64,000 nt of DNA from Hormiphora californensis. Its lineage: Eukaryota > Animalia > Ctenophora. Numbering within the stretch: the stretch's first letter is position 1; each line of letters begins with the position of its first letter. The notes under the pieces are model-generated. The model saw only the letters and a program-made list of their open reading frames with translations. It was not told where the DNA came from and did no database searches. A program made the position numbers and the translations under genes. Below, one piece after another: positions 1 to 64,000 of this stretch. Location of the stretch: contig CM035361.1 in the NCBI GenBank assembly GCA_020137815.1, positions 620,001 to 684,000 on the forward strand. The letters are read 5' to 3'.

Positions 1-278
1 CAATTCGTGCAATAACTTCAGTTCTTGACTACCATGGCCTTTAAAAGTTTTCACACGTTTGGTGCTTCATTGGCCGAATAGTCTGTCATAATTTTTTACG
101 TCGTCGTGACGTCACGTGTGACGTCACGACGTCAAAACGACGTCGAATTTTGAAAATTTCGTCAAATCAGTTTCCTACAACCCAGGTACATTTGAATTAC
201 ATTTTGAACACTTTAGTTGACAATTAGCTTAGTTGTTTGAGGTCATAAATGACCTCAAACGACCAAAAAAGAATACAA

Positions 279-494
279 ATTTAGAGCAAAAACTAATTGA
301 AATTAGTTCGCCAGAAAGGTGGCCCATTTTGAACTTACTCCTTCATTTCCGTCACCTTTGAGTTGAAGGCGGAAAAGTTTACGGATACCTCAATGTCTTT
401 GAAGCCTCAACTCAAAGGTGACGGAAATGAAGGAGTAAGTTCAAAATGGGCCACCTTTCTGGCGAACTAATTTCAATTAGTTTTTGCTCTAAAT
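279..494. repeat. Foldback inverted repeat (~90-bp arms, ~35-bp spacer) followed by (AT)n; probable non-autonomous transposon end
   Basis: ATTTAGAGCAAAAACTAATTGAAATTAGTTCGCCAGAAAGG... at 279 is the reverse complement of ...CCTTTCTGGCGAACTAATTTCAATTAGTTTTTGCTCTAAAT ending at 494. Confidence 0.75.
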
Positions 495-1078
495 ATATAT
501 ATATATATATATTGAACTTTGATTTCTGAATAGAATGCAGTATTCAGTGAATATCAGATATTAGAGTTCAATATCCTTACCCCTATCCCACGTTACTGCA
601 CCGTAGCTATGAGTCTCATATCTCTCTTCATTTCATCCAATAACACACTATTACGTCACAGCAATATATCTGTGTTGTCTTGTCAATAGACCACGTGAGA
701 CTAATTCAGTGTTCGAACTTGCCTTGTTGAACAAAACAAGTGACACTAATTCAGTGTTGCTTTTCAAAGACCTCTCTTGATGTTAGCGGGCGGTAAACAA
801 CACACAATTGCTGTTGACCAACTAACTAGAGGGTGTAGAACAGTGTAAATGTTACACTGTTCTACACCTTATATCATAAGCTCAAATATCAACACATCAC
901 GAGATAAATTCACTGGCTTGGTTTCTGGGATATAGGAACCAAGCAACCATCCAGTATAGACAATGCATTAGGGGGTATCCCGATAAACAATGTTAATCAG
1001 TTATAACCAAGTTCTAATCATAACATGTTTTAAAAGTAAAATAATGGGATTTGAGCAAATTTAAAAGAGGACCATTAC

Positions 1079-1663
1079 CTTATAATAACAGTTCTCCTGG
1101 TGTAACAAGTGAGCGAGTTTCTTTCTCCGTTCTGCTAGATCTTCCAACCTTTTGTCTGGTGCAAATCTCTCCCTATAGGCGTCCTCTCTGATGGAAGAAA
1201 ACAATCGATTTATTACTATTATTAAATCTGAATTTACACAATTAATTGACATGATTAAATGCTGCCCAGCTGCCCTCTCATTTGCAAGTATGTATGAAGT
1301 AAGATAGAGTCATTGAGGTAATGATTCATGGACAGGACTAATTATTAACCACACAGACATGATGATATATTTGTAATACACTCATTGAGGCACCACTATT
1401 AGTTGCTAAGCAACGTTGATAATGTAGAGCTCCATGGCGGCAATAACAATCACGTGGTTATAAAGGTATCACGCTATCAGACTTGCCACAATATGACAAC
1501 ATCTTTTACTCCCCCCCCACCTCGTTACTTACGATCGTTGAACACACGCAGCTGAATTCCAGTGCCTCTGTTTTGTAGTTTCCCTCTCCATTTTCACAAA
1601 GTAGTTATTGTCAACTACAGTGCGGGGTGTTCTCCTCCTGTCAACCATGTGTGGCAGGGCCAT
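1079..1663 (-). CDS. TCHP: Trichoplein-like protein, first two coding exons (1663-1533, 1187-1079); downstream exons not identified
   Basis: Spliced translation MALPHMVDRRRTPRTVVDNNYFVKMERETTKQRHWNSAACVQRS-EDAYRERFAPDKRLEDLAERRKKLAHLLHQENCYYK resembles the trichoplein N-terminus (MALP...YF...KQ.EW....QRS...AY........L..RR.KL..L..E). GT-AG sites are phase-compatible. Confidence 0.65.
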
Positions 1664-2580
1664 GTTGACCTACTAGGGGAAATCGGGTAGTAATGCGACG
1701 TAGGGCACTTTACAACTAGCCGGATGCCCAGAGCGAAAAGCTGAAAGCTCTCGACCCTCGATCGGCCAGGTTCTGGGAACCAAAAATGACAATTTTGTAT
1801 TGAGATCGCTTAGAGACCTTAAATTATACAAATACAAACATTTAGCAGCCAAAATATGGTCGTTAAACAGTTTTAAAAGTTAAAAAGACAAAATTGAAAA
1901 CTTTTTGTCAAAAAACGGCGTAAAAATCTGAAAATTATGATGGATAAATAAAATAGAATGCGCGCGCCAATTCTTCGCGCGCTTAAGAAAATGCACCGCA
2001 TTGTAAGTTTTGTCGCGGAAGCGATATTGATGCGACCTGGACAAACCAAGCCAGGTCCGGAAACAATGATTCACCCCTATTAAATAGTAAATGAAGCATG
2101 CACTCCAATATACTGTGCCAGACAATATGATTTTTTAAACTGTCCGCCCTTTGGATTTCGCAAAAAGAACATATCTGAGATATCTCCTGCAAGTCGACCA
2201 GTTTCTGATAAGATAGAGACTTCAACTCCGAACCACCAAGTTTGAAGTTCAAACTTGGTGGTTCGGAGTTGGAAGAACTCGAAAATGTCCAGTCGACATT
2301 GCATGATCCTCTTAACCTCCAAATTTTCATTCTAAATCTTACCAGGGGTGGACTGTGGGGCTATGCTATGGAAAAGCGGAGGACAGTTTCAAAAAAATCC
2401 GCCTCAATCAATTCAAAATAAAACTACCATTCTGAATGGTGAATAATTCCTCTCTTGATCCCATGACACTCCCGCAGGAGAGAGAGGATCAAAAAGATGA
2501 GTAATAATATACAGAATTCACAATAATGACTATAACACGCTTGATTAACTTCCTTTTCAGCAACAAAAAACAGATATAAT

Positions 2581-3860
2581 ACTAGACCAAAAAACAAAGG
2601 AAATTTGTTTAGAACACCCGTGGCCTTTTGTCGATACTTGACATGACGCTGCGGGAAATGCACCCAAACATCTGAGCTACTTATAGGTATCGTTGTGCCA
2701 TCTCTCTCCAAGTTTTAACACACGCACACTGTCTCTCACTCTTCCTCGCGTCTTGCTGTGACGAAAGGTGCATTTCCCGCAGCGTCATGTCAAGTATCGA
2801 CAAAAGGCCACGGGTGTTCTAAACAAATTTCCTTTGTTTTTTGGTCTAGTTTCTCAGGATTTTTGTAAACAGGTATCATAAATATGCAAATAACGGCTAA
2901 ACGGTGCGAGATACGACTTTTTGTCCCGGGGACGACCCCCCATAAATCGACTATTCTGCGTCGGAATATGTTGATGAAAACTTTCTAGGACCAGCTGAAG
3001 TGGAAATATTCAGAATACCTATGCATCAAATCATTAATTGGCGCATAAATATGCAAATAACGGCTAAATGGTGCGAGATACGACTTTTTGTCCGGGGGAC
3101 GACCCCCCATAAATCGACTATTCTGCGTCGGAATATGTCCATAAAAACTTTCTAGGACCAGCTGAAGTGGAAATATTCAGAATATGCATCAAATCATTAA
3201 TTGGTGCATAAATATGCAAATAACGGCTAAACGGTGCGAGATATGACTTTTTGTCCGGGGGACGACCCCCCATAAATCGACTATTCTGCGTCGGAATATG
3301 TCCATGAAAACTTTCTAGGACCAGCTGAAGTGGAAATATTCAGAATATGCATTAAATCATGAATTGGCGCATAAATATGCAAATAACGGCTAAACGGTGC
3401 GAGATATGATTTTTTGTCCCGGGGACGACCCCCCATAAATCGAATATTCTGCGTCGGAATATGTCCATGAAAACTTTCTAGGACCAGCTGAAGTGGAAAT
3501 ATTCAGAATATGCATTAAATCATGAATTGGCGCATAAATATGCAAATAACGGCTAAACGGTGCGAGATACGACTTTTTGTCCCGGGGACGACCCCCCATA
3601 AATCGACTATTCTGCATCGGAATATGTCCATGAAAACTTTCTAGGACCAGCTGAAGTGGAAATATTCATAAAATTTTACATAAATTATGCATAATTTATG
3701 ACTTCCCATACTCAAATCAAGATTTTATGTAGCCTATTACACGTAGAATAGTCGATTTATGGGGGGTCTTCCCCGGGACAAAAAGCTCTAAATCCAGCCG
3801 TTTTCGCTCTAAGTGTTTTGCAAAAAAGTGGTGCGTATGTATGTATGTATGTATGTATAC
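2581..3860. mobile_element. Non-autonomous element with an 84-bp inverted repeat, ~5 x 163-bp internal tandem repeats and a (GTAT)n tract; Helentron/DINE-like architecture
   Basis: IR at 2581-2664 vs 2767-2850. Repeat unit AAATATGCAAATAACGGCTA... at ~2880, 3047, 3210, 3373 and 3536. Inverted partial unit at ~3745-3785. (GTAT)n at 3835-3858. Confidence 0.55.
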
Positions 3861-4470
3861 AGAGTAAGCGTTTGGGACCCCCCTCGTAACTTTTGAACGG
3901 AACCATCGATCCACTTGAAATTTTGAACACTAATAGATATCATTGAGGTAGCTTTACATACAAAATTTCAGCTTCCTAGCTTGTCAGGAACATGGTTTAA
4001 TAGGCGCTCAAAAAGGGCGAAAGTCGCATCCGTATGGTATACTGCACTGGCCCCGAATCGGGCGAAATTAAATTTTCCGCGCCTGAGTTTATCCTTTCAG
4101 ATTTGATCTTATAATGTTCTAGGATGGCCTTAGAAGGGGTGGCATGGTTTTTTCATTGCTGGGGGCTTTGCCCCCAGACCCCCATTAGGCCACGGGGCAC
4201 TTGCCAGTGCAGTGATCGGTGTTATAGATCTATCGTTGCAGCTCGGAAAACTAAACTTTCACTCTCATGATATCAATCAATCAAAAGGGCAAACGCGAGG
4301 AAAAAAACTCTACAAATTTGTAGTTGATTTCAATAATCATTAACCAACAAAATATAGCATGTGTTATACACGTTCAAACAGACAATCTCTTAACAGACAA
4401 ACTCTCTCCCTCTCTCACTCATGCACATATTTTCTCATTTAATGTCTTGCTTTCTCTCTCACCCAATACA

Positions 4471-7400
4471 CTATACATCTACGACCATTCGCTTGTGAAA
4501 GTCGTTGTTTCCTCCTACCAACTGAAAGGAAAGAGAAAGTGTTAGTTTTGTGGCTATGGAGTTTCTTCCATCTTTCTCTTCCTCACGGTGTGCCTGGTGA
4601 AATTTTAACACGACCCTCAGCTACGACGTGCTGGAGGTGGTTTCAATTGTATTGGTATTCTGGGTCGTGTTAAAAGTGCAACAGGCACGTCGTGTCCTCG
4701 ATATCTCTCAACGAGATATCCAATTTGACAGAAAGACTCTCTCTGTAAAATTGGAGATACACTGTGATTGAGGGAGATAGAGAAAGATGTAAAGGAAAGT
4801 TGAAAATAAACGTCAAGTAAACGTCAAAGTAAGATCGGCCAATAAAAATCATCAAACATAGATAATTCAGCAGTTTGTGGGGGTTATCGACAGCGTTTTT
4901 AATGTTAATGTGCCTCATTGGAAATTTCCATATGCACGATATTGCTATTATATGAAACCCGAACCCCCACTGACATTCCAAGCACCCAGGAGCTCTTTCC
5001 AATTGAAGGAGCTCTTTCCAGCGCCACTTCCCTCTCTCCCTGCGCGCGAGATGTACAGAGAATTGTAATCATGATGCGCGCGCCTAACCCTCCAATTCTC
5101 TTCTCGCGCCCTCCGCCAAATAGCCCACATACCCAATAAGGCTTGCTGCTCTACAACAGCTGTGCAAGCAGTTGGTAGCCTGAACTTAGCTTTACACAGC
5201 TAGGCACCAATATGAGTGTATTCCCACATGCTGTCAGAATTCACACTCAAGGAGTAAAATGAAGAATTTAAGCAGTTATTAGAACACATAACACATGCTT
5301 AATTTTCACCATAAAAACATAATATCAGGTGCAACAGTAAACTGTGATTAAAAAACAAAATAATGAGGATAAAATATGATCATGCGAGGAGGGAATTCTT
5401 TCTTTTTTATTGGAAACATAACACGCACACTCTTCATGCTTTCTGTTTTACACGGTGAATGGTGGGGTCAGGAAAAATTGGACAGATCAATTGATAGTTT
5501 CAGATGGAAATCTGAATCCGCCGTCGCCTGAATTTGGAAAATAGTAAATTACTGTGAATTTGGGGAGGGATGTGAAAATAGTAAGTTACAGATAAAATAC
5601 AGTAGAGGGTGATAAGATATATGTGATTTCAGTTTTAGATGTGTGTAAAAAGGGCCTCTAATCGGAAAGAAATCACATGGAAGGAAAAGAGGTGGTCCAG
5701 CAGAAAATTATGCAGAGTTTAGAGCAAATGGAAAACTGACATATTGATACAATGATGAACAAAAGACAGTACGATCGTTTGTTTAAGAAGATAATTAATC
5801 GATTTTGTGCAACTTTCAGATTGAACGCTATGACAAATGTGTCTATGTGAGTGAGTGTGTGTGTGTGAGTGTGAGTGGCTCTAGGTTATAGCCTACCTAA
5901 ATCTGAGTAGGAACAATGGAAATTGAATACACCATTGCAGCTGTGTATTCTATAATTGTGCTTGGTAAGGGATAATTGCTGGGAGAGAGAGAGAGAGAGA
6001 TAGAGAGAGAGATAGAGACAGAGATAGAAAAAAAGAGGGAGAAAAAAGAGAAAAAGAGGACCCCGAGAGGACCAGAAGAGAAATTTAATGTAGAAAAGAG
6101 TGTAGACAAAAGAGTATAGACAAAGAGGGGCAGCACAACCGACTGTTACAAGATTATATAACACCTTTTATTAGTGTTCCTTCCTCCTTTTATAATTGAC
6201 ATCTGGTAGAGAGATTGGATTTGATACCATCCGGATGCATCCTAAACATCCAATTTTTGTGTTGGGCGTGTGTGTTGGTAGACTTTGTGGGCGTGTGTTG
6301 TGGGCGTGTGTGTTGGTAGACTTTGTGGGGGTGTGTGTACTAGACTTTGTGGGCGTGTGTAAACTAATGGTGTTGAAGCTGCATGCCACGAGATACAACA
6401 CACACAAACTACACCACGATAATGAACACGGGTTTGCAAACTACACCACGAGATACAAAATGAATACTAAAGTAAAACCCAAACTGAAAAGGCTCCCTAA
6501 CCTTGAAGTCTCTTATCTCATCAGGAGGTGGAGCTATTCAGACGGTCTTAGTATGACCGTGGGAAAGGTCACAAAACCCAAGTAGGGGGCTTTTTTTAGT
6601 TTGGGTTTTACTTCAACACGATACATGAGAGATATGATATGTGATACACTGCTCTATACGACATTTGCTAACATATAACATAGCAAAGTGTGCGGCTAAC
6701 GTTCCTAACATATCGGAACATGTCTAACACATTTGAAGGGGCTAGCATTACACGTTCCTAACATAGGGGCTAGCATGACATAGGGATATAAAGCAGAGCA
6801 GGGAGTTTTAATAGTGCATCTTAGAGTTATATAGCCGTTTTATTTTGTAATATTCTATATTAATTAATTAATTAATTAATTATTAGTTAATTAATTAATA
6901 TATTAGAGATATAACGCAGCAACATGCAGCACAATTCTTACCGCAGCAAACTCCTCAAAAGATATCTTTCCATCACCGTCCCTGTCCGCGATTAGAATGG
7001 TCTTGTCAACGATCTGTTGTAGTTGGACATCCTTCAAGTTAGTTCCAACCATCATTTTTAGGACCTGGATGAGGGAAGAGAGGGGTTGGAAAATTGGAGT
7101 AGATTGCTGTCTAATTAGGACCTGGATGGGGGAAGAGAGGGGTTGGAAACTGTCTAATTTGTATAAAGAACTGACAACAGTAGATAAATTTAGTACCGGA
7201 CCATTTAATTGGGAAGGTGTATTGCAGTGCAGTACACCTTCCCAATATAATTCATGTTCAATACAATACACACAGAGAGTGTGAGTGAATGGTGTGTGAC
7301 ATCCCCTGGAGAGACTAGAAAGGTATAAAGACCATGGTAGTAATATTACTACAGTACACTTGAATTGTAGCGCAGATACAGGCATATTAACAGAACACGG

Positions 7401-10400
7401 GACGAACTTTAGTACACAGTTACAGAACTGAGTGGTATCTGTGTGAATGTAAGAACAACTAGTACAACAACAACTAGTACAACATCAATTGTTCCTGGTT
7501 CAATTCTTAATCAAATACAGAATTTTTCGCTTTTCTTCCCTATTTAATTCTTGCTCAGATTACTTTCATTAGTCATTAGTCGTGTACACTATTATAGTGT
7601 GTATAATACAAACATATATAATGCGTTGTTGTGCAGTACCAGCTATAATGCAGTAAAATCTGGCAAAAGTTTTTGCATTATTTACATGGTTTGTTTACAG
7701 AATTGTTATACTGTGCACGGTTTTTCCATCACGCTACCTATTTGCACCCCCATGGCCACTGCTATAACCCCCACCTTGTTATGGCGTGTGTTTTTGTTGT
7801 CAAACTTTGAACAGATTTTAATATACCATCTTTACTTTATATGATTGATGAACCATTCCAAATGTTATATCTGATGGATTCTATAGTACTATCGTTCATT
7901 CGTGAAATCCCTTTTCCTGTATGTTCTAGTTACCATGTCCAGTTGCCCCAAGTTACCTTTAGTTGCCCTATTTTCTGCTAGTTACCAAACGTTACCCTAG
8001 TTACGACTTGTTACCCCTAGTTACCATGTCGAGCGGTGCGGTATGGATCCTTGGGTGCCACAGGCATCTCTACACAACACTTGTTAGCGCTGTACAGTGT
8101 ATTCACTATCGGAAACACTCAAAGGGTACAGTTCTACACGTCTTTTACCAAACTCTGGCTGTTGCAACCTCCTCGATATTTTCCGTCAAAATTGTTTGGT
8201 GATGAAATCCCCTATTATGTTATAATCCCCTATTATGTTATAGTACTCAGCCTGCTCCGCAGGCTTCGTTCAGCCGCGCCTCGCGCGGCTAGTGTAGGGG
8301 TGACTGCGTCACCAACAAAATTGTGTCGGTTTCAACTCTCAGTTCAACCCCCCCCTCCCAGCTCCACTCTTACATTTCTCGTGTGATGTGACGAGTGTGT
8401 GGTGGTGCCAGGTGCACACAGACACACAGATGTGTGGTTTAATTCCCTGATGTGTGTGGTCTGCAGCACTATGGCACGTGTCCAATTATTTATCTCTCCA
8501 CTGCTGCTTTAATATCCAATAATTATACACACATTATTTCAGCTCTTCAGCTTCTCGAGGCAGTCTTACACAGCACACGAAATACACAGGTGAAAACACA
8601 ATCTGAATTATGGGTTCAGAATAATAGCTATGCGTCATTAAATGTTGAGAATCCTTGGTCACGCACCATTGCCTTAAATTCTACAGGTCAAGTCACTATG
8701 TCTCTACTTAATGGGTAGTTGTTATCTGGACAGTAGGGGAGATAGAAACCAGGCAGCAGAGTGTCTGGAGATGGCTGAGAGATTACTGACACAGACCACA
8801 AAATCTACCGCAGTAACCCGGCACATGGACAAACTAGGAACGGGTTAGTGTGATGATGTCATGAGTTAGTATGACGCAATGAGTTTTTATGACGTCACAT
8901 GGTTTGTCGTGACGTCACATGGTTTGTCGTGACGTCACATGGTTTGTCGTGACGTCACATGGTTTGTCGTGACGTCACATGGTTTGTCGTGACGTCACAT
9001 GGTTTGTCGTGACGTCACATGGTTTGTCGTGACGTCACATGGTTTGTCGTTACGTCACATGGTTTGTCGTGACGTCACTTCATAGTAACTCAATTAAAAT
9101 CTTAAATTACTTGTTTTAATACATCTGTCAGTTACTTGCACCGTAGGTTGAAAATAATCAGCATTTTAATATTTTTAACCCCCACAGATGCGTTGCTAAG
9201 CGTAGTCAGGGAGACTCAGATTCAACTATCTCTCCTCATGGAGCAGGACAGTGTGACAGACTGCAGCACCCTTGGGACAGGGGATGATTTCATGGACTGG
9301 GACCTGGAGGAGGATGAGGGAGCGGGGAGGAGCACTGATATTACTCTTACACATGTCGAGGATATTTTCCATCAAGGTGAGGGATCTTATTTTAAATATT
9401 CTCTCTTGTGGTTCTCTCCTCACTAGTCACTAGAAAGAACAATTAATATGACGTTATGATTTCTGGAAAAAGTAAGCCTATTTCTTTACTCACACATTTT
9501 AGTAAGTGCACTAGATGCAATTTGTTATTTCCGTAAAAAGCCTCAACATTGATTTCGATATCAGTTTAGCAGAATGATCACCTCTAAATTCCGCTACTCG
9601 CTAGGAACCATTTGCGATTGCATGCTAATCACCTCCGGCATCTCACCTCCAAGCAAACCTACCTCCAACTCCACCTCCCTTCCTTCTTTGTTTTAGTTCG
9701 ACTCCCCGGAGGGTCTCCACTTAAAGAACACTTTAAAATACTGCTGGTCTCCGGTCCGGAGAGTCTCCAGTCCAGCAGTGTTATAACCGTTCCTCCTTTC
9801 AGGGGAAGAGTACATGGTGGCCGGTCTCGAGGGGGACGCAGCAACCCTCTATCTGGAACAACTGGGAAAACTAAAGGAGTGTGCGGTCCACCTTACTAAA
9901 TATGATATTCTCAATTACCTTCTTTTGATCGCAGAGTAAGATTTATTTTGGTAATATTATTATTGATTTTATAATGGTATCAATAAGATTAAGTCATAAA
10001 TTGTACACCAGACTTTGCTGAGCAGAGTTGTTTTTCTAGGTGCTACAAGCGAACCTCAGAACCAGACGTCAGTATTAGATTTTTGGAGCGAGCCTTGGAC
10101 ATGCTAGATGCACCCATGACACAGTATAACTTTGCTTTTCTGCTAACAAACAGGTTGGGGAAGTGTGGTATGATAGATCCGTCCTATTTCCACACGTATG
10201 ATGCAAGCAGCTACTGCTCCACCAATATTCCTCTCCTTATGTTTTGACCAGGAACCGACCGAATCAGGAAATACTGGTCCCTGATTGGCTGATAACCAGT
10301 CACGTGACCTAAATAACGAGTTCTGATTGGTTGTTTACTTGTTTTGGTCGGTTCCTGGTTTTGACCTCCCAGTTCCCACGCCCCGGACGTGTCCTCTCAC

Positions 10401-13400
10401 CTACACAATTTCCACCCCGTCCGCCTTTACCAAAATCTGAACTTCTTATAAAACTTAAATCAGCCCTGAATGTCACTTATATCCAAACATATTATGTGTT
10501 TGATAGGAAAAAGCTATTGCTAAAAACTTAAAACAGCCCTGAATGTTCTAGATTAGTTCCACACATATGATGAGCTATTGCTCCAGTAATATTGTCTTCC
10601 TTATAAACAGCCCTGAATGTTCTAGATTGGTTGAAAAGGAACCGGAAGAAGATGAAAGAATTCTGACGGATTTATCCAAGGAACTCTCTCTAAACATACG
10701 GAAACATGTGGAGGAGGAAGTGCAGCTCCTTAGGGACAAGGGAAAAGTATGGCAGAGAAGTGAGAACAGTATCGCTATTTTTTTAAATACTCAGGAACAT
10801 AATGTGAAAATATTTTCACTGACGATTGTGAATTTTTGAATGAGTTTCAATTCGCATTTCCTTAGATTGACACTGATCTGATATGCGAGAGGTTGCGGAG
10901 GGAGATAAGGGACGAGAGGAATCTAGGGGAAGCAATCACTGGGCACATTGCCATTTCTAAACTATATCTTGGTAACCAACGTATTAATTAATACTTTACG
11001 AAAAACATCCATTGATTTTCTGGTTTTATATTTTCAGCCGAACCATCACTTAAATGCAGTGTGAGCAACATAACTTTTTAGAAAATCTCGTGATTATAAT
11101 TTACAGATCGAATGAATCTATCTGAAGCGGATAGTGAGATGAAGATAGTGGGTGAGCTTGCAATGGAGATTCCTCCGTCCGGTGCGGGTACCTACGGGGA
11201 AACTATTTTACAAGCCATCGATACGGCCATCAAAGAACTCAACCACGAATACGAATTGAAAAGCAGGTAAAATGCATTCCTCATTACATACTACAGTCGG
11301 ACCCCGATTTAGGAGCCTCCGACTTAGCGGCACCCCGATTTAGGGACAAGAGGCTTTCCCCCGAGGGTGTCCCTAAATCGGTGTCCGACTGTACCAAAAT
11401 GACCACAAGTTCCGTTCGGGAATCGGAGGGTTTTTGGGGGTTCGCTCGATTCGAAAGTTATTTTTCGCCAATTTTAGTTTACTTCTTTCACGGGACTAAC
11501 TTTGCTTTACGTGTGCTATTCCCCGGAGGATTGCCAAAGAGAAGATGGTTCTTTTACAAAGCTTTCCCGAATCCAAAAATCTAGGGTAGAAAGGGGTAAA
11601 CTGGCACACGGGGTAAAATGGCACATGTATGGGGTAAAATGGTCCTAGTTATTACATGTAGTCACGTGACTTTTTCTCCAGCGGAGACCTGCTCGTTCTG
11701 TTCCGAATTTTTGCTTTAAAACTGCTGTAATTTCTGTTTGAGTTGGCCGATTTTAATTTTGCAAAAACTGCCAGTTAGGGTTTTTATCCTTCTAAAACTT
11801 GGTATAAAAATTTTTCAAAAAACCCACTATTAAGTTGATTAAATTGTCAAATTAGTCAAACTGGGGTAAAATGGTTCACCCTCGCTGGGGTAAAATGGTT
11901 CACCCTGGGACCAATGAAATCGAGCCTCCAATACCACGTGATACCAACTGGGGTAAAATGGTCCAGCACACTGGGGTAAAATGGTCCAGCAGAACAGAAA
12001 TTACTGAAGATAACATGGACCATTTTACCCCAGTGCTCTAACAACACCAGGCACGTGATAAAAATCGAGCAATGCTATTGGCTGGACCATTTTACCCCAG
12101 TGCAAAATTTCCAAAAAAAGCCCTACCAAACTTTTTGAATTGATTAATTAAGCTATTAAATAAAACTTTCAGATTTTAAAATTTAGCTCGTCTGAAAGGA
12201 AAACGTTTCATTGGATACCCTATATAATTTTTTTTCTTCTTGCTGTATAAATTGAGTATTTTAGAACCTAAAACGTTAGAAAGTGTGCCATTTTACCCCT
12301 TTCTACCCTACTCAAGTTTTTTTCTCAAACACGATATTTAGTATTAAGGTGTGGATACTCGCACCAACTTAGGTATTCAAGATAATTGCATGCTTTCAGA
12401 TCAGGTCACATACAATATTTGATAAAACTGTTATCAGGTTTCAGTTAGGTATGACCTTATTCGGAGAGTACTGTAAGAACGCTGATGAACAGTACCTGAG
12501 GAATGTGGAAAAGATAGCGAATTGTGTGGCGAGGGATACGAAAAGTACGATACAGCGTGCACTGGGATTCTTTCTACTAGCAAGGTATATTAGTGAATCG
12601 GTTCTTGTGTCCAGGGGTTCAAAACCAAGTCAAGGAGTTAGTGAATTGTTCAACTTCTTTCCTAAATCTAAATGGCAGCGCCGTTTCATTTTGTACAAAT
12701 TACACGCCACTATAGACATATCATCTTTCCTCAGGGTCTCGCTTCATAAGGGAGAGTTTGGTGTGACAGCATACCATACTAAGACAGCACTCCGCATGTG
12801 TTCAAAGTTTGTACCAGACGGAGGATACTTGACCCAATTTGTTGAAGATTTGAGAGTACTTCACAAGACTGCCGTGCAGGCTGTACATCTGGCAAATCAA
12901 GCAAGGGGTAAATAATAAGTTAGGATAGAATAATACTCGTCTAATATTTTATTTGAAACTCATTTAAAATCCGTTTCGAGTGCTCAAGGATTTAGATGCA
13001 GACCATTTTTTGATACTTTTGTTCAGGTTTGTTTGGAGAGGCAATGCGATATGATATCCAACCACCACGTCGGAAACGAACTCACACCGGAGAGTCACGT
13101 ACCACACTAGGTAAACGCCTTCATCTACTTCGATTTACATCGATTTACTCCTGATCCCCATCGGCCTCCGTTGGAAAAGCGAGTTTGGTCTTTGAAACTA
13201 CATTATTATATCTCTGCCGATTAGCTCTCTGCCGATGGACTAATGACGAGTCAGTGTTTGCCGTTGTTGACCCCGAACTCAATGCGTGTAAAATAAGTTT
13301 GTGAGTTTTGTTTGAGAGGGAAAAAGAGAGGAAATATAGAGTGAAATGGTCCATGGGGACACTGCCATTTGTCACTCCTTGTCTGGTGAAACTTCACTTC

Positions 13401-16400
13401 CCCTTGAACAGTTGCCCCTTACTCCCCCTCCCATGAAGAAATAAATAAACACCATGCTATTCAAACGAATATGTCCCTCCTGTACTGCAGGTGAAATTGA
13501 TACGGTACGGAGCGAACAAGCGACAACTGCTCAACTGACAGATCTAAAGAGCTGTACTGTTAGTAGAGTTACACTCGATAGGACGAACGACAAGACCATC
13601 GATGAGGTACGTGCATGGTGTAGGAACCGACCGAATCAGAAAATACTGGTCCCTGATTGGCTGATAACCAGTCACGTGACCTAAATAACGAGTTCTGATT
13701 GGTTGTTTACTTGTTTCGGTCGGTTCCTGGTATGGTGACTAATGATCTCTCTCCGTCTTGTTCTTCGGACAATAAAACCCATATCCAGACTTTTATTCCT
13801 CAAACAACTGACAATATGTTACCGCACAACTGTGCCAATAAAATGGTGTCCTGGACAACTTACAAACCATCTGTATCCTGCACACTAGGTTTCCAGTATG
13901 TTATTTGAGGAGGGATCAGTTCACGATGACCAACCGGAGTTGCCACACGACAATGCCCCGTCTAGAAACATGAAACGTGTTTCATTCATCCTGCCATACT
14001 CAGGTAACGTAGGTAACCATGGTAACAGGTGATTTCCAATTTCCATGGTTACAGAGGTAATACAATTCCAAAGAATCTCAATTTATAACTGTCAGAATTT
14101 CTATTACATATCTTTGAATGATACACATCATCCGGTCAGTGTCAGACAGTGCCACAAGTAGAGATATAACGACAGAAAGAGCGGTTGCAGATCCCACCAA
14201 GTTCTTTTTAAATCACGCTACCAGGGACCGGCTAGAGGTTTGTGTTCTGACAAGGGAGGGTCAAGCAACTAGAGGTTTGTTCTAACAAGGGAGGGTCAAG
14301 CAACTAAAGGTATCATGAGATCCATCCGTTTGATAAAACTCAAAGGACTTTGTACTTTTCCAGACCGAACATTCGACACAACACTTCGTTCGTGTGCCCC
14401 CCCCCCCCCCCCGTTCGTGTTATATCATTTCATGTATGCTATGTATTACGGATGTTATAATTTTCAGGAGGTCGCCAAGCACGCTCCAAGGACACCAAGT
14501 CCAACTATTGGATCACACACTGATTCAGAGAGCTGCACGGCCACTGTCAATTGGATAGTTCGAGATTTATTCACCGGGGCAGTAAGGTATAGAATACAAT
14601 TGCCAAAGCAGTATGGTGTTAGCTCAAACAGCTTGGAATTTAGATTACCGTCGAATATAAATTGAACAGTACTTCAAACCTTCTCCTCGCTAGCATTTGT
14701 AACTTCCGACACAGGTTAGAGGGAGGTGTGGTTTCCACAGCTAACGAGGGGAGAATGTTATGTACGGATGGGCAGCGTGGTGTCACCGTGTTTGTGTGGA
14801 TGGAAAACAAGCACTGTCAACAGGAACAAGGTAGTGTAGATCCGATTTACCGAGCTTAAAGGAACAAGGTAGAGTAGTCAGGACCCGATTTACCGGGCTT
14901 AAAGGAACAAGGTAGTGTAGAAGTCAGGACCCGATTTACCGGGCTTAAAGGAACAAGGTAGTGTAGAAGTCAGACCCCGATTAACCGGGCTGTTCGACAG
15001 TCGAACAACCAATTTGTAATCATATTTATAGACGGTAGGAGCTAGGAATAACACAACCCATAATTTCAGTTCATGTGTACACCCTTGGTTGGGGTGTGGG
15101 ACTCCGTTTCTCCGACCGAGCAGCACTTGCAAAAGAAATGAAGGCACTCAAAAAGGCGGTTAAGGAGAGAAGCACCGATTTAACCAGGTAAAGCCTAAAG
15201 GATTCTAAATCTCCACTCACTTCATCTGGGATATACAGTCGGACCACGATTCACCGGGATGCTCGGGGAAAGGGTTTTACCGGGTAAATCGGGGTGCCCG
15301 GTGTATAATCGGAGTCAAATACATACATACTATAAACTTTCTACAAAGGGAGAACTTTTAAAACTGATTTCTAGATGTTCCATGTGGGTGGTAGGACGAT
15401 GTGGGGAGGAGGTACTGAGCGAGATTGAGAAACTTCTGAGGAAGGTCGTTAAAGGTAGGTGCAATCTTCAATCTTGTACGTTACTTCTTAACTCTAGATT
15501 CTAGCTGTACTACAGCCCATTTAGTGTGAGGCACACTTACACCGATATATTGTTCTTTTCTTTGTCTTTTTCAACACACAGTTTTACACTCTTTGTTTGC
15601 CTCCAAACTCTATCAACACTCAGTTGTGTAATTAAACTCTCTCTCCCTCCCCTCTCTCCCTCTCCCTCCCCTCTCTCTCTCTCTCTCTCTCTCCCCTCTC
15701 CCCATTTCTCTCTCATTCTCCCCTCTCTCACTCTCATTCTCTCTCCCTCTTTCTCCCATTTCTCTCTCTCCTCCCCCCTCAGTATCGCGATGTAACTGGA
15801 GCCTGTGCAACTCGGACCACAATTGGATTGCACTCGACTGCTTCACAGGTAAATCAGTTTGTCGGTTTGTACCTCTGTTACGTTACAAACAAACAAACAG
15901 ACTGAAATGTACATCATGTACAAGTTTCTACTCTCTTTCCCATCTACCACCCAAGTTAAACCCCAATGCTAAACCCTCTCCCATCCTAGGCAACATGGTG
16001 GTTTGTGACGTTCTCCCCAGCCAAACCACTGGGACAACGGAACTCAGCTGTACGGAAAACCCGATTCCAACCAACACTGGAGCCGCAGGGGTTGAGAACA
16101 GGAGTTGTTACGATGTTAGTGTTATTGAGAGTGCCGCGTTCACCGAGTTGGTTTCTGAACAGTATTAGTTTTATTATTTAGTTAGTGAGTTCTTGAGATG
16201 AGAGATTCAATTGTATATAAGATAATGACACTGTAGTCATCGATTATACCATGTTTGTATGTACATTCAGAAAAAAGTATGAAATCTGGAATTTTACCAT
16301 TTTTCGCACGTTGTCTATTTTTCATTGTAAAATTTTGAGATATAATATAATTCTTTAGGTAGCACTGCTTGTACAACTTATAACACTGCGCAGTGTTATA

Positions 16401-18769
16401 AGTTTTCATGTATAACTGCTGGCAGTGTTATAAGTTTTCATGTATAACTGCTAGCAGTGATACATGAAAACTTATAACACTGCTGCACTCAGAACTCCTT
16501 ACTCCAATGTTTCTGTCACACTTAAAAACCGTTAGAAAGATAAGCATTTACGAACTCCCTCCCTCTCTCTCTCTCTTTCTTCTCTCACACTGTCTAGCCG
16601 TTGCAGCACCGAGATCAAGATAACAGTTACGAACTCCCGGACCCACGTCCCACACATTCTTTATCTCTCTCACTCTCACTAATCTCTCACTCTCTTTACC
16701 TATCTCAGGCGTTATCTTATCTTATACTGATATCTCTGCCTGCTACCATATCATGAATTCGCTCTATTGTTACGCCCTAAAGTGTCTCTCACTCTTGTTT
16801 TAAAAATTTTACAATGCAATTTTATTATGCCTATTTTCGTTGTACCTGACGTCAACAATAATGTCCCAGATTCTTACACTTTTAGACCTCGCAGGCTCGG
16901 TCAAAAAGTAAAACTACATCACTCGCAGGCTCGTGAGGTAGTTACACTTAGTGGCACTCGCAGGCTCGTGCACTAAAGTACAAGAATCTGCCTCGACCTA
17001 TGGTCTCGGATCATTATTGTTGCACTTATAACACTCGACCTTCGGTCTCGTGTTATAAGTTTTCAGGTACAACTTATAGCCATAATAAAATCCTACATTA
17101 TACCACAGGAAGTATGAAATATGTTTATTTATTCGAGATTGGATATGTCTGCGTGCGAATTTATTCTTTGTCGCTTTTTTTGTCTCTGCAATTGCAACTG
17201 CTTCTATTTTGTTTTTTCTTTCTCTGTCTCTTTCTCTATCTCTCTCTCTCTCTGTCTCTCTCTATCTCCAATGTACAAGAGACGTCGTGTTCGAGTGTAA
17301 TAATGCGATAATTCTCTCTCTCTTCATTTCCGGGCGGCACCAAGATATAATTACAGACGCTAATTAAATGTCAGTACATACTACTGACTCAATACATTGT
17401 TCAGAATGTACACAGATACTCAAATTTAAAGATACATTGGAATACATTCAAGTATGTACATCACAGCTATTGTTTCGTTAGTGTGTATGAATTTTAGATC
17501 AAATTTCAAGGCTCAGTTCATGGTGTTTGTTACTGCTTAAAATAATTCGAACATGCGTGAAGTGCGGCAAGCTTTTTATTGCCCCACACACGGTAAATTA
17601 AAGCACAATGTGAAGAGAAAATTTCCAACACACAACTTTAAAACTTCCAACAAAATTGATCCTATCTTGTTCCAAAGCACGAGTTTTAGTTGCTTGTTTG
17701 ACCGGAATTTTACATAAATCACACAATATGATAAAAGGATGTCTTGAGAACTGTAAAAAGTATATACAGTGTAGAAAATGTACAGGCGTTGGAACAAGCA
17801 ATTATCGAGCAAGAAGCTCCATAACTGTTGTACAGTTTAGAAAACAGGAAACGTGCAGTGTCGACATTTACATATTATGATGAACTGAAGTCTGGTTATC
17901 ATATAACAAGCAACACAAAACAAAACAAATAGACACACAAACTAACAAACTAACAAACAATTAACAAATAAATAAATTATTAAGCTAACAAATAAATAAA
18001 CAAATAAATTAACTAACAGACAAATAAATTAACAAACAAACAAAGGTGTACCTGGAAGAGCTCTCCATTGCTGATATAACCGTCCTGATCAATGTCGTAT
18101 ACTTTGAAGGCAACTGAAATGTTGGAGGGTACAATTAATGAGGGTTAGAACATAACAAGAAATTGTACCAATATCTTGAAATGAAGCTATATTTTGTGTA
18201 GAATTACAATTAATCAATATATTCCTGCATCTAGAGTATCAAAAACGTACATCTTAGTTTAGAATCCTTGTCGGCACCCTTCACCGTGAACTGAGAGAGA
18301 CCCTGGACGAACTCTGAAACATTTTGTTGTTAAAATACTCCTCAATATTGTTACATTCGGGCTACAAATTATTCTGAAGACTTCATTCTAATGTGAAACT
18401 GATACCTCGAAACATAGTAGTTCCATTTGATCGACGAAATAAACTATTGAAACTAACCTTTAAAGTCAATTTCCCCATTTCTATCAGTATCGAACAAGTC
18501 AATAACCCTTCTAACGAGAGGGTTCTGTTGCAGCTCCGGGAGACTCATGAACTCATCAACAGAAATAAATCCATTCTTATCCACGTCCAACTTTTTAAAT
18601 CGCTTTCCCAGCCTCCTCAACTCCTCTTCGCTGACTAATAAAGAAAGTTGGACGATTATGTGTGATGGATATTCGATTTTACCGATGATGTGAATACAGA
18701 ATAGGTTAAATCAAACTTACACTGGGTGTTTTGAGCTAGACCTGCAGCAATTGACTGTTCGTTACCCAT
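4471..18769 (-). CDS. PPP3R1: Calcineurin B regulatory subunit; exons 18769-18721, 18634-18458, 18313-18251, 18113-18052, 7064-6942, 4521-4471
   Basis: Spliced translation [174 protein letters not shown]. Myristoylation MG, four EF-hands, all junctions GT-AG and in phase. Confidence 0.96.
8730..16168 (+). CDS. Uncharacterised multi-exon gene (helical, possibly TPR-like) nested antisense in calcineurin B intron 4; 5' end uncertain (possibly ~7960-8600)
   Basis: AG/GT-bounded open segments, e.g. ~9189-9376 ([14 protein letters not shown]...), ~10040-10153 ([26 protein letters not shown]), ~10610-10747, ~10866-10971, ~11107-11266, ~12449-12584, ~12736-12908, ~15784-15848, and a terminal exon ~15990-16168 (GNMVVCDVL...ELVSEQY*). 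Phases are consistent at the 3' end. Confidence 0.65.
8889..9078. repeat. 20-bp minisatellite (GACGTCACATGGTTTGTCGT) x ~9
   Basis: Near-perfect tandem array; most units contain TGACGTCA. Confidence 0.95.
10249..10357. mobile_element. 109-bp hAT-type MITE (TIR CAGGAACCGACC), 8-bp TSD GTTTTGAC
   Basis: TIRs and a perfect 8-bp TSD; about 11 copies of this family in the window. Confidence 0.9.
11294..11391. mobile_element. Tc1/mariner-type MITE (TA-CAGTCGGAC...GTCCGACTG-TA)
   Basis: CAGT termini and TA TSD. Related copies at 28158-28322, 36106-36172, 36341-36425 and 36585-36725; fragments at ~15235, 32286, 44915, 47520, 55420 and 56680. Confidence 0.85.
11584..12308. mobile_element. TA-flanked non-autonomous DNA transposon with GGGTAGAAAGGGGTAAA TIRs and repeated GGGGTAAAATGG motifs
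   Basis: TA-GGGTAGAAAGGGGTAAA...TTTACCCCTTTCTACCC-TA; many internal copies of the 12-mer in both orientations. Confidence 0.8.
13621..13729. mobile_element. 109-bp hAT-type MITE copy
   Basis: Same family as 10249; TSD GCATGGTG/GTATGGTG (7/8). Confidence 0.88.
16340..17100. mobile_element. Palindrome-rich non-autonomous element (ACTTATAACAC...GTGTTATAAGT motifs)
   Basis: Repeated ACTTATAACAC/GTGTTATAAGT hairpins at 16375-16485 and 17023-17060; boundaries approximate. Confidence 0.5.
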
Positions 18770-19449
18770 GGCTAGAGATTGGGTAAAATGTAATAACTAA
18801 TATCTATCTATAGGTTACAAATTTATCAGAACAATTATGAGATGGTTTATGCTTAATATTGAGATCTAACACAACTTGTTATCTTGTCATCTTGTTATCG
18901 TCTTCGTGTAAAAACTACACAAGATTGAATTGTTGATTTGTTTTGGGTATCCGAGTACCGGTGGCCGATCCGGAAATCTCGTCATCCATTTCCCCAGAAC
19001 GACGCGACGGTAAGTCTTCCGCTAACACCTCGAAAAATTGCCCCGGGCTCCCAGTGAGCCAAATCTCTAAATTCTCTACCTTAAATTTATATTTTTTTGA
19101 CGAAATTTCGAGTTTTACGCAGGGATGCCCCCGCAAGCAGGGTCCAGGGGCTGCAAGCCCCGGTGGATGTCGAGGGGGCGAAGCCCCCGGAAAATTTTGA
19201 CGTTTTCGCGATGATTTCAACAATCAGAAAGCGCTTGAAAACTTTTACGGACGAAAATTTCACGGAAAACGTTAAAATCTGGGTGCCTTCCATTGCTTAC
19301 AATTCGTAGTTTTGGCGCGCGCGACGGGTTAGGGCTATTTGTTAGGGTCTGGTTAGGGTTTGGGGTTATCGGTTAGGGCTATCGATTCTCTAACAGATAC
19401 CGTTTAGTTTACTCAAATTGGCTATGTGGTTGCGTGGCTATAGCCGTTT

Positions 19450-19950
19450 GAAAAAAGTCGGTCTATACTCCATTTTTTTTCAACTGCTCACCCCCCAAAG
19501 TCGTGCGCGGAATTGTTTTGTGCGTTTATCACATGTTAACGTGTAGCGCGCGCAGCGTAAAGTGCGTTTCAAACGACTTGACCTGAGATTCCTGGAAATT
19601 CAGGATTTCCCCTTTGTAAATACACGCGCAATGCGCCAAATTCCAAGAATTACGGGTCAAGTCGCTTGAAACGGACTTTAAATTAAAATATCGCACGCGC
19701 ACGAGTTGAGGGGTGAACAGTTGAATAAAAATGGACTTTAAGTGTACTCTTTTGGTAGCGCGCACCTGTAAACAGGCTGCAAGGCACCCAGATTAAAGTC
19801 GGATTTTTTGAAACTGTCACCCCAAAATGACCGCGCATGTGAAATTTATCAATTTTGACGCGCACACCACACGTTAACATGTGATGTGACGCGCAAAAAC
19901 ATTCCGCGCACGAAAAGGGGGGTGACAGTTTCAAAAAATCCGACTTTATA
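19450..19950. mobile_element. Foldback element with nested inverted repeats
   Basis: 19482-19550 is the inverted counterpart of 19859-19930; internal imperfect hairpin at 19560-19680. Confidence 0.6.
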
Positions 19951-20772
19951 ATCGCGCCCAAATTTGAAATTTCACTTGGCAAACGTTGCTGGCCCCCGTT
20001 GCAGCGCGGGATAAGGCAGCGCTTTTCAAAAATTTCACTTTCTGAGTTTGCGGATTTAATTTTTTTCCGCGGAAAAATGTTTTTTTTTAATTTCGCCGCG
20101 CGCAATCGACGATGCGCAGCGCAACTGGCAACGCACATCAGAAAACTTCGCTGCGTCCAAGCATCCCTCTTCAAATAGAAAAAAACGGCTGATTTATACA
20201 GTTTAAATTTCACCTGAAGCCTGTTTCAGTATGGGACAATAATTGACGACAAGCAGCTCTCAGATCTGATTGATCAAATTGTGAACTAAATTAAATATTC
20301 TTAAATATATCACAGATTTAAAAAACGACTTCTCTGCAGTATCTCCTGTTGGAATGGAAGTGTACAAAATCGGGCGTGAATTTATATCTCCTAAATTAAT
20401 ACAGCTACTACATACATACACACACACACAAATAAACCGGTGGTAATTCAGTCCTCGTGTTGTCAGTAGGATAAAAAAAGTGCACAAATTATCTCTGGTG
20501 AGTGTCTCTGCTTCATTGGCAATGTGAAATACCCGCAATTACAGTGGAATCACAATCAGCTGTGTCCGGTATCAAATGGCTCTTTTTGGACCTCTGAAAA
20601 CACTGAAAATAGGGAATTGAAATTAGAGTGACTGGGATTGGGAAGGAAATAGGGAATGTACTAAAGTGATACGCACTATTTATCTCGATGACTCATCACA
20701 GATTTGCTACAGAATTAGAAAAAAGTAGCAAAAAGTGAAAGGGGGAGAACTGAATATTAAATCAATATTAAA

Positions 20773-22836
20773 TTAATACTCACAATCTTTCCCATTGGCT
20801 AGGTTGATAACTGATTTGAAGTAGTACGCTGGTAGAATGCCTTTGTCATTTCCTTGACACAGTATTACGCCGTTTGGCGACCGGTAAAAACAGTATCCAT
20901 CTAGGGGAGGGTTAAATTTAAGCCAACCACAGCGCAGATTTCGATGTTTTTTTCTTCCCACGCTACCGTGGGAAAAACCGTGATGGCTTAAATGGTGTAA
21001 ACGCTGTGTAAATACTGTAATTTTTTAGGGATCCCTATTGGCAGTGAAATTAATGCCCCTGAAATGCCCCTGACAGTGAACTGAATGTTTCAATTCCATG
21101 GGAAGCAAATTGGACAGATTTAAGATTGGACAAGACCGCCACTACAGATTCCAACGCGCGCTGATCTCAACCTTGGTGTCTCCGCGCGTCACAGTAAGTC
21201 ATGTCCCAAAGTGTGACCGAGAGAGGGCCACACACATGGCGCGATGACTTCACACGCTAAGTTGAATTTCAAAAACAAACACTCGGCAAAGAATAGATTT
21301 CTTACCTGACAGGGCACTTTGCAAGTCGATGTAAATAGCAATTTGACAGTTGGACCTCATTCCACTAATGACCTGCCGATCCTTTGGTAGACCCCTTGCA
21401 AAGTGAATGTGAGTCCGCCTCATACGAGATAAGCCCTGGGAGAGGAGAGTTGTTATAATAGGAAACCCTGGTGGGAGAGGAGAGATGATTTAGAAAATGA
21501 ACATTCCTGTGTGACATTTCGAACGAATCAAGATAAAACCAAACGTATGATTTATGAAATAGAGCCATGAAAGCCCCCCCAATACGATGGTGCTGGCTCG
21601 AAATGAAGACCAGACTCTAACCTGATCTCTAATGGACTGCCACGCTTCCTGGTAAGTACCATGGACAATGCAAGGTTCCTCAGAGGCATCCAAAATGGGC
21701 TTCAAGTCCAGAGATTTTACCTATAACAAGGGGTAGTGTAGGGATAGTGTAGGGGTGACTGCGTAGTGTTATAGGGGTGACTGCGTAGGGGGAGATTAGA
21801 ATTCTTTTGCATGGATCTCAACTGGAAAAAGGGGTTTCATGGGAAATTCACTTTATAAGGGAACCTTATTAATTAATGCGCTTAGAGCACAGTAGCCGGA
21901 GACGAGCTAACCCTCAAACCCACTGTAAATTAATTAGATTAATTAACGAATATTTTACCTCAACAGAATGACCTTGATTTGCCTTCACCACTGTCCTCCC
22001 ATTTCTCTCATCAACAGCAAATCTCTGTTTATCATTTCCCTCAATCAACTGCAGCATCTCACTTTCTGTCACACTTAGCTGGGTGAACGCAGCGAGGGAG
22101 AGAACTTCGTCAAGGTAGAAATATCCACCTGTAAGGATAATTGTAATGTAAGGATATTGCAAAATGTATGCAGTATGGGAAATATTGGAGGATGTTTGTC
22201 TTGCTAGTTGCTGAACCCTATGACATCTTGCTAGTCTCTCCCGCGACCCTTTATCTTAGCATGCCAGTAAAACGGGATTAAATCCGACTTTATTAATATT
22301 TTACCTGACAGCATTTCTAGTCGATCTGCACCGAGGTTGCGATGTCGACACACAGCACTCAGCATCTTGGATATTTTCACCGGCCGCTGAAAGAGGGTAT
22401 AAATTAGTTAATTAGTTGTTGATGGTGTTTGGAAGGCAAATCAGGGCCAATATAAAACGGAATTTTCTAGAAAGAGAGCAAAAGGAGTGTTGAACAGCTA
22501 AGAGAGCAAAAGAGAGAGTGTTACACTAACTAAGAGAGAGTGTTACACTAACAAAAGAGAGAGTGTTACACTAACTAAGGGGAGAGAACTGACCGATGAA
22601 GGTGACCCCCCTGTACTTCTCCTTCCTGTACTGCCACTTCTGGAACCACCACTCTACATGGGGAGAAGAACATTATTGTTAGTGATAGGTGAATGGTTGT
22701 GTTCGCAGCGTACCATGCAGCATTATAAAGTCGAAAGTCAGTTAGTTGGTCCTGGTGGCGGTGCTGATCAAAGAATACTCTGTTGTTAGTATTGTGCAGT
22801 GGTAAAGCAGTCAAGCTTGTGAAGAGAGGAGGGAGA

Positions 22837-22905
<69 letters not shown>

Positions 22906-22984
22906 GAGAGCTAGAGAGAGATAGAGCAGAAGGATGCTAGAGCTATATATCGCGATAGACTAGTTCTCGCATCTCTCTCTCTCT

Positions 22985-23068
<84 letters not shown>

Positions 23069-23698
23069 TCCCTCCCTCCTCCCCTTCCCCTCCCCGCCCT
23101 GAATCTTTCTTCATCTTCGGGCTGATTCTGAGATGCACAGCCCTCACGCCACCGGCCGGTCCCCAAGCTAGCACAGCCAGATAAAATAGAGATGGGCAGG
23201 GAAAGATTAGACCCATCTTCGTCACACGTGTGAAGATGGTGGGCACATTAAAACATCATGCCAACCTAAGCCTTTAGCCTAAACGGCTACAGCTAGTATA
23301 GCAGATCTGCACATCACATACATCACATGTTAGATATTCACACACAATCACACAATCACACCCACACCTAAATAATAGTATGATTTCAAGTCCCATGCAA
23401 AGAACAAGATTGATGGTATTATGTTACCTCTCCCACTAAGAAAGGAGAGACACGAAAACGACACGATTGCACTTTTAGCATAAAAAAGATGCAAGATGCT
23501 ATTTCTACGCAAAATCCCCACTAAGATGCACTAAACTACAAAAACTGCTACAATTGCTGCTACAAGTTACACAATACTGCTACATTTTCTGCTACATTTT
23601 CTGCTACACACAATAGCAGGTTACACCATGCCACACAATGCTTGTTCACTCACTCTCCTATTACGGCCACCACCACGGCCCCTACTAGGTCCTGACAT
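20773..23698 (-). CDS. TRPT1: tRNA 2'-phosphotransferase (Tpt1/KptA); exons 23698-23654, 22653-22594, 22386-22305, 22128-21959, 21720-21622, 21435-21306, 20900-20773
   Basis: Translation contains the Tpt1 motifs ISKMLSAVCRH, NDKQRF, KANQGHS, VHGTY, GLSRMRRTHIHF, ISGMR and FYRSPNGVILCQG. All junctions are GT-AG and in phase. Confidence 0.93.
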
Positions 23699-23863
23699 GA
23701 CGCTACAACTGTTTGAGTTGGATTAGTTTAATTGAAACTGAGTAACAGTTGGGATTTGGGAGTGAAAACATCTTGAAAGTTGAAACATCTCTGTTTGTCT
23801 GCATGTTGGTTTGTCTGCATGTTTGTTTTTCATTTTTTCGGTTTGTCTGTCTGAACTACGTAC

Positions 23864-26800
23864 CACATCAACCAGCTCCGTAAAGGTTGGAATAACAAAT
23901 CCATCCGTTACACCTTCTGATTTAGGTCTCAGTGGCCGAGACGATCTGTTTGGATTGGCAATAGCACCCGTTCTCAAACGTTTCTTCATCATGGAGGGGT
24001 GTCGCCCAGAAACAGAGGAACTTGGAAGTTTTCCAATTTTTGGAGATGGTGAGGTTTCAGATCGAGTTGTTGGCGGGGTTTGGTATCCAGATGGCGGGGT
24101 CTGGTAGCCTGTTGGAGGAGTCTGGTAACCAGCCTGTAGGTTAGGTTCTATTACAACATGCGTGTTCCAATTGTAACCACCGTCAATTCTCGTTTCCGAG
24201 CTATTATTATTGCTATCAGACTTCCTCCAATTTTGATCAGTATCAGCAGTTCTTGTTTTGTTTTCATCTTGCCAACTTCGCTCATCATTCCTCGTTTCCG
24301 AATTATTAACATGATCATTCTGCCAATTATCACGGCCACTCTGCTGACTCAAATTATCCCCTCCACTACGGGGTGTCCCACAATTTGATGGTGTGTTGTA
24401 TCCCGCCTCCCACCTTGAGTCACATAGTTGGGGCCGAGGGGATGGGGAAGAACCGCGGCTGCGGGGTGAGTCGAATCGGCCTTGAGGAGAGTCGAATCGG
24501 CCTTGAGGGGAGTCGAATCGGCCTTGAGGTGGGCCACTGCGGGGTGTGGGAGAGTTGACTCGGCCAGGATATTGACCGCTGCGGGGAGAGTAATTATGTC
24601 TCTGCGACCCGGGACAGTACCCCCTATTATTGTATCTGTGGAGACTATCTGGAGAATCAAATCTGCTATCACGCCGAGGAGGTGGTGCTGGGGACCTACC
24701 AACCTCAAAACTATCGTCAGCACTTGCAATCCTCGACAGTTCCTCATCATATGTCCCCCGACCTCTTGAGATCAGGTAGGGTGGAGGGGGTGGTTCTAAT
24801 CCAGGAGGGGCACGGCCTCCACGACCTCTGGGATGCGGTTGAGATGGTCTCTCATGCCCCCGGCCTCGAGACTGAGTGGGAGGGTGAACGGGGCCTATAA
24901 ACTGCTGTGGAGGTGGGGGTCGCATATCCGGTGGAGGCGGACGTTGTTGCGGAGCTAGGGATCGGTGATCCGGTGGTGGAGGTCGATGGTCGGGAGGAGG
25001 CGGTCGCTGCGGGAAGGTGGGACTACAAAACTGATGCCGTGGAGCCGGGGGAAATGTTCCGCTATTGAACTGTTCGATCTGTTGTACAACATCGAATCCT
25101 TGGTTGTAAAATTGTGAATCCCTTTCTCCTTGACCATTGTAATGTTCCTGCTCGTGGTGATGTTCCTGCCGATGTTCCTGCCGATGATCTTGCCGATGAT
25201 CTTGCTCGTGGTACTGCCGGTGATCCTGCCCGTGGTGATGTTCCTGCCCCATCCCGTTTGACTGGTAGCCAGTACTCCCTGCTCCACCTGTAAATTGATT
25301 GCCACCACCTGCTCCTTCATAAACCACAGTAGGGGAATTGAATTGATTGCCGGACCAGGGTGGGTGGGGTGGTGGTTGGAGGCCCGGTGGGGGTCCTGAT
25401 GGCAGTTGGATGTCTGCCAGTGATACAGCTGGGGGTGGAAAGTTGTCTGGGTGGAAGTTATGAGGTTGGTTCTGGAAATGAACATTTTCAGTCCGTCCAG
25501 AAAGATATGGATTTTGGTACGATCCAATGTTTGGTGTGGGCCGGACACTATCCGGTGTGGAAACCCGTGAGGAGCCACGGGGAATGAACTCTTTGCTGAA
25601 CACATTGATCCCTGATTCGGGTGTAGCTGTCCGTGGTGGTGGTTGATGGGGAGACTGGCTTCGGGGTACAAACTCTGCTACATCGGCATTCAACCGACTA
25701 GTAGTGATTCTTTCCCCCTCGTTCCGACTAGAGGTGATTCTTTCCTCTTCGTACCCCTCATCACTCTTAGATCTCTTGCAGGCTGGTGATGAGGTAGATG
25801 ACGTTTGGGAAACGTTGGCTGCGGAGACACCATCAGTGCTAGCCGGGGAGAGAGATACACCATCATTTTCTCCAGCGGATATTTTATCATATGACCTGTT
25901 TTTAGGGTGCTCCAAATTATCCAAAAAATTTCAAATTTCTCCAACTTTTTTTAGGTGTGAGGTTTAGTGAGAAAAGCAATTTCCCAATTTTTTTTTGAAA
26001 TCGGAAGTCATTTAGGCTAATCACACGCTACTTATGTAATTAGCCAGGCGCGCGGGAAGTACAACTTCCATTTTGACGTATTTCAACCTTTGGACGATGT
26101 TATGAGTTCCAAACTAGCTTGATGACTCTTCTGAATGACTTGTTTCTACCTTAGATGTACCCTAGTGACCGAAGATGCCATAACAGGACATGCCAAATAT
26201 GCCATAGCAGGGAACGCGTGGCTTGCCAGCGCATATTGGATAAGACTTCATTTTATGCCTTTCTGGGGTCTTTCCATGTGACCTTTGTTGTTGATTTTGT
26301 TGTTATAGAGGCCCATAGATGTCAAAAGAGGAGCATAGGTGGCCATAGAGACCCTTAGAGGCCCATGAAGGCCTCTGCAGGCCCATAGAGGCCCATATAC
26401 GTACATAGCAGTGTACAGAGGTTCATAGAGTCCCCTGGAAGGGCCATACAGACCCATAGAGTTCTATAGCGGCGTTCAGAGATTCAGAGAGGACTCTTAG
26501 ATGGCCATACATAGCCACTGAGGTCCATAGCGATCCATAAAAGGCCCATAGAGGTCCATGGAGGCCTATAGAGGTCCATAGAGGCTATAAAGGACCTGAA
26601 TGGGCCTCTATGGAGTCTCTATGGATCTAGATGGGCATCTTTGGCCCTCAATCGGTCTCTATGGTACTCTAGGGTGCCTAAACGGGACTGTATAAGTCTA
26701 TAGTAATCTGTACTGGCCGCAATAAGTCTTCATGACCCTATAAAGGCCTCTTTGAACCTCTTGGAGCCGCAATGGACCTCTATAGGCTTCTGTGGACCCC

Positions 26801-27919
26801 CATGAACATCTAAGAAGTCTCCAGAGAGGTCTCTTAGAGCTCTAAGAGTCCTCTCTGGATCTCTGAACGCTGCTATAGAACTCTATGGGTCTTTATGGCC
26901 CTTCAAGGGGACTCTATGAACCTCTGTAGACTGCTATGTACGTATATGGGCCTCTATGGGCCTGCAGAGGCCTTCATGGGCCTCTAAGGGTCTCTATGGC
27001 CACTTATGCACCTCTTTTGACATCTATGGGCCTCTATAACAACAAAATCAACAACAAAGGTCACATGGAAAGACCCCAGAAAGGCATAAAATGAAGTCTT
27101 ATCCAATATGCGCTGGCAAGCCACGCATTCCCTGCTATGGCATATTTGGCATGTCCTGTTATGGCATCTTCGGTCACTAGGGTGCATCTAAGGTAGAAAC
27201 AAGTCATTCAGAAGAGTCATCAAGCTAGTTTGGAACTCATAACATCGTCCAAAGGTTGAAATACGTCAAAATGGAAGTTGTACTTCCCGCGCGCCTGGCT
27301 AATTACATAAGTAGCGTGTGACTTACTTGACTTATGGCGGCCGGAGAGGTCGAGTAGCAATGAACGATCTCCAGTTATCCCGGTTGCACATAAGTTCAAG
27401 CATTTCGTTACTGTTATCACACACCCCGTCCAGGTCTTGTAATAGGACATCTGGGAAGGTTAGTAACGGGCGGCCACGCCGCGCCTGTCCATGAGCTGGT
27501 TTCCACATAAGTAGTTCATGTCCCACTAGGTCATCGTGTCTAGCAAGGTGCCCAGCCATTCTCAGTCTCTGGTTTCTAATCTTCTCAGTTACACGAGGGA
27601 TATCTTGGAAAACCACGGCATTTGACACTCTGTCCGCACACCAGCGTGTGATTAGCCTAAATGACTTCCGATTTCAAAAAAAATTTGGGAAATTGCTTTT
27701 CTCACTAAACCTCACACCTAAAAAAAAGTTAGAGTTGCTACTTCAAAAATTTTTTAAAAATGGATAATTTGGAGCACCCTACCTGTTTTGATCCTCTTTC
27801 TGGGAAGATTTAGTTTCTTTCCATGATTTCTGAGAGTTTTTGGTTATATTTTTGCTCGCCGCTGATAAGGCTTTCCGGTGAAGCTGTTCGATATTCAGAG
27901 TCTTTCTTTCGGCCATCAT
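23864..27919 (-). CDS. Pro/Arg/Gly/His-rich low-complexity protein with two PAM2-like motifs; exons 27919-27783 and 25895-~23864; 3' connection uncertain
   Basis: The ~2-kb open exon contains RLNADVAEFVPR, GINVFSKEFIPR, RGRG boxes and PQGRFDS repeats. It joins the upstream exon in frame (…EDQN-R-SYDK…) across the transposon intron. Candidate donor GTG|gtacgt at 23864. Confidence 0.75.
25903..27781. mobile_element. Foldback hAT-type non-autonomous transposon (TIR TAGGGTGCTCCAAATTATCC, ~600-bp arms) with 8-bp TSD CCTGTTTT; coincides with a predicted intron at 25896-27782 (minus strand)
   Basis: TSD at 25895-25902 and 27782-27789. Arms 25903-~26500 vs ~26845-27321 plus 27652-27781. Degenerate GGCCCATAGAGG-type repeats in the centre. 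Confidence 0.92.
27322..27642 (-). mobile_element. 5'-truncated RTE-like LINE 3' end inserted in the foldback arm, TSD AGCGTGTGA
   Basis: Translation RNQRLRMAGHLARH...LLMWKPAHGQARRGRP...NRDNWR is typical of RTE ORF C-termini. TAAGTCAAGTAAG tail; 9-bp TSD at 27313-27321 and 27643-27651. Confidence 0.85.
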
Positions 27920-28157
27920 GGGTGTTTGGGTTGCTAAGGAGAGAAAGATTAGGTGGTTTAACACAGGATGTAAAGCAACATAAAAATTCGTTGCTGCATA
28001 AAAATCGTTCTAAACCTCACAAATGTTGTTGATTTTCTATTATTGTTGGTAAAACTTTTCCGAACACGTTTGTAACTTCCAAACTCCAAACATGCATGTC
28101 CACTATTGACTACATAATAGTACATGTACATGTAGTACATATATGTATGTATATATA

Positions 28158-28322
28158 CAGTCGGACCCCGATTTACCGGGCTCCGATTTACCGGGCGGAT
28201 AATCTTCCCCCAAAATAGAAAATTAACAATATTTGACCCCGATATACCGGGCACCCCGATTTACCGGGCAAACCCCCCCCCCCCCCCCCCCCCGAGCATC
28301 CCGGTAAATCGGGGTCCGACTG
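28158..28322. mobile_element. Tc1/mariner-type MITE copy
   Basis: TA-CAGTCGGACCCCGATTTACCGGG...CCCGGTAAATCGGGGTCCGACTG-TA. Confidence 0.88.
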
Positions 28323-28728
28323 TATATACATAGGGGTGATTCAAAAAGGACGTCCGTGATTTTTGGTTATTTTTGTCAAAAATGGGATACCTCCCCCCTC
28401 CCCTACCCCTGGACGTCCTTTTTGAATCGCCCCATATAACATTCGAACCCGATTTTAGGTTGAGTGATTGAATCACTCAACCCGATATATCGGGTATCAT
28501 TGTTGTTCAAAATTTTATATTTGTGGGGTTTAGAATGCCCAATGAGGAAAATGACATAGAAACTAAGTCAAAAAATTTTTTTTGCTAAAAAGAAAATGAT
28601 AATCAAAACATGTTCACGAAATATAAAACAGCTTGTTTTTCATGGTCTCACCAGTCACTCGACTTCTGAAATGTGATATATCAATCATCATTCATCAGGT
28701 GACCAAAATGTTTCAATATTATAAAAAC

Positions 28729-30141
28729 TCAATTTTTTGAAAACTTTACAACACTTCTATTACTGAAAGCAAATCGTTCACTTATATATGGGCAACTTGT
28801 CAAATCCAACTTTTCCAAGTTTTCTAAGTTGTCAATTAAGTACATACTCTCTTCTTCGGTGATGCTGCATCCTTTCAGGGAAATGTAAGTGAGAGAAGTA
28901 ATCTCTGCTATAGGCTTGAACTTTGAAGTCAATGCAGCATCCGCCCTTAAATGATGGTCATCGTCTAAGAAATATCTATCTGCGACCAGCGTCAATAAGT
29001 TTTCTAGCTGTACCAGGCATCCGAAGTCAGGCTTATTATTACGTCCATAATAACTTAAGTCATAAGCATTGCGTGAATTGCAAGAAATATCAAGATAATT
29101 AATATTTTTGCTGAAACTTGTAAGAAGCCCGAGAGAAGTTATTTTTGAAAGTGGGTACATACTAAAAAAATTAGTTATACTCCATTGCAGCGTAACACGC
29201 TCAAGGTTTGGTGCAGACTGAAAAAAATACTTCAAATCATCCCAACAAATTCCATTGTCATTTCCATCTTCATAACTATTAGTCTCAGTACACTTGAATT
29301 CTTTCAAAGAAGCAAGGCAGATGTCATCTTGTCTCTCCATGTAAATATACTTAACTTCCAGGTACTCAAGAGTGTTTTGGAACTTTAAAATAATGTCATT
29401 CATTGGAGGAGCATAATCCAAAAGTTCATGATCCCAGGGATCCCATCTCGTAAGAGAAAGCTTTTTTAGTTCATCAATAGAAATAATTAGGTCTGGCTCA
29501 ATATCAAGAGCCTTGCAGATTAAAACGTTAAGATTAGGAACATTTGATATAGTTTTTTCCAAGAGTGTTGTATTAGAGAAGCATGAGCTATTGATAATGG
29601 ACACTTCTTCCAAGGAATAAATCGGAGCACGAAAAAGTTCTAACATACTTGTTATGTCATCACTGACGAACCAAAACTCAAGTGATTTCAGTGTACCACT
29701 TGGGAAAATTTCGTTTAAAATTAAATCACAATACATCTGATGACAATCCATATAGGCGAAAACAAGCTTTCGAACTCCGTTTTGAGCCTTCTTAACTAGA
29801 AACTGAGCTGCTTTAAAATTAAAAGAAATCGAAAATGGTCGACTTAGATCTAGTATGCTCTGCAGTTCACGTTCCCGTTCACATCGGAATTTTTCACCGA
29901 GGACACACGAATGGAAGACTAATGTCTTGGTTCTGGAAGAAAGAATATTGTTAGAAACACCCCTCCATCGATGGGATACCGCACCGCACTGAGCAAAATC
30001 CTGAATACGATCCAGGTATCCCATAACATCTGATAATATCTCGATTGGAAGGGACTCAATGGTTGTTTCACTGTTAAAAGATTCGGAATGGGGTTCCTCC
30101 AGGTTTTCACAAGGCGGCAGATCCTCAGTTTTACAGGCCAT
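28729..30141 (-). CDS. Intronless F-box/leucine-rich-repeat protein (~470 aa)
   Basis: F-box IESLPIEILSDVMGYLD...CGAVSHRWRGV and C-terminal LRRs (LTYISLKGCSITEE, LEKLDLTSCPYIS). ATG at 30141 is directly preceded by a pyrimidine-rich CAG. Confidence 0.85.
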   Translation of the reverse strand: MACKTEDLPPCENLEEPHSESFNSETTIESLPIEILSDVMGYLDRIQDFAQCGAVSHRWRGVSNNILSSRTKTLVFHSCVLGEKFRCERERELQSILDLSRPFSISFNFKAAQFLVKKAQNGVRKLVFAYMDCHQMYCDLILNEIFPSGTLKSLEFWFVSDDITSMLELFRAPIYSLEEVSIINSSCFSNTTLLEKTISNVPNLNVLICKALDIEPDLIISIDELKKLSLTRWDPWDHELLDYAPPMNDIILKFQNTLEYLEVKYIYMERQDDICLASLKEFKCTETNSYEDGNDNGICWDDLKYFFQSAPNLERVTLQWSITNFFSMYPLSKITSLGLLTSFSKNINYLDISCNSRNAYDLSYYGRNNKPDFGCLVQLENLLTLVADRYFLDDDHHLRADAALTSKFKPIAEITSLTYISLKGCSITEEESMYLIDNLENLEKLDLTSCPYISERFAFSNRSVVKFSKN

Positions 30142-30342
30142 CCTGAGAAGAGAAAGATTGTGTGATCGATGTAAATGTAAATTATGCACTTATCCCACTC
30201 AATAGTGAATATATACCCAGAAAAATGGTGCCAACGTACTCTCTAAAGTATCACTTTCTCGAGTTAACTTATGACCAGAGTGCTGGAGAGTGGGCCGTGG
30301 GGCTGTCCAGCGCGGTGAGGCGTGACCGACCTGAGCCCTGAA

Positions 30343-31700
30343 TATCATCATCATCATCATCAATTAACATTTAATATACCGCTTTATAGCATATTGGTAA
30401 GATATCACTTAAAAAAGAAAAAACTTAACGGATACCTTCCTGCTTTCAAAAGCGGTTTTACTCTATTTGATCAATAAATTAGAGTCCATGAGCTAGTAGT
30501 GTTTATACAAATGTTCAAGTGTCCCTTGGTGCTTCTAACACCCTCTTTCCACGGATTATGAAGTGGGTTCCAGGGGACTGCTTTACCTTCTCCTTCAGTT
30601 CAACAACAAGCTTTTTCCGTTCATTCCGTTCTTCTACTGTTCTATCAGGAGATATAAAGACTTTGCCAAACTTGTCGTTCCCTTTCAGCAGGGATTTCTT
30701 CGACAGGATTGAAATTTGAGCTTCTCTGCTCCTCAGCACAACTTTCACAGGTCTTGCCGATGAGGACTGCTTTCCCAAGCGCTCGGCAGATTGCACTTTC
30801 GGAGCCTCTTCAAGCTCACCAAAAAGAGACTTAATTTGAGTTTCAAGCTTCTCACCATTTACATTGTCTTTCAACTCTTCCAATCCATGGATGATGATGT
30901 TACACCCACGGTCCTCCGATGCTGCCACGATTGCCGATTGAATCTTCTTTGGAGCCAGGGCCGAGGCACACTCCTTCTCCAAAACGGCTGCAAAGCTCTT
31001 CATTTCCTGTTGTGCTGTTGACTGCACAGCTGTTATCTCAACCTCCCTCTTCTCAAGTAATTGCCTCTGGATTTTCAGGAGCTCCTCTTGTGCAGCCACT
31101 AGATTTCTTTGGGTTTTTATGAGCTCTGTACTGTGTATTTTGAGCTCTTTCTCCAGCTGGTTTATCCTCAAGGTTTCGCAACCCACTGCTAACAACTCTT
31201 CAGTAACTGGGAAGGTCTGTTCCATAAGAATACGGCATGCATCCTCCACAAGGTCTAAAAGCACTGGCTTGGTCAGTGCATTGAGTTTGGTCCTGGAGGG
31301 GACCTTCAGATCATTCCAAACTTCCGCTGTCTGTGGTCCGTACTGCTGCACTCTGTTCGGGTTTATTTCACCGAACCCACCGGTTAGGGTTAATACCTCG
31401 CTTACCCACTCCACGGTTTGTTCTTGACAGTATCGGACGTGTTCTTCTTCCACATCTGTTTCCCGCAGGTAGGTCCGTGTATCAAGTTCATCATCAGAGC
31501 TTTCCATCTTCTTGCTGCCCTCTTGGGCTCTTACATAGACATTTGCTGAAACTCAAATTAATTTGTTTAAAGTAGTGTTGAAAAGTTTGAAACTTTCCGT
31601 GTTTGCTCTTGGCAAACGTTGGTGGCCTCCGATAGCGCGGGATAAGGCAGCTCTTTTCAATGTTTGCTGTTGGCCTATGCTACAGGCTTAGAAGCCGTGG
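30343..31700 (-). mobile_element. LINE ORF1-like gene (ORF 31507-30515) followed by a short 3' UTR and (TGA)n tail, with no ORF2
   Basis: Coiled coil plus the motifs NIIIHGLEE, RLGK....RPVKVVL and VFISPDRTVEER, typical of CR1/L2-type ORF1p. (ATC)n at 30345-30362. 5' boundary uncertain. Confidence 0.7.
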
Positions 31701-32169
31701 AAAACGCGCGCACTTGGGGTCTGCAGCGCATGCCAATGTTTGCTGGATCCTCGAGATTTTGTTTGCTCGGAATTTGGAACAAAAAAAATCAAATTCAACA
31801 AAACAAAACAAATAAAATAAAATAAATAATGAAAATTGAATCGCGCGCGTGTTAAACGCGCAAATTATAAACGCGCAATAAGAATCACAATTTCACGCTC
31901 GCTTGGAACAATGCAATTTTCCAAATAAACAACAAATGCCTAAATACAAATACAATGCAACTCTGGCCTCATGGAATCCTTAGAATGATATGTATTTCCA
32001 CTGTCTGGAGCCACGACCCCATCTGAGAGTCAAATCGGGGTCTGGCGCCGCCAGACAGTATTTCTACGAGCCAGAGACCAGAGTTTAACTAAAAACTCTC
32101 GTAGCCAGATCCTTGAGTAAGGTTGGTACAATGTACATGAATGATATGCATGATACAGATTGTTGTAGG

Positions 32170-35100
32170 TCACCGGGATTGCTTTTCAATTCAAGGGGTA
32201 GAGAATGCACCGGCACGTATACAGCTGCTAGTGACTCACTAAGTGAGGTATGTTTATACCGAGGCCAACAACTATAATAGTTGTACAGTCAGACTTCGAT
32301 TTACCGGGATGCTCGGGGGAAAAGGTTTTGCCCGGTAAATCGGGGTGCCCGGTAATACCGGCGGTATTCATTGACTCTACGACTATAATAACGCTTGTCC
32401 ATATAACTATGATGGCTCATAAAATCTATCAGCCAGAGTTTTAGGCCACTAGGCCTAGGCGGAGGCCAGGCTACAACTCTGGCTCATAGAATTAGAAATG
32501 TGATCCTATTTGAATTATAGATGCAATTTCATTGAGCCAGAAAAAGTCACCTTTTTTCTGGCAGATCCGCTCGCTTAGGGGCGAAAAAGGACGTCCAAGG
32601 GTAGGGGGAGGGGGGAGGTAGCCGATTTCGGACATCTCTGGACAAGGGGGGGGGGGGTGACGAAATTCGGACTGTCCGAGGTTTTGAAGAAAAATTTTAC
32701 TGATTTTACTAGATATAGGTGGACAAAAATCATGGACACCCTTTTTGAAGGCGTTCATGAGCTCATGAGAATGTAGCTTTATAAGTACTGTGGTTTTATC
32801 AATCACGGGGCACGGAATTCATTATATCAGAATGATTCCCATTGTGAATCTCACCATGCTGCATGTCTCGTACATTATTATGTAACAGTTTTACGCTTTT
32901 TAACTATATCCACTCGCGAGACGTGTGTGTGCATGTGTGAGAGGGATGCATAAAACGATCGATATAATAATGGGAGAACGATACTGATCGTGCTTGACAG
33001 GTGTGTCCTATCATAGATCTATATCTCCGGTTGAAATTAATTGAAACTGTTCTCACCTCTCGTTATGTATAGACTTCTTTTAATTTTATACGTGTGAGTT
33101 TCTCAAGTTTACCCTTGTAATTAATTTAATGGTGACCAACAAAACTGAAAACCTGAGCACACTAGCTGATTATATGATCCTCACAAATATTATGCTTGTA
33201 TAACCTAGTACTAGCTAGTAACATGGATACAGCAGTCTTTTCTGGATTTCACGATTCCCACCGGCGACCAGGTACCTATTTTAAAAACTTCTAATAGAAG
33301 TTCTATACGACACTGTCAGGCACATTGCACTGATCTTTGTTCACTTTATGAGAGGAGTGAGTGGTCAGGTATCGCGCTGAAAGATACTTAGATAGGTACA
33401 ACGGTGTGCAAATTGTGCCACAGTTATTACTCCCCGCAGTGGCGCAGTGCTATGAAAGCATTCAAGAACCGACCGAAACAAGTAAACAACCAATCAGAAC
33501 TCGTTATTTAGCTCACGTGACTGGTTATCAGCCAATCAGGGACCAGTATTTCCTGATTCGGTCGGTTCCTGAAAGCATTATTTAACCTCTGTTACAGGTG
33601 TACATTTAGTTGAATACAAGTACGAGCTGGCTAAAAAGCTCACCACGATCCGATCCCACTTCAACACCAAAATAGATGGGGTACGTGTTATAGTAGCTGC
33701 AAGGCAGCTTCTGCAAAGTGTACAGCCGGTCACTCTGGCATGAGTGCCAAGTGTTCGATAGTTTACTAATTGTCATTTTGTCATTTACTAATTGATTGCA
33801 GTATAAGCACGTCAATCTAAATCATTCAACCCATCCCTCCCCCGATCTGGCCACATAATAATCCAGCTGTTTCACTGCAGTACCCCCTGATCCCCATTGT
33901 AGGACCCAACTCGGCTGGCGCATGTGTATAACGAGCTGCTCTTTAAGATGGATACCCTACCTGTCTTCCTGAAACCCATTGTGCTAAATCTGGTCGGATT
34001 CATTGAGTGTACTCTAGGTCGAGGTAGGTATAGTTTAGTGACTTGGCCCATCGAGATCGCCCGATCAGGTCTAACGTGGTGGTCCAACCACTGGAAGATT
34101 CGCTGTTTTACAAAGAACTTCTGTTGGGTAATCTGAATCACACTTTAGCTGTGATTCACAGCTAAAGTGTGTGTGAATTAGTGGAATGAAATAAGCAAAT
34201 GAGTCTGGATTATTATTCAAATAGATCATGGAGTCAGTGCAAATTAATTAATTGACCAATATCAACAGATAAGAACGGATTAAAATGTTTTACGGCTGCT
34301 AAAAAGCTGGATGAGGGCAATTTGGTGTCGTTGGGGAACTTAGCACACGTGGCTCTCCGGGACAACAAATTTAGTGTGGTAATTGCTTTTATGTGTTAAT
34401 AAAAACAATTTTTTTCTTCTTTTGCCTTTGTGTTAATCAAAACTTATATATTAACAAGGTTAGTGCATTTTGCTATCAGCTCGATTGCTATGATACGGCA
34501 TGGTGGTATAACCGTAAAGCAATCGAGCTGATATTGATGTCAAAAGCGTGATCAAATTCCCCTCCCCCCATCAAGGTTGAATCCCTGTTGGACATCTTAT
34601 CAAAACCAGTGGATAAAAGGAGAGAGAGCATGACATGTGCTGAGTTTGGGCACCTCTACCAATGGTTTGGTCTCAATAACGCAGCACTCCATGAGTACCA
34701 ACGTGCAATGAGGTAGGGTATAACAGCAGTCACGTGACAGTCACGTACCTAAAAGTAGGTAATATAATCACGTGACGCCGCACTCCATGAGTACCAACGA
34801 CTAACCTCATTGCACGTCGGTCCGACGTGCAATGAGGTTAGTATTATTATAGTCTGATCTGCTAGTGCTTGCTTGACCCCGTTTCCTCCCGCCCCGGTTT
34901 GAACAAAACTTAAGTCGGACCCTTATTTCATAAACTGGCAATCCTAACCTTTTGCCTTTCATGAACTGAATTCTAACCCGCAACATATCATTTCAGTTTG
35001 GATTCTGATAACTGGGCGGCTGTGTATGGTACGGCAGTGGTCATGTACGAACTCTCTAAACATGAATCCCGAGTGTGTGGTTTTAAGTAAGTCAAGTTAG

Positions 35101-38100
35101 TTAATTAATTAAACACATATGTCCACCAATCCGGCTTTCTCTCATAGAACTTATTGAGTAATCCCATTAATGGGGTGCCATTCAGTTAGAGTTACTCATT
35201 AATCAACAACATAGAACAGAATATAGCAAATACATTTGCTATATTCTGTTCTATGTTGTTGATTAATTAATTTAAATGATAGCATATGAAAGGTCCCTGA
35301 TAACAACAGGAATGAACCGGGACGGGATATTCCATTTACAGCTAGTCCTAGTCCAATATATAACCTCTCTTGCAGATATTTGAACAAGTCGATGGACCTA
35401 TTCAAAAGACTCCTAACTGAGTTCCCTGACATGACCTTGGCAAGGATCTACGAGGGTAAAGCCCGGAATCAGATGATAACCATGGTGATTCCTGATGGGG
35501 ACAGTGACGAACAAACTGACAGGATTTTTACTCAGGTGAGGGCCGGGTCTTCACTATAATAATACTGAATGCTGATATCACTTAGTGATCACGCCAAAAT
35601 GATCATATCAAGTGAAATCAAAAGCAACTTGGCACCTGGCAGCGATCCCCTATAATAGATGTACTCTCCAACCTAATTGTTGTCTATCACTCCTTGGCAG
35701 CATTATACTCATCACAATTTTATCTTACTAATCAGGTGATGGAGACGGATTGTGCCCCAGAGATTCTGTGTATGATTGGAGAGGAGTATATGAGGATGGG
35801 AGTACTGGAGGGAGAACCATGCGCCATGTCCATATTTAGGTATACACCGTCGAATACACCGTGCTGTATTGGGGCAATGTCCATATTTGGGCATACTTTA
35901 TATATAATGGGGGCCATGTCCATATTTAGGTGTACACCGTCGAATACACCGTGCTGTATTGGGGCTATGTCCATATTTGGGCATACTTTATATATAATGG
36001 GGGCCATGTCCATATTTAGGTGTACACCGTCGAATAATGTGTGCTGTATGGGGGCTATATGCCATATTTGGGCATAATTTATACACCGGGGGCCATGTCG
36101 ATATACAGTCGGACCCCGATATCAGGCACAACCCTTTCCTCCCGAGAATCCCGATAAATCGAGGTCCGACTGTATAGGCATTATATGCTCACCATGATCA
36201 TGAATCTAATCTAGATATCCTTATCAGTCGAGCGCTGGAGAAACGTAAGAATTCCCGAGTGTATCATTTACTGGGGATGGCAATGAGGGCGACTTACTTC
36301 AGACACAATCCAGATATGCTGGATATCTATAAACAAGGTACAGTCGGACCCCGATTTAGGGACACCCTCGGGGGAAAGGCTCTTGTCCACTAAATCGGGG
36401 TGTCCACTAAATCGGGGTCCGACTGTATAGTAAAATATTGATCGAATTCGAAGTTATAGTTCTGATTAGTAATCTGTCCCAATTAACCCTTGCTCCGCCT
36501 GCTCACATTTCGTGATCTGCTTTGAACTAGCAGAGGGTCTCATGAGACTGCAGTGAGTAAAGACAATAATTGGTTAATCTAATACAGTCGGACCCCGATT
36601 TACCGGGATGCTCGGGGGAAAGGGTTTTGCCCGGTAAATCGGGGTGCCCGGTATATCGGGGTCAAATACTGTTAATTACCAATTTCGGGAGAAGATTATG
36701 CTCCCGGTAAATCGGGGTCCGACTGTACTACCGCTCAACTCTTCTTGATCTTATAACAGGAACCTTCATGAAGCAAAAGACATCCCTCAACCTGATGGCG
36801 GTGGCATCAGCTCAAGACCCATCAAAGAATAAGATCAAAGCGCAGAAAAAGAAATCATCCAAAGATATGGATCCTCTTGTTGAGGTAAAGTAATTGTATT
36901 TTAGGAACCGACCGAAACAAGTAAACAACCAATCAGAACTCGTTATTTAGGTCACGTGACTGGTTATCAGCCAATCAGGGACCAGTATTTCCTGATTCGG
37001 TCGGTTCCTGTTGTATTTGTTTCACGTTTGTTTGTTAGTGCTGCGTCTAGAGGATGACCTGCCGGAAGGTAACAGCGGCCGCTTTTATTTGATGATGATT
37101 TGTCAACATCCTTTGTCCTACTAATTGTTTCCTAATTTTAGCCTAGCTGATGATCAGGAACCGACCGAATCAGGAAATACTGGTCCCTGATTGGCTGATA
37201 ACCAGTCACGTGACCTAAATAACGAGTTCTGATTGGTTGTTTACTTGTTTCGGTCGGTTCCTGCTGATGATATATTTGAAATTGTTGTCACACACAACTC
37301 CCCACTGTCAAATATGCTCTGCCAGACTCCCCATATCTTACAGGCGGATACACCGGCAGAAGTGGTGGCAGTACCGGTGGCACCTACTATTCAACTGAAT
37401 ACAGTCATCGAAACATTCTCAACTGCAGGTAACCATGGTAACCATGCATTTCAGATAACCATGGTAACCATTATGCAGGCCATGTGGCCACGTCGATAAC
37501 GTTTTTTCCAATAAATAGCTGTCTAGACGATTACATAATTGACCACCTACAAACTAGGATTAGTTAGGAACAGGATTACCTATGATTATTGGATAATTTA
37601 TTGTAGGATATTTTACCGCACTCTCAAAACAATTTCAGTTAAATTAAGTAGAGGGGCAAACAGAGAAGCAGTTTTTGACTTGGCAGAGATTCTGTGGTTA
37701 GCAGGGGAGAAAACACGAGCAGTCACAAACTTTGAACTAGCAACTCAGTCGGAAAATGTGATAATTCAAGTGAAGGCTCATTTGAGGCTCGCTCATGCTT
37801 TCTTGGATAACAATGATCTGGACCAGGTAATTAATTAATTAATTAACAGGTTAATTAATTAGAAATTTAATAACTGATCATAAATCTTACACTGCAGTCC
37901 CCAGAAACACATTTTTCTTTCTTTTCTCCATGCGTCTTCCCGACCGTTTAATCAATGCATATGTATTACTGCCTAGTATAGCTAGACTCTGTTTCGTGCG
38001 CCCCGAAATCCTTCTTTACAAATGTAAAGGAGGGTTAGAACATAACAATGCATTTATTCGTTTTTCAGGCTGAGTATCACCTGGGGATTGTGATACGACT

Positions 38101-38762
38101 AGAGGCCATTAGCAAAGAAGAGGATGACCCACTGAGAGAGAGGTGTGTATTAACCAGGAAATACTGGTCCCTGATTGGCTGATAACCAGTCACGTGACCT
38201 AAATAACGAGTTCTGATTGGTTGTTTACTTGTGTCGGTCGGTTCCTGGTGTAGGTATTCCTTGTGAATGTGAGGCGTATTGACTGTGTATTGACTGCGTA
38301 AACACTGTCGATTTAAGAATACGGAGGATGCGGGTAACTACCAAACATCTGTTGTTAATGTCTGACAATGTTCGTAAAATGCCGTGAGAATTCTTTCACT
38401 ATTAGGTACTACAAGGCCCTCCGGGAGATCACACTAAAGTTCATACAGCAAGGACACCCAAAGTTGAGTGATATAATTGTTTTTCGTATACAATGACACT
38501 ATACAATGACAATTTAATTCACATTGTGAAGTATCTTTTTACTAGATCTCCTTAGGATTGAAATGCGTGCTCAGCGTAATTGTAAGAACTGAGAAACCAC
38601 AATCTCGTTGAATCAAAAATACCATAATTTATTCTTTTTTTTGCAGAAAGCCGTTTACTGGGTAAAGGTGAACCAAAAAGAAAAGACAGTGGCTACAACA
38701 GAGCTGATACTGCACATGGTTTACACCAAATTCAGCAACTACTAAATCCAGTGGATATCTGA
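32170..38762 (+). CDS. Uncharacterised multi-exon gene with TPR-like helices; ends uncertain
   Basis: Phase-compatible exons ~33219-33271, 33320-33368 and 33598-33680 (WIQQSFLDFTIPTGDQ-AHCTDLCSLYERSEWS-GVHLVEYKYELAKKL...). Later exons include AVFDLAEILWLAGEKTRAVTNFELA...AHLRLAHAFLDNNDLDQ-AEYHLGIVIRL. Confidence 0.6.
33463..33571. mobile_element. 109-bp hAT-type MITE copy (reverse), TSD AAAGCATT
   Basis: Family match and perfect 8-bp TSD. Confidence 0.9.
36902..37010. mobile_element. 109-bp hAT-type MITE copy (reverse), TSD TTGTATTT
   Basis: Family match and perfect 8-bp TSD. Confidence 0.9.
37155..37263. mobile_element. 109-bp hAT-type MITE copy, TSD CTGATGAT
   Basis: Family match and perfect 8-bp TSD. 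Partial copies also at ~38175-38267 and ~39758-39830. Confidence 0.9.
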
Positions 38763-39278
38763 AACTAGAGCAGTCGCATATTGGATGCTGCAGTGTTGAA
38801 TTACTCGGAAAATACGAGGAGACTGCTCATTGAGTAGTGGTTAATGAGCAAGTTGTGTGCAGTAGAAACTTTTCCGTAATACGGACTTTCAAAATCATTT
38901 CTGGTGAATTGATGCAGTAAATTGTGAAAAGACTCACGGTTTATTTTGTTTGTTGAGTGTCTACAAGAAGTTGAACTTAAAGTGGGTTTGTTAATTTGAA
39001 AAATGAATCAATTTTTTAGTTTAAATCTTAAAACTAAATAATTCGTATCCATCTTCACGATAAACAATAGATTAAATTTATACAAAACATATATGTACAT
39101 ACTTCTCTGCAGTATCAGACAATTTTCTAAGGAAAAAAACAGTCAAGTGTCTTGAAAAATATAGGAACCCAAATAGTGTCTTGAAAATGTATGTTCTCAA
39201 TCTCATAATGAGAAGATATGCCATATGGGATCTGCCCAAACGTAGTATGTAATTTGTGTTGCTCACAAAAACAGTCTT

Positions 39279-42200
39279 CTAGAATGCGGTTTGTATAGTG
39301 GTATAGTTGGAAATATTCATTTTCCTGAAATAAAAAGTATTCAATGTTGATAGTCGATTCAACACGAGAGAGCTCAATCGATCCAGTATTGAACCGAGAG
39401 TAGAAAACAAACCTACTTGTTTCAATTTGTTTTGAAATAAAGGTATTATTTTATTTTCCTAGTATGAAAACGCGAAATATGTTGAATCATGTGGTCACTT
39501 TGTAAAGAGTAATGGAATAGCAGACATACGTGGGTGGTCAATTGAGCACATGGCAGCTTACCTTGAGACTGATCTCCTGACAAGAGAGTCCGTTGGTCGA
39601 GATTTCGGTACTGTTGGTGGAGCAAACATCTGAGGAAATACAATTTAGGAATATTCTTGCAGTGTGGCGAATTCCTAGGATTGACCCCGAAATATGCTCC
39701 GGCTATCCGCTATCATGATACCAAGGTTGATCACTATTCTCTTATTTAACTAACCCCCAGGAAATACTGGTCCCTGATTGGCTGATAACCAGTCACGTGA
39801 CCTAAATAACGAGTTCTGATTGGTTGTTTACCAAACTATTCTCTAACTTACCCCGTATTTAGGTCCGATCGGTTTCTTTCCCTTTACACCGTAACCATCG
39901 ACCGGGTGTGGCGGGTATTTGGTAAACGTCCCATCTTTACAGTTGCCGGGCTGGAGAGAAAATCATTTATTGTAGATAACAAAATGACAATTGCTTATAA
40001 AAACAATAAGAATGATCATCTGAGTTGAATTTCGTCAAAAATCAAATCCTACTTTTTTGGACGGTGAGGTAGGTTTAAAGGGGGTAGTGTTGAGTGGAGG
40101 TTTCTCCTTCCTGATCTTGGAGGGTGGCAAAGGTTTATCAGACTTGTACGGATTCGTCTCAAAGATGGGTCGTGGATGCATGTTGAGAAGGAATGGCCCT
40201 CCTACCATTCTCCTCCTCGCCTCCGTCCTATCTCTCTGCAGAGAGACATGGGTTTCACCTTTGTACGGTACGTTTGTCTCATATTCGACTGTCTCGGGTC
40301 TCCGCACCAGGCCGATGTCGTGAGGCCGTGTGCGCGATGTTACAGTCTCACATAGGACTGTCTCGGCACCGGGCCGTGTGCGATGATACAGTCAGTGATT
40401 GACAGCAGTACGTGGTATAATTTCGTTAACAAGCTAACTCGATCCTGTGACATCCACTAAATATTGTCAGTGTAATCAAAATGTAATTACAGCATACTAG
40501 AAACTAAACCAAATGCACATGGTTGAGTAATTAGTAGCAGCCCTGAAGAGATATGATATCATAATTTACTAAGTCATAAACTATGGTATTTATCGAATTA
40601 CAGTTATATATTCAGTTTATTTCTTGCCAGAATTTGTTGCACTACAGCCCTATAACAGCTCTAATTCCTCCTAAATCCATATTTGTATGTCGACGCGAAT
40701 GTAACCATTGTATGTCGACGCGAATGTTCGTTTTTAATTTTAATCTACCCCTACAGTTTTCAGTCACGATCATACCTCTGCAATTTCTGCCGCCCTATCC
40801 TTCTCACTCATACTTTTTGCGTATTCTCCAATAGTGACCCCAACATAGCCGTACCCAGATCCCTTTTTGGAGGGGTTGCAGATAAAGTTCTTGGGTGGTG
40901 ACTGGTGTGCGGCTTTATCTCTTCGTACAGCTGGAAATGGGGAATAGGGGATTGGAAAACTACGGAGAAGACACAAAAAACTACCATTGTTTAAACTTTA
41001 GAATGGGATAATATAGGAAAAGACAGAATGTTTTATTTGATAATTTTATTCTATAAATCGCCTAAAGATGCCATTATTTAACTAGTGTCACTTACACGAG
41101 AAATACTTGTAAGCTCCCTGTCCATTGAACCCGAAGGATCCATAATAACTCCCCGTCCCTGAGGCAAGCTTTGCAGAATTTGAAGGAAGGAACGGCTTTG
41201 GAACAACATTCTTTTTCTTCTTTTCAATTCTTTCTCTCCTTCGTGTTCTTACTGGATCAGAGTACGATTCTTTCTGTTGGGAATTAAACTTGGTTATAGC
41301 GCATTATATGGAGAATATTATAGTGCCAGGCTTTAAATCTAATTGATTTGGTGCCGGGCAATGCAAGAGAGATGCAGCATTTTCTAATCTATCCTTAACC
41401 GTTAGTAACGGTTTAGGAGAGATTGATTGATCATTCATTAATGATATCAGAGAAAGAATTGAATAGGGAAGAAGATCGAAAAATACTGGGTTGGGCCGGG
41501 ACCTTTTCGATTTTCTTCATTAATTCTTGCTCTGACCTCATTATTGATTAATGATAGTGATATAGTATATGTGTTCACATATATGTTGTCATGAGAAACA
41601 TATTCATCAGTTAATGAAATAACATGTGCTCAACATGGACATGGAATATGCAGTACTACTATGGAACATCATGGATGGCAATCAATACCACCCATGCGTT
41701 CCAGACTCCAGTTCCATGCCAACTAGTATATTTTAGAAAAACCATATACCCAGTTGACTAATATATCTGTGTAGTTGTACTACTGCATGTTGTACTACTG
41801 CATGTTCACCAGCTTTTTAGTAAGCTAATTGATCAACTAAATCGATAATCAAGTTATAGTATACTGATGATTCATGGTGTCAGACACACAGACCATTGGT
41901 GTCTTCTGATCGTGAGACATCATCAAACAAACCAAGAAACCACCGTTTTTTTTTGTTTGTATAACTCCTAGGTTGATAAATGTGATTCCTTATTTGATCG
42001 AAACTAAGTTATAAACTAATTACTAACTACTAACCTCAAATTAGTAACTACATTCCTAATTACTAACCTCAAATTAGTAACTAATTACTAACCTCAAATT
42101 AGTAACTAATTACTAACCTCAAATTAGTAACTAATTCCTGATTACAAACCTCAAATTAGTAACTAATTCCTAATTACAAACCTCGAAGACGCGTTTGAAC

Positions 42201-42506
42201 TCCGTAGTAAAGTACCCATCACCTCTGCCAGATCGAGACTTGGTAGTGTTTGTCAGCATTTGTTTTCCTTTACTGGCGGATTCGTTATACGCTCCTGAAT
42301 AATCGATGGATAGAATATGGAGTCTAGGATATCCTGGAGGTTTCAACTTATAAAACCTATCCAGTACATATCCACTACCCATATCTGTAATTATACTCAC
42401 GAGCGTTGGATGATGTGTATGGTTCTCCCACTGTGGTATAACCCATCTCCGAGAAGAGTCCATGTTTACCGACCCCCGCTGGAGGTCCCCCGCGACTCGT
42501 CACCAT
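39279..42506 (-). CDS. CFAP96: Cilia- and flagella-associated protein 96 (C4orf47/UPF0602 family), ~8 exons
   Basis: Exon translations GLFSEMGYTTVGEPY, AYNESASKGKQML...DGYF...RVFE, PFLPSN...GTGSYYG, KNFICNPSKKGSGYGY, PFLLNMHPR..FETNPY...PFKPTSPSKK, PGNCKDGTFTKYP and PKSRPTDS follow the C4orf47 family motifs in order. Confidence 0.88.
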
Positions 42507-44292
42507 CGTGGTTCAAGTTATAGCTGCTTCGGAATTAGTCGACTTGAATGCTACTAAAAATGGGAGACATCAATGCAATGACTGATTTGGTCGAGATCAG
42601 TCTGGTATGGTCTGAATTAAACATGACAAATGATGAATTCAACAACCCAAAAAGCTTCAATATCAAATCAAAAACACTATTGTTGAATGATCAAAGGTTG
42701 TCCGTCATCAACAAATGATGTCATCGCAAAGCACAAATATAGTTTAGGCAGCGCTCCATGACAACAATAACAAATAAAAACATTTCCATTTTCCATGGAA
42801 AAACAAAATGTTATACAATTATTGTAAAAGCTCTTGCAGAATCAACTAAGAAGAAATGTTACAAAAAATTGTAAAAGCTCTTGCAGAATCAACTAAACAA
42901 TTGTGCATATATTTTAAAACTCTGGACACTTGGTTTTTTAAAGTCTCAGCAGTGCTGCTTGATCAGTGCATGACAAAATAAACACAGATAGGACGTGATT
43001 AATGACTTGGACTAGCTGAGAGAAAGGACAGCATATATATTTTGATGACAGTGCAGCTGCTGTGCATATAGGATCATAGAGGGATGGAGAGATAGAGATG
43101 GAGAGAGATTGAGGGATGGAGAGATAGAGGTGGAGAGAGATAGAGATGGAGAGAGATTGATTGAGGAAGGGATGTAGAGAGATCGAGAGTAACACAGAGA
43201 TAGAGAGCAGCTCTGTGCTTGCTTGATGTACGAAGTGACCACGTGATAAAAATATAGTCGGTCAAGCATCAGAAAGATTCAAAGTAAGAAAGGTGAAAGA
43301 AAACACACAATGAGAGAATAAAAGAAAAACACACGGTGAGAGAATAAAAGAAAAACATACAGTGAGAGAACGAAAGAGAGGGAGACTAGAGAGACTAGAG
43401 ATAGACTGGATCAGAGAAGGAAAAGGGGACTGGGTGAGTGAGAAATGAATTTAGAGGAGAATGAGATAGTACATAGGAAAGGTTGTGAATAATGAATATA
43501 GTATTTGTGAAAGATAGATGAAAGATAGAGGAAAGATAGATGAACATGTAGAAAAAGACAGAGAAAAGAAAGAGAAAAGAACGTGGACCCCCACAAGTTG
43601 CAGCAGCAGCAGCTGTTGTACACTACAACTACACGCAATCTTGCAGAGCTCACAGCGTCATGTCTCTGACACAATGTATGCATGTGATGTGTTACAGAAC
43701 ACACGTCATGCAATTTGAAGCTACACAGTATAGCAAATTTAAATAGAAGTAAAGAAAAGTATAAAGAAGTGATTAGTGAAGAAAGAACTACTAGTGAAGA
43801 AAGTGATTAGTGAAGACAGCAGAGCAATATGGCAAGTACATCTTTCTGAAAAAAGTACGCTATGGTCGTTATCCAATTACTTGTTTGTGTAGTGTGTACT
43901 GCACTATAACTACACCTAAAACAGCAGTACATGAATTAGTATACTGGTCTTTTTTGGAAACAAATCTGATCTAAGCGTAGTGACGTTCTCAAAACTGAAA
44001 ACATGAAAAACAATATCTCAAAATACAAAGTAGTTGTGATGATAGACACATGCTAGCTCATAGCAATGCACTGACATGATACTAACGTGAGAGCTGTGTG
44101 TGCTGCTGGTTACCATGACAACAAATTTGCGGCCAGATTTATATGGGGTATCGAAATTCAATATGCGACTCGTGGTGTGAGATCCTGGGATAAATATAGC
44201 CCGAAAGTTAAGATGACATATTATAATAAGTGAAGAATAATCATAAGTGAAGAACAATCAAAGTTCAGACTTCAGGTTCAATGTCAATTTTC

Positions 44293-44876
44293 TGAACTGA
44301 ACTGAACTGAACTGAACTGAACTGAACTGAACTGAACTGAACTGAACTGAACTGAACTGAACTGAACTGAACTGAACTGAACTGAACTGAACTGAACTGA
44401 ACTGAACTGAACTGAACTGAACTGAACTGAACTGAACTGAACTGAACTGAACTGAATTCGGAATGAACTGAACTGAACTGAACTGAACTGAACTGAACTG
44501 AACTGAACTGAACTGAACTGAACTGAACTGAACTGAACTGAACTGAACTGAACTGAACTGAACTGAACTGAACTGAACTGAACTGAACTGAACTGAACTG
44601 AACTGAACTGAACTGAACTGAACTGAACTGAACTGAACTGAACTGAACTGAACTGAACTGAACTGAACTGAACTGAACTGAACTGAACTGAACTGAACTG
44701 AACTGAACTGAACTGAACTGAACTGAACTGAACTGAACTGAACTGAACTGAACTGAACTGAACTGAACTGAACTGAACTGAACTGAACTGAACTGAACTG
44801 AACTGAACTGAACTGAACTGAACTGAACTGAACTGAACTGAACTGAACTGAACTGAACTGAACTGAACTGAACTGA
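44293..44876. repeat. (GAACT)n pentanucleotide microsatellite, ~580 bp
   Basis: Directly visible; one interruption at ~44456. Confidence 0.98.
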
Positions 44877-45379
44877 GAATGAAATCCTACATCGTCGTTG
44901 GGGGAAATGTATCTGCCCGGTAAATCGGGGTCCGGACATCCGGTAAATCGGGGTCAAATACCGTTAATTTCCTTCCGGTAAATCGGGGTCCAGTAAATCG
45001 TTGTTGAGTAAGGGGGAAGAGTGTTCTTCCCCCTTACTCAACAAGTAAATCGTGGTCCTACTGTAATTATACTTTTTCCATTTATTCGGTCCCTATATTT
45101 GCGTGTTCTCAATTTCCTCTGAAAAACCTTCTTTTTTCCAAGAAGACCTTGCTGGAATTTCAGTCGACTATTTTATGGCCTGGATAATTAGCCAATTTCC
45201 GTTTTACAATTACCTATCTGTGTATCTTCCCGTTACGGCTTGGCGCCTGGTTCTAATTTAATATCAGTTTGGAGCAGTACAGCTGGAGCACTGTATTCCT
45301 TTTAGGTTATGCCAAGCTAACTGCAGTAGCACTGTTTTGTATCCTAGTGTTCTTACTTCAAACTATGTAGTTTGTTTAT

Positions 45380-45488
45380 CAGGAACTGACCGAATCAGGA
45401 AATACTGGTCCCTGATTGGCTGATAACCAGTCACGTGACCTAAATAACGAGCTCTGATTGGTTGTTTACTTGTTTCGGTCGGTTCCTG
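45380..45488. mobile_element. 109-bp hAT-type MITE copy (TSD not recognisable)
   Basis: Family match. Confidence 0.85.
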
Positions 45489-46454
45489 GTGATATTAGTC
45501 AAGAAACATCATAAATCGATGTCTATTATTCCGTCCCTGACAAATTCCCGGGCCGTATACCAGGAAATGACCAACATACGATATCATTAACTTTCATCAA
45601 CTACAACGTACTAAACTATTTATTGAGGATGCTTATTGTATTGGGGGAATGAGCAGCCATTAGAATTAAATTCTTCTGTGGTGGCAATGCCACAGCCCCA
45701 TAAGTCACTGTATTTTCCTGAATAATATCACCTCAATTTCACACTTCACGCCTCGACATGTTCTCCTGCCGATAATTGGTCAATGGCAATACGATCTCCA
45801 TGGCCTGCTATATAACCATGCACTGTAACCGCGAGACCGGGGTCCGTTGTCAGACACTGACTGTACATCGCTACACGAGGCCGCTACGCGGCCTCACGTA
45901 GCCGCACCGGGCCGAAGGCCCGGTGCGGAGAGGACGGTCTTATATGAGACAAGGGGTCCGACTGTTATATAGCAGGCCAGAGATCGTATTAATAAAATCG
46001 CACTTCATGTCAAATCTCGTATGTGATGGCCTTTGTACATCACGTTTCCTGGACTACATCCTCCTTTCTTCTGCAACACTTGCTCTTCTTCTTCGCATGA
46101 GAGATACCTGTTCTCGATTTTGTTTTTAATTTAGTTTCTTATTTAGCCTTCATATTTTATCTTTGCTTGTTTTCATGGCAACGCAGTAACCGGAAGCGTT
46201 TTTAATTTCGGTAATCTGTCGGCACTCGACTAATTTAAAATTATTGAATTTTAACAGCGAAAATGACTTCGTGGTTGAATATTTGACCACTGCAGCTGTC
46301 CATTACTGCAGTCTGGGAACAAACAGTCTCCTGTGAAAGTGGTTGGGTGCAGATTACACTCTTAGTCTGTTCAACTTAGAGCATTCTTTGTCATAAAACC
46401 ATGACTTACGTTTAGTTTTAATAGATAACAGTTATTGTATAACAGTAGAGCATA

Positions 46455-46495
<41 letters not shown>

Positions 46496-46673
46496 CATCC
46501 ATCTCTCTCTCTCTTTCATCACATGTCCCAATTGCAGACACATTAGTACTAAGGCCTACAATTAATTATATATATAAAACTATATAAGCGCAGCTCTTTA
46601 CTAAATTACTCTTCTAACTCTCGACATTGAGCTCTTTCTGTACCTCTCTCTTGATCCACTATGTATTGTCCAG

Positions 46674-48567
46674 TTGATCTATCCACAATAGCAGAGGAAG
46701 AGCAGCAAGTTTTGGGGAAGAAGATCATTGGGATGAACGAATGTTGGGTGTGTGGGGAGGGGCCTGGTAATACTGGACTCAGGAAGATATGTCAGTGTTC
46801 AGTCGAACATTCAGCTCACAAACACTGCCTCATAGACTGGGTTAACACTCTGTACAAGGGACGGTGCCCCAGGCAAGTTATACATGCTTTGATCATTGGT
46901 TTAATCATTGATTTACATCTTTTGATGTAGTTAATGTTCTGTCAGAGCATTGGCCTGACCCTATTCTCATAGAATAGAACTGTGGTCAGAGCATTGGCCT
47001 GGCAGTTAATGTTTGAGATTTGGTAACTCTTTAGACTCAGAAGTAAAGTAAAACATTTGTCGCTGAACACAACTAATTCTGACTTAGATTTCAACTAATT
47101 TCAATTAATTATTTCAATTAATTACAACTAATTATCAGGTGTGCGTTTTGTTACCGTCTCATGATAACCAAGACTCCTGTGTTCATGTGGAAGCTAGATC
47201 CTTTAGTGGGACGAAAAAGACTCTATCTCAGACTGATCACCCATGGGTTGTTTCTGGTAAGATAAGAATAGATTCCAGCTTGGGCACGTCGCGTTATACC
47301 CTGTACGTGGCGCTGCCAAGATTCCAACAGGAACCGACCGAATCAGGAAATACTGGTCCCTGATTGGCTGATAACCAGTCACGTCACCTAAATAACGAGT
47401 TCTGATTGGTTTTTTACTTGTGTTGGTCGGTTCTTGGATTCCTAGCTGTTTATCGGCAAAATATTTGAAAAATAAAAATCTTGAGATGTTGAGATGGTAT
47501 AGCTGCTAGGCATTATTCCCGGTAAATCGGGGTTCCGATATAATTTGGGATCCAGTAAATCGGGGTCCGATAATAATAAACTAATAGATTAATAAATTAG
47601 TATTATTAATTCAATAATTTGTCAAACGTCACAATATGTTTAGTCGCCTGACACTGTGACCGCAGTATGAACAGTTGAACAATCTGTCAGGTGATATGCG
47701 TGGTGGGTGGTCTTCTAGCTCCAGGACATTTCCACCAGGAAAACATCCAATATTTTCATACGAAGGTGGTGATGCTCACATGTCTCTTTGTGGCTTTCCT
47801 CATCTTCACTTGGATTCAGGTGTGTTCAGCTTGCTGCTGTACTAAAACACAAGGAAAGTTTCTATTTTGAATATTTACTTAGTTATCGAAGCTATTGGAT
47901 TGTTTTTCAAGTCACGTCCTGTACGTTTAAATCTTTTCAAGCCTGGAGATATCTAGGCTCTAATTTTAAAGAGAACTTAAGAAACTAGCTAATGAATTAA
48001 AACACAAGGAAAGTTTCTATTTTGAATATCAAGTTAGTCGTTAAGTTACCGGATCTCTAGCAACTCTGCTTTAGGTAATCTAACTCAAACTAATCTTTTC
48101 AAGCCTGGAGATATCTAGGCTCTTATTTTAAAGAGAATTCAAGATACTAGCTCATAATTTAAAACACAAGGAAAGTTTCTATTTTGAATATTTATTTAGT
48201 CGTTTAGTTAGTTGTTATCTAACAATCTTAATTTTTGGCAGCGTAATTGCCATTATCTTTGTAAGGAGCCTGGATATATCTAGGCTCTTATTAATATCTT
48301 AAAGAAAATGATATTCCAAACTTAGTTACGAACTAACCCTGATTTGCATACATAGCTTTCTCGGAGGGGTAATTTCGTTACCAAATTCCACACCCCATAT
48401 TTCAGGTACGGATGTATGTACGATTGTACGAGCGGTTAAAGATTTACAACTCCAATGTGTTTGATGTGTGTGATGTTGGGGAGAAAAGCAAGAAGGGGTG
48501 GACTGCCAGAGGTAATCTTTCCAGTTTGATGGTCGATGACGAGCTCAATACGCAGACTGTACAATGA
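46674..48567 (+). CDS. MARCH-type RING-CH membrane E3 ubiquitin ligase; exons 46674-46872, 47139-47256, 47691-47819, 48406-48567; start exon uncertain
   Basis: C4HC3 RINGv (CWVC...CQC....AHKHCLIDWV......CPRC) followed by two hydrophobic segments. The first intron must be GC-AG to keep the frame. Confidence 0.82.
47328..47436. mobile_element. 109-bp hAT-type MITE copy
   Basis: Family match; TSD GATTCCAA/GATTCCTA. Confidence 0.88.
47843..48300. repeat. Three diverged ~160-bp intronic tandem repeats
   Basis: AAAACACAAGGAAAGTTTCTATTTTGAATAT at ~47843, 47999 and 48161, each followed by GCCTGGA(G/T)ATATCTAGGCTCT. Confidence 0.9.
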
Positions 48568-48801
48568 GTTATATAAGACTCTATTGTGGGAAATATGGGA
48601 CTCGGTTGGAAGAGAAATGCAGAGTTATGATACTCAGAATAATGTATTAATATTGTCATACAATTTTTATAAAAGCCAGTTTTTAAGTAGTACATCATAA
48701 TTTGGATAATTTTGGATAATGTATAAAACTGGATTATATTTCAGTACCCTCACGTGTTACAGCTGTGAATATGAAATGGTTTGGAGTCGAAGGAACACAC
48801 A

Positions 48802-48860
48802 GTAGATTTGGGGGCGTTAAAGCACTTTCGATATTAAATCATCATCAGTAACATCCCTAC
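48802..48860 (-). ncRNA. Minimal type I hammerhead ribozyme of the Penelope-like element
   Basis: Minus strand reads GTAGGGATGTTA-CTGATGA-TGATTTAATATC-GAAA-GTGC-TT-TAACGCCCC. Conserved core, stem I (GGGATGTTA/TAACGCCCC, one mismatch and one wobble), short stem II, self-complementary AGUGCU stem III. Confidence 0.8.
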
Positions 48861-48971
48861 AACGATAAATGTTAGAAAACACACGATAAAACTAAAACGA
48901 CGCGAAAAAAATATATAGAAAAAATGAAACAGGCCAAAGATAAAAACTCGGGAGACGTCCCAGACCAAAAA

Positions 48972-49730
48972 TTAACGAACGACCGCGATACGATTAAGAC
49001 CCTGCAACCTAGTTCCATACGAGTCAATGTAACCCTCTTCCAATCTATCGAGATCGGTTGCGCGACCACTCTTCACAATACCAACTTTAAAATTGCTAAT
49101 GGTGAAATCGTCCTTATTAGCGCTACGGTGTTTTAGGAACATGTGGTACGCTAAAGCACTTTGCTCAAATTCGAGTCCGGTGGTTTTGAATTTCGAGCGG
49201 TGTCCGTTTATTCGGATATGGAAGGGTGAGTGGGTCTGTCCAAAATAACATTCCTCACAAATTGTACATTTAGCGACATAAATCACCCCCGCTGCTTTGC
49301 ATGTTAACCGCATGTCCAATCTGGTAGGAGAGCCGTTAACCGTCACTGATTTAGGATCCTCAAACATAAGTGGGCAAGTCTTACAGCCCTTGCCACCGCA
49401 CTTTTGGTTCGGAGGAGCTACTGACATTTGGTGCAGAGTGTCCTCACTTACGCTCATAGCCCTATTCCTAACTATTTCGCTACCAATAGTAGGGCCTTTT
49501 CTGAGTGCTATGATCACCCGGGTTTTAGTACCTGTCACCAGGTCGATACTGGTCTGACAGTCCCTCACCAAAGCCCGAAGTTCATCTACCTCTTCATAGT
49601 AGAGGGTGCTGAATATCAAAGTCTGACCCTCCTCCTTACCATGTTTGTCCATCCTTACCTCACCGGTCGCCCTCCGTTTCGCCCTCCGTGTTACAGCTGT
49701 TATACACTGTACATATCTTTTATCCCTCGT
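48972..49730 (-). mobile_element. 5'-truncated Penelope-like retroelement: linker plus GIY-YIG endonuclease, RT missing
   Basis: CGGKGCKTC...CKAAGVIYVAKCTICEECYFGQT...RINGHR...LAYHM...RLEEGYI...GLN is the PLE GIY-YIG signature. The ORF-track N-terminus runs through a (CAGA)n tract and is not genuine. Confidence 0.9.
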
Positions 49731-50012
49731 TTCACCACAGTTTCCACAGTTACCATAGTTACCACAGTCTGTCTGTCTGTCTGTCTGTCTTCGTGATTGA
49801 AGCAAATAGGGCCAAGAAATTGCCTGACAGGATTCACATGATGAGGTGGGGTGTGACAGATATAGGAACGATGAAGTCATAAAAAAGGGATGGTACAGAT
49901 GCTTTTTAACTCTTTGTTTCGTCTATCATATACATTACGTATGTTTAGTCTGTGAAATCCTTCAAAACATAATTGCCAACTCCAATCTCGAACACTCTCA
50001 ATTCGATACACC

Positions 50013-50690
50013 ATGATCTTGATCGGTCTCATCTTTGTGTCCTGTATCCTAGCCTCGCTGGCTGCTGCTGACGACTCATGCGGCGAGGGTTTCTGGGGGT
50101 GTGACAACAACCAGTGCATCCCTACAGACCTAAAGTGTGACGGATATGAGGATTGTGACGATCTCTCCGATGAAGCTGACTGCGGACCCGACAACATTGA
50201 GTCGTCCTGTGAGTGGACGTGTGCTGATGGTGGCTGTATCTCCAGATACTGGGTGTGTGATGGGGTATTTGATTGTGTGGACCAATCAGACGAAGATTCC
50301 TGCCAGCACCACCACCCTATCCCCCGATTCCCCGCTGACTTCAGGTGGAGTTCCACCGGACCCGTTAGCGGGTGGAGATGTACTCAAATCATTGAATCTG
50401 CCGAGCCCACCCACACTACCTGGACTGACAACTACTTCTGCCAGCACCCATATACTGTTGATATTGGGATGCAGTGGAGTTCTGCTGGACCCATCCAAGG
50501 AATGAAGTGCGTCCAGATCAGGGAGGGAGCCGACCCTCACACATGGGATGATAACTACCTGTGCTCTAACCGCTGGGCACCCAACATGAGGTGGTCATCC
50601 GCTGGACCGAGGGGAGACAGCTGTGTCCGGTGGCATGAAGCTGCTGATACACAGGGAACCTGGCTCGATAACTATCTGTGCGCGGCTTAA
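50013..50690 (+). CDS. Intronless secreted protein: signal peptide, two LDL-receptor class A modules, three Trp/Cys-rich repeats (WSS.GP..G..C..I.E.....TW.DNY.C)
   Basis: Hydrophobic N-terminus; CDNNQCIPTDLKCDGYEDCDDLSDEADC and CADGGCISRYWVCDGVFDCVDQSDEDSC; three ~40-aa repeats; clean ATG to TAA. Confidence 0.88.
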   Translation: MILIGLIFVSCILASLAAADDSCGEGFWGCDNNQCIPTDLKCDGYEDCDDLSDEADCGPDNIESSCEWTCADGGCISRYWVCDGVFDCVDQSDEDSCQHHHPIPRFPADFRWSSTGPVSGWRCTQIIESAEPTHTTWTDNYFCQHPYTVDIGMQWSSAGPIQGMKCVQIREGADPHTWDDNYLCSNRWAPNMRWSSAGPRGDSCVRWHEAADTQGTWLDNYLCAA

Positions 50691-50878
50691 GCTGGAGTTG
50701 AACATATAGATAAGCATTACTATTATTAGTATCTCTTTCCTGTAATAATCGTCTTTTATAAATTTACAATATCTTACACCATAGGCATAAACAGTCGCGG
50801 TAGTATGACATAGGACCATCAGAGGTCACTAAACCTCACAAAACGACTCCATACCAATGTGGCATTCGCAAAGGAGGG

Positions 50879-51413
<535 letters not shown>

Positions 51414-51771
51414 AGGGGACTTGCCAACACGGAGCTGATAATATGATAATTGATAATCAGAGACTCAGATCGAAACTGTCAGAGCATTCAGAGGATTGGC
51501 CTGACAGGATCGAGGCTATAAGCGGCCAAGCCTAATTAATAGATTATTTGTTATTTCAAACGTGTATGCAGAGTGGTTCCCACCTTGTCAGCTGTCAATG
51601 CTCTGATAGTTCCCACCATGGTTCTCAATCCCACCAGGGTTCTCAATCACATCGACTAACGACCATGATCCCTGCTTGATATTTCAATTAGGCCGCGTTT
51701 CAACTATGTGCTGAAATGTTTAGGATTGGATCAAGTTTGGACCATGTTTTCTCTCTCTCTCTCTCTCTGTC

Positions 51772-51813
<42 letters not shown>

Positions 51814-52375
51814 CTCTCCCTCTCTCTCTCCCACTTAAACCCATCATGTTGTTGATTGCATGCGACCAGAAACAAAGGTGAATTCACCCGCGATCCCCAT
51901 GGCAGTGGTATAGCTGATCTTTGGAAATAAGATATCCTTTAGATTGATCCTTGGAGTTCAGAATCGATTGATAGAACTAGGAGATCTTTGGAGTTCAGGA
52001 ATTTTTCCCATCTTTTTTTGTTTATCAGTTTGTCGCTAGTGCTGCCCAATATCTGCCAATATCTCACCATGTGTCCCGCTTTAATTTTAAATATGCATAC
52101 CTACAATATATTTTGCTCCCTGACCGTCTAGACCCGCTTCCACCTACCCATGTCTCACATGATAGTACCTACCTACATATCTCCTTTCAAGCGAATCACC
52201 AATCTGGAAGGAGTTCGTAGATTGTTCTCACACAAACTCAATTTCATGGTACAAATTGTAATTTGTAATTTGTCCCGCACCAAATTCTTTGACCATTATA
52301 TGGTCCCAAGCTCCGATTTTTATAATTGGCAGACTTTTCCTGGAGTATGTGAAAGAAGGATAGATGGAAGGTAGA

Positions 52376-52448
<73 letters not shown>

Positions 52449-52520
52449 AGAGCTCTCGCTATTCTCTCTACTCTCGCGCGAATAGACGCTCTCTCATATC
52501 TTCTCTCTCTCTCTCGCTCT

Positions 52521-52561
<41 letters not shown>

Positions 52562-53382
52562 CTCTCTCCCTCTTCCCTTCTCCCTTCTTATAAAGAGGAG
52601 AAATAAGAGAACGTGTCTTCTATCTCTACCACATTCTGCTGAACTTCTGCGGGCTTCGTCGTGTTGCGGCGAGGGGGGTGAAATTTATCTTCCTCCTATA
52701 TGCAAATCGCATTATTCTTGCTTGTTTTTGCATAATGATCACCCCCCCCCCTAGTTGTCTTTATATCCGCGACTTTGTGCAAGACCCGCCTGCCTTGCAA
52801 CAGTTTTGTTTTTGTTCATAGCTTTTTGGCGATCATGCTGCTTTCTGAAGAACTCTTTTGTCGCCAAACCAGATCTTCAATTTATACCGCCAGAACTTTC
52901 TAGTCCTAGAGTTGTCGACCTGCTGCAAGCCGGTGTGTGGGAGTTAGTCCCCGGGGGAGGGGGGTGCCGGGGGGCCTTGGCGGCAAAATTACATCGTGTC
53001 ATTTTACCAAGAGAATTGCTGATAACAGCTCCTCAATATATCCAGGAGGGGACTGCAGAGATTCCTGAAACATCATTTCACTTCCCAACCGATCTTCCTT
53101 TTAGAATTAGCATAAAATCTCGCATTTTGTTTCGCTTGAAAGATTTCCATGAATTTGAAAGCTTTTAAATGTGAAAGTACTTTCTATTTTAAAAACTTAA
53201 ATTTAAAACTTGAAAACATAATTTTGTGAATTTTGGGAGGTCTGTCCCAACATCCCCCCGCCTACTATAATAAGGGGCATGTGCTGTGCATGCAATGAGG
53301 TTGAAAAAGAGATGTTGTTATCTGGAATAAATTTAATATCTAGACAGAGAGAGAGGGGAGAGAGAGAGAGAGAGAGAGAGGG

Positions 53383-53469
<87 letters not shown>

Positions 53470-53539
53470 GGGGCGAGATTGCAGAGTAGAAGAAGCCCGC
53501 CGGTCTGGGGACGTGTTTGTAATTTAAATACAGAGATTC

Positions 53540-54885
53540 GCCTCAAATGGGATACTTGGTCAAATGGGATATTGGGCTCCAGGGATTACTGTGGGATGTG
53601 CGTGATTTTCTGACACAGGATGCTGTTCTGATATAATCTTACACCATTCTTATAACGTTCAACAACTCATCTGAGAATTACAGTGCAAATAACACAGGGG
53701 TCCCCTTTGAAAAAAACGCAACTAGAAAGTTCAATCGAGCTCAGCTCGCTTTCTTATCTTTGTTGTGACTTGTATGCTAGATTTGACCGATCAATAGGTT
53801 AGTTTAAAAAATTTTCATTCTACTCCTGCTATGAATTTAGTGATAAAAAACTATCTCATGACTTGATAACTTGATTTTACTTCATGCCTTGTTTTTGTTT
53901 AATGGGATGGTTTGCTGTTTGGCCAAATGGGGTATCCCATTTGACCAAATTTTTGGTATCTCATTTGACCAAAAATTTACTTTTCTTTAATTAGATTCGT
54001 AATGGCAGCGATTTCACGTCTCAAAAAACTCGGAAAACCACTAGACAAAGCTGGGACACTGTCAGTATGAGGAAGGCCATCAAAGCTGTCAAGACAGGGG
54101 AATGTGGGTACCTCATGGCCTCGAAATTGTTCAACATGCCCAAGAGCACCCTCGAACGGAGAGTGAAAGGGAAGGATAAGTTTGCAGAGGGCGCCATGAA
54201 GATTCTGGGGAGCGGAACTACCATTTTGTCTGCAGATCTGGAACAGCAGTTGTGTGTTCGCACAGGATCCTGCTACTGGAGGCGCATTTATTTGGTTTGA
54301 AGATAACGGACATCCGTCCACTGGCCTACGAGCTCGCAGAGCGACATAATATCAAGCACAAGTGAAAGTGGTTGACCTCGATGACGTCGTTCTAGTGTTG
54401 GGAAAACCAGCTGTGGCCCCCAAGACTAGCAAGCGGTTGTCGTCTCAGCTTTCCAGCCGATTTACTAGCTAGTAGCTTCTAATGTCTGCCAGACTCTATG
54501 TATAGATACGAATCATAACGTATCCCCTTGTATTTCTCTCTGACATCTCTAATGTCTGTTTATGATGATTAGCATCTGTCGTATAGTAGTGTAAAACTTC
54601 ATTTAGGTCAAATGGGATACCATTTTTTGGCCCAAATGGGATATCCCATATTACCAAAAAGTACTATCCCATTTTACCACATTTTATTTCGGCTGTAAAA
54701 TTTGCACCCCAAATGGGATATCACGATATTCACACATCAGAGCATATTGGGCACATAAAATCATATTGGGGATATATATTGGAGCAAAACAGCATCCTGG
54801 GTTGTTAATCAGAAGGGATGAGTGTAATAACGTATGAGGTGTAGTCAAAAATATAATGGTATCCCATTATACGCTAATCTCCCCT
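53540..54885 (+). pseudogene. Internally deleted pogo/Tigger-like DNA transposon with an HTH-psq/CENP-B transposase remnant (~54020-54450)
   Basis: RQSWDTVSMRKAIKAVKTGECGYLMASKLFNMPKSTLERRVKG (HTH-psq), then a frameshifted LFGLKITDIRPLAYELAE. No DDE domain. Repeated CAAATGGGATA subterminal motifs at both ends. Confidence 0.8.
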
Positions 54886-57009
54886 ACCTGCATGCACAGC
54901 TGCAGAAGTCATCGTGGGGTAGGTACCTGGTACACGCCCAATATGGTCTCACTGCACTTCTGAGTTGGGAGTGACCTAAACAGTGCAGTAGTTCCCCGAT
55001 TTAGTGATTTTCTCATCGAAATCCATTTTAGCTTTCTTGATTTTTCCTCTGTCCCTCCGTCTGTCTCTTTCTCTCTTTCTCTCTCTGTCTCCCTCCCTAA
55101 ATCTCTGTACCCGGTATATCTTTGTCTCTCCCTCTCTCTCATTCTCTCTACTCTCTCTAGCTCTCTCTCTCTCTCTCTCTCCATCTCTCTCTACTCTCTC
55201 AGTCTTCCAACTCTGCATAATTTATGAAACATTCCATCGTTGGCATGTTATAGTCCCCCGAACTCGAGAGAACTAGGGATCGAGAGAACTAGGGATCGTG
55301 TCAGTTTTGCAGAGAAATATGAGCTGCTGCAGAGTTGCCGCTCTTGTGCCGCTGCATTCGTTGTGATGATTGTGATATCTTTCGGAATTCCATCGATCTT
55401 TAGGAATAAAGCCGGGTTGCGATTTATCGGGATGCTCGGGCCGGACACAGGATCGGGGTTCGGTATACCGGGCAAAATCCGGGTTATCCGAGCATCCCGG
55501 TAAATCGAGGTCCGACTGCAGCTGTAGCTACCTTATCCTTTGTTCGATCTCGAACTGGATCGAAGGGGGCGGAGTCCGTTGGAAACTTTTTAACATTACC
55601 ACATCATTCTTCTTCTTCTTCTCTTTGGCACATAGTTGGTGGTCAACTGAAGGTCCGTGCAGAGAGGGACCTCTTGTTCATGTGTAGCCTTTTGCTCAGC
55701 CACCCCCTACATGCATGTGGCTCTGTTATATGGGGCATGCTGCTCGTGTGATACGTGGGAATATAGTTTTTAGAACTACGCTCGAATTGGTACTCATGTG
55801 TTTTTTCTGGTCACGGTTAAAATTTACTCTTTGCAAATCGATGCTTCTTGATTTCCCAATTTAGGATTTGAATGGCACATCACCTTTAATACCGTAAATT
55901 TCGTACAAAACCCATTCCCCTAAATGAGTCCGGTAGATCGTTACTCAACAACTTGTAGATCAAGGTTTGACTGTTGTACATGACTTATTGACTTCTCCCA
56001 GCTCTTCTTTTACATTCTCGTTTTCAATTCGGTTTATGTGTGTCGCGTGTGTGTGCTGTGGGAGTGTCTGTACCTAGATTCGATTCCCAAGATGGAGTGA
56101 TTTTATTTGGAAAGAGTACATAAAGCTTCTATTTCTTCAATTTATATTTCTCTTCTCCTCTCACCCTCTTTTTTCACTCTCTCTCTCTTTTTCTCTATAG
56201 TTTCTCACATCATTTTTCTAAAATGCCTGTCACTGTCTGCGAAGCTTCCACCATGATTTTTAGTCCACATTTGTGCTTCCTACGATCTACCTGTCCCGGG
56301 TCCCTAAAGGGAGACAGAGAGAGAGAGAGAGGGGGGGGGAGAGACACGATTTTTTTTCTCTCTCTCTCTCTCTCCTGTTTGGTCATAGAATTTCTTGTCC
56401 TTGACAGTTAGGTCATCAGCCAATAAATCTCCAGCTCCTCATCAACCCTTGGTCCAGCTTGGTTTTAGAAAACCGGCGCCAAACTTCCTTTCCCCGCTTG
56501 ACACAATTCCATGGTTGCTGCTGACCCCTTTTTTAGCTGCGGCGCCAGACGTCTGCATACCCCGATTTGATTCTCGACAGTGCGCTCAGATGGGGTCTGC
56601 GGCGACAGACAGTGTTAATTTAGCTGCTTTCAACTAGCCACTGCTGCACTTGTTGAGTAACAATGCTGCACTAGGTTTCACAGTCAAACCTCGTTTTACC
56701 GGGCTCCTCAATGGATAAATACACGGTAAATCAAAAGTCCGGTAAATCGAGTTCTCGCTGTTAGTTGATCTTTAACATCCGTGGTGTGGGTTTGATTTTA
56801 TTCACCTCAAGTGGACACATGATCTGTATTTGTGTGGTTACCATTTTACTTCCCAATCATTTATAGTTTCTCGCTTACACTCCATGATCTCATAATGCGG
56901 TATATGCAACTTTGTTATATGTTTTGTTTACCCGCTCGACAGTCTTGTGACCACAGCTCTTTGGAGACTGGAGAGAGGGTCATTGTCCATCAATGGCATT
57001 ATTGTAGAG

Positions 57010-57118
57010 CAGGAACCGACCGAATCAGGAAATACTGGTCCCTGATTGGCTGATAACCAGTCACGTGACCTAAATAAAGAGTTCTGATTGGTTGTTTACT
57101 TGTTTCGGTCGGTTCCTA
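57010..57118. mobile_element. 109-bp hAT-type MITE copy, TSD TTGTAGAG
   Basis: Family match and perfect 8-bp TSD. Confidence 0.9.
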
Positions 57119-57979
57119 TTGTAGAGAAACACACGAAGTAAAGGGTTTGTGACCCACCTTTATCGGTTGCCCGAGAGTGGAAAACAAAGTGAAACAAATC
57201 AGTTAGCCTTGTAGCCTAAATTTATCCTGCAGGCTCCTGTCAACATTAGATATCCCTAATAATTATTTGCTGCTGCAAGTGCTGCAGAACCTGTCAGGCC
57301 AATGATCTCACCACGCTGATTAGAATATCATGGTCAGGCCAATGTAATACAGGACCCACCCCCCTCTGTCACCTTGACCTGACCCCTTTCTCACCTTTCA
57401 AAGATTGTCCTGGCATGGACAGTGCGGGACCCCCCTCTGTCACCTTGAATTATTATTCAACTGATAAGAGCTGCTCTAGCTCAAATCACAGAGGACAGTG
57501 TCTCCCACTAGAATGTGGGGTGTGTTTGAACATCTCTGTACTTCCTTCCACTTTGCTGGGCCATGGGGGGAGGGCAGCTCCCGTAGAATGGGGGTATGTA
57601 GCAGTAATCCTGACTCAGGATTCATTAGCTCCCTGAAACTCCTGTCTCTTTTATCCTAGACATAATAATTAGGGTGTAGAAAGTGCTGTGTCTGGACCAC
57701 CCACGAACTGATTCGTAAATTCCATTCAGTTATAGGTCACTGTCACTTCCGTCTGAATAACTAAAATGTCAGTTGCTGCGAGGAAAAAACAAAAGAGCAT
57801 TCGACGCGTTAACTCCCGTTTGTTTACAGTTTCACTTTCTAGTTTCGTTCCGATATTTTGGCTGTATAAATATAACACACAGCTTGCTTGTCTTTACAAC
57901 GGTTTTTACTGACCCAACACATATGTTTGTGTGTCTGTGCATCACGTTGTTTAGGGTGATCATTAAGGGGTCTGAATTT

Positions 57980-58088
57980 CAGGAACCGACCGAATCAGGA
58001 AATACTGGTCGCTGATTGGCTGGTAACGAGTCACGTGACCTAAATAACGAGTTTTGATTGGTTGTTTACTTGTTTCGGTCGGTTCCTG
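57980..58088. mobile_element. 109-bp hAT-type MITE copy
   Basis: Family match; TSD CTGAATTT/CTGAATTG. Confidence 0.88.
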
Positions 58089-58164
58089 CTGAATTGTATG
58101 GCAGATCAGCCCTTTCAATTACTAGTTGAATTAGTACCACGCCCAGCTCCGAGCTCTATAAAAA

Positions 58165-58701
58165 GGTGTGCGGACTCTAGTGCTACACTCTAAGTCTACA
58201 GTGGACTCTATATCTAAATTTAGATTTAGATAAAGAGTCCAAATAAGTCTAAACTCTAGGAGGACTCTATCTCTAAAAAGTCTAAACAGGGCGGACTCTT
58301 TATCTAAAAAGTCTACAAAGAGCGGACTCTATATCTACATAAATCTAAATTAGACATAGAGTCCGCCATTCTCAGCGAACTCGAGATTTCGGCCGTTAGG
58401 CCGGAAACGAGAGTTTGCTGTACCTCTATACTAATTGAGAAGTGTTAGGGCCATTATTTGGGTTCGAGGTTAGGGTTAGGGTTAGGGTTAGGGTTAGGTT
58501 TTGGGTTGGTTTAGGATTTTAGACATAGAGTCCGGGTTGGGGGATTTGGCGCCAAAATGTACCAGGGGACTCTATGTCTAAAAAGTCTACACAGGGCGGA
58601 CTCTATATCTAAAAAGTCTACACTGGGCGGACTCTTTATCTAAACTTTTTTCAAAGTATAACTGTAGATAAAGAGTCCGCTTTTAGATATAGAGTCCCAC
58701 C
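58165..58701. mobile_element. Mutator-like non-autonomous element, 9-bp TSD CTATAAAAA, internal (TTAGGG)n
   Basis: TSD at 58156-58164 and 58702-58710; GGTG...CACC termini; repeated GGACTCTATATCTAA motifs; telomere-type hexamers at 58468-58500. Confidence 0.8.
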
Positions 58702-58917
58702 CTATAAAAAATGTTCTACCCAAATGCATCCTAATATTCCTAACCAGCTGCATCTGTCTCTTAGCTCAAACCTATAACCCTGTCTACATCCAATACTCCC
58801 TAACTTGATTTGCACATGCATTGTACATGTGTTATAGTACGTGACGTAGTTTTGTGTATATCAGTGCACTTTTTGGGGCTATGTACAATTACATGTCTGA
58901 TGTGCAGAGCTTTATAG

Positions 58918-59215
58918 GGGGAAACAGTCGTGCCTGAATCTTTGGTTACGAAGTCACCCATTTACTCTGTACCCATTTACTCTGTACCCACAGGGGCGTC
59001 TCGCTCGCGGAGGGGTAATTTCATTACCAACCTGAATCTCAGGTTCAGGTCACGGCTATTTACCCCTGAGACATGATATCCCAGGGGCTAGTGATGGCTA
59101 TTCCCTGAGAAACCAGGGAAATTTTCAAGCAAAGAATAGCCATTACATCTCAGGTCTCAGGGGAAAAAAGTGACCTGATTACCTGAACCTGAGATTCAGG
59201 TACGACTGTTTCCCC
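58918..59215. mobile_element. MITE with GGGGAAACAGTCGT(G/A)CCTGAATCT TIRs
   Basis: Terminal inverted match plus an internal foldback at 59031-59200. Confidence 0.75.
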
Positions 59216-59531
59216 AATGCCTTTTTGGATTAATTCGTAGCTGATATACTACATTAGTTCCAATTTCAATATTCCAAACCATGGTACTCGTTGGATACTG
59301 CGATTATTCCGTTACTCTTCTAATGAAGATCTTCTATATCCACTTACGTTACTCAACAAATATCTACAACGATATATGCTAGGTAAAGAAGAAAGATATC
59401 TAGATATTTCGGCTACTGCATAGTCTGTTGATAGGTTACATATATCCTAATCCAGTCTGAGTTAGGGATGTGCCAGGAATTGAAGGGATGGATAGAGAGA
59501 GGGGAGTGAAAGAGAGAGAGTGAGAGAGAGA

Positions 59532-59614
<83 letters not shown>

Positions 59615-61248
59615 GGGGGAGTGAGAAAGAGGGGGAGTGAGAGAGAGAGAGAGAGAAAGGCATGCTAGGTATTGTAGCTGAGTTGGAAAGGGATCGCTTT
59701 TAGGTTTTCTAACGCTTGACAAGAAAGCCTTGCCGATTTTAAATTGAATAATATTATGTGTATATGAAGGCCGGGGAGACCATTTTTTTAAAACTCTCCA
59801 TTTTGCTGAAAACAGGATTCAATGCTAGTCGTGCTATTCTCTCACAAAAGACTGCCCTCTCCGGTCCGAAGCTTTCGAGACATTACAGTTATGTTGATGT
59901 AGTATGACAAATTACTTGATAATCGTCACAGCTTGTCTACTGTCTATTTCTCTTTTGATATCACCAATTTGAAAGTGAACCACCTTTTTTGAACTCAGTT
60001 TCTTATAAAATTGCAATGGCTGACGATTATCCCTCCACTGATCCCCTGTATTGTTTGATTTACTAAATCTCTTATTTACATTCTTCTTCTACCGGGGCTC
60101 CCTGTAGCTTCCCCCCCCCCCCCCTCAGGCTAAAGTAATACGCTAACTGCAGAACTCAGACATGTAGCGATTTACTGACTTTGCTGCTTTGGTTCATCAA
60201 ATCAAATCATTTTGAATTTATGTTGACACGGGTACAATATAATAAAGTTTAAACTTACAAACAAACAAATACCCTACAATACAGTTGAATTTGTTGATTC
60301 ATTTGGTGTCCAATTAGCCTCTCTCCAGGCTCCACCCTCCAATGAATTTGAGCTCCACCCTAAAATGTAGACACTTTGCACACTCAAATTCCTATCATGC
60401 CATTATATAGGTTCTGCAGCAGCCGACATGATATGCCTTGAATTATAGTTCCATTTAATATTATTATCCGTTACACGTTCTCATTTTGTGGGTCCCCGTG
60501 AGCCTCTTTCCTTCATCTCTCTCCTTTATATATTTCTCACATTCTCTCCTTCCTCTCTCCTTCCTCTCTCTCTCTTTCCTTCCTCTCTACCGAGTCTCCT
60601 AACCTCTCGAAAGTTCCAATGGATTCTTATAAAAATTATTTGCTGTCCCACGTGAATTATTACCACCTCCCCCTTGATCTCGTTTTTTGTATCTTCTCCA
60701 ATTTCCCTAGAGCTCTCAGATCTATTATAGATCTTTTATTATTCGTTGTTATCATAGGAACATATCTTGCTGCAATTTTATTGAATTGAAAGAAATATGT
60801 TGCCATAAAATATCCAATATATTCCAGATTTAATTTTCTGCTCAACATAATGTTCACTTTATAATATTATTACCCTACAATGTTCTGAATATTCGTATTC
60901 TTTAGAGGACTAGAACGTGCTGAAACATGGTGTAGAGCAAGATCCGACGAAAGGAGCAAGAGAGTTTATACCTCTCTCATAAAGAAGTCAGAAATAGTAG
61001 GAGCAGGGAAGCTGCAAAGAATCAGTTCCAGCCTTGTAGAACTAGAAAATAAAGGATGGGGATTCCTGTGATTGCAGTGTGGCTGAGTTTAGTTATTCAT
61101 CGTGCTAGCTCGATACAGTGGAACTATAATTTTAATCCGGGTAAGATGGGTTTGATTTTCATATGGCCCAATTCCTCCATTTTGACACAGACTCCCCATT
61201 TTTACAGACGTCAACTTTCAAGGTATGAAATACCAACATCTAACCACC

Positions 61249-63960
61249 CCAATTCCTTCACTCAGGTGGAAAGGTAGCCTGTCCTCCTGGTAGGTGGCTG
61301 TGCCCCAACCCTAACCCCAATTCCTTCACTCAGGTGGAAAGGTAGCCTGCCCGCCTGGTAGGTGGCTGTGCCCCAACCCTAACCCCAATTCCTTCACTCA
61401 GGTGGAAAGGTAGCCTGTCCTCCTGGTAGGTGGCTGTGCCCCAACCCTAACCCCAATTCCCTCACTCAGGTGGAAAGGTAGCCTGTCCTCCTGGTAGGTG
61501 GCTGTGCCCCAACCCTAACCCCACTTCCTTCACTCAGGTGGAAAGGTAGCCTGCCCTCCTGGTAGGTGGCTGTGCCCCAACCCTAACCCCAATTCCTTCA
61601 CTCAGGTGGAAAGGTAGCCTGTCCTCCTGGTAGGTGGCTGTGCCCCAACCCTAACCCCAATTCCTTCACTCAGGTGGAAAGGTAGCCTGTCCTCCTGGTA
61701 GGTGGCTGTGCCCCAACCCTAACGCCAATTCCTTCACTCAGGTGGAAAGGTAGCCTGCCCGCCTGGTAGGTGGCTGTGCCCCAACCCTAACCCCAATTCC
61801 TTCACTCAGGTGGAAAGGTAGCCTGCCCGCCTGGTAGGTGGCTGTGCCCCAACCCTAACCCCAATTCCTTCACTCAGGTGGAAAGGTAGCCTGCCCGCCT
61901 GGTAGGTGGCTGTGCCCCAACCCTAACCCCAATTCCTTCACTCAGGTGGAAAGGTAGCCTGCCCGCCTGGTAGGTGGCTGTGCCCCAACCCTAACCCCAA
62001 TTCCTCGGTTAGGACTCCCGTGGAAGGTGGCTGTGCCCCACCTGACCCAATCCCTACCCCAGTATACCTTACTCCAGGTGGAAAGGAGCCTGCCCCCCCT
62101 AGGGATGTGCCCCACCCTGAACCGGCCAATTCCCTACTCAGGTAGGAAAGGTACCTACCCATCCGTGTGGCTGTGCCCCCAACCCTACCCACGTAGTTCC
62201 TCCCGGTGAAAGGTAGCCTTCCCACCGTGGAGGGGCTGCCCCAACCCTACCCAAGTTGCCTCCTCCTGGAAAGGTAGCCTGCCCCTCCTGGTGCCCCGTC
62301 CCACCCTACCCCAGTGGCTGTCCCGCCTGGAAGGGTGCCCACCCAACCCAGTTCCTTCCTCAGGTGGAAAGCAGTGCCCCACCGTGGAACAGCCTGTCCC
62401 CTGGAAGGTAGCCTGCCCCGAAGTCGCTTACCCCAAACCCTACCCAATCCTCGCCAGGTGGAAAGCCAACCCACCCCATTCGTCTGGTCCCAACCTAACC
62501 CCATCCTCCTGGAAGGTAGGCCCCAACCCCCCCATCGTGCTTGCCCAGGAACGTAACCCCCATCCTGTAGGTGGAAGGGCCCACCCACCCATCCCCACCT
62601 ACGCCAAGCCTCCCGCTGGAGGTGGCTGTGCCCCAGTGACGTGCCCCAACCAGGGGCAGTACCTCCCCTCCGGCAGGTGGAGTGCCCCAACCTAACCCAA
62701 TCCTCAGCCGTGGAAAGCTAGCCCCCTCCGTAGTGGCTGGCCCCAACCTAACCCCATTCCCTGTCAGGTGGAGAGCCTCCCCCTGGAAGGTGGCTGTGCC
62801 CCAAACTAACCATCCTCCTGCAGGTGGAAGGTGCCTCCCCTAGGTGGGGCCCCAACCCTAACCCCAATCCTTCTCCGTGGAAAGGGTGCCTCCCCCGTAG
62901 GCTTCCCCAACCTAACCCCAAGTTACCTCCCTGGAGGAGGCTGCCCAACCGAGGCCATTCTTCACCAAGCGAAAGGAGCCTTGCTCCTCGGTGGAGGTGG
63001 ACCGCCCGCCTGAGCCATTCCCTAACCAGTGGAAGGATAGCCTGCCCTGGTAGGTGGGTGCCCCAACCCAATCCGTCTGGTGGCAAAGGTAGCCATCCCT
63101 GCGTGGAGGTCCCACCTCCCAATTCCTACTGGTGGAAGGCCCGTCCTCGGCTAGGTGCTCCGCCAACGTACCCCCTTCCCAGCAGGTGGAAGGTAGCCAC
63201 CCCCATCCTCCTCGGGGTGCAACCCTACCCAATTCCTACTTCCGGTGGAGGTGCCCACCCTAACCAATTCCGTCCCACGAAGACCTCCTCACTAGGTGGT
63301 AGGTGCCCCCCCTAACGCCATTCCTCACCAGTGAAACGCTTCCTCCTCGGGGAAAGGAGTCCCCAACCCTGCACCGCTTGTCCCAACGGAACCCCAATCC
63401 GCTCCCAGGTGGAAGCTAGCCCCAACCCACCGCAATGCCTGCCCGGTGAAGGTCCTCCAACCCTAGGTGCTGCCACTCTGGCAGGTAGCCTTGCCCCAGG
63501 TAAGGGCTGCCCCAACGAAGCTGCCCAACCACCAATCCTGCACCCAGGGTAAGAGCCGCCTCCGTCCGTGTGTGCCAACTAACCCATACCCCAGGTGAGT
63601 GCCCCGCCCAACTAGAGTCGCCGTCGCAAGGTAGCCATCCTCATGGTGGAACGTACCCATTCCTCCTGAGACTTCCCACCCAGGCAGTCCTGCACCTGAC
63701 ATCCTGCCAGGTGGCTGTGCCCCACCCACCCCAATCCTTACTCAGGGGGAAAGGTAGCCTCCTCCGGTAGTGGTGGCTGGCCCCAACCTACCAACTTCAG
63801 GAAAGGTAGCCTGCCGCCGGTTTGGTGGTGCCCAAGCCAACCCCAATCGATCACTGGTGGAAAGTACTGCCCGTATCCTGGAGGTGGTGTCCCCACCTAC
63901 CCAATTCCTTCATTAGGTTAAAGGACTGTCCCGGTGGTGTGGCTGTGCCCAACCTTAATC
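61249..63960. repeat. 68-bp satellite (AATTCCTTCACTCAGGTGGAAAGGTAGCCTG...CCCCAACCCTAACCCC): ~11 near-perfect copies, then strongly degenerate copies
   Basis: Period of 68 from 61251 to ~62000; noisy but recognisable units to ~63960. Confidence 0.92.
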
Positions 63961-64000
63961 CCAGTCTTATATGAGGATATAGTGTCCTCTGGAGTGGTTG

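Follow-up and report, generated by a model that had tools for sequence, protein, structure and literature searches.

A non-autonomous hATm-type transposon in exact intron-like register within a predicted Tpt1-like gene of a likely comb jelly

Transposons of the hATm family are described as having 5'-TAGGGTG and CACCCTA-3' ends, target-site duplications (TSDs) of 8 or 9 bp, and long terminal inverted repeats (TIRs), which in two members measure 417 and 575 bp; the passages giving these features make no mention of splicing (PMC6004678). Intron gain by transposons landing in an AGGT proto-splice site has been described elsewhere, with maize Ds as the case in point (PMC3443670; PMC12187468). Among introners, Dataset S2 of PMC12130899 classifies as hAT the family fam1 of Styela clava (6 copies, ~1.6-2.2 kb, 8-bp TSD, 'co-opt both'), as well as fam14 of Panicum virgatum and fam1 of Salvia splendens, and the introners of Florenciella are reported to co-opt both splice sites from the insertion site (PMC9860276).

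An element found in the window (the whole 64-kb stretch of DNA that was analysed) shares with the hATm family its ends, 8-bp TSD, and long TIRs (~600 bp here), but it lacks a transposase and carries a nested LINE-like piece. In common with the hAT introners of PMC12130899, it is a non-autonomous hAT element whose 8-bp TSD supplies splice sites, and its size is similar to that of the tunicate family, so that the "unusually large" intron of the earlier note is not new. The hAT introners in that dataset are, however, multi-copy families of Charlie/Tag1 type at annotated introns, whereas here there is one copy of hATm type, with putative splicing and a donor that is half TSD and half TIR. As in Florenciella, the element brings no complete splice site of its own; the evidence there is at the level of the family, compared with a single copy here. 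The maize Ds case has in common with this locus a pre-insertion CAG|GT, a hAT element with a TAGGG end, and an 8-bp TSD, but the donor T here comes from the element rather than the duplication, and the Ds case has RNA evidence. The maize Ds intron is reportedly the case of Giroux 1994, and Ds1 is said, in the titles of cited papers, to be alternatively spliced from exons. Alternative splicing of that kind is the outcome expected for the element here. The mechanism itself is not new, having been known since maize Ds and published for hAT introners, and the locus is a good example rather than a surprise.

The earlier note's 1879-bp element with an 8-bp TSD is borne out, with AAAACAGG at both borders on the minus strand (8/8 positions identical; Table 1). 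Read on that strand, the element starts with TAGGGTGCTCC and ends with GGAGCACCCTA, each occurring once in the 64-kb window. The termini TAGGGTG and CACCCTA and a TSD of 8 bp agree with the hATm description and uphold the hAT-type call; a 9-bp TSD was rejected, since the ninth base that matches is where the symmetric terminus starts. Judged by its ends and TSD length, the element is a non-autonomous hATm transposon. It contains no transposase-sized open reading frame (the longest has 113 codons), no second copy was found in the 64-kb window, and its 20-nt terminus gave 0 matches in metagenome contigs. The arms are identical for 20 nt at the tip, divergent over the next 35-45 nt, and then 98% alike over 481 nt; CCATAGAG-type subterminal repeats extend into them from the center. 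The element is not a plain foldback: 321 bp of LINE-like sequence, flanked by its own 9-bp duplication (TCACACGCT, at 27651-27643 and 27321-27313), split the left arm. This piece, presumably LINE/RTE from the look of its peptide and tail, had no real match in Pfam, and a contig from the X1 sequencing run matches 45 nt of it at 82%. It contributes an acceptor at 27451 and, at its tail, a consensus-like donor at 27326 (98.6th percentile in the splice model described below).

Table 1. Features of the insertion locus and of the predicted host gene (window positions).
Feature	Position	Strand	Remarks
Upstream TSD copy AAAACAGG	27782..27789	-	final G is first base of proposed donor GT
Downstream TSD copy	25895..25902	-	contains proposed acceptor CAG, ending at 25896
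Non-autonomous hATm-type element	25903..27781	.	1879 bp, or 1549 bp when the nested LINE piece and a single copy of its duplication (330 bp together) are left out
Left outer arm, 130 nt	27652..27781	-	20-nt perfect terminal repeat, then left-specific stretch
5'-truncated LINE-like piece (27642-27322) and 9-bp duplication TCACACGCT	27313..27651	-	113-codon open frame
Left inner arm, 481 nt	26841..27321	.	
Central 339 nt	26502..26840	.	many degenerate subterminal repeats of CCATAGAG type, ~10 nt each
Right inner arm, 481 nt	26021..26501	.	9 mismatches to left inner arm
Right outer arm, 118 nt	25903..26020	.	
Proposed exact intron, 1887 nt	25896..27782	-	geometry only; putative
Strong competing acceptor in left end of element	27718..27737	-	CTAAC, T run, AG 27719-27718, then GT
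Alternative exonic acceptor	25839..25858	-	57 nt downstream, in frame; use drops 19 codons
Predicted first coding exon, upstream part	27783..27933	-	acceptor AG ends 27934; ATG 27919; 45 codons + 2 nt
Large exon, downstream part, 2032 nt	23864..25895	-	low-complexity Pro/Arg/Ser-rich; predicted donor at 23863
Predicted Tpt1-domain exon	22305..22386	-	in phase; no Pfam match alone
Tpt1-domain exon	21959..22128	-	PF01885 E 7.5e-11
Tpt1-domain exon	21622..21720	-	PF01885 E 0.00048, below cut-off alone
Tpt1-domain exon	21306..21435	-	PF01885 E 1e-12; X1 contig 54/66 letters
Predicted last coding exon	20773..20900	-	in phase, canonical acceptor; no Pfam match alone

The exonic insertion and the exact GT-AG register are confirmed: a cut from GT 27782-27781 to AG 25897-25896 would remove the element plus 8 nt, i.e., one TSD copy. 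If the element is unspliced, a TAG stop follows directly after the insertion border, as had been claimed. The flanking frames do join in phase, but this was rejected as evidence of splicing because every insertion into a coding exon has in-phase flanks, which leaves only the GT/AG register to be explained. Of the 2025 8-mers that the downstream exon offers, 5.1% would put an element with such ends in exact register, all offsets counted; the share is 1.9% if the TSD must end in AGG and 0.7% for YAGG. The exact register is uncommon, yet not rare across a scan of many windows.

The element interrupts, 135 nt in, the predicted first coding exon of what its PF01885 matches mark as a Tpt1/TRPT1-like (RNA 2'-phosphotransferase-like) gene of seven exons and ~925 aa in a likely comb jelly. 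All seven exons are in phase, without stops, and have canonical splice sites; the frame is open for 75 codons upstream of the TSD and, in phase with these, for 722 codons downstream of the element. Matches to PF01885 were found in 3 of the 5 predicted domain exons, with profile positions 29-83, 88-117, and 119-159 in order, and the protein contains RH, KQRF, and MRRTHIHF, which may correspond to the Tpt1 catalytic Arg-His, Arg, Arg set. The large exon has one weak PAM2 match (E 0.028; 14.6 bits, below the cut-off of 20); a second PAM2-like motif was seen by eye only. The closest homologues come from Pleurobrachia bachei, whose models sb|3462650| and sb|3465299| share 90% identity with each other and either 87% or 90% with the host exon, indicating that the gene is multi-copy or highly polymorphic; it is a likely multi-copy gene of ctenophores. 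Over 327 columns, the window copy has 15 private amino-acid changes compared with 15 and 9 in the two models, i.e., no excess. Neither model extends across the insertion site, the upstream part of the first coding exon is covered by none of the homologues found, and one model (P0001) lacks most of the stretch 25895-25839. Both models continue into the following intron and contain none of the Tpt1 exons, and therefore look incomplete. Protein searches gave 0 matches among 1104 longer candidates, 0 among 254 shorter ones, and 2 among 7988 of near length, and a search of 1.84 billion representative proteins gave 2 matches, P0002 and P0003, the latter rejected as a repeat-driven chance match. One Atlas match at 0.75 was left out of the analysis, and none of 461 pattern matches to the host exon in metagenome contigs was confirmed.

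Splice sites were scored with a model of 11 acceptors and 9 donors of the host, inferred from reading frames rather than RNA; acceptor percentiles refer to the 4349 AGs of the window, and ranks to the 144 AGs between the donor and 25780. The donor at 27782 is plausible, lying at the 94.6th percentile of window GTs (host donors, 88-100). The CAG of the second TSD copy, previously named as the acceptor used, fits the host splice code poorly under this small model: AG 25896 is at the 47th percentile (rank 81/144), whereas the 11 host acceptors are at 80-99.8 (leave-one-out). Host acceptors have a pyrimidine at -6 (11/11) and -5 (10/11) and in no case (0/11) another AG within -20..-3, whereas ahead of 25896 every position from -4 to -8 is A and a further AG occurs at -16; one host acceptor is likewise A-rich (6/13 pyrimidines). 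Two stronger AGs lie inside the element, namely 27718 (99.1st percentile, rank 1/144), which would end a 65-nt intron and give a stop after 4 codons, and 27451 (rank 2/144), with a stop after 11. Rank 3/144 falls to the exonic AG 25839 (92.8th percentile, 11/13 pyrimidines), located outside the foldback, and AGs 25939 and 25910 are both frame-shifting. The idea that the arms aid splicing runs against the predicted minimum-energy fold, in which intron positions +2 to +21 and almost the entire final 100 nt are paired, so that the donor is hidden together with any stretch where a branch could form and no unpaired branch site remains >7 nt from the proposed AG. Nor is there support for seamless splicing of any member landing at a site ending in AGG, since the element brings no pyrimidine tract to the AG and its own end carries a competing acceptor. 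Overall, the element, TSD, exonic site, register, and donor of the earlier note stand, and its acceptor choice, helpful arms, and seamless splicing of any family member are not supported.

On balance, we favor a leaky, gene-disrupting hATm insertion whose exact register is luck over a clean new intron. Donor 27782 would be in use, mostly paired with acceptor 27718; the message would then include element and LINE sequence as far as donor 27326, and translation would end early. A minority of transcripts might be rescued in frame via 25839 or, exactly, via 25896. The register would be a lucky draw (~1 in 20), tolerated because other gene copies exist or the other allele is empty. Disruption is favored because the proposed AG scores far below the host acceptors while the two top-ranked AGs lead to early stops, because the LINE tail supplies a strong donor and the predicted fold pairs donor and branch region, because the exact register has a chance of 5.1%, and because the gene is multi-copy or highly polymorphic, a related ctenophore being described with ~3.2% heterozygosity and many indels (PMC8527503). 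Against disruption stand the seven intact exons and the lack of a private amino-acid excess. If both the 1.9% arm difference and the LINE insertion date from after the element's arrival, the probability that a dead gene had remained intact is ~0.01-0.27, depending on the assumed indel rate, which favors continued function. The arm differences may instead have arrived with the element, weakening this argument. Also against disruption are the A-rich host acceptor, the partial pairing predicted for 27718 when the nascent 5' part is folded alone (mean unpaired 0.40-0.44), the small, frame-inferred splice model, and the 65-nt intron, which is shorter than any host intron seen (86 nt). Additionally, weak-looking TSD acceptors can work, because the hAT introners listed in PMC12130899 co-opt both sites from the target.

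Exact intron gain, in which the spliceosome mainly joins 27782 to 25896 and restores the message of a functional gene base for base, is rather unlikely. The register, the CAG|G context at both sides, the donor score, the fully intact gene, and, by analogy, the maize Ds and hAT introner precedents would fit it, and arm pairing as modeled would mask 27718. However, that same predicted pairing would also bury the donor and any branch site >7 nt from the AG, the host model scores 25896 about like an AG picked at random, 27718 is transcribed 1.8 kb earlier, and about 5% of sites yield the register by chance.

Imprecise removal in frame, from 27782 to the exonic AG 25839, is distinctly unlikely, although it would account for the intact gene: 57 nt of exon would be lost and the protein would work without 19 low-complexity residues. 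In a variant, a weak 57-nt intron at 25895-25839 predated the insertion, and the element duplicated its donor. The rank, pyrimidine content, frame, and position outside the foldback of 25839 suit this reading, as does the absence of most of the stretch from P0001, but the start of that model may be a gene-prediction artefact, no YTRAY branch motif was noted, and 25839 must outcompete 27718 and 27451.

It is improbable that the upstream 46 codons lie outside the protein, or that the copy is silent, with the element at the 5' end of the gene and the register irrelevant. Both P. bachei models lack the upstream part, and P0001 starts with Met-Ile-Asn close to where the element sits, which resembles the out-of-frame ATG at 25890; however, these models look incomplete, the 75-codon upstream frame is in phase, and the 99th-percentile acceptor 27934, 14 nt before the ATG, repeats a layout seen in the neighboring calcineurin-B-like and F-box genes.

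We consider it very doubtful that the hATm family actively generates introns in a comb jelly and is the first ctenophore introner, producing 1.5-1.9-kb foldback introns with arms masking internal splice sites and possibly removed in two steps via AG|GT 27718; every hATm element starts T-A-G-G-G-T-G, so that any AGG-ending TSD would create a half-host, half-element donor. A literature search for ctenophore introners found nothing relevant, and four ctenophore genus names were absent from the 12 of 14 supplementary files searched of the largest introner survey. Least probable is recursive removal, in which the 65-nt intron goes first and the regenerated donor then joins 25896 or 25839, since that donor is weak (72.8th percentile even with genomic context) and the second step still depends on a weak, far acceptor, even though a GT directly follows AG 27718 and only a step of zero length would leave the frame intact and free of stops.

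Should RNA show that the element is removed exactly, the locus would offer a single, dated case of intron gain in an animal of an early-branching lineage, with the fixed end of a hAT subfamily supplying half a donor. Either way, it is a compact test of acceptor choice among three by the ctenophore spliceosome, and of the effect, favorable or not, that long inverted arms have on splicing.

No RNA run was listed for the locus, and the one sequencing run listed, X1, shares almost none of its words. Contigs from X1 cover 6 of the 30 bins of 20000-32000; the junctions and the large exon are left bare, which says nothing on expression. The X1 contig on two Tpt1 exons, at 82-84% (42/50 letters over 22374-22325 in the first predicted one), has different sequence in front, pointing to another paralogue or species. 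A literature search gave nothing joining Pleurobrachia, spliced leader, intron, and transposon; hundreds of X1 contigs match a spliced-leader-like stretch within 20000-32000.

Two minus-strand copies of the 8-mer AAAACAGG, at 27789-27782 and 25902-25895, flank a stretch of 1879 bp whose first bases are TAGGGTGCTCC and whose last are GGAGCACCCTA. A candidate donor GT arises where the final G of the upstream copy meets the initial T of the element, the CAG within the downstream copy is a candidate acceptor ending at 25896, and excision of 27782-25896 takes out the element together with 8 nt without shifting the reading frame. All of this geometry (duplication, GT, CAG, removal of element plus 8 nt, preserved frame) had been described in the earlier note and is borne out by the sequence; the interpretation given there, a transposon-made exact intron, is only partly supported. 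In-phase flanks are automatic for any insertion into a coding exon. The GT/AG register is not, but of the 2025 8-mers that the downstream exon offers, 5.1% would yield it at one offset or another and 1.9% in the same way as observed. The locus is a cut-and-paste-type insertion with an 8-bp duplication at a CAG|GT site. Over their first 20 nt the element tips are identical; the following 35-45 nt differ, after which the match resumes. The inner arms (481 nt, 9 mismatches) are separated by 339 nt. The left arm is split by 321 bp with a 9-bp duplication on either side (27651-27643, 27321-27313), an insert with an open frame of 113 codons that we take, from its peptide and the look of its tail, to be the 3' end of a LINE; the label stays an assumption since a Pfam search of the piece gave no real match. 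No transposase-sized frame was found in the element, and no second copy in the 64-kb window or the metagenome contigs. Both arms contain a T-run and AG approximately 50-65 nt inward from the tip (27718-27737; 25945-25975), with CTAAC in the left arm only and CCAAC in its right-arm counterpart. In the excerpted text of PMC6004678, hATm has TAGGGTG/CACCCTA ends, a TSD of 8 or 9 bp and repeats of 417 and 575 bp; the element agrees in ends, TSD length and long arms, which fits the hAT-type identity proposed earlier.

The interrupted host gene (listed below with other features) is a predicted Tpt1/TRPT1-like gene whose seven predicted parts are all stop-free and in phase (~925 residues), with three of the five small exons matching PF01885 (Tpt1/KptA) in profile order. 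The large exon is of low complexity, has one weak PAM2 match below the cut-off, and finds homologues only in two Pleurobrachia bachei protein models (P0001 and P0002), which share 87% and 90% identity with it and 90% with each other. Neither spans the insertion site (P0001 begins near it, P0002 far downstream), and both extend into the intron after the large exon. P0001 begins Met-Ile-Asn, resembling an out-of-frame ATG right after the TSD (25890-25882, Met-Ile-Lys), and ~12 residues are missing from it farther along; directly beside the insertion site it departs from the window in frame or gene model. As predicted on phase only, the gene (27919-20773) would be a fusion of the Tpt1 domain with a Pro/Arg/Ser-rich N-terminus of 720 residues containing PAM2-like motifs. 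A Tpt1 contig from sequencing run X1 (82-84%) has different sequence ahead of the Tpt1 part, so a short parental copy may exist.

Predicted host-gene parts and repeats in the window
Feature	Position	Strand	Remarks
Host gene, first acceptor	27934	minus	pyrimidine-rich, ahead of ATG
Host gene, predicted start ATG	27919	minus	
Host gene, large exon	to predicted donor 23863	minus	continues beyond element
Host gene, five small exons	downstream of donor 23863	minus	predicted
D9/D18 inverted-repeat copies	28154-28320, 36337-36721, 10242-10362, 37148-37268, others		
Tandem array	61110-62157		unit 68 nt; CCCTAA motifs, GC-rich end of window
Tandem array	2877-3808		unit 163 nt
Tandem array	8839-9118		unit 20 nt

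Splice sites were scored with a small model of 11 acceptors and 9 donors, inferred from the reading frames of the host, calcineurin-B-like and F-box genes and not RNA-confirmed. The second of these (18769-18051, minus; introns of 86, 144 and 137 nt) is presumably calcineurin-B-like, judging from its peptide. An exact intron from 27782 to 25896 is favored by its donor, which lies at the 94.6th percentile of window GTs and within the range of host donors (88-100), but its acceptor, at the 47.4th percentile of 4349 window AGs, falls below the host range of 80.4-99.8 (leave-one-out) and ranks 81 among the 144 AGs from the donor to 25780. This acceptor has an A run upstream plus an additional AG at -16; among the inferred host acceptors, position -6 is a pyrimidine in 11 of 11, and no further AG occurs within 20 nt. 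The model does not support use of the second-TSD CAG and ranks three other AGs highest: 27718 (in the left end of the element, preceded by CTAAC and a run of T; its use would make an intron of 65 nt, and translation would stop after four codons), 27451 (in the LINE-like piece; a stop after 11 codons) and 25839 (57 nt into the exon; in frame). The tail of the LINE-like piece also contributes a donor at the 98.6th percentile. Folding of the arms, invoked earlier as an aid to exact splicing, may help in one respect and hinder in another. The two element ends meet in the minimum-energy fold of a 2007-nt stretch, where pairing takes in intron bases +2 to +21 and almost the whole of the final 100 nt; this would hide the internal acceptor 27718, favoring the exact intron, but it would equally mask the donor and all possible branch sites. 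Transcription reaches the internal acceptor 1.8 kb before the right arm, though even in the nascent fold this acceptor is only 40-44% unpaired.

The most likely reading, to which we give slightly better than even credence, is a leaky disruption of the host gene, in which the new donor 27782 would join mainly to 27718; the insertion, a well-formed hATm one with intron-like borders, is of a known kind and more likely harmful than seamless. Over 327 columns, private amino-acid changes number 15 in the window copy and 15 and 9 in the P. bachei models, with no excess. If the arms diverged in place (~0.9% per site), the probability of a dead gene staying intact would be 0.27 with substitutions only and 0.05 to 0.01 at assumed indel rates. 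An intact gene without excess private changes speaks for function, an argument weakened because the arm differences and the LINE-like piece may have come along with the element; rescue is not needed if the gene is multi-copy and the insertion young or heterozygous. Clean removal of the element as an exact intron is unlikely. Somewhat less likely again is an in-frame splice from 27782 to the third-ranked exonic AG 25839, which would keep the frame at the cost of 19 codons. That the upstream part is non-coding, as the start of P0001 at about the insertion site might suggest, or that the gene copy is silent, is improbable, and two-step removal of the element highly so.

Intron gain through insertion at AGGT is a standard model in excerpts of PMC3443670; maize Ds, a hAT with the same TAGGG end and 8-bp TSD as the element here, formed a de novo intron (PMC12187468, PMC3260210, excerpts), and introners taking both splice sites from the target are described in parts of PMC9860276 and PMC11282704. 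The hAT introner families excerpted from PMC12130899 include, among the first 32 of 84 'hAT' matches, Styela clava fam1 (~1.6-2.2 kb, 8-bp TSD, both sites co-opted), alike in TSD and comparable in size. Four ctenophore genus names are absent from supplementary files 1 to 12 of the 14 that belong to that paper, and the excerpts of PMC6142364 yielded nothing on ctenophore intron size. The introner class is defined by RNA and multi-copy evidence, whereas this locus is one copy known from sequence; it behaves as a would-be introner site, but its acceptor falls short under the splice model.

Elsewhere in the window, a spliced-leader-like 44-nt stretch (31595-31552, minus) lies directly ahead of an intronless ORF (31507-30518, minus; ~330 codons) and matches the Hormiphora leader printed in the excerpted PMC8527503. 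Taken with the Pleurobrachia homologues of the large exon, this match makes a pleurobrachiid ctenophore very likely as the source. Hundreds of X1 contigs match the stretch; the window holds one leader-bearing ORF copy, whose 3' region contains (GAT)n repeats around 30360. Leader and ORF look like a retroposed trans-spliced message. A Pfam search of the ORF gave a weak coiled-coil match only, and we take its peptide to be reminiscent of LINE ORF1. Between this ORF and the host gene is an intronless F-box/LRR ORF (30189-28732, minus; 485 codons; Pfam F-box-like, E 2e-7). Two small inverted-repeat element families are abundant (D9, 9 copies; D18, 11 copies), and one element of this type lies a little upstream of the first acceptor in the host gene.
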